From Planctomycetota bacterium (GTDB lineage: Bacteria; Planctomycetota; B15-G4; SIAN01), in assembly GCA_031409275.1 (NCBI GenBank), contig JANNXA010000033.1, positions 32,001 to 96,000 on the forward strand: DNA of 64,000 nucleotides. The letters are read 5' to 3'. Below the pieces are notes generated by a model, which was not told the DNA's origin, made no database searches, and saw only the letters and a program-made list of their open reading frames with translations. Position 1 is the first letter of the stretch. Each line of letters begins with the position of its first letter. The position numbers and the translations under genes were made by a program. This document shows, piece by piece, positions 1 through 64,000 of this stretch.

Positions 1-3000
1 GGGGGGGGGGCACATGAACTTGCTCCTGCATGCGCTCCAGAGAGTTGCCTGCAATCCGGCGAAGGAGTCGAACGCCGGCGGCTGATTCGCGGGCGGCGGC
101 TGGCCACCACCGGATGGCTTCTGGGGTGCGTCATCGATGCACGCGGTCAGGTCGTCGAGAGCTATGCGGTGAACGACGGCGTCAACGCGGTCCACGACAA
201 GGAGTTCGGCGAGTTCGCCGCGGACCTCGGCGGATCGATCGAGTTCTCGCGCTATGCGAATGCCAGTCACGCCTTCGCAAGCCTATGGGACCCGTGGGCG
301 GCGGCGCACGGCTTGCCGAACTTCGAGCAGATGATGCGTCAAGGGTTGAACGATCTCGCGTGGCTCGATAGCGAACTCACCATGCCGCGCGGCACGCCTC
401 CGGTCTCTTCGCCGTTTGGCAACTCGATCCTGCCGCTGTTTGGCACCGACGTGATCATCGATCCGCGCGCGGTGGACTCCATGTGCGCCCCGTTGGCACT
501 TCCCATTGCGGGCGACGCCTGGTGGAACGAGCCTGGTGGCGGGAAGCGCAAGATTCTGTACTGGCCCTACATCATCAACGGTGGGGCGATGATGATCTGC
601 ATGGGCGCCGACTCGGCGGGCAACCCGATCGCGGATCCTGACCCCGAGACCTCGCTCAGCACGTCGCGATCGTTGATGGTCTTCGCCTACTACAACCACC
701 CGAGCGATTTCGGGACCAACCCCAACCGCTTCGACGACAACGACATCCGCCGGGAGTTCTCGAAGAGCTTCGATCTCGGCGCGCCCTTCCCCGAGGCGTG
801 GTGCGCCTTCCCATCGAGTGGCGGCCAGTGGTTGGGTCCAAGCGAGCAGGCGATCGAGGCGGGCGACATCGTCCTCATTGTTCGCGAGAACTACGGGATG
901 CAGATCGCGGCGTCGATCGCGCGAACGCACGAGGCGGTGCTCTTCACGAAGAACTACTGGGCGAACGGCCACATTCCGGGTCGAGACGGGCTCTCCTTCA
1001 CCCTCGACGGCGCCTACCCGCATGGTCGCTCGTTCGGGCAGGCGATGGCGATGTTCCTCTGCCTGGCGCAGCCGCAGCTCTACAAGGGCGCGGTCGATTG
1101 GATCACCAGCGACCTCGGGTTCGAACTCGGCGACTTCACGGAGCTTCAAGGCGATTTCAGCGCCGGACTCGATCGCTACGCGTTCAAGACCTCGACCAGC
1201 AACTTCTTCCCCGATATCTACGCGCTGGTCGATCAGCTCGGCTGTCGCTTCGACGAGCCGCTGCCCGGCGTGCAGCCATGGGACCTCGCGGCGTTTTCCA
1301 TGAACCGTCGGCCGGGAAGCATCTCGATGCCGATGGATGGGCACGCCGGTGAGCACGAGTTCCAATATCCAGGCTCCTGGAGCAAGGCCGACGCGACGCT
1401 CAACTCGAACATGGTGATGACCCCCATGCGCAACCGTGCGCATGAAGAGGCGCTTGGCGTCATCCCAGGGTTCAATGAGTATTCGATCTTCACCGGCCAC
1501 GAGTGGTACGACATCAAGCGGTCGGGCGCGACGGCCGGCACGCGCACGCCTGTGGTGCCGACGGCGACCGCGCCTGCGAAGCCTTATCCCGATCCCTACT
1601 CGCACACCCTGCGCCATGTCGATCCGCCGGGCGGGCCGATCTTCGGCTCGACGACAGCGATCAAGCAGCTGCTGACGAAGATCGACCTGCGCAATGGAAT
1701 GGACCAGCCAGGCGTCAATGGTGACTTCCTCGGCTCGGGCTACCGCAAACAGGCGAACACGGCAGGGTTGATGGCCATCGGCCAGGGCACCTGGCCGGGG
1801 TATCGCGACCAGATGCGGGTCGGCGATCTCGACAACGATGGAAGGATCGAGGTGGTGTTCGGGAACCTCGAAGGGTACGTGCATGTGCTCGAGTTCGCGG
1901 GCGATCGCAACCCGGCCGACCCCTATCGCCTGATCGACGAATGGCAGAGTCCTCGTCTTGGTCGCGCGGTCTTCGCGTGCGACGCTTTCTTCAATGCCAG
2001 TCTGGCGCAAATGTTCTTCGCGGATGGCCGCGGCCAGATCTGGCGAATCAACGCGACCGGCGCAGATACCTACGCCGTCCAGGGCGGTGCACCTCTTGCA
2101 TCCCCCGATCCGCCCGGCGCGGGCGGAAAGTGGCTCTACGACGGGTCGACGCCGCTCCTGCTGGTTGGCGACTTCGACGGCGCGAATGGTGCAACGCGCG
2201 AGATCTTGGTGCAGAACAAGTACTGGGATTGGTCATTGTTCTCGCTGAACGGGACACGCATTGGGACAACAGGTGCCAATTCAGGACGACTGGCGCGATC
2301 GACGCGGACCGCGGGGCCGACCGATGCGTTCCTCTACGAGGCCGATGGAGTTGACGCGTTTCGTGAAGTCTTGTTGTCGAGCACGAATGGGCTCGTCTGG
2401 AATTTGGATCGCAAGAACTTTGGCGGCAGTTGGTCCTGGGACAAACCAGTTTCGCGAGTCCTCCCCTTCCACAAGTGCACCTATTCCAAGGTCGTCCCCT
2501 GCAACTTCAGCGGGACCGCGAGCCCGCCGACTTATCTGCTGGCATTCACCAGCGATGCAGATCGCACGCTGGCGAGTGCCGGAGCGAGCGCTCACGTCAT
2601 CGAACTCTGGGACGTCACGATTCCGATCAGCCCGACCCTCGTCGCGCACACCGATTCGGCCGTCGAGTTTGACGAAAGCCTCTCCTTCGCCTGGATCCGC
2701 AAGCCAGGCACCAGCAGTTCGTTCTTCCGCTTCGCCATCGCCAATCGCACCCGCATCGAGACTCACTGGGTGACCCTTGGCACGCCGGGAGGCTCGACCA
2801 CCTCCTTCACGCCGTCCGGCTCCAAGTGGAAGGACATCGTGCCAGGACCCGACCCGTTGCTTGGTCCGATGCAGAGCCATCCGTGCATCACGGCGCTCGA
2901 CTATGCACTTCTGCAAACCGGTGCTGGAACGGGCGTCGGCGGGGCGCTGATCTACGCCGATTGCAGAGGGCGCATCTACGTTTGCAGCGCGGACAACGTC

Positions 3001-4461
3001 GATGCGCAAGACGGCCAGCTCGTCTCGCTGCGCAAGTCGGATGAGGAGCTCGCGGACTCGTTCGGGAATCTCCCAACGCCGCCGGGAACCGAGCCTCCGT
3101 ACGAAGCGGTGCCATGGCCATCGAATCGGACGCTGGCACAAGTTCCTGCGTGTGACTTCGTGCAAGGCGGGAACGGCCAAGGCGACCTCTATTTCGCGGA
3201 GTTCGCGCTGCCTGCCCTGAAGAACCCCGGCAATCGCTACCGGCTTGGCAAGATCGGCATCGGCAGTGGCGGCGTGAACGCCTGGACCCCCTACTTGCAG
3301 CGGGTCGAGAGCGGCTTGGAATGGGATGCGCTCAACCCTGGTTGGACACGGACGTTGCAGGTGGAGGATGTCGACGGCGATTCAGTTCTCGAGATCAGAG
3401 CCTTCACTGAAACCGGCGTCGCCTACTACGACGCAGATCACGTTGCCGTACGGGAGTTCCAGACCGCCTCCTTCGCGCCGAACTGGATGGCGGGAGGGGC
3501 GAAGCTGAGCGGCTTCACGCTGTTCAACAGCCTCAGGACTTTCGATGAGGTTTCGGTCTCCTTGACGCAGGGAGGTCGCGTTTTCGAGCGCGAGGCTGGG
3601 CGTCGCGCCGGCGACTACTGGTACCTCGGCACCTTCCAGCCCCCCGTCGACTCGAGTTGGCCGTTCGGGAACTTCAGCGCTGGCTCTGGGGCTTGGTGGT
3701 ACCCGCGGGTCGGCACCGTGATGGACGGGCAGATCGCCAGCAACCTGCAGTCGGCCCATTCACTGAGCCTCGGTACGTCGATGAAGGTGGCGCAGATCCG
3801 TCTGGAGTCGGGCAACAACGTGCCGCTCAAACCTCACCTGGTGGTCGGCACGACGGGTGGCTACGTCCACGTGATCCAGGCGACTGGCGCACCGCCGTTG
3901 CAGGGGGATACAGCCGGGCAGCGGGCGGCGACTCTGCGCTGCTTGTCGCCGTACATGGGCACCTACATCGTGGGCCTCGATGTCGGCAACCTCGATAGCG
4001 ACCCCGATGAAGAGATCGTGTGTGGCAACTGGATCGACCAGGGAACCTACGTCGACTGGGCTGCCGGGAACAGCGCCAAGAACCGTGCGAGCATTTCCAT
4101 CCTCGATCCGGTTCCAGGAGGTAGCGCCGCGATCATGAGCCGGACGATCTTGAATGGCGATGACCTGCTTGGCGCCGGCTTCGGCATCGGCTCGGGCGTC
4201 ACCGGAGTCAAAATCGATGACGTCAACGGCGATGGGACCAAGGAAATCTGGTGCAGCGACGCGGCGGGCTACCTCTACCTGTTCCAGAAAGACGCCTTCG
4301 GATGGCACTGCGTTTACCGTTCAGAAAGTTTCGGCAGCTATCCGGGCTTCTACAACAACCTGCATCCGATCAAGGGTCCCGCTGGCACGACGACGAAGCT
4401 GATCGTCCAGTCGCCGGGATACGCACTGCTCTTCTCGGTGCTGACTGGGAGTGTGCCATGA
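1..4461 (+). CDS. Large (>=1430 aa) probably secreted protein: N-terminal alpha/beta-hydrolase-like domain plus C-terminal FG-GAP/VCBS-like repeats; start uncertain, possibly 5'-truncated
   Basis: Frame +1 is open from base 1; first start in the ORF track is GTG 169. Motifs GRSFG and GHEW; repeats DLDNDGRIEV, DVDGDSVLE, NLDSDPDEEI, DVNGDGTKEI. Stop overlaps the next ATG (ATGA). Confidence 0.75.
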   Translation, partial: GGGAHELAPACAPESCLQSGEGVERRRLIRGRRLATTGWLLGCVIDARGQVVESYAVNDGVNAVHDKEFGEFAADLGGSIEFSRYANASHAFASLWDPWAAAHGLPNFEQMMRQGLNDLAWLDSELTMPRGTPPVSSPFGNSILPLFGTDVIIDPRAVDSMCAPLALPIAGDAWWNEPGGGKRKILYWPYIINGGAMMICMGADSAGNPIADPDPETSLSTSRSLMVFAYYNHPSDFGTNPNRFDDNDIRREFSKSFDLGAPFPEAWCAFPSSGGQWLGPSEQAIEAGDIVLIVRENYGMQIAASIARTHEAVLFTKNYWANGHIPGRDGLSFTLDGAYPHGRSFGQAMAMFLCLAQPQLYKGAVDWITSDLGFELGDFTELQGDFSAGLDRYAFKTSTSNFFPDIYALVDQLGCRFDEPLPGVQPWDLAAFSMNRRPGSISMPMDGHAGEHEFQYPGSWSKADATLNSNMVMTPMRNRAHEEALGVIPGFNEYSIFTGHEWYDIKRSGATAGTRTPVVPTATAPAKPYPDPYSHTLRHVDPPGGPIFGSTTAIKQLLTKIDLRNGMDQPGVNGDFLGSGYRKQANTAGLMAIGQGTWPGYRDQMRVGDLDNDGRIEVVFGNLEGYVHVLEFAGDRNPADPYRLIDEWQSPRLGRAVFACDAFFNASLAQMFFADGRGQIWRINATGADTYAVQGGAPLASPDPPGAGGKWLYDGSTPLLLVGDFDGANGATREILVQNKYWDWSLFSLNGTRIGTTGANSGRLARSTRTAGPTDAFLYEADGVDAFREVLLSSTNGLVWNLDRKNFGGSWSWDKPVSRVLPFHKCTYSKVVPCNFSGTASPPTYLLAFTSDADRTLASAGASAHVIELWDVTIPISPTLVAHTDSAVEFDESLSFAWIRKPGTSSSFFRFAIANRTRIETHWVTLGTPGGSTTSFTPSGSKWKDIVPGPDPLLGPMQSHPCITALDYALLQTGAGTGVGGALIYADCRGRIYVCSADNVDAQDGQLVSLRKSDEELADSFGNLPTPPGTEPPYEAVPWPSNRTLAQVPACDFVQGGNGQGDLYFAEFALPALKNPGNRYRLGKIGIGSGGVNAWTPYLQRVESGLEWDALNPGWTRTLQVEDVDGDSVLEIRAFTETGVAYYDADHVAVREFQTASFAPNWMAGGAKLSGFTLFNSLRTFDEVSVSLTQGGRVFEREAGRRAGDYWYLGTFQPPVDSSWPFGNFSAGSGAWWYPRVGTVMDGQIASNLQSAHSLSLGTSMKVAQIRLESGNNVPLKPHLVVGTTGGYVHVIQATGAPPLQGDTAGQRAATLRCLSPYMGTYIVGLDVGNLDSDPDEEIVCGNWIDQGTYVDWAAGNSAKNRASISILDPVPGGSAAIMSRTILNGDDLLGAGFGIGSGVTGVKIDDVNGDGTKEIWCSDAAGYLYLFQKDAFGWHCVYRSESFGSYPGFYNNLHPIKGPAGTTTKLIVQSPGYALLFSVLTGSVP

Positions 4462-6047
4462 CGCGTCGACTTCTCGTTGCTCCGGCCAGGTTGCTGTGGC
4501 GCCATTGGCTCGAGGCGATTGCGCTTTCAATCGCAATGGCGATGAGCGCGCCATTGGCAGGCGCTCAGCAGACGCTCTGGTACGCCGATTCCGATGTTTC
4601 GATGGAGTTGTTTGGTTTCACAGACGTCGGGCCCGACATCGATGGAGATGGCGCGCCGGAGCTGCTTGTCACGAATCAAATCGAGAGCTGCGTCGGACCG
4701 GCTGACGGTGCGGTTCATCTGTTCTCGACGACTGGTGGCGAGCTGCAGAAGTGGTGCGGTGAAAGCGGCTGGGGGGCGCAAGCGATGTGGGTCGATGACA
4801 TCGACGGCCTTGGTGTCCAAGACTTCGTGGTGACATCGCCTGGTTGGTACGAGCCGACGAAGTGGGGTTGGGAAACTGGCCGTATCCAGCTGATGTCCTT
4901 CGAGACCGGTGCCGTCATTCGCGAGTGGCAAGGCACACAAACCCGCGGATCCTTCGGACAGATCGACATCCTGGAAGATGTCGATGGCGATGGGTTCCGT
5001 GATCTAATGGTTACGGCCTACGGATATGGAGCCAACGGCGAAGGGCAGATCTGGATTTACTCGCTCACCACCGGCTCCGAGATTCGCACTCATGTTGGGC
5101 CATTGCAGTATGCGAATCTTGGTGCTTGGTTCTCAGCGCTCCCTGACGTCGACGGCGACGGCGTTGGTGACTACGCCGCAAGCTGGAACACGATCGCAGC
5201 CCCCGGCTTGAAGGCGCGGGTCTTCTCTGGTGCCACCGGGAATGCGGTGGCGACCTTCGTCGGTACGGCACCCGAGCGACTCGGCCGCTCGTTTTCGACT
5301 TGCAGCGATGTTGACGGTGACGGTCTCCCCGAAGTGATGATGGGTGGCTGGACTGGCATCTCCCTGAAACCGGGCTTTGTCGAGGCGTGGTCGCCAAGGA
5401 GCGGCAACTTCCTCTGGCGCATCGACGGCACCACCGATGGGGAGACGTTTGGCTGGAGCGTGCTGGGTTTGCCCGACATCAACGGCGACGGATACGAGGA
5501 TCTCTTGATCAGCGCGATCGACGATCCACAGCGCGGGAAGCTGGCCGGTCGCGTCGATCTGATCTCCGGCCGCACGCGGCGCGCCTTGTTCCGCTTCTAT
5601 CCGCCGATCAAGGGAGTGGCGGAGTATGGCACCGTGTCCACACCCGGCGCCGACTTCAACGGTGACGGCTTCGTGGACCTCGTGATCGGCACACTCAACG
5701 GGGGGCGCAAGGAGTCGAAAGGAGGCCACGTCGCGATCTACGCCGGCAACGACCTCTGGCTGCAAGCCGAGTCGCCCGACCCTGCCGTTGGCGACACCGT
5801 CGTCGTCGACCTGCGCGGTGGCGAGCCGGGGCTGTTGGGTCTGGTCGCGTTGATCGACCTCGACGGCACGCCGCTCTTCGAGCCGCTCTTGCTCGCCCCG
5901 TTCGACGTCAACGGTGAACTGCAGCTCTGCGCCGACGTCGACTCCAGCGTCAGCGGCATGGAGTTCACGCTGATGGCCTACGCCCAGAACCGTGCCGGCC
6001 GTGGTCCGCTGATGGACGCCACGCCGTTCGTGGTGGTGGTGCAATGA
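4458..6047 (+). CDS. Secreted FG-GAP (integrin-alpha beta-propeller) repeat protein with ~95-aa C-terminal domain
   Basis: ATG 4458 overlaps the upstream stop; signal-peptide-like N-terminus ending AGA-QQ; repeated DxDGDG motifs (DIDGDG, DVDGDG, DINGDG, DFNGDG). Confidence 0.85.
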   Translation: MTRRLLVAPARLLWRHWLEAIALSIAMAMSAPLAGAQQTLWYADSDVSMELFGFTDVGPDIDGDGAPELLVTNQIESCVGPADGAVHLFSTTGGELQKWCGESGWGAQAMWVDDIDGLGVQDFVVTSPGWYEPTKWGWETGRIQLMSFETGAVIREWQGTQTRGSFGQIDILEDVDGDGFRDLMVTAYGYGANGEGQIWIYSLTTGSEIRTHVGPLQYANLGAWFSALPDVDGDGVGDYAASWNTIAAPGLKARVFSGATGNAVATFVGTAPERLGRSFSTCSDVDGDGLPEVMMGGWTGISLKPGFVEAWSPRSGNFLWRIDGTTDGETFGWSVLGLPDINGDGYEDLLISAIDDPQRGKLAGRVDLISGRTRRALFRFYPPIKGVAEYGTVSTPGADFNGDGFVDLVIGTLNGGRKESKGGHVAIYAGNDLWLQAESPDPAVGDTVVVDLRGGEPGLLGLVALIDLDGTPLFEPLLLAPFDVNGELQLCADVDSSVSGMEFTLMAYAQNRAGRGPLMDATPFVVVVQ

Positions 6048-6118
6048 CGGCGTTCCGTGCCGAGTTCCACGGCTCGATTCGAGATCGACATCAACCCACG
6101 GATTTCTTGGAGCTCTCC

Positions 6119-6601
6119 ATGACCACGACTCTGGCCATTTCTCGCGACGCTGCGCCCCGCGGCCGCGCCCTCCACGCCGCCATGCTCACCGCCTTCGACT
6201 TCACCCCGGTGCTCGACACTGCCGTCCAGCACTATGGCCTCGCTCGCGCCGACGCCGCGTCCCTCTTCGATGGCCTGCTGCAGTGGCTCTCGGCCATCCC
6301 GTTCGCGCGCCCAGGTCAGCCGATCCAGATGGTCGAATCGATCGACAAGCTCTGGCACGCGTTCGTGCTCAACACGAAGCTCTACCGCCGCTTCTGCGAT
6401 CGCTTCTTCGGCCGCTACATCGACCACGACCCGCTCGACCGCCACTTCGCCGAGCTGTCGAAGAAGCAGTACGCCCGTTTCACGCTCGCCACGTTGAGCG
6501 AGGAGTTCGGCGAGTCGCTCCATCCCGCCTTCCGCGACCTGACCCAGCGCGTCGGCTGCTGTTTCGGGCAGTGTGACGACGGGGGCGATGGGATGCGGTG
6601 A
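6119..6601 (+). CDS. Glycine-rich-domain-protein-like (GRDP/DUF1399-like) small protein
   Basis: GGAG upstream of ATG 6119; motif IDKLWHAFVLNTKLYRRFCDRFFGRYIDHDP matches the D..WH.F.L....Y..FC....G..I.H.P pattern. Confidence 0.65.
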   Translation: MTTTLAISRDAAPRGRALHAAMLTAFDFTPVLDTAVQHYGLARADAASLFDGLLQWLSAIPFARPGQPIQMVESIDKLWHAFVLNTKLYRRFCDRFFGRYIDHDPLDRHFAELSKKQYARFTLATLSEEFGESLHPAFRDLTQRVGCCFGQCDDGGDGMR

Positions 6602-6608
6602 ACTCGCA

Positions 6609-7838
6609 TCACTTCCCCTCGCGGAGATCCGGCAGCCGCAGCGTCGCGGGGTCGTCGAACACGCTCCAGCGCTCGCGCGGCAGATCGGCGAAGGCTGCGG
6701 CGTAGCGCGCCGCCTCCTGCTCGGCAGCGGCCTCCTGCTCGGCGGCGCCGTCGGCGTCGGGCGCGGCCGTGCCCCGCGGAGTTCGCCGGATCCAGATCGC
6801 AGCGATCTGCGCTGGATGGGCGCGCGCCAGCTCACCGTAGACCTCGGGGTCGAGCTGGCCGTTGTCGCCGATCAGCACGAAGTGGCGCTGTGGCCAGCGT
6901 GCCAGCAGCGGCTCCAGCACGGCGAGCTTCTTCTCGCGCGAGTCGCCGACGAGGTCGGCGAAGTCGCCGTCCTGCAGGCGCAGGTGCTGCAGCTCGAGCG
7001 CACCGGGCGGGAAGTGCTGCTGCTCGAGGAACTCCTGCAGCGGCTGCGCGAGCTGCCACGGGCTGAGCGAGACGTAGTGGAACGCCGCGCCGCGCTCGAC
7101 GAGCTGTTGGCACAGCTTCGCCATGCCCGGCACGGGCTCGTACTCGTCGACGAACGTGCGTCGCAACACGCGCCGCCGATCGCCGACTTCCGTGATCTTC
7201 AGCGTGTCGTCGAGATCGCTGACGACGGAGAGTCCGCGCGGCGAGAGGAGTGCGACGCGAGTCGAAGCGTGGCCCGGCTCACCGACGTGGCCGATCGTGA
7301 CTTCGAGCCAGGCGGGTGCGCCCGCGGGGCTCGTGACCGGCAGCGGAGCAACCTTCACGGGGAGCTGCACGATCGCCTCGCCGTGGCCGTTCGCCGCGGT
7401 CGGGCCGATGCGAAACGACTGCTCCGCGACCGTCACGACCCGCTCCTCGCGCCGCTCGTGGTCGACCAGGAAGAGGCGTGCGCGCGCAAGGAATCGCTCG
7501 GCATCGGGTGTGCCGGGCGCGAGTCCAAGCTCGTGTCGCAGCGGTGCCAGCAGCGCGGCACGCATGACGCTTTCTTGCTCCAACTCGTAGATCACGAAGT
7601 GAATTGGAACCGACCAGTGGAGGCCATCGGCGTCGAGCGTTGCCGCTGTCGGGAAGAGGTGCGCGAGCTCGTCTTCGCGGTTCAGCTGTGAGAAGGCGAC
7701 ACCGGCGGCGTAGCAGTGCTGCAGCGATGCTGCTGCCAGCCACAGCGCGATCCCGAGCAGCAGGCAACGCGGGTGATCGAGCGCGATGCGCCGTAGCGCC
7801 CACGGTCTGCGGCCTGGGTTCGGTTCCTTCGATGGCAT
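6609..7838 (-). CDS. App1-family phosphatidate phosphatase (DUF2183) with N-terminal hydrophobic segment
   Basis: VSDLDDTLKIT (DxDxT), FHYVSLSPWQL, FVLIGDNGQLDPEVY. Confidence 0.8.
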   Translation of the reverse strand: MPSKEPNPGRRPWALRRIALDHPRCLLLGIALWLAAASLQHCYAAGVAFSQLNREDELAHLFPTAATLDADGLHWSVPIHFVIYELEQESVMRAALLAPLRHELGLAPGTPDAERFLARARLFLVDHERREERVVTVAEQSFRIGPTAANGHGEAIVQLPVKVAPLPVTSPAGAPAWLEVTIGHVGEPGHASTRVALLSPRGLSVVSDLDDTLKITEVGDRRRVLRRTFVDEYEPVPGMAKLCQQLVERGAAFHYVSLSPWQLAQPLQEFLEQQHFPPGALELQHLRLQDGDFADLVGDSREKKLAVLEPLLARWPQRHFVLIGDNGQLDPEVYGELARAHPAQIAAIWIRRTPRGTAAPDADGAAEQEAAAEQEAARYAAAFADLPRERWSVFDDPATLRLPDLREGK

Positions 7839-8453
7839 GAGGCGCAACGACTCCGCTCGGGCGAGCCGTTCTATCGAGGGGGCAGGAGGTGCCGACGCGG
7901 CAGCGACTCCGACTGGTTCGGTCCTCCGGGCCGGCGGCGCACAGCGCACACCGGCCGCGGAGCATTTCCGCCGGGTTTCCCTCAGCGGTGGGACACGGGC
8001 CTCGGGGGCGGTGTCCAGGACTTCATCTCGGTCTTCAATCGAACTCCAATTTCGTTTGCCGCTCCGGGCGCTTGAAGCACTCCGGAGGCGTTGTCGATCT
8101 GGCCGTTCTGGCGCTCCGCCCATTGCGGTGCGCCAAGTCGTCCATGTTCTAGATCGACTCGTGGTCGACCGCCCCGGGGGCAGAGCCCATCCAGAGGCGA
8201 ATCAAACCGTTCATCGACCCTTTCACCTGCAAGATCGAAGCCATTCACGATCAACACGCCGTGAACGTTGGATGAAGATCGCCGGCCGCGGCGGTTCCGC
8301 GCGCATCGAGCGTCGCGCAAAAGAGCCCCTCGACCGGTGTGGGGCCGATCGAGGGGCCGAGGGAACGGGCGCGCGGAGCGGGAGCGGCCGTCGGGTCAAC
8401 GTCGCCATTGCCTCGCGCACCAGGCGCAGAAGCGACGTCGGCCGGTGCGAGGA

Positions 8454-9515
8454 TCAGCGCGGCAGCGAGGTCCAACGCGTGGCGTCGAAGCGGCCGACGC
8501 CGAGGTTCAACGCCACCGCCACCTGGTGGCCATCGCGAGCGCGGCGCACGACGGTTCGGCCGACCTCGGCGATCGTCTGGCCGCGCGTGATCTCGGGGAG
8601 TCGCGCGTCGGTTGCCAGCGCTTCGGCGCGCGCGGCCGCTTCGGCGGGATCGCGCGCACCGACCACGCTGACCTGCACCAGCAACGCCGGCGCTGGCCGC
8701 CACGCCTTCTCCAGCAGCGCGCGGAGCAACTCTTGCAGGAGCGCGGTGGCGCCGACGCGCAACGTCTCGAAACCGATCGAGCCCGCTTCGATGCGCGTCG
8801 ATTGCGCCAGGCCATTGGCGAGCGCCAATACGCCGTCGGCCGCGCGCGGCACCGCGAGCCCCGCGACGGTCGACAACGCCTGCTGCGCCGACTCGCGCCA
8901 CAGCGATTCGAGCGTGGCGCGATCGAGGCGCGCGTCGGTCAGCATGGTGATGCGCAACGGCGAGCGCGCGCCAGGCTGCAACGCTCCGCTCGCCAGTCCG
9001 AGCAGGCTCACGAGCTCGCCATCGACGATGCCGCGCGTCGACGCGAGCGCGGCGGGCGCGAGCGGATCGATCGCAGCAGCCAGGCGCTCGAAGCCGGCGA
9101 CCTCGCTGTTGGCGATCAACGCGGCGAGCTCGCCATCCGTCCGCGCGTCACCCTCGATCGCTGCCGCATCGTCGGCGCCGCGCAGCGACACCCACGCGAC
9201 CGGAACTTCGGAGGTTGCACCGCGGGTCGCCGTCGCGATCCACGAAGCGCCGAGCGAGCCGGCCGCGAACAGGACGCCGCGCGTTTCGGCGCCGCTGCGT
9301 GCCAGCTCCCGTTGCGTGAAGAGGTTTGCGACGTCGGCGATTCCCGGCAGCGGGGCGAGCAGCGCGGTCGTCGCGCCGCGCTGATCGTTGGCGCACCGCT
9401 CGACGGCCACGAAGCCGAGCCAGCGAGCGACGCGGTTCGCGGTCGCATGCGGCGCGACCGCGGCCGCGAAGCCCAGCGGACGATGAGCGGCGCTGCGATC
9501 GACGAGGAAGGCCAT
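8454..9515 (-). CDS. Divergent ArgJ (ornithine acetyltransferase)-like protein lacking catalytic motifs
   Basis: ITMLTDARLDRATLESLW, DGVLALANG, LLVQVSVVGARDPAEA and terminal VALNLGVGRFDATRWT follow the ArgJ pattern. Confidence 0.55.
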   Translation of the reverse strand: MAFLVDRSAAHRPLGFAAAVAPHATANRVARWLGFVAVERCANDQRGATTALLAPLPGIADVANLFTQRELARSGAETRGVLFAAGSLGASWIATATRGATSEVPVAWVSLRGADDAAAIEGDARTDGELAALIANSEVAGFERLAAAIDPLAPAALASTRGIVDGELVSLLGLASGALQPGARSPLRITMLTDARLDRATLESLWRESAQQALSTVAGLAVPRAADGVLALANGLAQSTRIEAGSIGFETLRVGATALLQELLRALLEKAWRPAPALLVQVSVVGARDPAEAAARAEALATDARLPEITRGQTIAEVGRTVVRRARDGHQVAVALNLGVGRFDATRWTSLPR

Positions 9516-9597
9516 GGCGACGGACAGTAGCGCGCGCGCCGCGGCTACAGTGCCCGCCTCGCAGCGGCCCGATCGCCGCGCGACAGGAGATCGATGG

Positions 9598-10446
9598 ATG
9601 ACGCCGCCGGCCGACAAGAGCGCACAGCAGCTCGCCAACAGCTTCGTCCTCGCCGAGCGTGACCTCGCCTTCCTGGCGCGTCCGGAGCTCCGGCCGATTC
9701 GCCTCCAGCTCGAGCTCCTGAAGCCTGACCTGATCATGCGCGAGCATGGCGTCGTCTCGACGGTGGTCGTCTTCGGCAGCGCGCGCGTGCCGGCGCCCGA
9801 AGATGTGACGACGCACGTCATGAAGGCGCAGGCCGCCGCGATCGAGCATCCCGACGACGTGGGTCGCCTGCGCCAGCTGCGCGCGGCGAAGTCGCTGGTG
9901 AAGTACGCCAAGTGGTACGCCGAGGCGCAGAAGCTCGGCGCGTTGATCTCTTCGTCATGCCAGGTCGGCCAGGAGTGCAAATACGTGATCATCACCGGCG
10001 GCGGGCCGGGGATCATGGAGGCGGCCAATCGCGGCGCGGCCGATGTCGACGCCAAGTCGATCGGCCTCAACATCGTGCTCCCCTTCGAACAGCGGCCGAA
10101 CCCCTACATCCATCCCGGTCTCTGCTTCAACTTCCACTACTTCGCGATGCGCAAGATGCACTTCTTGATGCGCGCGAAGGCGCTGGCCTTCTTCCCTGGC
10201 GGATTCGGGACGCTCGACGAGATGTTCGAGGCGCTCACGCTGATCCAGACCGGCAAGATCGCGCGCATGCCCTGCGTCCTTTTCGGCCGCGAGTTCTGGG
10301 ACAAGCTGATCGACTTCGAGTTCCTCGCCGATGAAGGGCTGATCTCGCCGGACGACCTCAACCTGATCGAGTTCGTCGAGACGGCGGAAGAGGGGTGGGA
10401 GCGGATCCAGGCGTTCTACGGCAATGGCAAGCAGGCGAAGCACTGA
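9598..10446 (+). CDS. LOG family protein (TIGR00730 Rossmann-fold nucleotide phosphoribohydrolase)
   Basis: VFGSAR, TGGGPGIMEAANRGA, FHYFAMRKMHF, PGGFGTLDE; AGGAG upstream. Confidence 0.92.
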   Translation: MTPPADKSAQQLANSFVLAERDLAFLARPELRPIRLQLELLKPDLIMREHGVVSTVVVFGSARVPAPEDVTTHVMKAQAAAIEHPDDVGRLRQLRAAKSLVKYAKWYAEAQKLGALISSSCQVGQECKYVIITGGGPGIMEAANRGAADVDAKSIGLNIVLPFEQRPNPYIHPGLCFNFHYFAMRKMHFLMRAKALAFFPGGFGTLDEMFEALTLIQTGKIARMPCVLFGREFWDKLIDFEFLADEGLISPDDLNLIEFVETAEEGWERIQAFYGNGKQAKH

Positions 10447-10456
10447 GGAGCATGGC

Positions 10457-11500
10457 GTGGCGACGACGAAGACGCTCGGCATCGGGATCATCGGCACCGG
10501 CTGGGTCGCTGGCGCGCACGTCGACCATTGGAAGAAGGTCGCGGGCTGCGAAGTCGTCGCGGTCTGTTCGCGCGAGGAGGAGACGGCGCGCCGCTTCATC
10601 GCCGAGAAGGCGCTGCCGCACGCGGCGGCCTATGCCGATCGCGCGCGCTTCCTGAAGCACAGCGGCCTCGACGTGGTGGTGCTGGCGACGCCGCACCCCA
10701 ACCACCCGGCCGAGACGATCGCCGCCGCGAAGGCGGGCAAGCACATCGTGATCGAGAAGCCGGCGGCGCTCGATGCCGCCAGCTTGAAGAAGATGGTGGC
10801 GGCGGTGAACGCGGCCGGAGTGAAGACGAGCGTCTGCTTCGAACTGCGCTGGATTGGCCTGTTCAAGAACATCAAGGCCTACCTGCAGCAGGGGCTGCTC
10901 GGCGATGTGTTCCACGGCGAGGTGGCCTACAACCACGGTTGCGGCCCCTGGTACAAGCAGTGGGCCTGGAACATCAAGAAGGAGATCAGCGTTTCTGCCG
11001 AGCTGACCGCCGGCTGCCACGCGATCGACGCGCTGGTCTGGTTCATGGGGCGACGCGTGACCGAAGTCGCGGCGATGAAGTGCTTCTCGCCGAAGAACCC
11101 GCTGCAGTACGAGTACGCCCCCAACTCGACGGCGCTGTTCCGCTTCGAGGATGGCGCGACCGGCTCGGTCCACACGTCGATCGAGTGCCGCAACCCCTAC
11201 CACTTCCCGATCGTGCTGCAAGGCGACCGCGGCACCATCAACTACGACAAGCTCTACACGCTCGAATGGCCCGGACAGTCGACTTGGGCCACGATCCCCG
11301 CCGACCTCCCCGACTCCGGCAAGGTCGAGCACCATCCCTACCAGGGCCAGTTCGACCACTTCGCCGACTGCATCCGTCGCGACGTGCGCCCCGACAACGA
11401 CCTGAACGCGTGCGCCCACGTGCATGAGATCTGCTTCGCCATCGAGGAAGCGGCGGCCAGTGGCAGGACCGTCAAAGTGAAGCGCACCGCGGGGACGTGA
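10457..11500 (+). CDS. Gfo/Idh/MocA family NAD(P)-dependent oxidoreductase
   Basis: GIIGTGWVA, ATPHPNH, GKHIVIEKP, GCHAID; GAGGAG before GTG 10457. Confidence 0.9.
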   Translation: MATTKTLGIGIIGTGWVAGAHVDHWKKVAGCEVVAVCSREEETARRFIAEKALPHAAAYADRARFLKHSGLDVVVLATPHPNHPAETIAAAKAGKHIVIEKPAALDAASLKKMVAAVNAAGVKTSVCFELRWIGLFKNIKAYLQQGLLGDVFHGEVAYNHGCGPWYKQWAWNIKKEISVSAELTAGCHAIDALVWFMGRRVTEVAAMKCFSPKNPLQYEYAPNSTALFRFEDGATGSVHTSIECRNPYHFPIVLQGDRGTINYDKLYTLEWPGQSTWATIPADLPDSGKVEHHPYQGQFDHFADCIRRDVRPDNDLNACAHVHEICFAIEEAAASGRTVKVKRTAGT

Positions 11501-11527
11501 GCGCGGCGGAGCGTCCCGTTGCGTCGC

Positions 11528-12895
11528 TCAGCGCGGCCCGCCCTCGGGGCAGCACCGCTCGAGCGCGCTCTCGCGCTGCATCTGCAGGTGGCGCAGGCGC
11601 TCGGCTGGCGAGGGCGGCGCGAAGGTGACCGGATGCGACAACGGTGGCGCCCGCTCGCGAAGCTCGCCGTAGATCGCGTCGAGCGCGGCCGCGTGGTCGG
11701 CGAAGGTGGGGGGCGGCGGCGGGCGCGCGGCGGCGAGCTGCGTTCGCAAGCGCGATTCGTCGAGGCAGCGGAGCAGGTCGCGCTCCAGCGCCGCGATGTC
11801 GCCGGCGCGATGGACGAGCGCACCGCCGCCGGCCCGCCGCGCCGGCGCACCGCTGTCGGAGAGCAGCGCCGGGATCCCGAGCTCGAAGCACTCATCGAGC
11901 ACGTAGCCGTGCGTCTCGAGGCAGGTCGAGGGGAAGACGCCGTAGTCGGGCGCGAGCGAGGCCAGCTGCGCGAAGATGAAGGGGCCGTGGAAGGAGATCG
12001 GTGCCGCGCCGGCCAGACCGCGCAACCGCGCTTCGAGCGCGTCGTCGGCGAACGCGCCCAGCAGGTGGAGCTCCGCGGCGACGCCCGGCCGCGCCGCGAG
12101 CGCGCGCGGGAACGCGGCGACCAGCTCGACGACTCCCTTGTGGGCTGCGAGGCGTCCCCAATAGGCGAAGCGGAGCGGGCGATCGAGCGCCGTCGTCGGC
12201 CGCCGCAAGCCATGCGGCGCATAGGGGAGCGGGAGCGCCGTGATCCGATCGCGCGGGAACGCGAGGCCCGCTGCGACCTGCTCGGCGACGAAGTCGGAAA
12301 TCGCCAGCACGGCGCCGGCGCGGTCGAGCTCGGCCAGGAACTGGCGACGATGGAGCTCGATGCCGATCGCGATCTCCTCCGGACGCTCATGGCCAAATCG
12401 GGGCACGCATGCGGCGCAGTTCTCCGTGGAGAGAGCGCGCGTGCACGGAGCGCCGTCGCGATCGACGCGGAAGCAGCGCGGGCACGAGGCGAGGAAGTCG
12501 TGCAGCGAGACGACGGTCGCGATGCCGCGTGCGGCGGCGCGCTCGACCAGGTCGGTCGTCAGGCGCATCCAGTGCTGCACGTGGACGACATCGGGTCGCT
12601 CGCGCTCGAGCAACTCGTCGAAGAGGCGGCCCGCTTCGGGATGCCAGAGCTTCGCGTGGTGGTCGAAGTAGAGGTCGTCGCGCACCAGACGGTGCACGCG
12701 CACGCCCTCGCGCTCCGCCGTCTCGAGGCGCGTCGTCGCGGCGCGCCGCCCGCTGCCGGCGAGGACCACCACGTCGTGGCCGCGCACGCGCTGCGCTGCG
12801 ACGAGAGCGCCGGCGTACGTCTCGACGCCGCCTGGCCCGTCGGGGGCGAAGGCGTTGACGCAGTGGAGGATCTTCAGCGCGGCGCTCGGTGCCAT
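11528..12895 (-). CDS. Glycosyltransferase family 4 (GT-B fold)
   Basis: GGVETY, PDVVHVQH, SLHDF, YWGRLAAHKG, PSTCLETHGYVLDE. Confidence 0.88.
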   Translation of the reverse strand: MAPSAALKILHCVNAFAPDGPGGVETYAGALVAAQRVRGHDVVVLAGSGRRAATTRLETAEREGVRVHRLVRDDLYFDHHAKLWHPEAGRLFDELLERERPDVVHVQHWMRLTTDLVERAAARGIATVVSLHDFLASCPRCFRVDRDGAPCTRALSTENCAACVPRFGHERPEEIAIGIELHRRQFLAELDRAGAVLAISDFVAEQVAAGLAFPRDRITALPLPYAPHGLRRPTTALDRPLRFAYWGRLAAHKGVVELVAAFPRALAARPGVAAELHLLGAFADDALEARLRGLAGAAPISFHGPFIFAQLASLAPDYGVFPSTCLETHGYVLDECFELGIPALLSDSGAPARRAGGGALVHRAGDIAALERDLLRCLDESRLRTQLAAARPPPPPTFADHAAALDAIYGELRERAPPLSHPVTFAPPSPAERLRHLQMQRESALERCCPEGGPR

Positions 12896-12943
12896 GCGCG
12901 CTAGATAGCGCCCCTCCGCCCCCCGCTACCATCCGCCACCACG

Positions 12944-14059
12944 ATGGGCATCCCGACCAAGGACTATGGTCGCCAGCATCGCGCGCTGTGGAGCGAGCTC
13001 GCGGGCGAGATCGAGCGCTGCCTCTTCGGCGACGATCCGGTCCTCGGCGCGGCGGTCGAGGCGTTCGAGCGGGAGCTCGCCGACTACCACGGCGTCGCTC
13101 ATGCCGTCGGAGTGAACTGCGGCACCGACGCGATCGTGATGGCGCTGCGCGGCCTCGGCGTCCGCGACGGCGACGAGGTCGTCACCAGCGCACACACCTT
13201 CAGCGGTGTCGTCAGCGCGATCGTCCAGGCGGGCGGCGTGCCGCGCCTCGTCGAGCCCGAGCGCGAGACCATGGTGGTCGCGCGCGAGGCGCTGCAGGCG
13301 GCCTGCACGCCGCGCACGCGCGCCCTGCTGCCGGTCCACCTCTATGGCCAGCCGATCGACCTGGTCGGGTTGCGCGACTGGTGCACGGCGCGGGGCCTCG
13401 TGCTGATCGAGGATTGCGCTCAGGCGCACGGCGCGCGGCGCCGCGGCCGCAGCCTCGGGTCGTTCGGCCACGCGGCGGCGACCAGCTTCCACCCGAGCAA
13501 GAACCTCGGCGCGTTCGGCGACGGCGGGGCGGTCCTGACCGATGACGCGAACCTCGCGGCCGCGTTGCGCATCCGGCGCCATCTCGGCAAGGCCGGCAAG
13601 TACGAGATGGTGGCGATCGGTCCGAACAGCAAGCTCGACACGTTGCAGGCAGTGCTGCTGCGGGTGAAGCTGCGCCATCTCGACGAATGGGTCGAGCGGC
13701 GCGCCGCGTTGGCCGAGCGCTACCGCCGCGGCCTCGAGGGCGTCGGCGACCTGGTGCTGCCGCTGCCCGTTCGCGAGGCGGGGGCGCGCCACGCGTGGCA
13801 CCTCTACGTGGTCCGCTCGGCGCGGCGCGACGCCCTGCGCGAGTTCCTCGCGGAGCGCGGCATCAAGACGGGCATGCACTATCCGATTGCGGCGCACGAG
13901 CAGCCGGCGCTGCGCGACCGCTGCCTCGGCGGCCCGTTCCCGCTGGCGGCGGAGCTTGCCCGCACGGTCGTCTCGTTGCCGCTTTCACAGGAGCTGACCG
14001 AGGCGGAGATCGACGTCGTGATCGACGCGACTCGGCGCTTCTTCGCGACGGCCCCATGA
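12944..14059 (+). CDS. DegT/DnrJ/EryC1/StrS PLP-dependent sugar/cyclitol aminotransferase
   Basis: NCGTDA, PVHLYGQ, IEDCAQAHGA, SFHPSKNLGAFGDGG (PLP lysine), WHLYVVR. Confidence 0.95.
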   Translation: MGIPTKDYGRQHRALWSELAGEIERCLFGDDPVLGAAVEAFERELADYHGVAHAVGVNCGTDAIVMALRGLGVRDGDEVVTSAHTFSGVVSAIVQAGGVPRLVEPERETMVVAREALQAACTPRTRALLPVHLYGQPIDLVGLRDWCTARGLVLIEDCAQAHGARRRGRSLGSFGHAAATSFHPSKNLGAFGDGGAVLTDDANLAAALRIRRHLGKAGKYEMVAIGPNSKLDTLQAVLLRVKLRHLDEWVERRAALAERYRRGLEGVGDLVLPLPVREAGARHAWHLYVVRSARRDALREFLAERGIKTGMHYPIAAHEQPALRDRCLGGPFPLAAELARTVVSLPLSQELTEAEIDVVIDATRRFFATAP

Positions 14060-15303
14060 GCGAGCGCGTCGTCTTCGTCGGCGGCGGCGTCTTCGCGGTG
14101 CGCTGGTTCGAGGCGCTCGCGGCCACGGCCGCTCCCGATGAGCTTGACCTGCGGTTGGTGGGACGCGACAAGTCGCGCCTCCATACGGTCGTCGCGCAGG
14201 CGCGCGCGCAGCTCGCGACGTCGCGGCCGAACTGGCGACTGGCGGCGGCGACCGATTTCGCAGCCGGCGTGCGTGGCGCGACGGTCGTCGTGCTGATGGC
14301 GCGGATCGGCGGACTCGAGGCGCGCGCCGCCGACGAAGCGCTCGCGCTGCGCCACGGGATGGCCGGCGACGAAGGGCTCGGAATCGGCGGGACCGCGAAC
14401 GGCTGGCGCACGTTGCCGGTCGTGCGCGCCTGGGCGGCGACGCTGCGGCGCGAGGCGCCCGACGCGTGGGTGGCCAACCTGATGGCGCCGCTCGGCATGA
14501 CGACGCGCGCGTTGCAGGAGGCGGGCGTCGCGGCGACCGGACTCTGCGAGCTGCCGCTGCTGACGCTGCAGGGTTGGCTCGCGAGCGTTCACGAGGAGCT
14601 CGGTGCAGCGCACGGCACCGACGACCTCGACTACGCCGGGCTCAACCATCTCGGCTTCTTCTGGCCGCGCAGCGAGCGCGGCGCCAAATGGCTCGCGGCG
14701 CTGGCGCGCGCCGGCGCCATCGACCCGCAGCTGCTCGCCACACTCGGCGGCGCACCGCTCCACTATTACGAGGCGCTGATCGAGCCGGCCGTCGGCGCGC
14801 GACGCGGCCGCTCGCGGCCGAACGGTCGCGCGCTCGCGTTGATTGAGCTGCGCGAGCGCGCGCTGGCGCGGATGCGCGCCGCACCGGGCGAGCCGGTGAC
14901 GGCGCTCGCCGAGCGGTCGACGCCATGGATCGATCGGCTGCTGGCTCCGACGGTCGCCGCGCTGCTCGCGGGTGAGCGGCTCGACGGCTTTTTCGACCTC
15001 CGCAACGGCGGCCTGCTGCCGAGCGTCTCCGCCGACGCGATCGTCGAGCTGCGGGCGACGCTCGATCGGGGCGGGGCGGCGGCCCGCGCGCCGCTCGCCA
15101 TGCCGGCGCCGATCGGCAAGTTCATCGCCGCCGCGGCAGAGTGGGAGGAGCGGAGCTATCGAGCTGCGCGGGATCGCGATCGAGCCGCGCTTCGCGAGGC
15201 GCTGCTCGCGTGGCCCGGTCCGTGGGAGCGGCGCCTCGGCGCACCGCTCGACGCGCTCGTCGACACCATCGCGACCGTCGAGCCGCCGGAGGACCCGAAG
15301 TGA
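14056..15303 (+). CDS. Divergent glycoside hydrolase family 4 (NAD+/metal-dependent) protein
   Basis: VFVGGG, RIGGLEARAADE, PDAWVAN, GLCELP, YAGLNHL; ATGA overlap with the aminotransferase. Confidence 0.8.
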   Translation: MSERVVFVGGGVFAVRWFEALAATAAPDELDLRLVGRDKSRLHTVVAQARAQLATSRPNWRLAAATDFAAGVRGATVVVLMARIGGLEARAADEALALRHGMAGDEGLGIGGTANGWRTLPVVRAWAATLRREAPDAWVANLMAPLGMTTRALQEAGVAATGLCELPLLTLQGWLASVHEELGAAHGTDDLDYAGLNHLGFFWPRSERGAKWLAALARAGAIDPQLLATLGGAPLHYYEALIEPAVGARRGRSRPNGRALALIELRERALARMRAAPGEPVTALAERSTPWIDRLLAPTVAALLAGERLDGFFDLRNGGLLPSVSADAIVELRATLDRGGAAARAPLAMPAPIGKFIAAAAEWEERSYRAARDRDRAALREALLAWPGPWERRLGAPLDALVDTIATVEPPEDPK

Positions 15304-16262
15304 AACTGGGAGTTTGCGCACAGGCGCTACCGCGCACCTCGCTGGTCGCGGCGCTCGACGCGGCGCGCGACCTCGGGTTCGAGGCGATCGAGCTGCCGGT
15401 CGACGCCGCGAGCCCCTGGATCGACCTCGATGCCGCGCTGGCCGGCGGATGGCGGGTGATCGCCGCGGCGCTGCGTGAGCGAGGGCTCTCGCTGAGCGCG
15501 CTCTCGAACCATCAGGAGGGGCAGCTGCTGCTCGGGCCGCACGGCGAGGAGACGGCGGCGATCCATCGCGGCACTCCCGACGAGCAGGTCGCCTACGCGC
15601 TCCATCGTCTCCGCCAGACCGCCGAGCTGGCGCGCCGGCTCGAGGTCGACGTCGTCTGCGGCTTCACCGGCTGCTCGAACTGGACGCGCTTCTTTCCGTG
15701 GCCGCTGCGCGACGGCTGGGAGCAGATGGAGGCGCCGTTCCGCGAGCGGATGCGGCCGCTGCTCGACGACTTCGAGCGCCTCGGCGTCCGCTTCGCCCAC
15801 GAGTGCCACCCGCTGCAGTTCGCCTACAACACCGAGACGGCGGCGCGCGCGGTCGAGCTGCTCGACGGCCACCCAGCGTTCTGCTTCAACCTCGATCCCG
15901 CCAATCTGCTCCTGGTCGGGGTCGATCCAGTCCTGTTCGCGGTGGAGCACGGCGCGCGCGTCGTCCACGTGCACGGCAAGGACGGCGAGCTGGTCGCCCA
16001 TCACGCCGCGCGCTCCGGCCTGCTGGCGCACGGTCCCTGGCATCGATCGGGACGCGGCTTCCGCTTCCGCGTGCCGGGTTGGGGCGACGTGCCTTGGAGG
16101 CGCCTGATCAGCGAGCTGCAGCTCGCTGGCTTCCACGGCGTCATCGCGGTGGAGCACGAGGATCCGACCATGTCGGAACGAGAGGGGCTGCTGCAGGCGA
16201 TTCGCTTCCTGCAGCCGCTGCTGTTGCGTGATCCGCCGCCGGGGGAGCGCCGCTGGTGGTGA
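15300..16262 (+). CDS. Sugar phosphate isomerase/epimerase (xylose-isomerase-like TIM barrel)
   Basis: FAHECHP, FNLDPANL, HVHGKD, RVPGWGDVPW, AVEHED; GTGA overlap. Confidence 0.9.
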   Translation: MKLGVCAQALPRTSLVAALDAARDLGFEAIELPVDAASPWIDLDAALAGGWRVIAAALRERGLSLSALSNHQEGQLLLGPHGEETAAIHRGTPDEQVAYALHRLRQTAELARRLEVDVVCGFTGCSNWTRFFPWPLRDGWEQMEAPFRERMRPLLDDFERLGVRFAHECHPLQFAYNTETAARAVELLDGHPAFCFNLDPANLLLVGVDPVLFAVEHGARVVHVHGKDGELVAHHAARSGLLAHGPWHRSGRGFRFRVPGWGDVPWRRLISELQLAGFHGVIAVEHEDPTMSEREGLLQAIRFLQPLLLRDPPPGERRWW

Positions 16263-18166
16263 GCGACTCGTCCTCGGGCCGGAAGCCGCCGCGCGACGAG
16301 TTGCGCGACCAACCGAGCGACGAACCGCTCGATGTGGTGGCGCGCCTCGCCGACCACCAGCAGAACCTGTGGCCCGCGCCGCCGACACCGTCGCGGGTCG
16401 CTTTGCTGGCGTTGCCCTTGCCGCGAATCGTCGACGCACTGCTTGGCGCGGAGCGGGACACGGCGCGCTCCAACTGGCTCGCCGATCGCGCCGCGGAACT
16501 CGGAGGCGGCGACGGCCCGCTGCCGATCGTCGATCTTGGTGGTGAGTTCGCGCGGCTCGGCACGGCGAGCGCGACGTGTTCCCGGTTCGACGCGCGCCTT
16601 GACGCGCTCGGCGCGAGCGGCGTTCGTCGACTGATCGTGGTCGGCGGGCAGGAGAACCGTGGCTTCGCGCGAGCCGTCGCGGCGCGCTGGTCGGGCGAGC
16701 TGCAGCCGCTGCAGTGGCCGCTCGATGCTTGGCTGGCGAACGTGCCGGCGCTGCGCGACGACGAGCGGCCGCCGCCGGACGGTCGGCAGGCCGTACGCGC
16801 ATCCGATCCGGCTCGCCGTCTCGGTCCGTGGTGGGGTTTTGTGCCACCGCGCGCGCTTCTCGGGACGCGCGAAGGCGCGGAGCTGCGTGCCGCATGGCAG
16901 GCCTACTGGTGCGCGCGCGGCCGGCCCGACGCGGTGCGCTGCGCCGTCCTCGGGCTCGACTCCGACCTCGAGGCCGCGCTGCAAGTCGCGTCGTGCTCCT
17001 CCGATTCGCCGCCGCCGTCCGACCGTGCGGGCGCGCTCGCGCGCCACGTCGCCATCACCGGCCTCGACGGCGCCGGCAAGTCGACCCACGCCGCTCGCCT
17101 CGCCGCCGCGCAGGCGGCGCGCGGACGGCAGGTTGCCGTGGTGAAGATCTATCGGCAGGGCGCGTTCCTCGAGCTCGCCGGCGAGCTCGGCGCGCGAACG
17201 CGCCGCGGGGCTCCGCTCGCCGCCTTCCGCGTCTCCCGGCTCGTCAAGCTGATCGACAGCGCGCGCGTGCTCCGCGATCGCCTCGCGCCGATCGCCGGCA
17301 GCTGCGACCTGCTGCTGCTCGATCGCTGGCTCGAGACGCATGTCGCCGCGGCACGCAGCCAGCTCGGCTGGGATCTCTCCGGCCATCCGCTGCTCGCCGC
17401 GTTCCCGCACGTCGATCGGCGCTACTGGCTCGAGCTCGATCCCGCGCAGGCGATCGCGCGGCTCGATGCGCGGCCGGAACGTCGGAGTGCCGACGAGCAC
17501 GCGACTGGCTTGCGCGGCTACGCCCGCGAATTCAACCGCCTCGCCGTGGGGACGGGCGAGCGGCGCCTCGCCGCCAGCGCGCCGATCGAGGAGAACGCGG
17601 CGCGGCTCCTCGCCGAGGTCGACACGCTGCTCGGTCCGCCGCGCGCCGGCGGAGCCGTCGTGGCGATCGAGAATGCGGCGCCGCCGCGACTGCCTTTCGA
17701 TCCCGCGCGCGAGCGCTGCGCGGTCCACCTCGGCGCGGCGACCGACGGGAGCGAGCTCGGTCGCGACCTCTTCGCGCTGCGCGCCGATCTGCGTCAGCGG
17801 TCAGGCGCGGTGCTCGACGGGCTGCCGGAGGCGACATGGATCGAGGCGTATGCGGCGGAGCTGCTGTTGGCGCTCGCGACGACGCGGCCGCGCCGCGCCG
17901 CCGTCGCGCTGTGGCCCGCGGCGTTGGCGCTGATGGAGGAGCTCGGCGACCTGCCGATGCTCGACGAGCTCGCGCGGATGGTCGAGGCCGAGACGATCGT
18001 CGGGTCGTGGGGCGATCGCGTTGAGGTCGAGCGTGCCGCGGCGGAGGCGTTCCGCGCGTTTGGCTTCGCGCCGCGTGGCGCCGAACGGTTCGCCGCGAGC
18101 TACGGCGACTCGTTGCGCGCGCTGTCGCGAGCGTGGAGTGCCGCGCCGATCGCGCCCGCCTCGTAG
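16259..18166 (+). CDS. Multidomain protein with central thymidylate-kinase-like P-loop domain
   Basis: ITGLDGAGKST P-loop and LLLDRW; GTG 16259 overlaps the upstream stop; flanking domains unassigned. Confidence 0.7.
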   Translation: MSDSSSGRKPPRDELRDQPSDEPLDVVARLADHQQNLWPAPPTPSRVALLALPLPRIVDALLGAERDTARSNWLADRAAELGGGDGPLPIVDLGGEFARLGTASATCSRFDARLDALGASGVRRLIVVGGQENRGFARAVAARWSGELQPLQWPLDAWLANVPALRDDERPPPDGRQAVRASDPARRLGPWWGFVPPRALLGTREGAELRAAWQAYWCARGRPDAVRCAVLGLDSDLEAALQVASCSSDSPPPSDRAGALARHVAITGLDGAGKSTHAARLAAAQAARGRQVAVVKIYRQGAFLELAGELGARTRRGAPLAAFRVSRLVKLIDSARVLRDRLAPIAGSCDLLLLDRWLETHVAAARSQLGWDLSGHPLLAAFPHVDRRYWLELDPAQAIARLDARPERRSADEHATGLRGYAREFNRLAVGTGERRLAASAPIEENAARLLAEVDTLLGPPRAGGAVVAIENAAPPRLPFDPARERCAVHLGAATDGSELGRDLFALRADLRQRSGAVLDGLPEATWIEAYAAELLLALATTRPRRAAVALWPAALALMEELGDLPMLDELARMVEAETIVGSWGDRVEVERAAAEAFRAFGFAPRGAERFAASYGDSLRALSRAWSAAPIAPAS

Positions 18167-19026
18167 CCGCTGCGCGCCCGCTCCACGCGCGTCGCCGTGC
18201 CGATCTCCGCCATCGCGTCGCGTTGCATCGCCGCTTCCACGGCGGAAACGAAGCCGGAGTCGAGCTCGACGACGCCGCCGCCGAGCACCAGGAGCGGCAG
18301 CGCCAGCAGGTTGGTCGCGCTCGCCAGCGCGCCGCCGAGCGCAGCCGCCGCCGTCGCGAGGGCCGCGGCGACGCGCGGGGCGTCCGCTACGGCGGCGTCC
18401 GCGAGTCCGCCCTTCGCCAGTCCGAGCTGGCGCTCGATCGCGCCACCCGACGCGATGGCGCCGATGCAGCCGCGCCGTCCGCACGCGCACTCGGGGCCGT
18501 TGCGATCGACGGAGAGGTGGCCGATTTCGCCGGCGAGACCGCCCTGCCCCGGCCAGAGTTCGCCGCGCAACACCAGGGCGCCGCCGATGCCCGTGCCGAC
18601 CGCGAGGAAGAGGAAGTCGCGATCGGCGCCCTCGCGGACGGCGAGCTCGGCGCGCGCCGCTTGATGGACGTCGTTGTCGAGGCAGACCGGCAGCGCGAGC
18701 CGCTCGGCCAGCTGCGCCGCAAGCGGCACCTCGCGCCACTCGCGCAGGATCACCGAGCTGCGCGCGACGCCGCGCGCCGAATCGACAAGGCCGGGGAATC
18801 CGATGCCCGCTGCGCGCGCCCGGTGAGTGGGCGCCAGCGCCGCGAGCTGCTCCGCCAGCGCCGCCATCGCCTCGACCACGCGAGCCGGCGAGCCGGCGGG
18901 GGTCGCGACGCGCTGCTGGGCGACGATGCGGCCGGCCGCGTCGACCAGCGCGGCGAGGAGCTTCGTCCCGCCGAGGTCGAATCCGAAGGTCGCGAGCCCG
19001 CCGCCGTGCTCAGCCGGCATGCGCAA
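18100..19026 (-). CDS. ROK family sugar/cyclitol kinase
   Basis: GFDLGGTK, GIGFPG, LDNDV, VGTGIGG, AGEIGH, CACGRRGC; no N-terminal HTH. Confidence 0.92.
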   Translation of the reverse strand: MRMPAEHGGGLATFGFDLGGTKLLAALVDAAGRIVAQQRVATPAGSPARVVEAMAALAEQLAALAPTHRARAAGIGFPGLVDSARGVARSSVILREWREVPLAAQLAERLALPVCLDNDVHQAARAELAVREGADRDFLFLAVGTGIGGALVLRGELWPGQGGLAGEIGHLSVDRNGPECACGRRGCIGAIASGGAIERQLGLAKGGLADAAVADAPRVAAALATAAAALGGALASATNLLALPLLVLGGGVVELDSGFVSAVEAAMQRDAMAEIGTATRVERARSGYEAGAIGAALHARDSARNESP

Positions 19027-20146
19027 CCCGAGCGCGGGGGCGAGGCTCCGTCCGCGCCATCGCGGCCGAGACGGCAGCGGCGAGCTCCGCGCCGTCCACT
19101 TCGTCGATCGTCACCGACGTGGCGGAGGTCGGCAGGACGTAGTGGAGCCGGTTGCCGCGCACCAGGCGGATCGCCGCAAGCCGGTCGAGCGCTGCGCACA
19201 GCCGCTCCGGCGCGACGGGCGGCGGAAGCTCGAAGCGGGCGAGCAGTGCGACGATGCGGTCGCGGTCGATTTCCGTGCAAAGGCCGCGGGCGCGGGCGAG
19301 CTCGAGGGCGACGATCAGCCCCCACGCGACCGCTTCGCCGTGCAGGATCCCCTCGTAGCCGAGCTCGGTCTCGAGCGCGTGGCCGAAGGTGTGGCCGAGG
19401 TTCAGCGGGCGGCGCAGGTCGCGCTCGTACGGGTCGCCGGCCAGCAGCTCGATCTTCTTCGCCGCCGAGCGGGCGACGACTTTCGTCAGCGCCGCGGGGT
19501 CGCCCGCGAGCAGGCGACGCGCGTCGCTCTCGAGCGTCTCGAGGAGGGGCAGGTCGCCGATCATCGCGACCTTCACCGACTCGGCGAGACCGGCGGCGAG
19601 CTGACGTCGATCGAGCGTGTGCAGCGTCTCCGGGTCGATCCAGACGTGCTGCGGATGGTGGAACGCTCCGAGGAAGTTCTTCGCCCACGGCGCGTTGACG
19701 GCGACCTTTCCGCCGATGGAGGCGTCGTGCTGCGCGAGCAGCGTGGTCGGCACGTTGGCGTACGCGATGCCGCGCATGTAGGTCGCGGCGACCATGCCGC
19801 CGAGGTCGCAGACGACGCCGCCGCCGACGTTGACGATCACGCCGCGCCGATCGAGGCCGGCGGCTTGCAACTCGCCGACGAGCCGCTGCCACTGCTCGAC
19901 GCTCTTCGACGCCTCGCCCGCCGGCACGACGTGGAGCGTGGCGATCCGCCCGTTCGCATGCAGGGCGGAGCGAAGCGGTTGCGCGTAGAGCGGCGCGACG
20001 CCGTCGTCGCTCAGCAGCGCGAGGCGAGCGCCCGGGAAGCGCTCGTCCAGCAGCGCCGGCAGCTCGCCGAGAAGGCCGCGCCGGATCTCGACCGTGTAGC
20101 GACGGTGGGCATCGGCCGATACCTCGAGCTTGGAACGCGGCTCCAT
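19010..20146 (-). CDS. 3-dehydroquinate synthase-family sugar-phosphate cyclase
   Basis: GEASK, GGGVVCD, YMRGI, PTTLLAQHDASIGGK, KNFLGAF, AESVK, LNLGHTFGHALE, HGEAV. Confidence 0.9.
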   Translation of the reverse strand: MEPRSKLEVSADAHRRYTVEIRRGLLGELPALLDERFPGARLALLSDDGVAPLYAQPLRSALHANGRIATLHVVPAGEASKSVEQWQRLVGELQAAGLDRRGVIVNVGGGVVCDLGGMVAATYMRGIAYANVPTTLLAQHDASIGGKVAVNAPWAKNFLGAFHHPQHVWIDPETLHTLDRRQLAAGLAESVKVAMIGDLPLLETLESDARRLLAGDPAALTKVVARSAAKKIELLAGDPYERDLRRPLNLGHTFGHALETELGYEGILHGEAVAWGLIVALELARARGLCTEIDRDRIVALLARFELPPPVAPERLCAALDRLAAIRLVRGNRLHYVLPTSATSVTIDEVDGAELAAAVSAAMARTEPRPRARVAHAG

Positions 20147-20150
20147 CGGC

Positions 20151-21146
20151 TCAGCCTCCATCGGCGACGGCGGCATAGTCGCAGCCGCGGCAGAGGAACC
20201 CGGCCTCGAACTCCTGGCGCAGGTGGCGCGCGCGGATCGCCCGGTAGCGATCGCCGCTCCAGACGTCGGCGATGCCGATCCCGGCCGCGGGATCGATGCG
20301 GCCGACCACCGCGGCGCGATTCCAGTCCACGTTGCAGAGCACGCAGGTTCCATCCCAGAGGACGTAGAGCTTGACGAAGGGACGCTGGCAAAGCGGCGGC
20401 GCCTTGGCGGTGGGCGCGACGGCGCTGCTGGCGAGCCCGGGATCGACGCCCGCGACGGTGCGCTCATTCGAGAAAGCCTTGAGCAGCACGTGGTCGCGGT
20501 ATAGCGGATCGGCCGAGGGGAGTGTCGCGGCGAGCTCGGGCAGGTCGCCCATGACGACCTTGAGGCGCATCGCGCCGAGGCGACCGTTGGGCGCGCGGCC
20601 GAACAGCTCGCGCAACCGGCGGTCGACGGCGGAGAACGAGAGCCCCTCCATCACCTCCTCGTAGCGCGTCGCTTCGAAGCCGTGCACGCTGACGCAAAGC
20701 TCGTCGAGCCCCGCCGCCGCGAGCCGCTCGGCCAGGTCGAGGCGCAGCAGCGCTCCGTTGCTGAACAGGTTGAGCGTCGTGCCGGGAAGCGCGCGCCGCG
20801 CCGCGGCGATCCACTCGACCATGCGCGAGTCGAGCAACGGCTCGTTCATCAGGAACAGCGAGAGGCGCTCGACCGGATGGAGCGTCAACTCGGCGAGGAG
20901 CGCGTCGTAGAGCGCGCGGCTCATCTCGCCGTGCTCGAAGCCGGGGGCGCGCGTGACGAGTGGGTGGGGACACATGCGGCAGGCGGCGTTGCAGCGAGTG
21001 GTGGTCTGCAGCTGCACCTTGAGTGGGAACGGCGGCAGGAGGGCGGCGATGTCCGCCTCCGTCGCGCCGCCGGTGCGGAACGCGGTGGCGGTGCGCAGTA
21101 GCGCGCTCTCGCGTTCGCTGATCGTCGCTCGATCGAAGGGCCGCAT
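20151..21146 (-). CDS. Radical SAM protein with C-terminal twitch/SPASM-type domain
   Basis: CNAACRMC; NEPLLD; C-terminal CQRPF..DGTCVLC..CRGC. Start could extend to 21227. Confidence 0.9.
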   Translation of the reverse strand: MRPFDRATISERESALLRTATAFRTGGATEADIAALLPPFPLKVQLQTTTRCNAACRMCPHPLVTRAPGFEHGEMSRALYDALLAELTLHPVERLSLFLMNEPLLDSRMVEWIAAARRALPGTTLNLFSNGALLRLDLAERLAAAGLDELCVSVHGFEATRYEEVMEGLSFSAVDRRLRELFGRAPNGRLGAMRLKVVMGDLPELAATLPSADPLYRDHVLLKAFSNERTVAGVDPGLASSAVAPTAKAPPLCQRPFVKLYVLWDGTCVLCNVDWNRAAVVGRIDPAAGIGIADVWSGDRYRAIRARHLRQEFEAGFLCRGCDYAAVADGG

Positions 21147-21223
21147 CCGGTTCCTCGCGGGGCGGGTGCCACGAGGCGCGCCCGACGGCCCATCGATAGC
21201 ACGGAAACGCACGGGCGCGCCCA

Positions 21224-22399
21224 TCATCCGGGTCGTGACGCGGATGGGCGCGCCCCGTTCGTGGCGCGACCGCGCGTCGCCGCCTGCTCGAGCGCGAGGC
21301 TGCGGACGACGACTCCGTTCAACGGCTCGAGGCAGGCGATCGCATCGCGCCCGACCCAGCGGAAGTTCGACAGATCGGCGCGCAGCCGCGTCGGGTCGAC
21401 GTCGAGCGCGAAGACGTGGTGGCGAACGATGCGCCGCCGGGCAACGTCGACGTCGTCGAAGTTCCCGATCGCGATGGGCGCCGCATCGGCGAGGCCGAGC
21501 TCCTCGTCGAGCTCGCGCGCCATCGCGGCGGTCGGGGTCTCGCCGGGCTCGAGCTTGCCGCCCGGCGTGTCCCAGAGCCCCGGATGGCTTGCGGCATCAG
21601 CCGTGCGTTGCTCCAGCAGGAGCGCGTCGCCGTGGCGCAGCAGCGCGCCGCAGACCGTCAGCGCCGGCGCGTCGGTGAGGCGTTCGAAGGCGTCGACGTG
21701 GCGGGCGAGCAGCGCCTCGGCGCGCTCGAGGTCGCGCGCGTCGTTCACGTCGATCCAGGGCGCGGCGTGCAGGTGGGCGTGGATCCGCTCGCCGCGCGCG
21801 CGCAGCGCCTCGAAGAGCGCGGGGAGCGGGCAGGGGCGATCGCGTGGGATCGCGGCCAGAGCCAGAGGGCCGAGCACCGAGAGGGCGCTGCAGATCAGGG
21901 CGTCGTGCGTCGGTTTCTCGCGGTAACCGGTGACGTCGTCGCCGTCGATCTCCAGCACGCCCCACGGGATCGTGAACGGCTCGCGATGGACGGCGAGGGT
22001 CAATGCGGCGCCCGAGTCGGAGTGTTCGCGGAGCAGCGCTGCGAGATCGACGGCGGTGAGGTTGTCGGCGTTGACCACCAGCAACGCCTCGGCTCGGCCG
22101 GCCCACTCCGCCGCGGCCCCGATCGTGCCGCTCGGCGTCATCTCGACCTGCACCTCGAGCGCAGCGCCGAGCGCCTCGGCGAGCGGCCGCACGCGCTGCT
22201 CGACGAAGGCGCGCAGCTCCGGGCGCGCGGCCGGAACGACGACGGCGAGGTCGCGCAGCCCGGCGCGCAGCAGCGCCAGCACGTTCCGCTCCAGCAGCGG
22301 GACCCCGCGCACGGCGACCAGTGGCTTGATCGTCGCCGCGCCGCTCTCGCGCATGCGGCTGCCCATCCCGCCCGCCTGCACCAGCGCGACCGTCCTCAT
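21224..22399 (-). CDS. Sugar-phosphate nucleotidyltransferase fused to a NUDIX hydrolase
   Basis: QAGGMGSRM..KPL, VVNADNL, YREKP, WIDV, then intact Nudix box GGKLEPGETPTAAMARELDEELGL. Confidence 0.9.
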   Translation of the reverse strand: MRTVALVQAGGMGSRMRESGAATIKPLVAVRGVPLLERNVLALLRAGLRDLAVVVPAARPELRAFVEQRVRPLAEALGAALEVQVEMTPSGTIGAAAEWAGRAEALLVVNADNLTAVDLAALLREHSDSGAALTLAVHREPFTIPWGVLEIDGDDVTGYREKPTHDALICSALSVLGPLALAAIPRDRPCPLPALFEALRARGERIHAHLHAAPWIDVNDARDLERAEALLARHVDAFERLTDAPALTVCGALLRHGDALLLEQRTADAASHPGLWDTPGGKLEPGETPTAAMARELDEELGLADAAPIAIGNFDDVDVARRRIVRHHVFALDVDPTRLRADLSNFRWVGRDAIACLEPLNGVVVRSLALEQAATRGRATNGARPSASRPG

Positions 22400-22764
22400 C
22401 GCGGGAGCGTCGCCTCGAAGACGAAGAGGCGCAGCGGGTCGGCGCCGTCGTTGACCAATCCGTGCGTGCCACCCGGTCGATTGCGGATGAGGTCGCCGGC
22501 GACGACGCGGAAGCTCTCCCCGTCGCGCTCCATGCGGCCGCTGCCGGACAGCACCAGATAGAACTCCTCCTCGTCGTCGGCGTGCTGGTGGCGGCCGATC
22601 GAGGCCCCGGGCGGCAACTCGGCGAGGTCGATGAAGTTCAGTGCGCCGGAGAGCTGCTGCCGCTCGGCGACGCGGCAGAAGGCGATCGTGCCGTCGCCGT
22701 GATGCGCCTGGACGCGTTCGAGTGGGAGCTTCCCGAGGTTGCAGCGATCGAACGGGCGACGCAT
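22396..22764 (-). CDS. Cupin domain protein
   Basis: LPPGASIGRHQHADDEEEFYLVLSGSG and GGTHGLVN; overlaps the next gene's start. Confidence 0.9.
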   Translation of the reverse strand: MRRPFDRCNLGKLPLERVQAHHGDGTIAFCRVAERQQLSGALNFIDLAELPPGASIGRHQHADDEEEFYLVLSGSGRMERDGESFRVVAGDLIRNRPGGTHGLVNDGADPLRLFVFEATLPR

Positions 22765-23062
22765 GGGCAGCGCTCCGCGCGTGGCCTGTCGTGCGGGTCG
22801 ACGCGGATCCTACATGCGATCCACTCCTTCCCTTCCGTCTCGCATGGCGCAACCCAGACTTACATCCGCGATGTCTGCCCGACCGCGCGCACCGTCGACG
22901 AATGCGCGCACGGCGGCGCGGCTCACGCCCTGGCGCGCCCCTCTCGCTCGGGCCGTTCTTCCGCCCGTGTAACGCCTCCGCCCGGAACCGGGTGTTACGG
23001 GCGGTGCCGCAGCGGCGGCGCTCGCGATGCGCTTCTCTTCTTCCGGCAACCGGAGCGACCCG

Positions 23063-24625
23063 ATGCACGCCACCCATTCGATCCCCGCCACGAGGAAGCT
23101 CGCGATCGCGGCGTACGCGGTCGGGATCCTTGGCCTTTCGAGCCGCTCCGCCGCTGGCCAAGCGACCGAGCAGCAGTCGATCGCACCCGCGATCGCCAGC
23201 TGGTCGCAGTACTTCGGCAAGGCACTGGCGGTGAGCAACGACTACCTGGTCGTCGGCGCGCCGCTGCGCGCATCGCCGATCCCGTTCGTCGTCCCCGGCG
23301 GCGCCGACGTCTTGCGCCGCGATCCGGTCACCGGCCTCTGGCACGCGGAGGCGAGCCTGTCCGGCAGCACTGCGGGCAACGGCGCGGCGTTCGGCGCGGC
23401 CGTCGCGGTCGATGGCGACGTCGTCGTGGTCGGCGCGACCGGCCAGGCGTCGTCGACGGCCGCTCGTGCCGGTGTCGTCTACGTGTTTCGCCGCGACGCG
23501 GCCACCGGATCGTGGATCGAGGAGCAGGAACTCGAGGGGAGTGCGTCGGGCCTGGACGGCCTGTTCGGCGCGTCGGTGGCCATCGACGGCGACGTGATCG
23601 TCGTCGGGATGCCTGGCTATGCGAGCAGCACCGGCGCGGCCTTCGTGTTCCGTTATCAGCCGGCGTCGAGCGTGTGGGTCGAGGAGGCCTTGCTGCTCGA
23701 TCCCAACGGTTTCGCCGGTGATCGAGCCGGCCTGGATGTTGCGATCGATGGCTCGACGATCGCCGTCGGTTCGCCGATGCAGGGCACGCTGCCTTACCCG
23801 ACGGGAACGGTCGGCGTCTGGACCGCCAGCGGAACGAGCTGGACGCAGGCGCAGGAGCTGACGCCGAGCAGCGCGACCACGACACCGCTGCGGCTCGGCA
23901 CGTCGCTGGAGCTGCGCGGCAATCAGCTGCTCGTCGGCGCGCCGGGCGAGTCGAACGCCACGACGCAGTACATCGGCGCCGCCTACCTCTTCGAGCGCGA
24001 CGGCTCGACGTTCAGCCAGACCGCGCACTTCGAGCCACCGGCGACGTACTACAACCTCAACTTTGGCCTTGATGTCGCCGTGAATGGCAACACGGTCGTG
24101 ATCGGCCAGCCGATCGACTGGGTGAATCCGGCGATCTCCGGCTCGGCGTGGGTCTTCCGCCGTCGAACCGCCAGCAAGCCGTGGGTCGCGGATCAGATGC
24201 TGATCCACGCCGGCGGCGGCCCCGACGACCAGTTGGGTGCCACGGTCGCGATGAGCGATCACCACATCGTGCTCGGCGCGCGCTACTCGAACAAGTACGG
24301 CCAGGACGAGGGCCTCGTCGCGAGCTACGACAAGGAGGAACTCTCGCTGTCGATCTCGCCGCGCTACCCGGCGCCGGACGCGACGATCGACCTCGAGGCG
24401 CACCGCGGGAATCCGGGCGAACTGATCCTGATCGCCGTCGAAGAGATCAGCGGCGCGCAGCTCTTCATTCCGCTGCTCACCGACGTCTTCCAGGCGAACT
24501 ACGCCTACGCGGTGCAGGACAGCGCGCCCAACCCGGCGCTCGGCCTCTCCGTCGGCGTGCGCGCCTACAAGCTCAGCGCGACCGGCAAGCTGGTGGCGTC
24601 GAGCCTCGAGTACGTCGATCTGTGA
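23063..24625 (+). CDS. Secreted FG-GAP repeat beta-propeller protein with ~95-aa C-terminal domain
   Basis: Signal-like N-terminus; about seven FG..VA.DG..VVGA repeats with GAAYLF/GVVYVF strands. Confidence 0.88.
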   Translation: MHATHSIPATRKLAIAAYAVGILGLSSRSAAGQATEQQSIAPAIASWSQYFGKALAVSNDYLVVGAPLRASPIPFVVPGGADVLRRDPVTGLWHAEASLSGSTAGNGAAFGAAVAVDGDVVVVGATGQASSTAARAGVVYVFRRDAATGSWIEEQELEGSASGLDGLFGASVAIDGDVIVVGMPGYASSTGAAFVFRYQPASSVWVEEALLLDPNGFAGDRAGLDVAIDGSTIAVGSPMQGTLPYPTGTVGVWTASGTSWTQAQELTPSSATTTPLRLGTSLELRGNQLLVGAPGESNATTQYIGAAYLFERDGSTFSQTAHFEPPATYYNLNFGLDVAVNGNTVVIGQPIDWVNPAISGSAWVFRRRTASKPWVADQMLIHAGGGPDDQLGATVAMSDHHIVLGARYSNKYGQDEGLVASYDKEELSLSISPRYPAPDATIDLEAHRGNPGELILIAVEEISGAQLFIPLLTDVFQANYAYAVQDSAPNPALGLSVGVRAYKLSATGKLVASSLEYVDL

Positions 24626-24649
24626 GCGGTCGCGGGAGCGGTCGCTCGC

Positions 24650-25957
24650 TCACGCCAGCAGCGGTTGGATCGCCTTGCCGTTCGGGTCGATCAGCGTGAT
24701 GGGGCGCTTGCCGGCGTGGAAGAGCCTGGTGCTGTCGAGTCGCAGGGCGGCGCCGAGCGTGGCGAAGAGGTCGGCGACTTGCGTCGGCTTGTCCGCGATC
24801 TCGGTGCCGTGCTGGTTGGTGGCGCCGTACGCCTGGCCGCCTCGAATGCCACCACCGGCGAGCGCGACGCACCAGTTGTTGGGCCAGTGGTTGCGGCCGC
24901 CGCTGCCCGTGACTTCGGGCGTGCGACCGAATTCGCCCATGCAGACCACCAGCGTGTCGGCCAGCATTCCGCGCTTGTCGAGGTCGTCGAGCAGCGTCGC
25001 GAACGCCGGGTCGAGCTGCTGGTTCAACGCCTGCACGCGGTTGCGATTGTCGTCGTGGGTGTCCCAGCCGCTCAGCACGACCTGCACCGCCTGCACGCCG
25101 TTCTCCAGAAGGCGTCGCGCCAGGAGCACGCCCTGCCCGAACGGGTTGCGGCCGTAGCTGTCGCGCAGCGCCTCCTTCTCCTGCTCGAGGTCGAACGCGG
25201 TGAGCAGTTTGGTGTCCATCAGTCGGCGGGCGCGCGCTCGCTGCGACTGGTTGGCGGCGACGGCCGGCTCGCCGCCGCGGCGCGCAAACGCGTCGTCGAG
25301 CACTTCGACCATGTCGCCGCGATGGTCGAGGCGGTTCTTGTCGACGCCCCCGGCGTAGGAGAGGTTCTCGATCTTTCCTTCGGGGCGATCGAGCACGAAG
25401 GGCGACGCGCCGACGCCGAGATAGCCGGCGGAGAGCGGCGCGCCGTTGATCTGCACGAAGGCGGGCAGGTCGTGCGCGAGGTCGCCGAGTTCATGCGCGA
25501 CGATCGAGCCGAGCGATGGAAACGTGACCGTCGGATTGGGCACGTAACCGCATTGCACCAGTGCGCGCGCTCGCGAGTGGTTGCCTTCCCGCGACGTCAT
25601 GCTGCGGATCACGGCGAGGCGCTTCGCCCGTTTGGCCAGCAATGGCAGCGAATCGGCGAAGGTCCAGCCCGCGACGTCGGTCGCGATCGCGCTCACGCCA
25701 CCGGCGGTGGGGGCGCCCGGCTTCGGATCGAAGGTGTCGAGCTGCGACGGCCCGCCTTCCAGCCACAGCACGATCAGCCGGCGCTTGCCGCTGCCGCGCG
25801 TGGCACCGCCCTGCTGTCCGAGCGCGTCCTGCGCGAGCAGCGACACCAGCGAGGGCGCGACGGCGAGCGTGCCGGCGCCTTGGGCCAGGAGCGCCAGCAA
25901 CTCGCGGCGGCTGAAGGTGCGCGTGCCGGGCGGCAGCGATCGAGGAGTGGAGTGCAT
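24650..25957 (-). CDS. DUF1501 domain protein with Tat-type signal
   Basis: SRRELL; WLEGGPSQLDTFDPKP, FGQGVLLARRLLE, GWDTH, GEFGRTP, GRNHW. Confidence 0.92.
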   Translation of the reverse strand: MHSTPRSLPPGTRTFSRRELLALLAQGAGTLAVAPSLVSLLAQDALGQQGGATRGSGKRRLIVLWLEGGPSQLDTFDPKPGAPTAGGVSAIATDVAGWTFADSLPLLAKRAKRLAVIRSMTSREGNHSRARALVQCGYVPNPTVTFPSLGSIVAHELGDLAHDLPAFVQINGAPLSAGYLGVGASPFVLDRPEGKIENLSYAGGVDKNRLDHRGDMVEVLDDAFARRGGEPAVAANQSQRARARRLMDTKLLTAFDLEQEKEALRDSYGRNPFGQGVLLARRLLENGVQAVQVVLSGWDTHDDNRNRVQALNQQLDPAFATLLDDLDKRGMLADTLVVCMGEFGRTPEVTGSGGRNHWPNNWCVALAGGGIRGGQAYGATNQHGTEIADKPTQVADLFATLGAALRLDSTRLFHAGKRPITLIDPNGKAIQPLLA

Positions 25958-25992
25958 CGTGATCTCCCTGCGGCCATTCCGCGTCGGCGGTC

Positions 25993-27732
25993 TCAGTGGT
26001 TGGTGAGGAACTCGGTCGAGTTGAGCAGCGCCCAGAAGAGGTCCTCGATGCCGCGCTTGTTGCCGCCGGCCGAGCCCTTCACGAGGCGCCCGAGTCGCTC
26101 CGCTTCGCGCTGCGTCGGCAGGCGGCCGAGCGTGGCCAGGAAGACCTGGCGCTGTCGCTCGCGATCGGCGCGCGCCTCGTCGAGGATGTCGTCGAGCATC
26201 TTGCTCTTGCGCAGCTTCGTCTCGTCGTTGGTGAGGTTGCCGTTCATCAAGAAGAGCGCCTGCGGGATGCTGGCCGCGAAGCGATCCTCCGACCCGCCCT
26301 CGTCGTCGTTGAAGACGTAGCGGAACTTCTCCAGCACCTTGCGGCGCGCGGCCTCGAACTCCTCGCCCTTCGCGCGCACGAGCTTCTCGTCTTCGAGCGC
26401 GGTCGCGCGCTGCAGCGAGTGGAGCACCTGCTCCGCGGTGAAGGGGCGCAACGGATGGGCCGCGAACCAGCGCTCGGCGTGGGTGCGGCGATCGGCGTCG
26501 TCGTCGAGCGAATTGCCCAGCGCGTAGACACGCGTGCGAACCATCGCCTCCATCAGGTAGCGCAAGTCGAAGTTCGACTGGATGAACTTCTGCGCCAGCA
26601 GATCGAGCAACGGGGGCAGCACCTGATCCTGGCTGCCGGTCAGGTCGTCGACCGGATCGAGCAGCCCCTTGCCGAAGAAGTGGCCCCACAGGCGATTGAC
26701 GGTCGCCTTGGCGAACCACGGGTTCTCGGCCGCGACCATCCACTCCGCGAGCGCCTGGCGCCGCGTGCGGTCGTCCGTCTCGACGTACGCGGCGCCGTCG
26801 AGGAAGCGCGCCTCGCCGAAGGTCTTCTGGCGCTCGATCCCCTTCTCGAGGCGCTGGCGCTGCGTGCCGGGCAACGTCTCGAGGAACGCCGTGAGCTGCT
26901 CGTCGGTCAGCTCGTGGTCGCCCTCGCCGCGCTTCAGGCGTCGTCGCAGATCGGCGGCATCGGCGTCGCCACCCATCGCTGCCGCGCGCAGCGCGTCGCG
27001 CAGGCGACGCAGCTGGCCGATCCGCAGCTCGCCCGGGGTCGCATCGACGAGGCGCCGCGTCGGCGGCATCTCGCCGATCTTCTGGTCGCGCACGCCGAGG
27101 AAGAAGCCGGTGAATCCGTTGAAGTCCTCCTGCTTCCAGCGATCGGTCGGATGGTCGTGGCATTGCGCACACTGGATCTGCACGCCGAGGAAGGTGCGCG
27201 AGGTCACCGCCGAGAGCGCCTCGATCTCGTCGGTGTAGCTCAGCACGAAGCTGGTGGCGCCGTTCTCGTCGTTGCGGCCGCTGCTGGCGAGGAGCTCGCG
27301 CACGATCTGCGCGAACGAGACGTTCTGCGCCAGCTGCTCTTCGAGCCACGGTCGCAGTCGCGCTCCTTCGGGGCCGCCCTGCTTCTGCGCCGCGGAGAGC
27401 AGCGCATTGCTCCATTGGTAGGAGAAGTTCTGCGCGCAGTTGCGATCGGCGAGGTACTCGTTGATCTTGCGCAGCCGTTTGTCGCCGCGCTCGTCGTCGA
27501 GGAAGACGGCCGCCTCTTCGCGCAGCGGGATCGTGCCGCACAGATCGAGCGAGAGGCGCCGCAGCCAGGCGGCGTCGTCGGCGGGAGCGACGGGCGTGAT
27601 CTTCTGCTGTTGCCACTGCTCCAGGAGCGCGCGGTCGATCAGCTCGGCGAGGGCGGCCGGTGACGGGCGCTCGCCGTCGGTGGCGAGGAACGGCGTTGCC
27701 AGCGCGAAGGCGATCGAGGTCAGTGAGAGCAC
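25993..27732 (-). CDS. DUF1549/DUF1553 (PSCyt2/PSD1) planctomycete protein
   Basis: LRRLSLDLCGTIP, FLGVQIQCAQCHDHP, VNRLWGHFFGKGL, PQALFLMNG, WALLNSTEFLTNH. Confidence 0.92.
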   Translation of the reverse strand: MLSLTSIAFALATPFLATDGERPSPAALAELIDRALLEQWQQQKITPVAPADDAAWLRRLSLDLCGTIPLREEAAVFLDDERGDKRLRKINEYLADRNCAQNFSYQWSNALLSAAQKQGGPEGARLRPWLEEQLAQNVSFAQIVRELLASSGRNDENGATSFVLSYTDEIEALSAVTSRTFLGVQIQCAQCHDHPTDRWKQEDFNGFTGFFLGVRDQKIGEMPPTRRLVDATPGELRIGQLRRLRDALRAAAMGGDADAADLRRRLKRGEGDHELTDEQLTAFLETLPGTQRQRLEKGIERQKTFGEARFLDGAAYVETDDRTRRQALAEWMVAAENPWFAKATVNRLWGHFFGKGLLDPVDDLTGSQDQVLPPLLDLLAQKFIQSNFDLRYLMEAMVRTRVYALGNSLDDDADRRTHAERWFAAHPLRPFTAEQVLHSLQRATALEDEKLVRAKGEEFEAARRKVLEKFRYVFNDDEGGSEDRFAASIPQALFLMNGNLTNDETKLRKSKMLDDILDEARADRERQRQVFLATLGRLPTQREAERLGRLVKGSAGGNKRGIEDLFWALLNSTEFLTNH

Positions 27733-27837
27733 GGCGTCCTCCGTTTCGGGCGCGCCGCGGAGCGCGTCGACCCGACTTGAACCCCGAGAGTCATCGACGG
27801 TTGCGCGCCATCGTCATGCGGCGCGCTGCGCGACCGG

Positions 27838-28833
27838 TCATCGATGGAGGGGATAGCGCTCGATGCGCGCCTGGTTCCGCAACTCCTCCCGCAGATGGAA
27901 GACCTCGCTCGCGGAGGGAGCGCGGGCGGCCCAGATGGCGGCGAGCTCGGCGGCAGCACTCTCGAACGGAACCGCTTCGCGCACCACCACTTCCACCACG
28001 TAGAGGCCGCCGGGGGTCGAGATCGGACCGACGAGGTCGCCGCTCTTCGAGCTGGCCAGTGCCGGCAGCACCGCACCGCCGAAGTAGTCGGCGTGCAGCC
28101 GCTCGACTTCGCCGCCGCGCGGCCGCAGGTCGACCTGTTGGGTGTCGAAGCGGGGCACCGTGAAGAGGTCGCAATCGGTCGCGACGAGTGGGGCGAAGCG
28201 GGTGCGATCGGCGGTGACCGCGGCGAGGAAGCGATCGGCGCGCACCCTCGCTTCGGCCTCGAGCTTCGCGCTCTGCTCCTGATCGACGCGCTGGCCCGGC
28301 AGCACCGAACGCAGCTTGCTGAAGAAGGCGACGCGCACGTGCCACCGCTCGCCCGATTTGCCGAACTCGCGCTCCCACAGTTCGTGCTGCTGCGCTTCGG
28401 TCAGCGGACGCGTCGTCAGGATCCGCTTGGCGACGACTTCGATCTCGAGCGTGCCGGCGCGGCGATCGCGGTATCCGGCGCGATCGAGCCCCGCCTTCTT
28501 CAGCTCCTCCTGCCAGCTCGATTCGGCGCCACCGTGGCGGAGCAGGATCTGGTCCTGCCAATCCTGCTCGAAAGCGGCGTCCAGCTCGGCAGGCGTCGGC
28601 AGTGGCAGGCCGATCCGGGTCGACTCCTGACGCAGCAGCGCGAGGTCGACGTAGTCGTCGAGGTGGCGCCAGCCGTGGGTCGCGACCACCCAATCGCGGA
28701 AGTCCTCGAGTGGAAGGTCGATGCCGTTCACCCGCGCGACGACGCCTTCGGGGGTGGCGGGCGCCGGAGCGGGGGAGTTGCCCTGCGCGCAGAAAAGAAG
28801 GAGAGAGAGCGCTGTTGCGCTGAAACCGATCAT
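27838..28833 (-). CDS. Secreted SurA/PrsA-like foldase (parvulin-type), divergent
   Basis: Signal peptide; VVARVNGIDL; GDLVGPISTPGGLYVVEV. Confidence 0.65.
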   Translation of the reverse strand: MIGFSATALSLLLFCAQGNSPAPAPATPEGVVARVNGIDLPLEDFRDWVVATHGWRHLDDYVDLALLRQESTRIGLPLPTPAELDAAFEQDWQDQILLRHGGAESSWQEELKKAGLDRAGYRDRRAGTLEIEVVAKRILTTRPLTEAQQHELWEREFGKSGERWHVRVAFFSKLRSVLPGQRVDQEQSAKLEAEARVRADRFLAAVTADRTRFAPLVATDCDLFTVPRFDTQQVDLRPRGGEVERLHADYFGGAVLPALASSKSGDLVGPISTPGGLYVVEVVVREAVPFESAAAELAAIWAARAPSASEVFHLREELRNQARIERYPLHR

Positions 28834-29091
28834 CTAAGTCTCCGGCGGTGAGATCGAGGCCGGAAGATACTGAAGTCCCCGGTGGCGCCGCGCTTGCGCG
28901 ACGACTTGATCGGAATCCGATCCGAACCTGGCGCGAGGCGCCACCGTCAAAGGGCGTTCGGGCGAATCGTGCGGACTTGCCCCTTTTCGAGATTGGGCTA
29001 AGACCCGCGACCCGCGGAAGTGCGCGACTTGCAACAAGAGGGCGAGGTTCTGGCCGCCTCGCGAGGGGATCAGGGACAGGGAGAAGGCGTG

Positions 29092-31416
29092 ATGGCAGCG
29101 TTCGGTTTCATCGGTTCGTTGCGCCGCGGACTCCCGCTGGCGTTGGTGTTCGGTTGGGCGTCGAGCGTCGCTCGCGGACAGGACGAGGTGCCAGTCGTCG
29201 ATGACGGCCCGGCGCAGTTCAGCCAGCCCGAGATCACCGACTTCACGCGCGGCATCGCCTATGGCCTTGCCGAGTCGTCGTGGATCCACCAGCCGCAGAT
29301 CGAAGAGATCGTGCAGACGCCGACGCCCAAGGTGATCCCGATCATCAAGCTGCCGATCGATCCCGCGGATCGCGCTCGCTTCCGTCCGGCGCCGCGCAAG
29401 TTCGCGAGCTTCGACGGCATCGCCAACACCGGCTGGGTGCCACCCGACCCGTGCGTCGCCGTGGGCCCGAACCACGTCGTGCAGACGGTGAACATGAAGC
29501 TCGCCTGGTACGACAAGGCGGGCACGCTGCAGTTCAGCAACGATCTCGGCGATGCCGGCAACCCCGGCTTCTTCGAGGGGCTTGGCGCGGGCGGCTTCAC
29601 CTTCGACCCGAAATGCTTCTACGACGAGATCGCTGGACGCTTCGTCGTCGTGGCGCTCGAGGTCTACGGCACCACGGAATCGTGGATCGACATCGCCGTC
29701 TCCGACGACAACGACCCCAACGGCACCTGGTACAAGTACCGCATCGATGCGGTCACCGACGTCAGCGGCATCACCTACTGGGTCGACTACCCTGGCTGTG
29801 GCTACGACGACAAGGTGTATGTCGTGACGGGCAACCTGTTCGGGCTGAGCGCCGGCGGCTGGGCGGGCGTGAAGTATCGGGTGTTCGACAAGACTCCGAT
29901 GCTCTCCGGCAATCCAGTGACGTTCTGGGACCTGCGCGACGGCAATGCCGCTTCCGTGCAGGTGGCCGAATGCCACACCACGCCGACCGCGATCTTCCTC
30001 GCCAGCACCGATACCAGCACCTCGATCAAGCTGCAGGCGATCAAGAACGAGAACACCAGCCCGTCGCTGGTGACGAAGTCGGTCACGGTGGCGTCGTACA
30101 GCGCGCCGCCGCAGCCACCCGAGCTTGGCGGCGGGCTGCTCGACGCGCTCGATGGCCGCATCATCAACGCCGAGTTCGGGAACGGGAAGATCGTCTGTGG
30201 TCATGGCGTGAACACCGGCGATGGCCGCAGCCTCGCGCGTTGGTACATGTTCAATGCCAACAATTGGCCGACGGTCGGCAATCCGACGTTGAACCAGAGC
30301 GGCAACGTCGACCTCGGTCCGGGGGTGCACACCTTCTATCCCGGCGTCGCGCGGCAGACCGGCGGCGAGGTGGGCATCATCTGCGCCTACTCGTCGGCGA
30401 ATGAGTACGCGGGCATCGCGACCGCCGTCCATCGCACGACCGACGCCGCTGGCGTGGTCGGCCTGATCGAGCGCGCCAAGTACGGCACTTCGAGCGCGAG
30501 CGGTCGCTGGGGCGACTACTTCGACGCCTGCATCGATCCGTCCGATCCCACCAAGTTCTGGGGCGTTGGCGAGTATCCGAACTGGGGCACTTACATCGCC
30601 GAGTTCGACGGCGTGCCGACGACGCCGACCACCGGCATCCTCTATTCCGTCCGCGGCAAGAGGCTGATCAACGGCCTGTGGCTCGAGGCCGGCGACATCG
30701 CGCATCTCGATCCGATCACCGGCGCCCACTCGATGTACTTCGACCTGAGTGACATCGTCACTTCTGGAACGCCCAACCTCGACGCGTTCGCCCGCCTCTC
30801 CGATGGTTCGCTGCTGTTGTCGTTCGGCGGCACGGTCACGGTCCCCGGCTTGACCGGCGGTCCGGCGGGTACCACTGTCGAGGATGAAGACATCATCCAG
30901 TTCGTCCCGACCTCGCTCGGCGACGTGACGACCGGCACCACCTCGTTCTATTTCGATGGCAGCGACGTCGGCCTGACCACCAGCGTCGAGGACATCGACG
31001 CGCTGGCAGTCGACGCCTCGGGCAACCTCTGGATGTCGATCGAGGGCACCTTCGCGGTGCCGGGCATCAACGGCCTCGACGAAGACGTGCTCCAGTTCAC
31101 CCCGACCACCCTCGGCGCCACCACTGCGGGGACCTGGTCGTGGATCCTCTACGGGCTCGACCCGGACGTGAAGCTCGGGCAGACCGGCGAGAACGTCGAC
31201 GCGCTCGACTACGACATCGCCAGCGGCACGTTGACGCTGTCGACCACTGGCGACTTCCAGGTGCCGACATTGGTTACCGGCCAGAACCGCGACTTGCTGC
31301 AGTTCACGCCGACGGCGCTGGGCTTCAACCCGGCCGGAACGTGGCTGGTCACGCTCGACGGCGACCTCTACGGCCTGACGCTGGCCGACCTCGACGGTCT
31401 CGAGATCCTGCCGTAG
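29092..31416 (+). CDS. Secreted protein: PPDP...RWGDY beta-rich domain plus three C-terminal internal repeats
   Basis: Signal peptide; PPDPCVAVGPNHVVQTVN and RWGDY; repeats of DA..LS..G..VP....ED...F.PT.LG..T.G.W...DG. Confidence 0.8.
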   Translation: MAAFGFIGSLRRGLPLALVFGWASSVARGQDEVPVVDDGPAQFSQPEITDFTRGIAYGLAESSWIHQPQIEEIVQTPTPKVIPIIKLPIDPADRARFRPAPRKFASFDGIANTGWVPPDPCVAVGPNHVVQTVNMKLAWYDKAGTLQFSNDLGDAGNPGFFEGLGAGGFTFDPKCFYDEIAGRFVVVALEVYGTTESWIDIAVSDDNDPNGTWYKYRIDAVTDVSGITYWVDYPGCGYDDKVYVVTGNLFGLSAGGWAGVKYRVFDKTPMLSGNPVTFWDLRDGNAASVQVAECHTTPTAIFLASTDTSTSIKLQAIKNENTSPSLVTKSVTVASYSAPPQPPELGGGLLDALDGRIINAEFGNGKIVCGHGVNTGDGRSLARWYMFNANNWPTVGNPTLNQSGNVDLGPGVHTFYPGVARQTGGEVGIICAYSSANEYAGIATAVHRTTDAAGVVGLIERAKYGTSSASGRWGDYFDACIDPSDPTKFWGVGEYPNWGTYIAEFDGVPTTPTTGILYSVRGKRLINGLWLEAGDIAHLDPITGAHSMYFDLSDIVTSGTPNLDAFARLSDGSLLLSFGGTVTVPGLTGGPAGTTVEDEDIIQFVPTSLGDVTTGTTSFYFDGSDVGLTTSVEDIDALAVDASGNLWMSIEGTFAVPGINGLDEDVLQFTPTTLGATTAGTWSWILYGLDPDVKLGQTGENVDALDYDIASGTLTLSTTGDFQVPTLVTGQNRDLLQFTPTALGFNPAGTWLVTLDGDLYGLTLADLDGLEILP

Positions 31417-31505
31417 CACCGCGATGAAATGAGTGGATCGTCTGGCGCGCCGGCGGGGCGACATCCAAGCCCGCGCCCCAACGGCATGTCGGAGAGGGAG
31501 TCGCG

Positions 31506-31868
31506 ATGCCACGCAAGGTCGAAGTCGACTGGTACTACCACCGCGCCGGCTGAACGGGCTGCGTCAAGGCCCAGGAGTTCCTGGGCGACTACGAACTGGT
31601 GGTGCGGGAGAAGGTCGACGCGCGCAAGACGCGACTCGGTCCGAGCGACCTGGGCAAGGTGCTGGAAGGCGTACGCACGGTCGTCGCGTCGAACGGCCGC
31701 ACGCTGCGCCGCTTCGACCTTGGCGCCAAGGAGTGCGATCGGACCGAGCTCCTCTCGCGCATGATCGGGCCGAGCGGCAACCTGCGCGCGCCCACCGTGC
31801 GTCGCGGGCGGTTGCTGATCGTCGGCTACCACGCCGACTCGATGAAGGAACTCGTCGGAGGCGGGTGA
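31506..31868 (+). CDS. ArsC-family (thioredoxin-fold) selenoprotein, UxxC
   Basis: MPRKVEVDWYYHRAG-U(TGA 31551-31553)-TGCVKAQEFL continues in frame to GPSGNLRAPTVRRGRLLIVGY; GAGGGAG upstream. Confidence 0.85.
31569..31586 (+). promoter_or_regulatory. Candidate bacterial SECIS hairpin
   Basis: GCCCAGG-AGTT-CCTGGGC perfect 7-bp stem starting 15 nt after the TGA; G in the loop. Confidence 0.7.
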
Positions 31869-31899
31869 CGCCGCGCTCCCGCGAACGAAGGGGGATCGC

Positions 31900-32610
31900 G
31901 TGACTGCTTCGTCGCCGACCGCTGCGCAGGGCGAGCTCTACCTGAAGCCGTTGCTGCTCGGTGTGATGCAGAACTACGTCTACCTGCTGGGCTCGCGCAC
32001 CAAGCGCGAGTGCGTCGTCATCGACGCCGCGTGGAACATCGACGCGATCGTGCGCGCGGCCGAGGCCGACGGCATGCGGATCGTCGGCGCGCTCGCGACC
32101 CACTACCACCAGGACCACGTCGGCGGTGACCTCTTCGGCCACACCATCGAGGGGCTGGCCGCCCTGCTCGAGCGCGTGCAGGTTCCCGTCCACGTCCAGC
32201 GTCACGAGGCCGACGGCATCGCCAAGGTGACCGGCGTTTCGCGCAAGGAACTCATCCTCCACGACGGCGGCGACGAGATCGCGGTGGGCGACGTGACGGT
32301 GAAGCTGCTCCACACCCCGGGCCACACGCCCGGAAGCCAGTGCTTCCTGTGCGCTGGCCATCTGCTGTCGGGCGACACGCTGTTCATCCGTGGTTGCGGT
32401 CGCGTCGATTTGCCCGGCGGCGATCCCGAGCAGATGTGGAAGAGCCTGAACGGCGTGCTGCGCAAGTTGCCGCCCGAAACGGTCCTTCATCCCGGCCATC
32501 AGTACGGGCCGATCGACGCGTCGACGCTCGCCGACGAGTTCCGCGAGAATCCCTACATGAACATCCCGAAGCTCACGGACTGGCTGGCGACGATGGGGCG
32601 CGGCGCGTGA
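31900..32610 (+). CDS. MBL-fold metallo-hydrolase (glyoxalase II-like)
   Basis: THYHQDHVGG, HTPGHTPGS, SGDTLF, PGH. Confidence 0.92.
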   Translation: MTASSPTAAQGELYLKPLLLGVMQNYVYLLGSRTKRECVVIDAAWNIDAIVRAAEADGMRIVGALATHYHQDHVGGDLFGHTIEGLAALLERVQVPVHVQRHEADGIAKVTGVSRKELILHDGGDEIAVGDVTVKLLHTPGHTPGSQCFLCAGHLLSGDTLFIRGCGRVDLPGGDPEQMWKSLNGVLRKLPPETVLHPGHQYGPIDASTLADEFRENPYMNIPKLTDWLATMGRGA

Positions 32611-33563
32611 CGGCAGCGGCGACGGGTGAGATCGCGCTTGAGCTCGAACGCGTCGCCAAGGTCTGGCGCGGCGGCGCGGCGCTGACCGACGTCGATCTCG
32701 TCGTGCCGCGCGGCGCCGTGGTCGGGCTGGTCGGGCCAAGCGGCGCCGGCAAGACCACCGCGATGCGTGTCGGCCTCGGCCTGCTGACGCCCGATCGCGG
32801 TCGCGCGCTCGTCTTCGGCGGACCGGCCGCCGAGCTGGCGCGCCATTCCGGTCGCATCGGCCTGCTGCTCGATGGGCCCGCCCTCGAACGTGGCCTCACC
32901 GTCGCCGACAACCTCGCGCTGCACGCGCTGCGCCACGGTCGCCCGCCGGTTGACGCGCGACCGCTGCTAGATCGTCTCGGCCTCACGCGCCTTGCGCCGC
33001 GTCGCGCCGGTCGCCTGTCGCAAGGCGAGGCGATTCGCGTGGCGTTGGTCCGCTCGCTGCTGCTCGCCCCCGACCTCGTGGTGCTCGACGAACCGGTCGC
33101 CCATCTCGATCCGGCGCTGGCGGCGACGGCGCTCGACCTCTGTGCCGAGGCGGCGCGCACGCGCGGCGCGGCGCTGCTGGTGTCGAGCCATCAGCTCGCG
33201 GAGCTCGAGCGGGTGGCGACGCACCTCGTGCTGCTGCATCGCGGCCGCGTGCTGCTCCAGGGCGATCTGCCGACGCTGCTGGCCACGATCGCTCCGGCGC
33301 TGCGCATCGCCGCGCGGCCGCGCGACGGCGCGCACGCTGTGCTGCAGCGCCATTCCGGAGTGCGCCGCGTCGACCCGCTGCGACTCGACGGCGTCGATCT
33401 GCTGCGCGCCGAACTGGTGGCCGCCGACGTCGCGGCCAGCGTAAACGCGGCGCTGCATGCCGCCGGCATCGAGGTCGCCGCGCTGGCGCCGGAGCGGCCC
33501 ACGCTCGACGAGCTGTTCCGTCGCGCGCTCGCGGCCGCCGCCGTGAATGAGGCCGCGGCATGA
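32607..33563 (+). CDS. ABC transporter ATP-binding protein
   Basis: GPSGAGKTT, LSQGE, VLDEP, SSH; GTGA overlap. Confidence 0.92.
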   Translation: MTAAATGEIALELERVAKVWRGGAALTDVDLVVPRGAVVGLVGPSGAGKTTAMRVGLGLLTPDRGRALVFGGPAAELARHSGRIGLLLDGPALERGLTVADNLALHALRHGRPPVDARPLLDRLGLTRLAPRRAGRLSQGEAIRVALVRSLLLAPDLVVLDEPVAHLDPALAATALDLCAEAARTRGAALLVSSHQLAELERVATHLVLLHRGRVLLQGDLPTLLATIAPALRIAARPRDGAHAVLQRHSGVRRVDPLRLDGVDLLRAELVAADVAASVNAALHAAGIEVAALAPERPTLDELFRRALAAAAVNEAAA

Positions 33564-34408
33564 GTTGCCTCGCGATCCTGCGCGCCGAGCTCTTCCGTCT
33601 CTCGCGCACGCGCGGCGGGCGCATCGGTCTGCTGGTGCCGGCCGCGCTTGGCGCGGGCCAGGTGCTGCTGGTCGATCTGCTCGACTCGATGAAGGCCGCG
33701 CGGGCCGCCGCCGAGAGCGGCGCGGTCGACGTGCCGCTTTCGCCGGCGTTCGGCCTCTTCGCCGATGGGCTCGGCGGACTCGGGGCGATGGCGTTGGTGA
33801 TGATCGCATTGCTGACCGGCGCCTTCTCGGTCGTGCGCGAGCGCGACCAGGGCAGCTTCGCGCTGCTGGTGCTGGCCCGATCGCGCGGCTCGGTCGTCGT
33901 CGGCAAGGCGCTGGGGACCTGCCTCTACGTGATCGTCGCCTTCATGGCGCTGCTGCTCGCGTCGATGGGCGCGGCCGCGTTGCGCCATGACTTCACCGCC
34001 ATCGTCGAAGATGGCTACGAGATGGCCAGCGCCAGCGAACAGTGGCTCGAAGTTGCGCGCGCGGTCGGTGCTGGTCTCCCGGCGATCCTCTGCTGCGCCT
34101 GCTTCGGCGTGCTGGTGTCGGCCGTCACCGCCGGGGTCGGTGCGGCTGCGGTCGGCGCGGTCGTCCCCTTCACGCTGCTGGCCCTGTTCCAGAGCACGCT
34201 CGGCGGCGCGGCCGAGCGCCTCTTCATCACCTATGCGCCCTTCTTCAGCGAACGCGCGCCGCTCACCCGTTTGTCGAAGGTCGCGCGCGCCTTCTCCGAC
34301 ACCCATTGGGAGAGCGGCGAGCTCTTGCGCGCGACACTGGTGCCGAGCGTCGAAGCGGTCGTTTGCCTGGCGCTCGCCTGGCTGGTGACGCGGCGGCGCA
34401 GCGCGTGA
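33560..34408 (+). CDS. ABC-2 type permease
   Basis: About six hydrophobic segments; ERDQGSF..SR...VVGK; coupled to the ATPase. Confidence 0.85.
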   Translation: MSCLAILRAELFRLSRTRGGRIGLLVPAALGAGQVLLVDLLDSMKAARAAAESGAVDVPLSPAFGLFADGLGGLGAMALVMIALLTGAFSVVRERDQGSFALLVLARSRGSVVVGKALGTCLYVIVAFMALLLASMGAAALRHDFTAIVEDGYEMASASEQWLEVARAVGAGLPAILCCACFGVLVSAVTAGVGAAAVGAVVPFTLLALFQSTLGGAAERLFITYAPFFSERAPLTRLSKVARAFSDTHWESGELLRATLVPSVEAVVCLALAWLVTRRRSA

Positions 34409-35007
34409 GCGCGCGCAAGCGAAAGAGCGGCGCTGCGCCCGCGATCGCGGAGTCGATCGTGCCGCTCACGCCCGATCGCTGGGCCGATTTCGCCAAGCTG
34501 TTCGGCGCGCGTGGGGCGTGCGGCGGCTGCTGGTGCATGAACTGGCGACTTCAAGCGCGCGAGTTCGAGGCGGGCAAAGGCGATTCGAACCGCCGCGCGA
34601 TGCAGCGAAGAGTGAAGCGCGGTCGGCCGCCGGGGTTGCTGGCCTATCACGGCGACGAACCGGTGGGGTGGGTCTCGGTGGCACCGCGCGGCGAGTTCGT
34701 GAGGCTCGAGAAATCGCGCGTGCTGGCGCCTCTGGATCACCTCGCGGTCTGGTCGGTGAGCTGTCTCTACCTGGCCAAAGACGTGCGCCGGCAGGGGTTG
34801 TCGAGCCGCCTGCTGCGGGCGGCCGCCGACTTCGCCTTTGCGCACGGTGCGCCTGCCGTCGAGGGTTATCCCGTCGTGCCCAGCGAGGACACGATTCCGG
34901 ACGTCTTCGCATGGACCGGGATCGCCGCCTCGTTCGACCAAGCGGGCTGGAAGCGGGCGGGCGGTCGCTCGCGTGCGCGACCGATCTACCGCGTCACGCG
35001 AGGCTGA
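34405..35007 (+). CDS. GNAT N-acetyltransferase
   Basis: CGGCWCM, GLLAY..PVGW, RRQGLSSRLL, VEGYPV. Confidence 0.88.
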   Translation: MSARKRKSGAAPAIAESIVPLTPDRWADFAKLFGARGACGGCWCMNWRLQAREFEAGKGDSNRRAMQRRVKRGRPPGLLAYHGDEPVGWVSVAPRGEFVRLEKSRVLAPLDHLAVWSVSCLYLAKDVRRQGLSSRLLRAAADFAFAHGAPAVEGYPVVPSEDTIPDVFAWTGIAASFDQAGWKRAGGRSRARPIYRVTRG

Positions 35008-35028
35008 GCGGGAGGCCCGCCCGGCGCT

Positions 35029-38000
35029 TCAGCGCGCGGCCGCTTCCGCCGCGAACTTCGCCGCAAGGTCGGGGCGGCTGAGGCCGCGATAGAGGTTGGC
35101 CAGCGCGCCGGCGAGCCGCCTGGTCTCGACGTCGTGTGGGCCGCGAGCGGCGGCGACGATCTGATGCGCCTCGAGCAGCAACGGCTCCGCGGTCGCCAGA
35201 TCGCCACGCTGCTGCGCGAGCGCCGCAAGGTTGCCGACCCAGGTTCCGAGCGCGGGATCGTCGGGGCGAACGACGTGGCGTCCGATGGCGACCGCCTCCT
35301 CGAAACACTGCCGCGCCGGTTCCGACTCGTTGCGGAAGAAGTGCCAGGCGCCGACGTTGTTCAGGCTCCACGCGAGCAACGCGTGCTCTCCGCCGAAACG
35401 GGCGCGGCGAGTCGCCAGCGCTTCCTGGAGCAGCGGTCCCGCCTCGGCGAAGCGGTGCCGCTCGATGAGGAACCAGCCGAAGTTGTCGAGCGTCATCGCG
35501 AGGTCGAGACTCTGATCGCCTGCGCGTTCGCGTTGAAGGGCCAGCGCGGCGCGATAGAGAGGCTCGGCCTCGTCGGGGAGACCGCGTGCACGCAGCACTT
35601 CGGCGAGCATGCGTTGCGCGCGCGCGAGCTCATCGTCGCCGGCCTGCGCCGACACGCACTCCTGCAAGGACTCCTCCGCGGCGGCCTCGTCGCCTTTGCG
35701 ATGGAGGATCCATGCGAGGGTCGCTCGTCCGTGGCGCGAGTGCACGTCCTCTTCATCGAGGCGCTCCTCGTGGATCGCGATCGCCTCGCGCGCGAGCGGT
35801 TCGGCCGCATCGAATGCGCCCCGTTCGAGCTCGATCCAGGCGAGTCGCAGCAGGCTGCTGGCGAGATCGAGGGGATCGAGCGCGGAGAGCTTGCGTTGGA
35901 TCGCGAGCGCCTCGTTGGCGACGCTCGCTGCCTCTTCGAGGCGACCGCGTGCGAGCAGCGCCGAACCGAGGTTCGAGAGGACGATGGCCGTGCTGGCGTG
36001 GTTGCGCCCGACCAGACCGTCGTAGATCACGAGCGCGGCGCGCAGACGCTCCTCGGCGTCCACGGGGTCGCCCGCGGCAAGCGCGAGTACCCCGAGACCG
36101 CTCTGCACACGGGCGACGGCGAAGCTCGCCGTGCCTTCGATTGCGGGCAGCAACGCCTTGGCCTGCGCGCGAAGCGCTGCCGCAGCCGCGGGGCCTTCCT
36201 GCGCACTGACCACGTTCGCCAACTCGGTGAGCGCGACGAGCGCATCGGGGCTCGTGTCGCCGAGGAGGCGACCGTACACGCTGTGCGCCTCCTCGAATCC
36301 GTCCCGCGCCGCGTCGAGACGCCCCCGTTTCCGTGCGAGGGTCGCGAGCTCGGAGGCGGTCTCCGCGACTTTCAGCAGCTTCGGCGCGCCCTGCGCGACG
36401 CTGATCGAGTGCGCCTCGCCCAGATGGCGCTCCGCCTCGTCGACGCGTCCCTGCGCCGCTTCGAGCTGGCCGAGCGCGGTGAGGCTGCGAACGATCTCGT
36501 CGGTCGTCCCGACGCGGCGCCACAGTTCGATCGCGCGACGGAACATCGGCTCCGCCGCAGCGCTGTCGCCGCGGGCGGCACGCACCTGCGCCAGGTTCTT
36601 GAGCGCGATGGCGAGGAGCGACGGGTCGGCGTCCGGCTGTCGCTCGAGCCACTCGACCACCTTCGTGTCGAGCTCCTCCGCGCGCGTGAGGTCGCCTCGC
36701 AAGAAGCAGGTGTTGGCGAGGTCGGTCATGCTCGACGCGACGGCGATGTTGATCGAAGGATGCAGCTCGCCGTTCAGGGCGAGCGCGCGCTCGAAGTGAC
36801 GCGCCGCATCGTCGAGCTGCCCGACGCTCGCGCAGGCGCGGCCGATCACCGTCCGCAGCGCGGCCTCGACCTCCGGCTCGCCGATCTCCTCGTGGTCGAG
36901 TTCCGCCGCCGCGGCGTCGAGCACTTCGCGGACGGAGACGATGCGCCCGCGCGCCCGCTCCGGATCGAGCGACGAGAACATCCTCTGCACGAAGAGGTCG
37001 ATGCGGGTGCGCTTGTCGGCGTCGCGGACGGCGCGTCGCCACGCGGTGGTCGAAACGACGGCCGCGGCCACGACGACCAACAGCACGGTGGCGGCCGCGG
37101 CGAAGCGGAGCTTGTGGCGTCGGACCATCGTGCGCAGCAGGTAGCCGAAGCGGCCGCGCTTCGCCTCGACCGCCTCACCGCGCAACCAGCGCTCGAGGTC
37201 GCGGCCGAGGTCGCGCGCCGACTCGTAGCGACGCTCGGCGTCCTTGGCGAGGGCGCGTCGCAAGATGGCAGCCAGCTCATCGTCGAGATCGCGCGGGATC
37301 TCCGGCTCGCGTTCGAGGATCGACTGCACCACGTCGGCAAGCGCGCCATCGACGCGGTAGGGAAGGCCACCGACGACGAGCTCGAAGAGAAGCACTCCGA
37401 GCGAGTAGACGTCGCTGCGCACATCGACGAGTCCGGGGTCGCCGCGCAGCTGCTCTGGCGCCGCATAGGCGAGCGTGCCAAGGAACCAGCCGGCGCGCGT
37501 CACCGCTTCGGGCGTGGTGGCGGGATCATCGGCGATCGCCTTGGCGAGCCCGAAGTCGAGGACTCGCGGCTCGCCGTTCGCATCGACCAGCACGTTGCCC
37601 GGCTTCAGGTCGCGATGGATCACCCCACGTTGGTGGGCGTAGTGAACCGCGGCGATGATCTTCAGGAAGAACTCGGTCGCGGCGCGTGCGCTCCACGACT
37701 CCTCGCGGCGCGCCTGCGCGAAGCGGTCGAGCGCGACGCCCTCGACGAGCTCCATGGTGAAGTAGCGTCGGCGGTCGCGCGTCTCGCCGCGGTCGTAGAC
37801 GGTCACGATGTTGGGATGGCGCAGGCCGACGACGGTGGCGATCTCGCGCTCGAAGCGTGCGAGCTGGAGCGCGGTCGCGAGCGTGCCGTCGAGGAGCACC
37901 TTGAGCGCGACCTTGCGTCCGGTGGAGAGCTGGATCGCCGCGAATACGACCCCTTGGCCGCCGCGATGGAGCTCGGCGAGCACGCGGTAGCCATCGACCT

Positions 38001-38220
38001 CGGGTCTCGCGATCGGCGCCGGTTCCGGCGCGGCAGGCGCCACGTGCTTCGAGGCGCGCGCTGCGGCGCCGATGTCGGCAAGCAGGCGGTTGTCGGCGCG
38101 GATCGCAGCGGATCGGGTGCGGCAGTCGTCGCACGTCTCGACATGACGATGCAGTTCGACCGCCGGCGTCGCGGCCGCGACGTACTCCTCGAGCGCTTCG
38201 ATCCCGGGGCATTTCGCCAT
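35029..38220 (-). CDS. Ser/Thr protein kinase with N-terminal zinc anti-sigma-like motif, TM helix and TPR array
   Basis: HVETCDDC; RGGQGVV, VALK, HRDLKPGN, DFGLAK, APE; hydrophobic AAATVLLVVVAAAVV; many TPR-like helices. Confidence 0.93.
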   Translation of the reverse strand: MAKCPGIEALEEYVAAATPAVELHRHVETCDDCRTRSAAIRADNRLLADIGAAARASKHVAPAAPEPAPIARPEVDGYRVLAELHRGGQGVVFAAIQLSTGRKVALKVLLDGTLATALQLARFEREIATVVGLRHPNIVTVYDRGETRDRRRYFTMELVEGVALDRFAQARREESWSARAATEFFLKIIAAVHYAHQRGVIHRDLKPGNVLVDANGEPRVLDFGLAKAIADDPATTPEAVTRAGWFLGTLAYAAPEQLRGDPGLVDVRSDVYSLGVLLFELVVGGLPYRVDGALADVVQSILEREPEIPRDLDDELAAILRRALAKDAERRYESARDLGRDLERWLRGEAVEAKRGRFGYLLRTMVRRHKLRFAAAATVLLVVVAAAVVSTTAWRRAVRDADKRTRIDLFVQRMFSSLDPERARGRIVSVREVLDAAAAELDHEEIGEPEVEAALRTVIGRACASVGQLDDAARHFERALALNGELHPSINIAVASSMTDLANTCFLRGDLTRAEELDTKVVEWLERQPDADPSLLAIALKNLAQVRAARGDSAAAEPMFRRAIELWRRVGTTDEIVRSLTALGQLEAAQGRVDEAERHLGEAHSISVAQGAPKLLKVAETASELATLARKRGRLDAARDGFEEAHSVYGRLLGDTSPDALVALTELANVVSAQEGPAAAAALRAQAKALLPAIEGTASFAVARVQSGLGVLALAAGDPVDAEERLRAALVIYDGLVGRNHASTAIVLSNLGSALLARGRLEEAASVANEALAIQRKLSALDPLDLASSLLRLAWIELERGAFDAAEPLAREAIAIHEERLDEEDVHSRHGRATLAWILHRKGDEAAAEESLQECVSAQAGDDELARAQRMLAEVLRARGLPDEAEPLYRAALALQRERAGDQSLDLAMTLDNFGWFLIERHRFAEAGPLLQEALATRRARFGGEHALLAWSLNNVGAWHFFRNESEPARQCFEEAVAIGRHVVRPDDPALGTWVGNLAALAQQRGDLATAEPLLLEAHQIVAAARGPHDVETRRLAGALANLYRGLSRPDLAAKFAAEAAAR

Positions 38221-38232
38221 GGCGGCGCCTCG

Positions 38233-38817
38233 CTACCAGTCGGTTTCGAGGCGGGCGAGGATCTCGCGCAGGCTGGCTAGCGCGCGGTGCTTGGCGGTGT
38301 AGACCGCGCCTTTCGTCATGCCCAGTTCGGCCGCGACCTCCGCGACCGGGCGCTCTTCGAGGGCGAGCAGCTCGAGGACGCGAATGGTCGGCTCGTCGGT
38401 CTTCGTGCTCGAGCGAAGTTCGGCGAAGGCTTGCCGCAGCAGCGCGCGTTGCCACTCTTCGGCGAAGAAGCGCTCGAGGTCCGCATCCCCGGCCATTTCT
38501 CCCAGCGCCGACTCGCCGCGCATGGCATCGAACCGTGCCCGGTCGCGACGCACTTCGGAAGCGCAGTTGCGCGCGATGCCGAAGATCCACGACCGCAGCC
38601 GACCGCGCTCGCGGTCGTAGCGGCCGGCGCGGTACTCCTCGGCGAAGCGGACCAGCGCCGCCTGCGCGAGTTCGTCGGCATCGGCGGGTTGGAACCCCAG
38701 CCGCGCGGCGAAGGCGATGATGACCGGACGGTAGCGGGCGTCGAACTCGTTCCAGATCGCGTGGTTGCCCGGGTCGGCAAGCCCTGCGAGTAGGACTGAA
38801 TTCGTCTTCGCGAGCAT
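38233..38817 (-). CDS. ECF RNA polymerase sigma-70 factor
   Basis: WNEFDARY, DADELAQ, YDRERGRLRSWIFGIARN, EVAAELGMTKGAVYTAKHR. Confidence 0.92.
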   Translation of the reverse strand: MLAKTNSVLLAGLADPGNHAIWNEFDARYRPVIIAFAARLGFQPADADELAQAALVRFAEEYRAGRYDRERGRLRSWIFGIARNCASEVRRDRARFDAMRGESALGEMAGDADLERFFAEEWQRALLRQAFAELRSSTKTDEPTIRVLELLALEERPVAEVAAELGMTKGAVYTAKHRALASLREILARLETDW

Positions 38818-38929
38818 GCTGCGCCCCTGGCCACGGTGGAATTCTAGCCCGCTTTTCGACCCACCTGTAAGAAGCGGGTCGCGCGGCGACAAATCGGACA
38901 GGAAGACCTCTCCTGTTCCGGAGTCCGCC

Positions 38930-40738
38930 ATGCGCCGCCACTCTGCTCCATCGATACTCGCCCTGAACCTCGGCTCGAACGAAGACGCCGACCGGCCGCC
39001 GACGACAAAGCGCCGCACCCTTCGGGCGCTCGCGTGCCTCGCGATCGCGGTTGCGTCGCTTCCCGGTTGCAGCCGAAGCGGCGCGGCCTCGGGCTCGGGC
39101 TCGGGGCTGCGAGTCGAAGGGCAGTTCATCGACTCGCCGGTCAAAGGACTGCACTACTCGACGAGTTCAGGCGACGGCGAGACGGGCGCGGGCGGTTCGT
39201 TCTCCTATCGGCCGGGCGAGAAGATCACCTTCTCGGTCGGTGCGACGGTGATCGGCGAGACCGTCCCGGCGAAGGCGACGATGACACTGCTCGATCTCGT
39301 GCCGGGAGCGACCCTCCCGACCACGAAGCCGCAGATGAACCGGCTGCTCGCGAAGTACCACGACAGCGTCGTGATCGATCCGGTCATCGCTCCGCAGATG
39401 CGCTTGCTGAACGTGCTCTCCTTCCTCCACTCGATCGATGAGGACAAGGATCCCGCCAAGGGCATCGTGATCAGTCCCGGGCTCGCGAAACTGTTCGCGG
39501 CGGAGGCGATCGACCTCGATCGGCCATCGGGCAAGTTCGAGGACGACCGCAGCTTCCGACGCCTGCTCTACTCGGCGTCCAACGAGGGCTTCATCGTCTC
39601 GGCGCGAAGAGTCCCGCCATTGCTCGCGCTGGAGCGTTTCGCGGCGACGCTTGGGATCGAGTCCAAGCTGTATGTGACGACGACCCTTTCAGTTGACTAC
39701 ACAGGGGATGGCGTGATCGAGTTGACGCGATCGGCACCCATCGATTCGCGTGGCTTCGTCATCAGCGTTTCGTATGACTCCGACCAAGATGGCACGCCAG
39801 ATAGCACAGTCTCGAACTTCTACGATGATTTCGGCAGTACGCTCGGCTACTCGAGCGACTCCAACCAAGATGGCAAGGTGGACTCGACCTCGTCCCTGCA
39901 GTACGACATTCACGGGAACCTCCTGAGAGAGGAACGGGACAACGATGCGGATGGCAAGGCCGACAACATTTACGCCTATGCGTACGACGCGAATGGCAAC
40001 GAGACGCGACGCGAGGAGGACTACGACGGGGATGGGAAGCTCGAAAAGTCCTGCAACTACGATTACGACTCCGACGGCAATCTGACAGATTGGGATTGCG
40101 ACTACGACAATGATGGCAAGCCCGACGCGACGTTCCACGCGGAGTACGACGAGCAGGGCAATCAGACGTTGGCGATCCAAGACGAGAACAACGACGGGAT
40201 CACGGACGACTATGAGGCAACGTCCTACAACAGCCGAGGGCAGATCACTCGCCATGAGGTCGATGCGGACAGCGACGGTTTCCCGGACGAGATCGAAGAG
40301 TTCGAATACGATGCCGACGGCCTGCTGGTCGGCGAGCAACATGACTTCGATGGCGAGGGGCAGCTCCAGGACGTCTACACGTTCACCTACGACGCGCACG
40401 GCAAGTTGACGCTCAGGACGTTCGACGAAGATGGCGACGGGGTGATCGGTCAGATCGATTCCTTTGAATACGACGCCGATGGGAACGTCGTCCACACCCA
40501 GACCGATGTTCCGGGTTCCGGTGTGCGCTATGTAGTCGAGCTTCGGTACGACTCGCTCGGCGGCCTCGCAAGCGTCACCTCGGATTCCGACGGCAACGGC
40601 GTAGTGGAAAGGAACGACACCTGGACCTACGACGTCGACGGCCGACTCCTCCGATACGACGCCTTCGTCGGCGGCGTCCCCCAGTACGCCGAGATCACGA
40701 CACAGAGCAGCGTCGGGTACTTCGGCTACAGGCCCTGA
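38930..40738 (+). CDS. Lipoprotein with 27-aa YD/DxDxDG repeats (copy 1)
   Basis: Lipobox-like LPGC; GQFIDSPVKGLHY domain; acidic tandem repeats. Confidence 0.85.
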   Translation: MRRHSAPSILALNLGSNEDADRPPTTKRRTLRALACLAIAVASLPGCSRSGAASGSGSGLRVEGQFIDSPVKGLHYSTSSGDGETGAGGSFSYRPGEKITFSVGATVIGETVPAKATMTLLDLVPGATLPTTKPQMNRLLAKYHDSVVIDPVIAPQMRLLNVLSFLHSIDEDKDPAKGIVISPGLAKLFAAEAIDLDRPSGKFEDDRSFRRLLYSASNEGFIVSARRVPPLLALERFAATLGIESKLYVTTTLSVDYTGDGVIELTRSAPIDSRGFVISVSYDSDQDGTPDSTVSNFYDDFGSTLGYSSDSNQDGKVDSTSSLQYDIHGNLLREERDNDADGKADNIYAYAYDANGNETRREEDYDGDGKLEKSCNYDYDSDGNLTDWDCDYDNDGKPDATFHAEYDEQGNQTLAIQDENNDGITDDYEATSYNSRGQITRHEVDADSDGFPDEIEEFEYDADGLLVGEQHDFDGEGQLQDVYTFTYDAHGKLTLRTFDEDGDGVIGQIDSFEYDADGNVVHTQTDVPGSGVRYVVELRYDSLGGLASVTSDSDGNGVVERNDTWTYDVDGRLLRYDAFVGGVPQYAEITTQSSVGYFGYRP

Positions 40739-40817
40739 GCGACGCTCTGCCGGCCAACGTCCCACCTCTCGCGCTCCCCAGCTCGCGGCGCGTGGCGCAC
40801 TCGATGCGCGAGGTCGA

Positions 40818-40934
40818 TGAAGCGCCAGTGGCGCCTGCGCGAGTTCGTCAGCGGGCGTCGAACTCGCTCCAGATCGCGTGGTTGCCCGGGTCGGCAAGCC
40901 CTGCGAGCAGGACTGAATTCGTCTTCGCGAGCAT
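40818..40934 (-). pseudogene. 5' remnant of the ECF sigma gene carried along by the duplication
   Basis: Near-identical to about 38645-38817 but lacks 38677-38732 (56 bp) and the rest of the gene. Confidence 0.85.
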
Positions 40935-41046
40935 GCTGCGCCCCTAGCCGCGGCGGATCTCCAGCCCGCTTCTCGGCTCACCTGTAAGAAGCGGGTCGCG
41001 CGGCGACAAACCGAACCGGAAGACCTCTCCTGTTTCGGAGTCCGCC

Positions 41047-42843
41047 ATGCGCCACCATCCTGCTCCATCGACGCTCACCCTGAACGCAACCTCGAACCGC
41101 GCCGCCGATCGGCCGCGCTCGACGACTCGCCTCACCCTTCGGGCACTTGCGTGCCTCGTCATCGCCGTGGCGTGGTTCCCCGGCTGCACTCGCGGCGGAG
41201 CCGCGGCTTCGGGCTTGCGACTCCAAGGGCGCTTCATCGACTCGCCGGTCAAGGGACTGCATTACGCGACGAGATCGGGCGTTGGCGAGACGGGCGCCGA
41301 CGGGTCGTTCTTCTTTCGGGCGGGCGAGAAGATCACCTTCTCGGTCGGTGCGACGGTGCTTGGCGAAACCGTCCCGGCGAAGGCGACGATGACGCCGCTC
41401 GATCTCGTGCCGGGAGCGACCATCCCGACCACGAAACTGCAGATGAATCGGTTGTTCGCCAAGTACTCCGACGACGTCGTGATCGATCCGGTGATCTCGT
41501 CGCAACTGCGCTTGCTGAACGTGCTCTCTTTCCTCCAGTCGATTGACGAGGACAAGAATCCCGACAAGAGCATCGTAATCAGCCCCGGCCTCGCGAAGCT
41601 GTTCGCGGCGGAGGCGATCGACCTCGATCAGTCATCGGGCAAGTTCGAGGAAGATCGCCGCTTCCGACGCCTGCTCTATTCGGCATCCAACGAGGGTTTC
41701 ATCGTCTCGGCGCGTCGGATCCCGCCACTGCTCGCGCTGGAGCACTTTGCGGCGACGCTCGGCATCGAGTCCAGGTTGTCGGTAACGACGATCGTTGAAT
41801 TCGACTACGCCGCGGACGGACAGATCGACTACACGACTTGGTCGCCCCTCGATGCTCGTGGCTTCGTCGCCAGCGTCGCGCGCGACAACACTGGCGATGG
41901 CGTACCCGACCAGAAGGTCACCAACGTCTACGATGATTTTGGCTACTTGATCAGCGATTCGAACGACTTCGACGACGACGGCAAGCCGGACGCGACCTCG
42001 TCGCGACAGTACGACATTCACGGGAACCTCTTGAGAGAGGAGTGGGACTACGACGCGGACGGGAAGCAAGACAAGATCGAAGATCATGCGTATGACGCGA
42101 ATGGCAACGAGATTCGTTTCGAGCAGGACTACGACGGAAACGGGACTCTGGAAAAAGCCTGCAACTACAGTTACGACGCTGACGGCAACCGGATGGACTG
42201 GGATTGCGACGAGAACGGCGACGGGAAGCCCGACGCGACATTCCACGCCGAGTACGACGCGCGAGGCAATCGGACGGTGGAGATCCATGATGAGAACAAC
42301 GACGGGATCACCGACTACCTTGAGTCGATCTCCTACAACGACCGCGGGCAGATCACCCGCCATGAGTTCGATGAGGACGGCAACGGTACGGATGAGCTCA
42401 TCGAGTTCGACTATGACGCAGCCGGCCTGCGGGTCGCGGAGCAACATGACTTTGGGGGAGAAGGGCAGATCCAGGACGTCTACACATTCGCCTACGACGA
42501 GCGTGGAAACCTGACGCGTCTGACCTATGACTCGGACGGCGATGGAGTGATTGGGATCATTGACTCCAATGAGTACGACGCCGACGGAAACGTCGTCTAC
42601 CATTCGACCGAGGTTCCAGGCTCCAGTGCCGGCTACACCATCGCGAGTCGATACGACCCGCTCCACGGCCTCGCCGTCGTCATCACGGATCGTGACGGTG
42701 ACGGTGTGACGGACTGGGTCGAAACCTGGACTTACGACGCCGATGGCCGACTCCTCCGATACGAAATCGCCGTCGACGGTGTCCCCAGTTACGCCGAGAT
42801 CACGACACAGAGCGGCGTCGGGTACTTCGGCTACACGCCCTGA
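41047..42843 (+). CDS. Lipoprotein with 27-aa YD/DxDxDG repeats (copy 2)
   Basis: Collinear paralog of 38930-40738; lipobox-like FPGC. Confidence 0.85.
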   Translation: MRHHPAPSTLTLNATSNRAADRPRSTTRLTLRALACLVIAVAWFPGCTRGGAAASGLRLQGRFIDSPVKGLHYATRSGVGETGADGSFFFRAGEKITFSVGATVLGETVPAKATMTPLDLVPGATIPTTKLQMNRLFAKYSDDVVIDPVISSQLRLLNVLSFLQSIDEDKNPDKSIVISPGLAKLFAAEAIDLDQSSGKFEEDRRFRRLLYSASNEGFIVSARRIPPLLALEHFAATLGIESRLSVTTIVEFDYAADGQIDYTTWSPLDARGFVASVARDNTGDGVPDQKVTNVYDDFGYLISDSNDFDDDGKPDATSSRQYDIHGNLLREEWDYDADGKQDKIEDHAYDANGNEIRFEQDYDGNGTLEKACNYSYDADGNRMDWDCDENGDGKPDATFHAEYDARGNRTVEIHDENNDGITDYLESISYNDRGQITRHEFDEDGNGTDELIEFDYDAAGLRVAEQHDFGGEGQIQDVYTFAYDERGNLTRLTYDSDGDGVIGIIDSNEYDADGNVVYHSTEVPGSSAGYTIASRYDPLHGLAVVITDRDGDGVTDWVETWTYDADGRLLRYEIAVDGVPSYAEITTQSGVGYFGYTP

Positions 42844-43004
42844 GCGACGCTCTGCCGGCCGACTCCTTCGGTCGCTGGAGTTCGAGCCAGCGACCGATGG
42901 GCCCCATTCGGCGGCCGCGAGCCGCCGTTTCCACGGGGCGACGCCCTACAATCTCGCGCCTCCAGTTTGCGGCGCTTGTCGCCGCTCGATGCGCGAGGCG
43001 TCCG

Positions 43005-44375
43005 ATGAGCCAGATCTCGACCAAGCCCCCGAGCGGCATGCGCGACTTCCTCGCGCCCGACCTCGCGCGCCGCCGCCACGTGATCGGCGTCATCGCGCGC
43101 GTCTACGAGTCCTTCGGCTTCGTGCCGCTCGAGACGCCGACGATCGAGAACCTCTCGACGCTGCTCGGCAAGTACGGTCCTGAAGGCGATCAGCTCCTCT
43201 ATCGGCTGCTCCATCGGCGCGAGCGGCTCGCCCGCGCGCTCGAGGCGAAGGCGGATGGCAGCGGCCCGACCGAGCTCGACCTTTCCGACGAGGGGCTGCG
43301 TTACGACCTCACCGTCCCGCTCGCGCGCGTCGTCGCCAACTACGGCGAGCTGCCCGCCTTCTACAAGCGCTACCAGATCCAGCCGGTCTGGCGTGCCGAT
43401 CGGCCGGCGAAGGGGCGCTTCCGCGAGTTCTTCCAGTGCGACGTCGACGTCTGCGGGACGAAGTCGCTGGTCGCCGACGCCGAGGTCTGCGGCGCGGTGG
43501 CGACTGTCCTGCGCGAGCTTGGCTTCGGTCATGACTCCGCGGGCTTCCAGATCCACGTGAACCACCGCGAGCTGCTGCGCGCGATGGTGGCGGAAGCGGG
43601 CATCGCCGCGGAGAAGGAGGGGCAGGCGCTCATCGCGCTCGACAAGCTCGACAAGATCGGCGCCGATGGCGTGAAAGCGGAGCTGATCGAGAAGGGGATC
43701 GCGGCCGAGGCGGCGGCGAAGCTGCTGGGCATGAGCGTCGACGCTCGCGAACTCCCCGAGCAGGCGCTTCGTGCCTGGGCGACCGGCTCGTCACTGGACG
43801 GAGCGAGGGCCGCGAAGGAAATCCAGGAGCTGCTCGCCATCGCCGCCTCCGGCCCTGCCGGTGCTCACCTCGTCTTCGATCCGACGCTCGCGCGTGGCCT
43901 CTCCTACTACACCGGACCGATCTTCGAGATCACCTGCGCCGGCCTCGCCGGCTCGATGGGCGGCGGCGGTCGCTACGACGGGTTGATCGGGATGTTCACG
44001 AAGCGGCAGATCCCGGCGGTCGGCTTTTCGCTCGGGCTCGAGCGGGTGCTGCTGGTGATGGAGGAGCGCGGCATGTTCCCGCCGCTCCCCGCTGGACCGC
44101 AGCTGCTGTTGTGCCGCTTTCCCGACATCGCGGCTTCGCAAGCCGTCGCGGTCGCGTCGCAGCTGCGTGCGGCCGGCCTGCGCGTCGAGCTCTACGCCGA
44201 TACTCCCGCGCTTGGCAAGCAGCTCCAGTACGCGAACACCATCGGCGCGCCATTCGCCGCCATCCTCGGCAGCAACGAGCTCGCGCAGCAGTCGCTCACG
44301 TTGAAGAAGCTCTCGACCGGCGAGCAGAAGACGCTGTCGATCGCGGACGTGGCAGCGTTCGTCAACGGGGGGTGA
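43005..44375 (+). CDS. hisS: Histidine--tRNA ligase
   Basis: GMRDF, LRYDLTVP, WRADRPAKGRFREFFQCD, LARGLSYYTG, GGGGRYD, GFSLGLER. Confidence 0.97.
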   Translation: MSQISTKPPSGMRDFLAPDLARRRHVIGVIARVYESFGFVPLETPTIENLSTLLGKYGPEGDQLLYRLLHRRERLARALEAKADGSGPTELDLSDEGLRYDLTVPLARVVANYGELPAFYKRYQIQPVWRADRPAKGRFREFFQCDVDVCGTKSLVADAEVCGAVATVLRELGFGHDSAGFQIHVNHRELLRAMVAEAGIAAEKEGQALIALDKLDKIGADGVKAELIEKGIAAEAAAKLLGMSVDARELPEQALRAWATGSSLDGARAAKEIQELLAIAASGPAGAHLVFDPTLARGLSYYTGPIFEITCAGLAGSMGGGGRYDGLIGMFTKRQIPAVGFSLGLERVLLVMEERGMFPPLPAGPQLLLCRFPDIAASQAVAVASQLRAAGLRVELYADTPALGKQLQYANTIGAPFAAILGSNELAQQSLTLKKLSTGEQKTLSIADVAAFVNGG

Positions 44376-44399
44376 GTCGAGCGCGACCCATCCCGGCCT

Positions 44400-44639
44400 T
44401 CACGCCGATCGGCTGCACCAGCGCGCGCGCAGCCGCGTCCACCAATCGGGCGATCGATGAGACGCGCGTCCCCGGATCTCGAGCCACGGCGCCTGCGTCA
44501 GCTGCGTCATTCCCGATCGACGCTTCGCCGATTCAACGGCGCGTCGCAGCGACTCGGCGTCCTGCGCCTCGTACCAGATGTAGTTGCTGTCGTAGTCCTC
44601 CGCTTCCGGGGCACCATCCGACACGAAGAGGAAGGGCAT
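44400..44639 (-). CDS. Small hypothetical protein
   Basis: GGAGG upstream of ATG 44639; no recognised family. Confidence 0.4.
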   Translation of the reverse strand: MPFLFVSDGAPEAEDYDSNYIWYEAQDAESLRRAVESAKRRSGMTQLTQAPWLEIRGRASHRSPDWWTRLRARWCSRSA

Positions 44640-44810
44640 CGTCGCCTCCATTCACCGTCCCGACCGCGCGGCTCTGAACCACGAGCGCAAGGTCTAGACG
44701 GTGCGCGCGACCGCCATGCGTCGCCGCGCGTGAAGCTCCGATGAAGGCGAAAGAATGGCGCGACGCCTCAGCGCGCGCGAACTCGGCGAAGCAGCGAGAT
44801 TCGCGCGCGG

Positions 44811-45173
44811 TCAGGCCTCCACGAGCACGGTGAAGCCGCCGTACACCATGCGCTTGACGTCGAAGGGCATCTTCTTCGGGTCCATGAACTTCGTGAGGCG
44901 CGGGTCCTCCATGACGCTCGCGTTGACGCGATCGCGGTGGCTGCGCGACTTGAACGTGACCCATGCGAAGACGATCGCCTCGTTCGGCTTCGCCTTCAGT
45001 GTTCGCGTGAACGAGACGCCAAACGGCACGTCGAGCTGCTCGCCGATGCATTCGCGGTAATCGAGCGCGCCGTGATCGCGCCACACCTTCGACGCCGCGC
45101 GCGCCATGCGCTTGTAGGCCGCGAGGTTCTTCTTCGGCAGGGGCAGGACGTAACCATCGACGTAGCGGGCCAT
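44811..45173 (-). CDS. DUF1428 family protein
   Basis: YVDGYVLPLP...WRDHGAL...MPFDVKRMVYGGF. Confidence 0.9.
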   Translation of the reverse strand: MARYVDGYVLPLPKKNLAAYKRMARAASKVWRDHGALDYRECIGEQLDVPFGVSFTRTLKAKPNEAIVFAWVTFKSRSHRDRVNASVMEDPRLTKFMDPKKMPFDVKRMVYGGFTVLVEA

Positions 45174-45320
45174 CGGAGAGTTCCTTCGATTCAAGGGCGC
45201 TGAGGCGTCAGCGCAATCGCGAGGAGGCTAGCCGCACGACTCCCGCCGTCGACAGGCTGCCGCATCGATGGGCCGGGCAGATCGCTGGGAGAGCCCATAC
45301 TTCTCCTGGAGCACCTGACC

Positions 45321-48269
45321 ATGCAACGCCCGCTCGTCGCACTGCACGTCGTTTCTCTCGTCGCCGCCGCTGCGCTCGCTTCACCTGCCCGCGGCCAATC
45401 GATCCGCAACGGCCGCTACGCCGTGCGCCTTGATCCGATCGGTGTCCTCACGCGGCCGCCGGATGAAGGGCTCGTCACCACCTACGGTCCGCGGGTCGAG
45501 TGCCTGCCAGGGACGACCGAGTGTTTCGGTCTCGCGTACGACTCGAGCACGGGACACGTGAGCGCGGTGGGAGCGGGACCGACCGGCGACGATTCGCAGC
45601 GGATCCCGGTCCGTTCCGTCTCGAGCCGCTTCACCGTGACGGACGCCGTGATGGTCGGGCGAGTCGGTGCGGTCGAGATCGTGCACCGTTTCTATTTCTG
45701 CCCGTTCACCGAGAGCCTCATCGTCGGCGTCACGCTCTCGAACACGGGCAGCGCCCCGCTCCATGACGTCGTCTATTCGCGCGAGTGGCGCAGCTCCTCC
45801 CTGGTCGGAGGCACCTTCCCGCCGGAGCTCGACTCCGCGTTGCCGCCGGCGCCGGGCAATGTCTGGCGCATGGCGTTCGAGCTCCACGAGCTGCCCGTCG
45901 GCGCGACCGTCGGGCGCGGGTTGGTGTTGGTTCCGGCCAGCCGTTCGACCAGCTCGAAGCTCGGGCCGTCCGCGGACGACGTGCCGCTTCGGCAGTGGAC
46001 CAACGCGAGCTTTCCCGCCGGCCTGAACTTCGGCGCGGCGCTCGGGATCAGCTTCGGTGACTACGACCAGGATGGTTGGAGCGACGTCGTGGTCGCCACC
46101 GAGCGGCGCATCTGGCGCAACCTTGCCGGCGTCGACTGGAAGGAACAGGTCGATCTCTCGCCGTGGATGGACGCTGGCCAGCGCTACAGCGCCGCGCTCT
46201 TCGACTACGACAACGACGGGCGAGTCGACCTCGCCGACGAACCGCGTGGCGGCGGCTGCCTGCAGCTGCTCCACTCGCTTGGCGGCGATCTCTTCGAGGA
46301 GGTCGCCGGCGACCCCGACATCGTCGACGACCGGCCATGCATGGCGTGGTGCGAGACCAACTCGGTCGCCGATGTCGACGGCATCTCCCGCTTCACCGAG
46401 CGCGTCGCAGCCGCGGGGCTGCGCAATCCCGCCGATCCGCGCTCGGTTCCCGAGGGCGCCGGATTCGCCGATGTCGATGACGACGGTGACGTCGATCTCT
46501 ACGCCTGCATCTCGCTCTATCGCAACGTCTCGAAGGCGAAGGATCCTCGCTTCGAGCTGCTCAGTCCGGCGAGCTCGGGGATCACGATGAACGGTGATGC
46601 CGAGGAAGGCGGCGGCTTCTTCGACTACGACATGGACGGCGACATCGACCTCTGCATCGCCCACGTGGACCCTCGCCGCGGCATTCGCATGTACGAGAAC
46701 CGCGGCGACGGGATGCTCGAGCTGCAGGCGAAGAGCCTCTTCGATTCCGCCGACACGGGGCTTGGATTGGGGCTTTCCTTCGAGGATTGGGACAACGACG
46801 GCGACATCGACGTGACCAGCAGCGAGGTCTTCCGTCGCAATCAGTTCATCGAATCGGGCGGCACTCGTCACTTCACGGTGGCGACCCACAGCATCCCGCC
46901 CGATCACATCACCAACGCGACCCCGGCCTGGGGCGACTGGGATCAAGACGGCGACATCGACAGCGCGCTGGCGAACTACCTCGAGGTCGCGCGCCTCTAC
47001 GACAACACCCTCTACGACGCGACGACACCACCCGAGGTCCGTCGCCATCTGCGCGTTCGCGTCGTGCGCGACTCGGCGGCGCACGAAAGTCGTCTCGACC
47101 TCGGGCGGCTACCTGAACCAAGGCGAGTACGCCGTCCAACTGGCGTTGCCGACCGATCCCGATCCCGACCCGGCGAAGGACGTCCACTTCGAGGTGATCG
47201 TCGACTTCAAGGGCAACGCGCAGCAGGGGACGGTGCGCGTCGATCGCCACGTCAATCCGGTGCTGGGCGATCTCGACCTCGCGCAGTTGCACGATCGCCA
47301 GATCGTGATCGATCGCAGCGGGCGAGTCCGGATCGACGGTTGCGATTTCCGGCCCGCCGCGGCGATGCAACCGTTGACGACGGTGAATGGCAGCCTCGTG
47401 CTGTCGGCCGTCGACGCCGCCCTTCCCGTCCCGATCGCCGCGCCCGGCAGCGACTGGTTCGTCGGGATGGAGATCGACACGTTCGCCGCGACGCTCCCGC
47501 AGCGCATCGAGGAGGTGGTGATCGATGGCAAGGTCGCCGCCGCCGTCGATTGCGGCGGCACGAACGCGAACCTCTTCGTCTGGGACGTGACCGATCCGCT
47601 GCAGCCGGGCTTGCGGCCGGTGGTTTGAGTGCGGCGCCGATTCGCGCGCGCAACCATCGCAACGGCTACGCGATCGACGCGACGCTGCAGCCGGGGCGCA
47701 TCTATCGACTGGCGGCGCGTGTGCAGACGCTGCGCTCGACGCCATTCGCGGGGCCGCGGCTCGATGGCGCGTTGACGACGCGGGGCAGCCTGTCGTTCAA
47801 GGACCCTTCGCCCTGCAGCGGCGCGGCGATCGTTGCGGCGAGCGTCGATCCGACGCAGCTCTTCCTGACGATTCGCTTTCGCGACGAGCCGGCAGGAGCC
47901 TGGGCCGACTTCGGTCATGCGCTGGCAGGGACGAATGGCCCGCCGCTGCTGACGATGAGCGGCGATCTGCGCCCGTTGTCGGTGGTCACCGCAGACGTCA
48001 GCGGCGCGCTCGCCAACGCGCCGCTCTTCCTGGTGGTCGGGCTCACGCCGACGTGCGTTCCGTTCGCGAGCGGTGTCCTCGTGCCGGCGCCCGACATCGT
48101 GCTGGCGAACCTGGTGACCGACGCGACCGGACGCCTCTCCTATTCCGACTGCGTCGCGGACGACATCGCTTCGGGCGAGAGTTTCTTCGTGCAGGCGCTG
48201 CTGCTCGATCCGGGTGCGCCGCGCGGCGTGGCGCTCACGAACGCCATGGTCGGGACGACGCCGAACTGA
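45321..48269 (+). CDS. Secreted FG-GAP/ASPIC-UnbV-like protein with an internal frameshifted segment (possible pseudogene or assembly error)
   Basis: DYDxDG repeats; about 47089-47628 reads sensibly only in another frame; C-terminal domain is back in the main frame. Confidence 0.7.
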   Translation: MQRPLVALHVVSLVAAAALASPARGQSIRNGRYAVRLDPIGVLTRPPDEGLVTTYGPRVECLPGTTECFGLAYDSSTGHVSAVGAGPTGDDSQRIPVRSVSSRFTVTDAVMVGRVGAVEIVHRFYFCPFTESLIVGVTLSNTGSAPLHDVVYSREWRSSSLVGGTFPPELDSALPPAPGNVWRMAFELHELPVGATVGRGLVLVPASRSTSSKLGPSADDVPLRQWTNASFPAGLNFGAALGISFGDYDQDGWSDVVVATERRIWRNLAGVDWKEQVDLSPWMDAGQRYSAALFDYDNDGRVDLADEPRGGGCLQLLHSLGGDLFEEVAGDPDIVDDRPCMAWCETNSVADVDGISRFTERVAAAGLRNPADPRSVPEGAGFADVDDDGDVDLYACISLYRNVSKAKDPRFELLSPASSGITMNGDAEEGGGFFDYDMDGDIDLCIAHVDPRRGIRMYENRGDGMLELQAKSLFDSADTGLGLGLSFEDWDNDGDIDVTSSEVFRRNQFIESGGTRHFTVATHSIPPDHITNATPAWGDWDQDGDIDSALANYLEVARLYDNTLYDATTPPEVRRHLRVRVVRDSAAHESRLDLGRLPEPRRVRRPTGVADRSRSRPGEGRPLRGDRRLQGQRAAGDGARRSPRQSGAGRSRPRAVARSPDRDRSQRASPDRRLRFPARRGDATVDDGEWQPRAVGRRRRPSRPDRRARQRLVRRDGDRHVRRDAPAAHRGGGDRWQGRRRRRLRRHEREPLRLGRDRSAAAGLAAGGLSAAPIRARNHRNGYAIDATLQPGRIYRLAARVQTLRSTPFAGPRLDGALTTRGSLSFKDPSPCSGAAIVAASVDPTQLFLTIRFRDEPAGAWADFGHALAGTNGPPLLTMSGDLRPLSVVTADVSGALANAPLFLVVGLTPTCVPFASGVLVPAPDIVLANLVTDATGRLSYSDCVADDIASGESFFVQALLLDPGAPRGVALTNAMVGTTPN

Positions 48270-48287
48270 CTTCGGCTGCCGGCAGCT

Positions 48288-49373
48288 CTAGGCGGCGCCG
48301 CTCGCCTTGCGCAGCGCCGCGACATCGGCGGGGCTCCACAGCTCGGCGGTCCGCTCCTCCCAACTCGGCAGCGGCGCGAGGCGGTGGCTTGGCGTCGGCT
48401 CGTACCAGAACGCGGCGCAACTCCAGTCGTCGTAGCTCTCGCAGAGCTTTCCGTCCTTGAGGCCCAACTGCTGCACGGTGACGCGCGCCTCCTTCTGCCA
48501 GAGCACCGGATCGGGCAGATGCCAGCGATAGAGCGACGCGAAGCGACCCGAATGGAGCGTCGCGCCGTGATAGAGCGAGGCGCGCGGCGGCTGCCCGTGC
48601 GCGAGCCCTGACCAGTCGTCCGCACCGGGGCCGCACAACGTCGGGAAGGCGGAGTCGCCGTCGACGAAGACCTTCACTTCGCCCTCGCCCCAGAAGAAGT
48701 CGTGCAGCGCGCGCACGCCCAGCACCGCACCGAGGAAGCGGCCGCGCCCCTGGCGCAGCGGCAGGATCTCGAAGTCGCGACCGAGTGTGGTCGGGTTCTC
48801 GCGCCGGAAGGCGACGTGCAGGCGACCCACGGTGGATTCGTGCGGATCGCCGAGCGTGGCGGCGATCTGGAACGCGAACGGCAGCGGATGATCGCCGTCG
48901 TTGGCGATGGTGAGCCGCGCCCGCGTGCGAAACGGCTGCGGCAGCCACAGATGGAACGACCCCTGCACGTCGACCGAATGGACGGCGGTCGTGCAGGGCA
49001 CCGGTTGTCCGTGGGCGAAGCCCATCAGGTCGCCGAGCGGGCACTCGATGCTCGGATGCTCCTGGTCATCCCACCAGGCGCGCAACACGAGGCTGCGCAG
49101 CGCGAGTGGCGTCGGTTGCGTTGCGCACCAGAGGTCGCGCAGCGTGCCGGGGCCCTCGACGTCCGCGAGCTGCAGCGACTCGCCCGGTTGCAGCAAGCGT
49201 GCCGGCGCTCCCTTGCGACCGACGCCGAGATGGCTCGCGGCGCGTCCGCCCATGCCGGGGGCGCCGTTCTGGTTCTCGAAGTTGATCCAGCGCGTCTGGA
49301 GCTTGGGATCGAGCAGGTAGGGATGCACGGGGGGCCCTGAGCCGAAGGGAACCGATCGTCGTCGGGGTGCCAT
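48288..49373 (-). CDS. DUF2961 / glycoside hydrolase family 172-like protein
   Basis: FEN..G..G.GG, GRKG, GPG...W, PLGD.MG, WGEGEVKVFVDGD, AAFWY. Start uncertain. Confidence 0.82.
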   Translation of the reverse strand: MAPRRRSVPFGSGPPVHPYLLDPKLQTRWINFENQNGAPGMGGRAASHLGVGRKGAPARLLQPGESLQLADVEGPGTLRDLWCATQPTPLALRSLVLRAWWDDQEHPSIECPLGDLMGFAHGQPVPCTTAVHSVDVQGSFHLWLPQPFRTRARLTIANDGDHPLPFAFQIAATLGDPHESTVGRLHVAFRRENPTTLGRDFEILPLRQGRGRFLGAVLGVRALHDFFWGEGEVKVFVDGDSAFPTLCGPGADDWSGLAHGQPPRASLYHGATLHSGRFASLYRWHLPDPVLWQKEARVTVQQLGLKDGKLCESYDDWSCAAFWYEPTPSHRLAPLPSWEERTAELWSPADVAALRKASGAA

Positions 49374-49485
49374 TTTCCGCCAGCGGGGTGGCTGGGGGGT
49401 ACGCGCGAACGCGCACGCCGCCCGGAAGAGTCTTCCCGACGATCGGCGTGAGCCTCGGACGAACGGGAGGCGCCGGCGGGGGTGG

Positions 49486-50418
49486 TCAGCCCTGCCCGCC
49501 GTTCAGCACCTCGAGATGCTCCGCCACCGAAGCGGCGAGCGACCCGAGCTCGTACCCGCCCTCGAGAAGGGAAACGAGCCGGCCGTCGCACCGCTCGTCG
49601 GCCAGCGCGACGCACGCTGCGGTCAGGTGGCGGTAGCTCTCGGTCGTGAGCTCCTGCGTCGAGGAGCGATCGGCGTGATGCGCGCCGAACCCCGCGGAGA
49701 GCAGCAGGAACTGCGGTGCGAAGCGGCGAAGCGCCGGTGCGATCTCATCGTGGATCGCTGCGAGCCACTCGCGCTCGCCGGAACGAGGCGCCAGCGGGCA
49801 GTTCCTGGTGAAGTCGTCGCAGGCACGGCTGTCAGGGTCCGGGTCGGATTCGTGAACGCTCGCATAGAAGAACGAGCGGTCACCGGCGAGCGCGCGCTGA
49901 GTGCCGAGCCCGGGCTGCGCGTCGAAGTCGACGATCGCGACGCGTTCGACGCCGAGGCGATCGCGCAGCACGCGCGCCGCGATGGCGGCCTGATTGAAGA
50001 TGCAGTGGCCGCGAGCGAGCGTTGGCTCGGCGAGATGGCCCGGGGGGCGGCAGGCGACGAAGGCGTTCTTCCACTCGCCGCGAAGCACGCGCTCGCTCGC
50101 CTCGATGGCGCCGCCGACGGAGAGGCGCGCGGCGCGAAGAGTCCCCGCGACGATCACCGCCTGCTCGTCGAGCACGGTAGGGGCGATCTTCAGCGCGGCG
50201 CCCACGCGTTCGACGTAGGCCGGAGGGTGCACGCGCTCGATGTCAGCGCGACGAGCCATCTCCGGCTCGTGCAACCGCAACCGCTTCAGCAGTCCGGAGC
50301 TCGAGATCGTTGCCAGGATCATCTGCACTCGATCCGGGCGGTCAGGATGCTCCGGCCCCGGGTCGTGCCGGTGGGAATCGGGGTGGGCGACGAATCCGGT
50401 CGGGACGTTCGTGGGCAT
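49486..50418 (-). CDS. Histone deacetylase/AcuC-family protein with degenerate Zn site
   Basis: HPDRPDR, RPPGH, CIFN, VDFD, SAGF, LEGGY. Confidence 0.85.
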   Translation of the reverse strand: MPTNVPTGFVAHPDSHRHDPGPEHPDRPDRVQMILATISSSGLLKRLRLHEPEMARRADIERVHPPAYVERVGAALKIAPTVLDEQAVIVAGTLRAARLSVGGAIEASERVLRGEWKNAFVACRPPGHLAEPTLARGHCIFNQAAIAARVLRDRLGVERVAIVDFDAQPGLGTQRALAGDRSFFYASVHESDPDPDSRACDDFTRNCPLAPRSGEREWLAAIHDEIAPALRRFAPQFLLLSAGFGAHHADRSSTQELTTESYRHLTAACVALADERCDGRLVSLLEGGYELGSLAASVAEHLEVLNGGQG

Positions 50419-50530
50419 CGATCCCTCGCTTGGGGGTTCACGGCGGAAGCTCCACGCGTCGCGCGACGACATGGGTGCGATTCGACGCTCGCGAACGCGC
50501 GGCCAGTCGCGCCTCGGTGAAGCGTCGTCA

Positions 50531-50606
50531 AGGTGGGGTCAATCACCCTGAATCGTGGGTCAATCGCACTGCCCGAATGATGAATGGGTGGGTTGATCCA
50601 CCCATT
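50531..50606. promoter_or_regulatory. Candidate operator cluster upstream of the nar/act operon
   Basis: GGGTCAATC at 50536 and 50557; inverted repeat AATGGGTGG-N6-CCACCCATT at 50583-50606. Confidence 0.5.
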
Positions 50607-50704
50607 TCCGGGCTCTCTCGCCAGCGCTCGCCGCGCCAGCGCGGCGTTTCGATCAGCGGCACCGCCATTGCCTAGCACCAACACCACTCTGGGAGGCGGA
50701 GAGC

Positions 50705-51550
50705 ATGCGGCGATCGATCTTGCTGGGACTCCTGACGATCGGGCTGGCCGCATGGTGCCCCGTCGCGCAAGCCCAGGCCCCGTCCGAGGAGACGATCGCC
50801 TACTTCCAACAGAACTGCACCAGCTGCCACACGATCGGCGGCGGGCGGTTGGCGGGTCCCGACCTCAAGGGCGCGCTCCAGCGACGCGATCGGGACTGGC
50901 TGGTGAAGTTCACCCTCGATCCGAAGTCGGTGATCGACTCGGGCGACGCCTACGCGCAGAACCTCCTCAAGGAGGCGCGCGGCGTGGTGATGCCGGCGAT
51001 CCCGACGATGACACGCGATCGAGCGGGGCGATTGATCGACATGATCGAGGCGGAGTCGAAGCTCGAACGCTCGCAGTTCGCAGGCACGCAGATCAGCGAA
51101 AGGCCGCTCACCGCCGCCGACGCTGAACTGGGCGCACGCCTCTTCCGCGGCACGCAGCGATTCGCGCGCGGCTCCCCGGCCTGCATCGGGTGCCACACGA
51201 CTCGCGAGATCGGCGGGCTCGGGGGCGGCGTCCTCGGCCCGGACCTCACGGCAGCGTACTCGCGGATCGAGGGTCGCAAGGCGTTGGCGGCGTGGCTCTC
51301 GTCACCGCCGTCTCTGACGATGGCGCCCGTCTACCGTCGCAGCCCGCTCGACCCGGACGAGGTGCTCGCCGTGGTCGCGTACCTGCAAGTCGTGGCCGAG
51401 CAGGGCGCACCCCCCGATCCGCCGCCGACGCTCGCGCTGGTTCTGTCGGGTTGCGGCGGCGCCGGCCTCGTGATCTTCCTGTTCGATTTCCTTTGGCGGG
51501 GGCGCTTCCGTGATGTGCGCCGCTCGCTGGTAGAGCGGGGACGTGCATGA
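50705..51550 (+). CDS. narC: Membrane-anchored di-heme cytochrome c (NarC-like)
   Basis: Signal peptide; CTSCH and CIGCH; GPDL twice; C-terminal TM; overlaps the narG start. Confidence 0.8.
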
Positions 51551-54500
51551 ACTTCGACGGCAAGCATCCCTTCATCGACGATCGAGTCGATGCCGGCGCG
51601 CGACAGTGGGAGGAGTTCTATCGCAACCGCTGGCAGCACGACAAAGTCGTGCGCAGCACGCACGGCGTCAACTGCACCGGATCGTGCTCGTGGCAGATCC
51701 ACGTCAAGGACGGGATCGTCACCTGGGAGATGCAGGGGCTCGACTACCCGCGCATCTCGTCCGAGATCCCGCCCTACGAGCCGCGCGGATGCCAGCGCGG
51801 GATCTCCTACTCGTGGTACCTCTATTCGCCGATGCGGGTGAAGCACCCGTACATCCGCGGCGCGCTGCTCGATCTCTGGAAGGAAGCGCGCGCGCAGCAT
51901 GACGATCCGGTCGATGCATGGCGCAGCCTCGTCGACGACCCGGTCAAGCGGGCGCGCTGGCAGCGGGCGCGCGGCAAGGGAGGTTTGCGTCGCGCGAGCT
52001 GGGAGACGGCCCTCGACATCGTCTCCGCTTCGGCGATCCACACGATCCAGCGCCACGGGCCCGATCGAATCGCCGGCTTCTCCCCGATTCCCGCGATGTC
52101 GATGCTCTCGTATGCGGCCGGCGCGCGAATGCTGCAGTTGATGGGCGGCGTGAGCCTGTCGTTCTACGACCGGTACTGCGACCTGCCGAGCGCGTCGCCC
52201 GAGACCTGGGGCGAACAAACCGACGTCAACGAGTCGGCCGACTGGTTCCACGCCAAGATGATCGCCGTCTGCGGCTCGAACCTGAACATGACCCGCACGC
52301 CGGACGTGCACTTCGCCGCCGAGGCGCGCACGAACGGCAGCAAGATGGTCGTCTTCTCGCCGGACTTCTCGCAGGTCTCGAAGTTCGCGGACGAGTGGAT
52401 CGCGGTCAACGCGGGGCAGGACGGCGCGTGGTGGATGGCGGTGAATCACGTCATCCTGAAGGAGTTCCACCACGATCGCGCGTGCAAGCCGTTCCTCGAC
52501 CACGTGCGCGGCTTCTCCGATGCGCCGTTCCTCATCGAGTTGATCACGACACCCGCGGGCACCCGTCCCGGTCGGATGGTGCCGGCCGGTCGCCTCGAGC
52601 GCTACGCCGCCGAGGACAACGGCGACTGGAAGTTCCTCCAGTGGGATCGCACCAGCGGCGAGCCCCGGATGCCACTCGGCAGCGTCGGCCATCGCTGGTC
52701 GAAAGAGAAGGGCAAGTGGAACCTGCAGCCGAAGGACGGGCGTGACGGCAGCGGCATCGATGCGGAGCTCTCGTTCCTCGGCGCCGGGGACGGCGTCGAG
52801 ATGGTGGAGTTCGACGACTTCGGCGGCGACACGACCCTGACACGCGGAGTGCCGTACAAGGTCCTGCAGACCAAGGGCGGTCCGATCAAGGTCGCGACGA
52901 TCTACGACGTCTTGATGGCGCAGTACGGCGTTCCGCGCGGCCTGCCGGGCGCCTACCCCACGAGCTACGACGACGAGACGTCACCCTACACGCCCGCCTG
53001 GTCGGAGAAGTACACCGGGATCGATCGCAAGACGTTGCTGCGGTTCGCGCGCGAGTGGGCGTCGACGGCCGAATCCACCGGCGGCAAGTGCAGCGTGATC
53101 ATCGGTGCAGGCATCAACCACTGGTACCACGCCAACCTCATGTACCGGGCAGCCATCCACGCCCTGGTCTTCTGTGGTTGTGTGGGCGTGAACGGCGGCG
53201 GCCTCGCCCACTACGTCGGCCAGGAGAAGCTCGCGCCGATGGAGCCGTGGTCGGCGATCGCGTTCGCGAAGGACTGGTATCCGTCCTCGCGCCTGCAGAA
53301 CACGCCGAGCTGGCACTACGTGCACAGCGATCAGTGGCGCTACGAGAAGAACTTCAGCGACTACTCGGCGACGCCGCACGCCAACGAGGAGGGCAGTTTC
53401 GTCACCGGTCATTCGATCGACCAGAACGTGCGCGCGGTGCGCAACGGGTGGTTGCCCTTCTATCCGCAGTTCACCTGCAATCCGCTCGACGTCACGAAGG
53501 CCGCCGAGAAGGCGGGCGCCACCGATGAAGCGGGCGTGGTGCGCCACGTCGTCGATCGCCTGAAGTCACGCGACCTCAAGTTCGCGATCGAGGATCCGGA
53601 CGCCCCGGAGTCGTGGCCTCGGCTCTGGTTCATCTGGCGCGGCAACGCGCTCATGTCGTCGGCGAAGGGGCACGAGTACTTCCTCAAGCACTATCTCGGC
53701 ACGCACCACAACGACATCGCGGAAGACCTCGCCGAAGGCTCGGTGAAGGAGGTCACTTGGCGCAGCCCCGCGCCCGAAGGGAAGCTCGACCTCGTCGTCG
53801 ACCTGAACTTCCGGATGGACACCACGGCCCTCTACTCCGACGTGATCCTCCCGGCGGCCACGTGGTACGAGAAGGCTGACCTCAACTCGACGGACATGCA
53901 CAGTTTCATCCACCCGCTGTCGGCAGCCGTGCCGCCTTGCTGGGAGTCGAAGAGCGACTGGGACATCTTCCGAGCCATCTCGAAGCGCTTTTCCGAACTG
54001 GCGGTGAAGCACTTTCCGGGACCGGTCAAGGACCTCGTCGCGGCGCCGCTCGCGCACGACACGCCGGCCGAGATCGCGCAGCGCGATCCAAAGGATTGGA
54101 GCCGCGGCGAGTGCGACGCGGTGCCGGGCAAGACGATGCCGTCGTTCAAGGTGGTCGAGCGCGACTACCGGAAGCTCTACCAGCAATTCATCGCCCTCGG
54201 ACCGAAGGTGCGCGAGAACGGGCTGGGCGCCCACGGAACGCACTACAAAGTCGATGACGTCTACGACGAGATGGTGGCGACCGGGCCCGTGACGCGGGTC
54301 GATGACCGACTCCACCCTTCGCTCGAGGATGCCACCCAGGCCTGCGACGTCGTGCTGGGGATGGCGAGCGTCACCAACGGCGAGCTCGCCTGGCGTTCCT
54401 ACAAGGCCATGGAAGAGAAGGTCGGCCTGCCGCTCGCGGATCTCGCCGCCGGGAACCGCGGTGCGCGCCTGCGCTACAAGGACCTGCAGGCGCAACCGCG

Positions 54501-55188
54501 CCGGCTGCTGAACAGCCCGATGTGGTCGGGGCTCGTCGACAACGGCCGCACCTATGCGCCGTTCACCTACAACCGCGAGCGGCTCGTTCCGTGGCGCACG
54601 CTGACCGGGCGCCAGCATCTCTACCTCGACCACGAGGCGTACCTGCAGGCCGGCGAGCACCTGCCGACCTACAAGCAGAAGCTGCTGCCCGCGCAGTACG
54701 CCGACTTGCGCTTCAGCAAGGACGACGGCGGCGCGGTGATGCTGAACTACCTCACGCCGCACGGCAAATGGCACATCCACTCGACGTACGGCGAGACCGA
54801 GAGGATGACGACGCTGTCGCGCGGCTGCGAGCCGCTGTGGCTCAGCCTGAAGGACGCGGACGCGATCGGCATCGCGGACAACGACTGGGTCGAAGTGCAC
54901 AACGACAACGGCGTGGTCGTCACGCGCGCCGTCGTCAGCGCCCGCATCCCGTCCGGGATCTGCATCCAATACCACAGCCCGGAGCGCACGTGCGGCGTGC
55001 CGCGATCGCCGTCTCGAAATGGCCGGCGTGCAGGCGGCCACAACAGCCTGACACGCACCCGGCTCAAGCCGAACCTGATGATCGGCGGCTACGGGCAGTT
55101 CACCTACCACTTCAACTACTGGGGCCCGATCGGCTGCAACCGCGACACGCATGTTCTGGTGCGTCGGCTGCCCGAGCTGCGCTGGTAG
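51547..55188 (+). CDS. narG: Respiratory nitrate reductase alpha subunit
   Basis: [45 protein letters not shown]; no Tat signal. Confidence 0.97.
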
Positions 55189-55219
55189 CGAGTCGGTCAA
55201 AAGGGCGGAGAGAAGAGAC

Positions 55220-56713
55220 ATGGACGTCCGTTCGCAGATCGCGATGGTGTTCCACCTGGACAAGTGCATCGGATGCCACACGTGCAGCATCGCGTGCAAG
55301 AACATCTGGACCGACCGAGAAGGCACGGAGTACATGTGGTGGAACAACGTCGAGACGAAGCCGGGCACGGGCTTCCCGACGCAGTGGGAGAACCAGGAGA
55401 AGTACAAGGGCGGCTGGGAGAGCGACGGCGAGAAGCTGCGGCTGCGATCGAACGGCAAGGCCCGGATCGTCCCGAACATCTTCCACAACCCGAACCTGCC
55501 GAGCCTCGACGACTACTACGAGCCGTGGACGTATCGCTACTCCGATCTCTTCCAGGCACCCGAGGGCGACGACCAGCCGACCGCCATCCCGATCTCGAAG
55601 ATCACCGGCGAACCGATCGAAGTGAAGTCGGGCCCGAACTGGGACGATGATCTCGGCGGCTCGCGGATCTACGCCCAGGGCGATCCGAACATGCAGAAGC
55701 TGTCGCCACATCTGCAGGAGCAGATGCTCGCGATCGAGCGGCTGGTGTTCTTCTACTTGCCGCGCATCTGCAACCACTGCCTGAACCCGTCGTGCGTCGC
55801 GGCGTGCCCCGCTGGCGCGCTCTACAAGCGGGGTGAGGACGGCATCGTCCTCCTCAACCAGGATCGCTGCCGTGGCTGGCGCGCGTGCGTGTCGGCCTGC
55901 CCCTACAAGAAGACCTACTACAACTGGAAGACGGGCAAGTCCGAGAAGTGCATCCTCTGCTTCCCGCGGCTCGAAAGCGGCCAGGCGCCAGCGTGCTTCC
56001 ACTCGTGCGTCGGCCGCATCCGCTACCTCGGCAACGTCCTGTACGACGCCGATCGATTGCTCGAGCTGGCGAACAAGCCGGATCATGAGCTCGTCGACGC
56101 CCAGCGCGAGATGCTGCTCGACCCGCACGATCCGAAAGTGATCGATGCCGCGCGCAAGAACGGGATCCACGAAGGGATCATCGAGTCGGCGCAGAGATCA
56201 CCGGTCGACAAGTTCGTTCGCGTCTGGAAGATCGCCCTGCCGCCGCACGTCGAGTTCCGGACGTTCCCGATGCTCTTCTACGTCCCGCCGTTGCTGCCAG
56301 TCATGGCCGCCAAGGTCGACGGCAAGCTCGACAACCAGACGGTCGGGATGTTCGGGGACATCGAGAAGGCGCGAGCGCCGATCCAGTACCTCGCCAGCCT
56401 CTTCAGCGCCGGCAACGAGGGGAAGCTCCGCTACGCGTTGAAGAAGCAGGTGGCGGTTCGCCTCCTTCGCCGCCACCTCACCGTCGGCGACGTCAGTCGC
56501 CAGACCGTCGACTTCGCGCTGGCGGAGGCCGACTGCACCGAGAGCGAGGCGAACGAGATCTACCGTCTCACGGCGCTCGCGACGGAAGACGATCGCTTCG
56601 TCATCCCGCCGTTCCAGCGCGAGATGGCGATCGAGATGGTCGAGGATCCGCAGGAGTGGAAGCAGTCGGCAGGCTTCGGCTACCGGCAGTCGCCGCAGGA
56701 AAGGAGACTGTGA
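55220..56713 (+). CDS. narH: Respiratory nitrate reductase beta subunit
   Basis: LDKCIGCHTCSIACK, PRICNHCLNPSC, CRGWRACVSACPY, EKCILC. Confidence 0.97.
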   Translation: MDVRSQIAMVFHLDKCIGCHTCSIACKNIWTDREGTEYMWWNNVETKPGTGFPTQWENQEKYKGGWESDGEKLRLRSNGKARIVPNIFHNPNLPSLDDYYEPWTYRYSDLFQAPEGDDQPTAIPISKITGEPIEVKSGPNWDDDLGGSRIYAQGDPNMQKLSPHLQEQMLAIERLVFFYLPRICNHCLNPSCVAACPAGALYKRGEDGIVLLNQDRCRGWRACVSACPYKKTYYNWKTGKSEKCILCFPRLESGQAPACFHSCVGRIRYLGNVLYDADRLLELANKPDHELVDAQREMLLDPHDPKVIDAARKNGIHEGIIESAQRSPVDKFVRVWKIALPPHVEFRTFPMLFYVPPLLPVMAAKVDGKLDNQTVGMFGDIEKARAPIQYLASLFSAGNEGKLRYALKKQVAVRLLRRHLTVGDVSRQTVDFALAEADCTESEANEIYRLTALATEDDRFVIPPFQREMAIEMVEDPQEWKQSAGFGYRQSPQERRL

Positions 56714-56714
56714 C

Positions 56715-57308
56715 ATGGAGGCCATGCTCGATCGCGCCTTGTTGCCAGCTCTGGCCGAACTCCTCGACTATCCGGGAGTGGATCCGCGCGCACAGCTCGC
56801 GGCAGCCAGGCAGCTCGCGGATTCCCTCGCGCCGGAGGCACGTGCCGAGCTGATCGCGTTCGTCGACTGGGCGGAAAGCCGCCCGAACGGTGAGCTCGAG
56901 GAGATCTACGCCGCGACTTTCGACTCGAGCGAGACCTGCGCGCTCGAGCTCGGGTGGCATGTCTACGGCGAAACCTATCCGCGCGGGATCTTCCTGGTCG
57001 AGATGCGGCAGCGGCTGCGAGAGGCCGGCATCGACGAGCGCAGCGAGCTTCCCGACCACCTGTCGCAGGTGTTGCGTTGGCTGGCATGCGCCGACTTCAA
57101 GCAGGGGCACGGCGAAGCGGCGCGGGTCGCACGGATGGTCGTGATCCCCGCCGTTCGCGCGATCGTCGCCGGACTCGAGCAGGCGCATAGCCCCTACGCG
57201 CCGCTGCTCCGCGCCGCCGGCTTCGCGCTCCATCCGAAGTTCCTCGAGCAGACGGCGGCGCAGCGCCCCGAGCCGGCCTCGCCCGAACTCGAAGGAGGCT
57301 GCTCGTGA
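56715..57308 (+). CDS. narJ: Nitrate reductase Moco assembly chaperone
   Basis: LLDYP, YAATFD, ELPDHL; position in the operon. Confidence 0.9.
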   Translation: MEAMLDRALLPALAELLDYPGVDPRAQLAAARQLADSLAPEARAELIAFVDWAESRPNGELEEIYAATFDSSETCALELGWHVYGETYPRGIFLVEMRQRLREAGIDERSELPDHLSQVLRWLACADFKQGHGEAARVARMVVIPAVRAIVAGLEQAHSPYAPLLRAAGFALHPKFLEQTAAQRPEPASPELEGGCS

Positions 57309-57994
57309 ATGACTACGTCTTGTTCGCGATCCTGCCCTACATCTCGATGGTGCTGTTCTTCGTCGTGACGATCCAGCGCTACCGGCAACGCAAGTTCACC
57401 TACTCGAGCCTGTCGTCCCAGTTCCTGGAGAACCGGCACCACTTCTTCGGATCGGTGCCGTTCCACTACGGGATCCTGGTGGTGCTCGCCGTGCACGTCC
57501 TGGCCTTCACCGCGCCGGACCTGGTGCTCGGCTGGAACGCGCGGCCGCTGCGACTCTGGGTCGGCGAGCTGACGGTCCTGGCGTTCGCCGTCCTCACACT
57601 GGTCGGATTGGCGAATCTCGTCATCCGCCGCATCACCCACCGGTTGGCCAAGCGCGTCACGACGCTCGGTGACTGGGGCGTCTACCTGCTGCTCGGAGTG
57701 CAGGTCGCTTCCGGCATCGGCGTCGCCGTCTTCCACGGCTGGGGCTCGTCGTGGTTCGCCACGTCCGCGACGCCGTGGCTGTGGTCGTTGATGAAGCTCC
57801 AGCCGGACATCAGCTTCGTCGCGCCGCTGCCGTGGCTCGTGAAGCTCCACATCGTCAACGCCTTCCTCCTCATCGCGTACTTCCCGTTCACGCGGCTCGT
57901 GCACGTGCTGGTCCTTCCCAATCCCTACCTGTGGCGCAAGGAGCAGGTCGTGGTGTGGAACCGTGATCGACGCACGACGCGCGCGGTCGAGTGA
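57305..57994 (+). CDS. narI: Nitrate reductase gamma subunit (cytochrome b)
   Basis: SSQFLE, FHYGI..H, KLH, PFTRLVH. Confidence 0.95.
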   Translation: MNDYVLFAILPYISMVLFFVVTIQRYRQRKFTYSSLSSQFLENRHHFFGSVPFHYGILVVLAVHVLAFTAPDLVLGWNARPLRLWVGELTVLAFAVLTLVGLANLVIRRITHRLAKRVTTLGDWGVYLLLGVQVASGIGVAVFHGWGSSWFATSATPWLWSLMKLQPDISFVAPLPWLVKLHIVNAFLLIAYFPFTRLVHVLVLPNPYLWRKEQVVVWNRDRRTTRAVE

Positions 57995-58004
57995 GGAGTC
58001 CTCC

Positions 58005-59615
58005 ATGAGCACCTCCGTCGTCGATCCGTCACCTCCTGGCGCGGCCGTCCGCGGTGCCGCTGCATCGCCGCGCCTCGGGCGCTGGCGCACGTTCGAGCGG
58101 TTCAACCCTGACGACGCGGCTTCCTGGGAATCCGGCGGTCGGCGCGCGGCGCTGCGCAATCTCCTGATCAGCGTCCCGTGCCTCCTCTGCGGCTTCGCCG
58201 TCTGGGGCTACTGGTCGATCATCACCGTGCAGATGCAGAACCTCGGGTTCCCGTTCCGCAAGGAGCAGCTCTACACGCTCTCTGCGATCGCCGGGCTCGC
58301 GGGCGCGACGTTGCGCATTCCCAACTCGTTCTTCGTCGCGTTGGCGGGAGGGCGCAATGCGGTGGCCGCGACGACGGCACTGCTGCTCCTGCCGTCCATC
58401 GGCGCCGGCGTCGCGCTGCGCGATCCGCAGACTCCCTACAGCTGGTTCGTGATCCTCGCGGCGCTGTCGGGCATCGGCGGCGGCGCCTTCGCCTCCTCGA
58501 TGTCGAACATCTCGTTCTTCTTCCCGAAGCGCATGCAAGGCACCGCGCTGGGCGTCAACGCCGGGATCGGCAACCTCGGCGTGAGCCTGATGCAAGTGCT
58601 GCTGCCCTTCGTGATGGGCTTCGCGCTGTTCGGCGCCATCTCCGGTGATGGCCTTCCGTTGCCCGGGGCGGAGACTCCGACGCTGATCTGGCTCCAGAAC
58701 TGCGGATTGGTCTGGGTTCCAGGACTGGTCGTGCTCGCGATCGCCGCGTGGTTCGGCATGAACAACCTGCCGCAGCATGCCGCCGGCCATCCGCTCGGCG
58801 CCGTGGCGAAGATGCTCTGGCTCACGCTGCTCGGATTCGCTGCCGCGGCCGCGGGGCTCACGCTGCTCCTGATCGTCGGATGGAGCATGTGGATCGTCCT
58901 GCCGTTCACGATCATGCTGACCCTCGTGCTGATGCGATTCGCGACGCCTGCTCCCGTTCGGACGCGGCTGCGATCCCAGTTCGCGATCTTCCGCGAGAAG
59001 CACACCTGGGTGATGTCGTGGCTCTACACCATGACGTTCGGCTCGTTCATCGGGTACTCCTTCGCGTTCCCGAAGCTGATCCAGGATGTGTTCGGGACGC
59101 TCCCCGACGGGACCAAGAACCCGTTCGCGCCCAGTCCGCTGAAGTACGCGTGGCTGGGGGCGTTGGTCGGTTCGCTGATCCGTCCGCTCGGTGGATGGCT
59201 CTCGGACAAGTTCGGCGGGGCGCGCGTCACGCAGTGGGACACGGTCGTGATGATCGGCGCCGCGCTCGGCGTCGCGCACTACGTCAAGCTGGCCGGCGGC
59301 TCGCCGCATCCGGAGGAGTACTTCACTCCCTTCCTGCTGCTCTTCCTGCTGCTCTTCGTGACCACGGGAATCGGCAACGGCTCGACGTTCCGGATGATTC
59401 CGATCATCTTCAAGCCCGATCTGGCCGGCCCGATCCTCGGCTGGACATCGGCGATCGCCGCGTACGGCGCGTACATCGTCCCGAAGGTCTTCGGTGCCCA
59501 GATCCAGGCCAAGACCCCGCACTACGCGCTGTGGGGTTTCGCGATCTACTACGCCACCTGCCTCGCGGTGAACTGGTGGTACTACGCGCGGCGCGGCGCC
59601 GAAAGGCCGTGCTGA
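58005..59615 (+). CDS. narK: Nitrate/nitrite MFS transporter (NarK2-like)
   Basis: GATLRIP, GGGAFASSMSNISFFFPK, GIGNGSTF. Confidence 0.95.
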   Translation: MSTSVVDPSPPGAAVRGAAASPRLGRWRTFERFNPDDAASWESGGRRAALRNLLISVPCLLCGFAVWGYWSIITVQMQNLGFPFRKEQLYTLSAIAGLAGATLRIPNSFFVALAGGRNAVAATTALLLLPSIGAGVALRDPQTPYSWFVILAALSGIGGGAFASSMSNISFFFPKRMQGTALGVNAGIGNLGVSLMQVLLPFVMGFALFGAISGDGLPLPGAETPTLIWLQNCGLVWVPGLVVLAIAAWFGMNNLPQHAAGHPLGAVAKMLWLTLLGFAAAAAGLTLLLIVGWSMWIVLPFTIMLTLVLMRFATPAPVRTRLRSQFAIFREKHTWVMSWLYTMTFGSFIGYSFAFPKLIQDVFGTLPDGTKNPFAPSPLKYAWLGALVGSLIRPLGGWLSDKFGGARVTQWDTVVMIGAALGVAHYVKLAGGSPHPEEYFTPFLLLFLLLFVTTGIGNGSTFRMIPIIFKPDLAGPILGWTSAIAAYGAYIVPKVFGAQIQAKTPHYALWGFAIYYATCLAVNWWYYARRGAERPC

Positions 59616-59616
59616 G

Positions 59617-60270
59617 ATGCTGGCGCGGTCGCTTCGCATCCTTGCACTCGTGGCGGTCGTCTTCGGTGGCGCCGCGATGATCTTCGCCGGCGATGTGCGC
59701 GGCGTCGGCGACCACACGGGCTTCGCGCCGAGCCAGCCGATCGCGTTCTCGCATCGACTTCACGCCGGCGAGCTGCAGGTGCAGTGCCTCTACTGTCATG
59801 CCGGCGCGGAGCGGAGCCGGCATGCCGGCCTGCCCGAGGCGAGCCTCTGCATGAACTGCCACCAGAGCGTGACCGCGCCGCGCGATCGCGTGCTCGAGGA
59901 GCAGGCGGCGGCGGCGGCGCAGGGGCGCGAGCCGAAGCTCGTCTTCTCGTCCGAGATCGCGAAGGTCTACGCGGCGCTCGGACTCGACTCCTTCGGGAAG
60001 CGCGATCCGGCGCAGGAGCCGCGGCCCATCGAGTGGGTCCGCGTCCATCACCTGCCGGACTTCGTCTACTTCGATCACCGACCCCACGTGCTGCGCGGCG
60101 TCGCGTGCGAGACCTGCCACGGGCCGGTTCAGAGCATGGACCGGGTGCGGCAGGAAGCGTCGCTCTCGATGGGCTGGTGCATGGAGTGCCATCGGGCCAG
60201 CCGTGTGACTCTGCGGCCGGAGCTTCCGGCGCAGCCGGTCTCGACCGATTGCACGACATGCCATTTCTAG
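59617..60270 (+). CDS. actA: Alternative complex III pentaheme cytochrome c subunit
   Basis: QPIAFSHRLH; five CxxCH (CLYCH, CMNCH, CETCH, CMECH, CTTCH); WVRVHHLPDFVYFDH. Confidence 0.9.
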   Translation: MLARSLRILALVAVVFGGAAMIFAGDVRGVGDHTGFAPSQPIAFSHRLHAGELQVQCLYCHAGAERSRHAGLPEASLCMNCHQSVTAPRDRVLEEQAAAAAQGREPKLVFSSEIAKVYAALGLDSFGKRDPAQEPRPIEWVRVHHLPDFVYFDHRPHVLRGVACETCHGPVQSMDRVRQEASLSMGWCMECHRASRVTLRPELPAQPVSTDCTTCHF

Positions 60271-60277
60271 GAGCAGC

Positions 60278-63200
60278 ATGATGGACGGCGATCGGCCCGG
60301 TCGGCCGTGGCGAAGCCTCTCCGAGCTGGACGGCACATTCGTTCCGTTCGACCCGAACGCCGACGTCCGTCGCGAGTGGTTCGACTTGCCGACCGAGCTC
60401 GTCGATGGAATCACACCGTCGCGCCGCTCCTTCCTCAAACTCGCGGGTTTCGGTTTCGCGGGCGCCGCGCTCTCCGCTTGCAGCCGCGCCCCGATCGAGA
60501 AGGCGATCCCGCTCTTGGTGCGACCCGAGACGATCGTCCCGGGCAAGTCGTACTGGATGGCGACGACCTGTGCCGGCTGTCCGGCTGGTTGCGGCGTCCT
60601 CGCGAAGTGTCGGGACGGCCGTCCGATCAAGCTCGAGGGCAATCCGCAGCAGTCGATCGGCCGTGGCGGTCTCTGCGCGGTCGGTCAGGCGCAGCTCCTT
60701 TCGCTGTACGACGCGAAGCGGTTGACGGGCGCCCGGCACGCCGGCGATGCGCTGGAATTCTCCGCCGCCGACACGGAGCTCCGCGCACGCCTCGACGAGG
60801 TGCGCGCGCGCGGCGGCGCCGTGCGAGTGTTGACTGGCACCGAGACGTCGCCGAGCACGCGTGCCGCCATCGACCGCTTCGTGGGCAGCTTTCGCGACGG
60901 GAGGCATGTCGCGTACGACGCGCTCTCGAGCTCGGCGCTGCTCGACGCGCACGCGGCCACGCACGGTGTGCGCGCGCTGCCACGCATTCGGCTCGAACGC
61001 GCGCGGCGGATCGTCGCGATCGAGGCGGACTTCCTCGGCACCTGGATCTCGCCGGTCGAGTACACGTTGGGCCGACGCATGGCGCGCGATCCCGAGCGGC
61101 CTGCCGAGTTCGCGCGCCACGTGCAGATCGAGTCGGCGATGTCGCTGTCCGGCAGCGTCGCCGATCGACGGCTGGCGCTTGCGCCGTGGCAGGTCGGCGC
61201 CGCCGTCGGCGAACTGGCCCGGCATGTCGCTGCTCGCGCCGGCGTGAAGTTGCCGATCGAGCTGCCGCCGTTCGACGATCCGATGGCAGCGCAGTTGGAA
61301 GCGATCGCCGCTGATCTGTTCGATCATCACGGACGCGCGGTCGTGCTCTGCGGCAGCGGCGACGTCGCGGTGCAGAAGCTCGTGAACTGGGTGAACGAGC
61401 AGATCGGGGCCTACGGCACGATCCTCGACCTCGCAGCGCCGTCGTTCCAGCGCCTCGGCGACGAACGCGCGCTTGCGACGCTGCGACGCGAGCTCGACGA
61501 GGGAAAGGTCGAAGTCCTCGTGATCGCGGGCGTGAACCCGGCGTACGACTTCCCCGATGCGAGTGCCTTCCGCGAGTCGGTGGGCCGGGTCGGGCTCGTG
61601 GTCTGCTGTGCGACTCACGAAGACGAGACGACGGCGCTTGCGCATTGGGTGCTGGCGCTGCCGCACTTCCTCGAGACGTGGAACGATGCCGAGCCGGTCG
61701 CGGGTCTGCTCGCCCTGACGCAGCCGACGGTGCCGCCGCTCAAGGCCGCGCGCACGTTGCGCCAGACGCTCGCGAGCTGGCTTGGCGATGCGCGCGACGA
61801 TCACGCGTTGGTGCGCGATCACCATCAGGAGTGGTTGGCGGCTCACGAGATCACCGGGCCGACGTTCGAGCAGTCGTTGCACGAGGGGTTCTTCGAAGTC
61901 GCGCAGAACGCCGCAACGACCGCTGCCGCGAGCCGACCCTTCCGCGCCGCAGCGCTCGAAGTTCCGGCGGTGGGGGCGCTGCCACCGGAGGGGGCGCTTG
62001 CGCCGGTGCTGCACGCGCAGGTCGGGATGCCGGACGGCCGCCACGCGCATAACCCGTGGCTGCACGAGCTCCCCGATCCGATCACCAAGGTCGTCTGGGA
62101 CAACGTGGCCGCGGTTGCTCCCGCGACGGCGCAACGGCTCGGAGTGACCACCGGCGATGTGGTGCGAATCACCGCCGTCGGTGGCCAGGCCGTCGTCGAG
62201 CTGCCGCTCCTGGTGCAGCCGGGAATGCACCCAGGCGCGGTGGCGATCGCGCGCTTCTACGGAAGGCGCGGGACCGATCGATTCACGCGCGTGGGGCCGC
62301 AGTGGCTCGAGGCGAAGGCGACCGTCGCGCCAGGTGGCGTCGTCGGCGTCGACGTGTCGATGTTGCGCGAAGCGTCCGCGGTGGAGCTCTCGGCCACCGG
62401 GCGTCGGGTGAAGCTCGCCTGCACGCAAGACCACCATTCGCTCACCGTGCCGGAGCACCTCGCGCCGGAGGGCGGCGAAGTGCGTGACGCGGTACGCGAA
62501 GTCACGCTGGCCACGCTCCTTGCGCATCCGCAACACGCGCTCGAGCGCGAGACGACGGAGGGCGCGGAGCTCTGGCCGGAAGACCACCTTCATGCCGGCC
62601 CGCAGTGGGGCATGGCGATCGACCTTTCGGCATGCACCGGCTGCTCCGCGTGCGTGGTCGGCTGCCAGGCCGAGAACAACGTTCCGGTGGTCGGCAGGGA
62701 CGAGGTGCGTCGCCATCGAGAGATGCACTGGATCCGCATCGACCGCTACTGGCAGGGCGAAGCGGAAGATCCACGCGCGCTGCATCAGCCGATGATGTGC
62801 CAGCAGTGCGGACATGCGCCGTGCGAGACGGTCTGTCCGGTGTTGGCAACGGTTCACTCGACCGAGGGCCTGAACCAGCAGATCTACAACCGCTGCGTCG
62901 GCACGCGCTACTGCGCCAACAACTGCCCGTACAAGGTCCGCCGCTTCAACTGGTTCGACTATCCGCACGAAGACCGGTTGCAGAACCTGGCGCTCAATCC
63001 CGACGTCGCCATCCGCAGCCGCGGCGTGATGGAGAAGTGCAGCTTCTGCGTGCAGCGCATCCTCGAGGCCAAGTTGACGGCCAAAGAAGAGGGGCGCAGC
63101 GTGCGCGACGGAGACGTTCAGTCGGCATGCCAGCAGAGCTGCCCGGCCCAGGCGATCGTCTTCGGCGACCTGTCCGATCCAGCGAGCCGCGTCTCGCGCC

Positions 63201-63299
63201 TCGCGCAGAACGGGCGCAGCTACCGCGTGCTCGAGGAGCTGAACGTGAAGCCGGTGGTGAACTACCTCGCCGTGGTTCGCGATCAAGAGGAGCGGCGCG

Positions 63300-63310
<11 letters not shown>
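60278..63310 (+). CDS. actB: Alternative complex III subunit B (molybdopterin-oxidoreductase-like fold plus Fe-S domain)
   Basis: SRRSFLK Tat motif; DGRPIKLEGNP; CTGCSACVVGCQAENN, CVGTRYCANNCPY, RGVMEKC. Confidence 0.92.

Positions 63311-64000
<690 letters not shown>

Follow-up and report, generated by a model that had tools for sequence, protein, structure and literature searches.

A conserved Planctomycetota gene block centered on a predicted 2-epi-valiolone synthase

The window analyzed here, 64,000 nucleotides of a Planctomycetota bacterium genome, carries a ten-gene block centered on a cyclase that is likely a 2-epi-valiolone synthase (EVS). We give about an even chance to the reading in which this block makes a nucleotide-activated, aminated C7 carbasugar and a GT4 glycosyltransferase attaches it to a glycoconjugate, with a glycan of the cell surface as the likeliest acceptor. 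The dedicated cyclitol-type cluster proposed in a preliminary description was recovered as a conserved block distinct from the housekeeping aroB. We infer all of the pathway chemistry.

Organization and conservation of the gene block

The strands and families previously assigned to eleven genes agreed with their Pfam profile matches (Table 1), and all eleven reading frames are intact. The thymidylate kinase (TMK) match lies below the Pfam cut-off in the window copy (E 5.5e-5) and above it in three relatives. The two converging operons are as tightly packed as described, since neighboring genes abut or overlap within each operon. The TMK fusion and the ROK gene share 67 bases at their 3' ends. 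Start codons are conserved at about 20146 (cyclase), 21146 (radical SAM) and 19020 (ROK), and a rough Nei-Gojobori comparison with a genome of the same genus (G004) gave dN/dS values of 0.12 to 0.46 across all 11 genes. The GC content of the cluster (73.7%) is higher than that of all 485 genome windows of 11 kb.

Table 1. Features of the gene block and its borders, in window positions
Feature	Position	Strand	Profile or remark
Gfo/Idh/MocA oxidoreductase	10457..11500	+	PF01408; neighbor, judged non-member
GT4-A glycosyltransferase, Cys-rich subfamily	11528..12895	-	PF13439; divergent from DegT
DegT-family PLP aminotransferase, C3-type	12944..14059	+	PF01041, E 2e-97
GH4 NAD+/Mn2+ enzyme, 6-phospho-beta-glucosidase type	14056..15303	+	PF02056+PF11975
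TIM-barrel (AP_endonuc_2) enzyme, predicted (de)hydratase or epimerase	15300..16262	+	PF01261
Three-domain protein with central TMK fold, predicted second kinase	16256..18166	+	
ROK-family kinase, predicted cyclitol 7-kinase	18100..19020	-	PF00480, E 1e-54
EVS-type sugar-phosphate cyclase, 378 aa	19010..20146	-	PF01761/PF24621
Radical SAM, twitch-type auxiliary cluster, BtrN-like	20151..21146	-	PF04055+PF13186
Nucleotidyltransferase-NUDIX fusion	21224..22399	-	PF00483+PF00293
Cupin, metal-binding HxH..E..H, predicted isomerase or epimerase	22396..22764	-	PF07883
GT4-B relic (cluster's conserved glycosyltransferase)	about 22801..22920	+	Start codon lost, most of gene deleted

The Gfo/Idh/MocA gene, formerly left as a possible member, was excluded: it is absent from the fetched flanks of six of the seven other full clusters, and in G004 it lies 5.6 kb from the cluster. 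Neither an exporter or other transporter nor a regulator occurs within the operons; as had been stated, no resistance gene is evident within the operons either. The cluster also contains no HAD phosphatase in the role of AcbJ (for the 7-phosphate) and no recognizable C1 reductase.

A check for conserved synteny found the genes recurring together as a block in scattered Planctomycetota genomes. The cupin, ROK, DegT, GH4, radical SAM, TIM-barrel, TMK-fold kinase and NUDIX components and an adjacent GT4 are kept in all eight fully read clusters, and the nucleotidyltransferase in seven. The latter is absent from the cluster of G416 (90% complete, 2 contigs) and was not found genome-wide there with the G073 ortholog as query; thus, NDP activation may be dispensable, or the G416 cluster may be decaying. 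Of the 42 genomes of the order, 7 encode an EVS-type cyclase; the TIM-barrel ortholog is present in six of these 7 and in none of the other 35, and in a sample of 401 genomes of the phylum, strong TMK-fusion and strong EVS matches fall in the same six genomes. Homologues of the block's enzymes also carry the labels Kofleriaceae, Myxococcales, Polyangiales and Polarisedimenticolia. The distribution is patchy and apparently mobile. A CDP-alcohol phosphatidyltransferase gene lies between the EVS gene and its GT4 in G009.

The cyclase and its partner enzymes

No other shikimate genes are nearby, as had been noted: aroC and an aroA-aroK fusion are located on contig C12. The search for a separate housekeeping aroB, suggested earlier as a check, found a second DHQS at C51:38422-39561, which keeps the DKK motif and groups apart from the cluster cyclase in a quick tree. 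Because of this second, housekeeping gene, the possibility that the cluster cyclase is the sole aroB is refuted. A housekeeping tmk is found on contig C16, separate from the TMK-fold protein of the cluster.

Motifs and tree position make the cyclase a likely EVS, by predicted activity. Its alignment places K231, D238-P239-Y240-E241, R246, N249, H252 and H256 in the pattern K..DP[YF]E..RR.LN.GH..GH, and the segment DP[YF]E..RR.LN.GH is as in the EVS proteins Amir_2000 (Actinosynnema mirum) and Staur_3140 (Stigmatella aurantiaca). At the C-terminus, R..R (R327 and R330) replaces the DKK of DHQS, likewise in both of these assayed EVS; the reference motifs of Amir_2000, Staur_3140, ValA, BtrC and RifG come from supplement file 1 of PMC4426668. 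R330 is invariant across 46 aligned homologues, and 111 of the 120 listed homologues have the EVS-type Arg, while eight have DKK and one is truncated. In a quick version of the tree, which holds no assayed EVS, the cyclase falls in a 23-row EVS-side clade (SH-aLRT 95) with a protein of Solirubrobacter soli, a species whose protein is labelled EVS in the same supplement file (PMC4426668).

The earlier assignments to the AcbC/ValA and BtrC (DOIS) types did not hold. The ValA motifs EELQPNLWE, LVDFGHSFSP and KHRDG are absent, and the EEVS structure 4p53 ranks 14 of 16 PDB matches; FEYGH and DNKRG of BtrC are also absent, and the BtrC-type structure 2d2x is the last of the 16. Since the cyclase carries EVS motifs and lacks those of EEVS or DOIS, the predicted ring is likely C7, from sedoheptulose 7-phosphate, the substrate from which EVS forms its C7 ring (PMC12904256), and not the C6 ring of 2-deoxystreptamine. 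Three other identities were rejected: housekeeping AroB, given the missing DKK and the DKK-bearing DHQS on C51; aminoDHQ synthase, as RifG keeps DKK; and EboD of the ebo cluster, as Nostoc EboD-type sequences with LDFGHWAAH differ and no UbiA gene lies in the cluster. The cluster contains none of the AHBA partners (type II dehydratase, DAHP synthase, phosphatase), and the genome, which is 93% complete, has no match to a type II dehydroquinase (RifJ role, PF01220).

The partner enzymes retain their catalytic motifs. The window ROK has DND, GTGIG and Cys, and in P0063 a ROK is fused to an EVS; the cupin directly follows EVS in the single-operon layout. The radical SAM protein is BtrN-like, as proposed, BtrN being its closest solved relative (best PDB match, E 9e-12 and 3e-12); its CxxxCxxC and four-Cys twitch domain align with the cysteines of BtrN, including the auxiliary ones, at low identity, and it is a predicted dehydrogenase. 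A DegT aminotransferase is present with its PLP Asp and Lys motifs, but the likeness to BtrR was not sustained: the PDB ranking is led by 2oga, 7b0d, QdtB and WbpE, the closest matches being C3 NDP-sugar aminotransferases (the DesV-type transaminase 2oga, QdtB, WbpE), and no chain named BtrR is among the 33 listed. GH4 retains GLCE, NH and Tyr, and 6-phospho-beta-glucosidases are the best PDB matches of its G011 ortholog. The TIM barrel matches 2zds and the 2-hydroxy-3-keto-glucal hydratase 8ro4 (E 3e-22). GDP-sugar pyrophosphorylases (GDP-mannose and heptose guanylyltransferase-type enzymes) are the best PDB matches of the nucleotidyltransferase (G073 ortholog), and the NUDIX fusion has 234 homologues at E<=1e-30. 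The TMK fusion (636 aa; predicted structure AF2 pLDDT 91.5, pTM 0.90) has a central TMK fold, an N-domain with no clear match in searches and a C-terminal domain that several relatives encode as a gene of its own; one of its 61 homologues is fused to GH4. For four cluster enzymes, the nearest proteins of solved structure work at C3 or via 3-keto intermediates, GH4 enzymes and BtrN among them.

Proposed pathway and destination of the product

As a strong expectation from its family, EVS would cyclize sedoheptulose 7-phosphate to 2-epi-valiolone, and ROK would, fairly probably, phosphorylate C7 as AcbM/ValC do. With moderate confidence, the TIM barrel, cupin and GH4 would carry out epimerization, (de)hydration and redox steps on the 7-phosphate, which would mimic a hexose 6-phosphate. 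The TMK-fold protein might then add a second phosphate at C1 in the role of AcbU, on weak to moderate grounds. Moderate confidence also applies to the formation of an NDP-carbasugar, likely GDP, by the nucleotidyltransferase, and to the oxidation of a ring hydroxyl, likely at C3, by the BtrN-like enzyme before amination by the C3-type DegT. Finally, and again on weak to moderate grounds, GT4 could transfer the unit, and NUDIX could clear surplus or wrong NDP product.

A surface destination, raised in the preliminary description, is plausible and rests on GT4 subfamily membership. GT4-A belongs to the same Cys-rich subfamily as the GT4s that fill a Wzt-bearing glycan locus on contig C49, and this subfamily has matches in 33 of the 42 order genomes. 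GT4s of one subfamily adjoin all eight full clusters, four of them forming a clade (SH-aLRT 98). In one metagenome cluster (L146), a GT4 and two NDP-sugar epimerases precede the cluster genes, and 5 of the 120 listed EVS homologues are fusions with an SDR of the NDP-sugar epimerase type.

Several observations count against the favored reading as a whole. The conserved GT4-B is only a relic here, just beyond the cluster end given earlier, matching residues 1-27 and 142-154 of the intact G004 GT4-B, with ACG in place of the ATG start; it is spanned by single contigs of two runs, possibly the source samples, and the rest of the genome yielded no ortholog. The intact GT4-A is adjacent to the cluster only here and in G004 (83%). 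G416 has no nucleotidyltransferase, L145 has no GT4 beside DegT, and the HAD phosphatase and C1 reductase are missing. The cluster lies inside the Wzt locus in no genome examined, and the flanks examined contain no flippase, Wzm/Wzt, polymerase or ligase genes. Lastly, the sole EVS organism with a reported product, A. mirum, makes the small molecule validoxylamine A (PMC12904256), presumably through EVS.

It is possible, though we consider it rather unlikely, that the same EVS pathway ends in a small aminocyclitol or pseudo-oligosaccharide, diffusible or kept in the cytosol and similar to validoxylamine, kirkamide or streptol glucoside, which would inhibit glycosidases or act as a signal; GT4 or GH4 would then join two small units. 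Validoxylamine A is made by a different route in A. mirum, the organism that Amir_2000 comes from (PMC12904256), ROK, nucleotidyltransferase and GT-like enzymes serve the synthesis of small molecules in known C7 clusters (PMC9200736), and the patchy distribution, high GC content and G416 gap also fit. However, the operons contain neither an exporter nor a regulator nor any evident resistance gene, the GT4s fall in the same subfamily as those of the lineage's glycan locus, and AcbS and AcbI resemble glycogen synthases (PMC9200736), unlike these GT4s. A role of the activated carbasugar as the head group of a lipid, be it a glycolipid, a phospholipid or a hopanoid side chain, appears improbable. 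A membrane lipid needs no transporter, GT4 enzymes can act on lipids, and G009 has its phosphatidyltransferase, but this gene accompanies only one of eight clusters and no lipid-modifying gene is conserved. We regard it as very improbable that GH4, the hydratase, ROK and Gfo form a module for breaking down aminocyclitols or 3-keto glycosides to which a cyclase was joined by chance: the closest relatives of GH4 and the TIM barrel are degradative, but there is no importer, Gfo is unlinked, and cyclase, nucleotidyltransferase and GT4 co-travel with GH4, the hydratase-like TIM barrel and ROK. Least credible are readings of the cyclase as another DHQS, as an aminoDHQ synthase of the AHBA/RifG route (which likewise employs ROK, DegT and Gfo) or as a DOI synthase for 2-deoxystreptamine: the 297.8 bits on TIGR01357 aroB (cut-off 305), the retained DHQS K/E/R/N/H residues and the BtrN-like partner are set against the missing DKK and BtrC motifs, the separate aroB and the undetected dehydroquinase.

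Relation to known systems and significance

The acarbose/validamycin logic invoked earlier fits in its combination of ROK kinase, nucleotidyltransferase and glycosyltransferase: the acb and val/vld pathways share with the block a cyclase, a ROK 7-kinase, a second kinase, a nucleotidyltransferase and GT-like transfer (PMC9200736). In contrast, EVS replaces EEVS here, an AcbJ-type HAD phosphatase and AcbL/AcbN are lacking, the nucleotidyltransferase is of the GDP-mannose/heptose type instead of glucose-1-phosphate adenylyltransferase-like, and the TMK-fold kinase, GH4, radical SAM, cupin and C3-type DegT are additional. The butirosin 2-deoxystreptamine/neosamine pathway (BtrC, BtrR, BtrN) resembles the block in the BtrN-like radical SAM with auxiliary cysteines and in having a DegT, whereas the cyclase here lacks BtrC motifs, DegT ranks with C3 NDP-sugar aminotransferases, and kinases and NDP activation are present. 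The kirkamide K-cluster and streptol S-cluster of Burkholderia leaf symbionts have the same cyclase, ROK and aminotransferase core but use EEVS and a HAD hydrolase, where the block has EVS and no HAD (bioRxiv 10.1101/2022.09.27.509721). The actinobacterial-type EVS loci examined have other partners (a class III aminotransferase, SDR and Gfo in L147; GT2 and DegT in L148). The K-cluster presumably also has a GH4 and a cupin.

EVS end products were called uncharacterised in a 2016 paper (PMC5133447), EEVS was called the only enzyme known for C7N aminocyclitols in a 2022 preprint (bioRxiv 10.1101/2022.09.27.509721), and validoxylamine A appears as an A. mirum product in a review of 2026 (PMC12904256). 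No pathway matching the present enzyme set was found in print, and the cluster, with chemistry that we infer throughout, would extend C7-cyclitol pathways as another variant. Among the sugar-phosphate cyclases, the EVS branch is the one understood least, and EVS clusters are annotated as aroB. The compact, conserved and fully listed enzyme set makes the question of the EVS product testable by an in vitro cascade. As candidate new chemistry, the block offers a GH4 that would work in biosynthesis, a BtrN-like enzyme that would act on a C7 ring, and a TMK-fold kinase carrying unassigned domains. More tentatively, and less likely than not, the block may be a mobile cassette that installs a glycosidase-resistant 3-amino C7 carbasugar in a surface glycan by means of a radical SAM dehydrogenase, a biosynthetic GH4 and a TMK-fold cyclitol kinase with two new domains; if true, this would give an EVS pathway a defined role in the envelope for the first time. 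If the product is a small molecule, it would offer a new glycosidase-inhibitor scaffold from uncultured bacteria, and if it is a carbasugar in a surface glycan, it would bear on the evasion of phages and predators.

The locus and its cyclase

The eleven genes named in the preliminary description were all confirmed by Pfam, and its two operons are tightly packed and convergent as claimed, with 3' ends that overlap by 67 bases. Reading frames are open in all eleven, with dN/dS values of 0.12-0.46 against the same-genus genome G004. In run X1 one contig of 15.8 kb carries the locus and in run X2 three contigs share it; both may be source samples, and all four runs are freshwater sediment metagenomes from one study. 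The proposal had been open to the cyclase being the only aroB of the genome. However, the source genome (G000; 5.59 Mb, 93% complete), in which the window covers C33:32001-96000, holds a second 3-dehydroquinate synthase (DHQS) on contig C51, which is 41.7% identical to the cluster cyclase and keeps the C-terminal DKK motif, and carries aroC and an aroA-aroK fusion on C12 and a housekeeping tmk on C16. Since a separate DHQS and tmk exist, the cluster cyclase and kinase represent extra copies.

The cluster cyclase scores slightly below the aroB cut-off, and its top PDB matches are DHQS; 2-epi-valiolone synthases (EVS) are expected to resemble DHQS, according to a figure legend in PMC5133447. In comparison with supplement file 1 of PMC4426668, its motifs agree with those of the assayed EVS Amir_2000 and Staur_3140 and are unlike those of the ValA, BtrC, RifG, DDGS and EboD types. 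The cyclase has 569 homologues at E<=1e-60; among the 120 of them listed, the EVS-type Arg replaces DKK in 111, DKK is present in eight and one protein is truncated. Furthermore, a quick tree of 40 rows, none an assayed EVS, placed the cluster cyclases and actinobacterial EVS-type proteins together (SH-aLRT 95), apart from the DKK proteins, including the C51 aroB. Taken alone, an EVS-type C7-cyclitol core is very probable. Some proteins fuse EVS with an NDP-sugar SDR or ROK, or GH4 with a protein of thymidylate-kinase (TMK) fold (P0011, P0012, P0013, P0017, P0023, P0063 and P0167).

Occurrence, layouts and probable transfer

Seven of the order's 42 genomes, representing all five families, scored ~500-536 bits with the EVS profile, and the next tier stayed at <=373; related genomes among them cannot be counted as independent, yet the carriers are scattered. 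An ortholog of the TIM barrel was present in six of the seven carriers and in none of the 35 other genomes; the exception, G007, is 70% complete and its EVS contig is only 3.9 kb. Across a phylum sample of 401 genomes, six exceeded 500 with the EVS profile, and the same six matched the profile of the three-domain TMK fusion at E<=1e-40; G313 matched the latter at E 8e-24. As candidate carriers, G157 (400 bits) and G014 (372 bits) were ruled out since both retain DKK and fall among DHQS in the tree, and G017 and G020 were left out of the count by score alone. The aroB of G014 is a possible intermediate form; G017 and G020 score alike.

The cyclase scan of the genome collection (13/64 parts) listed 80 matches, mostly acidobacterial loci with 36-46% identity; among these 80, a DegT match was found in five and other cluster genes in none. 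In the metagenome scan (5/64 parts), 8 of the 80 loci listed were EVS-type; the TMK-fusion profile, run against viral sequences, had seven weak matches, all confined to the TMK domain. Plasmids yielded 63 records; most of these are aroB, and one EVS-like type belongs to a different cluster from Streptomyces. Homologues of the TMK fusion number 61; those with names come from Kofleriaceae, Myxococcales and Planctomycetes, and one of the 61 is fused to GH4. The nucleotidyltransferase-NUDIX query finds 234. Eight of the 59 other TMK-fusion entries have a longest contig of exactly the length given for one of the 120 listed cyclases, which is indirect evidence for linkage.

Had these genes never co-occurred elsewhere, the proposal would have lost its basis; full clusters were found in seven other genomes (eight were read: G000, G004, G009, G011, G018, G025, G073 and G416). 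In layout A a single operon holds, in this order, EVS, cupin, nucleotidyltransferase, ROK, DegT, GH4, radical SAM, TIM, X, TMK-fold, Y and NUDIX; it is carried by G011, G018, G025 and G073, by G416 without the nucleotidyltransferase and by G009 with the second half inverted. In G009 (locus L115), the extracted DegT and GH4 frames seem to lose register in the 3' half of each gene, perhaps owing to frameshifts. Layout B is convergent, with nucleotidyltransferase-NUDIX and kinase-Y fusions, and is found in the window, in G004 and in the metagenome loci L143 and L145. Cluster flanks vary between genomes. The window cyclase groups with L143 and L145, not with layout-A Planctomycetota, in the quick tree, and the GC content of the cluster (73.7%) exceeds that of every one of 485 genome windows of 11 kb. 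Consequently, horizontal transfer of the cluster is likely.

Neighboring glycosyltransferases

The Gfo/Idh/MocA gene, previously a flank of uncertain membership, should be left out, as it follows a LOG-family gene and is unlinked in the other clusters read. A Cys-rich GT4 adjoins all eight full clusters. The GT4s of G004 (GT4-B), G018, G073 and G416 form one clade (SH-aLRT 98), that of G011 takes no firm place in the GT4 tree, and that of G009 has an ortholog (57%) among the GT4s at C49 in the source genome. The window copy of GT4-B survives only as a relic that has an altered start codon and has lost most of its length to deletion; GT4-A remains and is common only to G000 and G004. The subfamily matches 33 of the 42 order genomes, and paired GT4 matches in many of them suggest that a C49-type glycan locus is conserved in the order.

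Positions of features in the window and in extracted loci
Sequence	Position	Strand	Feature
Window	6044-10446		Upstream of cluster: 185-aa protein without Pfam match, APP1-type phosphatidate phosphatase domain protein, weak ArgJ-like gene, LOG-family gene
Window	11528..12895	-	GT4-A
Window	12896-12943		Very short spacer of divergent pair (48 bases)
Window	16256..18166	+	TMK fusion (636 aa)
Window	22765-22800		Very short spacer of divergent pair (36 bases), nearly identical in G004
Window	~22801-22920		GT4-B relic
Window	22801-25396		Apparent reciprocal losses against L108
L108 (G004)	12001-14795		Counterpart; keeps GT4-B, aligns only from window 23933 on
Window	23027-24625		FG-GAP gene, whole in G000
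L109 (G004)	8195-13752		Unknown protein, PMT_2 membrane glycosyltransferase and GDSL hydrolase between GT4-A and Gfo; two of the three found on C12 in G000
L002 (G000:C49)	94000-113999		C49 locus: four Cys-rich GT4, Wzt ATPase, several GT2, YfhO-like gene
L117 (G011)	3368-3925		Second, similar NUDIX gene flanking cluster
L113 (G025)	15482-16315		Second, similar NUDIX gene flanking cluster
L228 (G014)	9715-10770		aroB with EVS-like DPFE segment yet DKK kept
L139 (Streptomyces plasmid NZ_CP109456.1)	8643-19623		EVS-like cyclase with condensation and adenylation domains, NDP-sugar synthase, thiamine enzyme, BadF-type kinase, inositol monophosphatase, NUDIX
L147	9947-15991		Actinobacterial-type EVS gene with class III aminotransferase, SDR, Gfo
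L148	1-4038		Actinobacterial-type EVS gene with GT2 and DegT

Enzyme set and possible product

The PDB ranking of DegT is led by 2oga (DesV), 7b0d, QdtB and WbpE, all C3 aminotransferases. BtrN is the best PDB match for two orthologs of the radical SAM protein. The GH4 belongs to the 6-phospho-beta-glucosidase type and retains its metal and base residues, and the TIM barrel matches 2zds and 2-hydroxy-3-keto-glucal hydratase, whose DPSH motif is DxxN in all ten cluster copies. These four enzymes converge on 3-keto chemistry, which suggests that oxidation and amination would take place at C3. The nucleotidyltransferase resembles GDP-mannose and heptose guanylyltransferase enzymes. The TMK fusion has a confident predicted model with a central TMK fold and an N-domain of small alpha/beta fold without clear structural match, and X belongs to a family of 92 representatives without consistent Pfam match. 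A degenerate B12-binding domain in X or in this N-domain was unsupported, with Pfam, PDB profile and Atlas blank; the best VIA match reached Z 7.4 over 107 residues (rmsd 3.4), and hhalign of X against the TMK-fusion N-terminus gave a probability of only 27%.

In the acarbose pathway, as set out in PMC9200736, the ROK kinase phosphorylates C7 and AcbU C1, AcbJ cleaves off the 7-phosphate, AcbR forms GDP-valienol and AcbS then transfers it. We infer the same backbone here, in which 2-epi-valiolone would pass through a C7 kinase, a C1 kinase (the TMK-fold protein, putatively in the AcbU role), NDP activation and transfer. No phosphatase or clear C1 reductase was found among the cluster genes, which counts against this reading.

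The destination of the product is its weakest step. An envelope glycan is favored by the GT4 family and the absence of an exporter, and we give it about an even chance. Against this reading, the G416 cluster has no nucleotidyltransferase, GT4-B was lost in the source genome itself and, in the genomes examined, no cluster was found inside a Wzt locus. The main rival, a small-molecule product, has a precedent in A. mirum, where a variant route leads to validoxylamine A (PMC12904256); we consider it rather unlikely. Whichever the destination, neither this gene set nor any EVS cluster from Planctomycetota turned up in the literature searched, whose coverage was partial. With an enzyme set that we did not find in print, the cluster is real, conserved, EVS-type and probably mobile.
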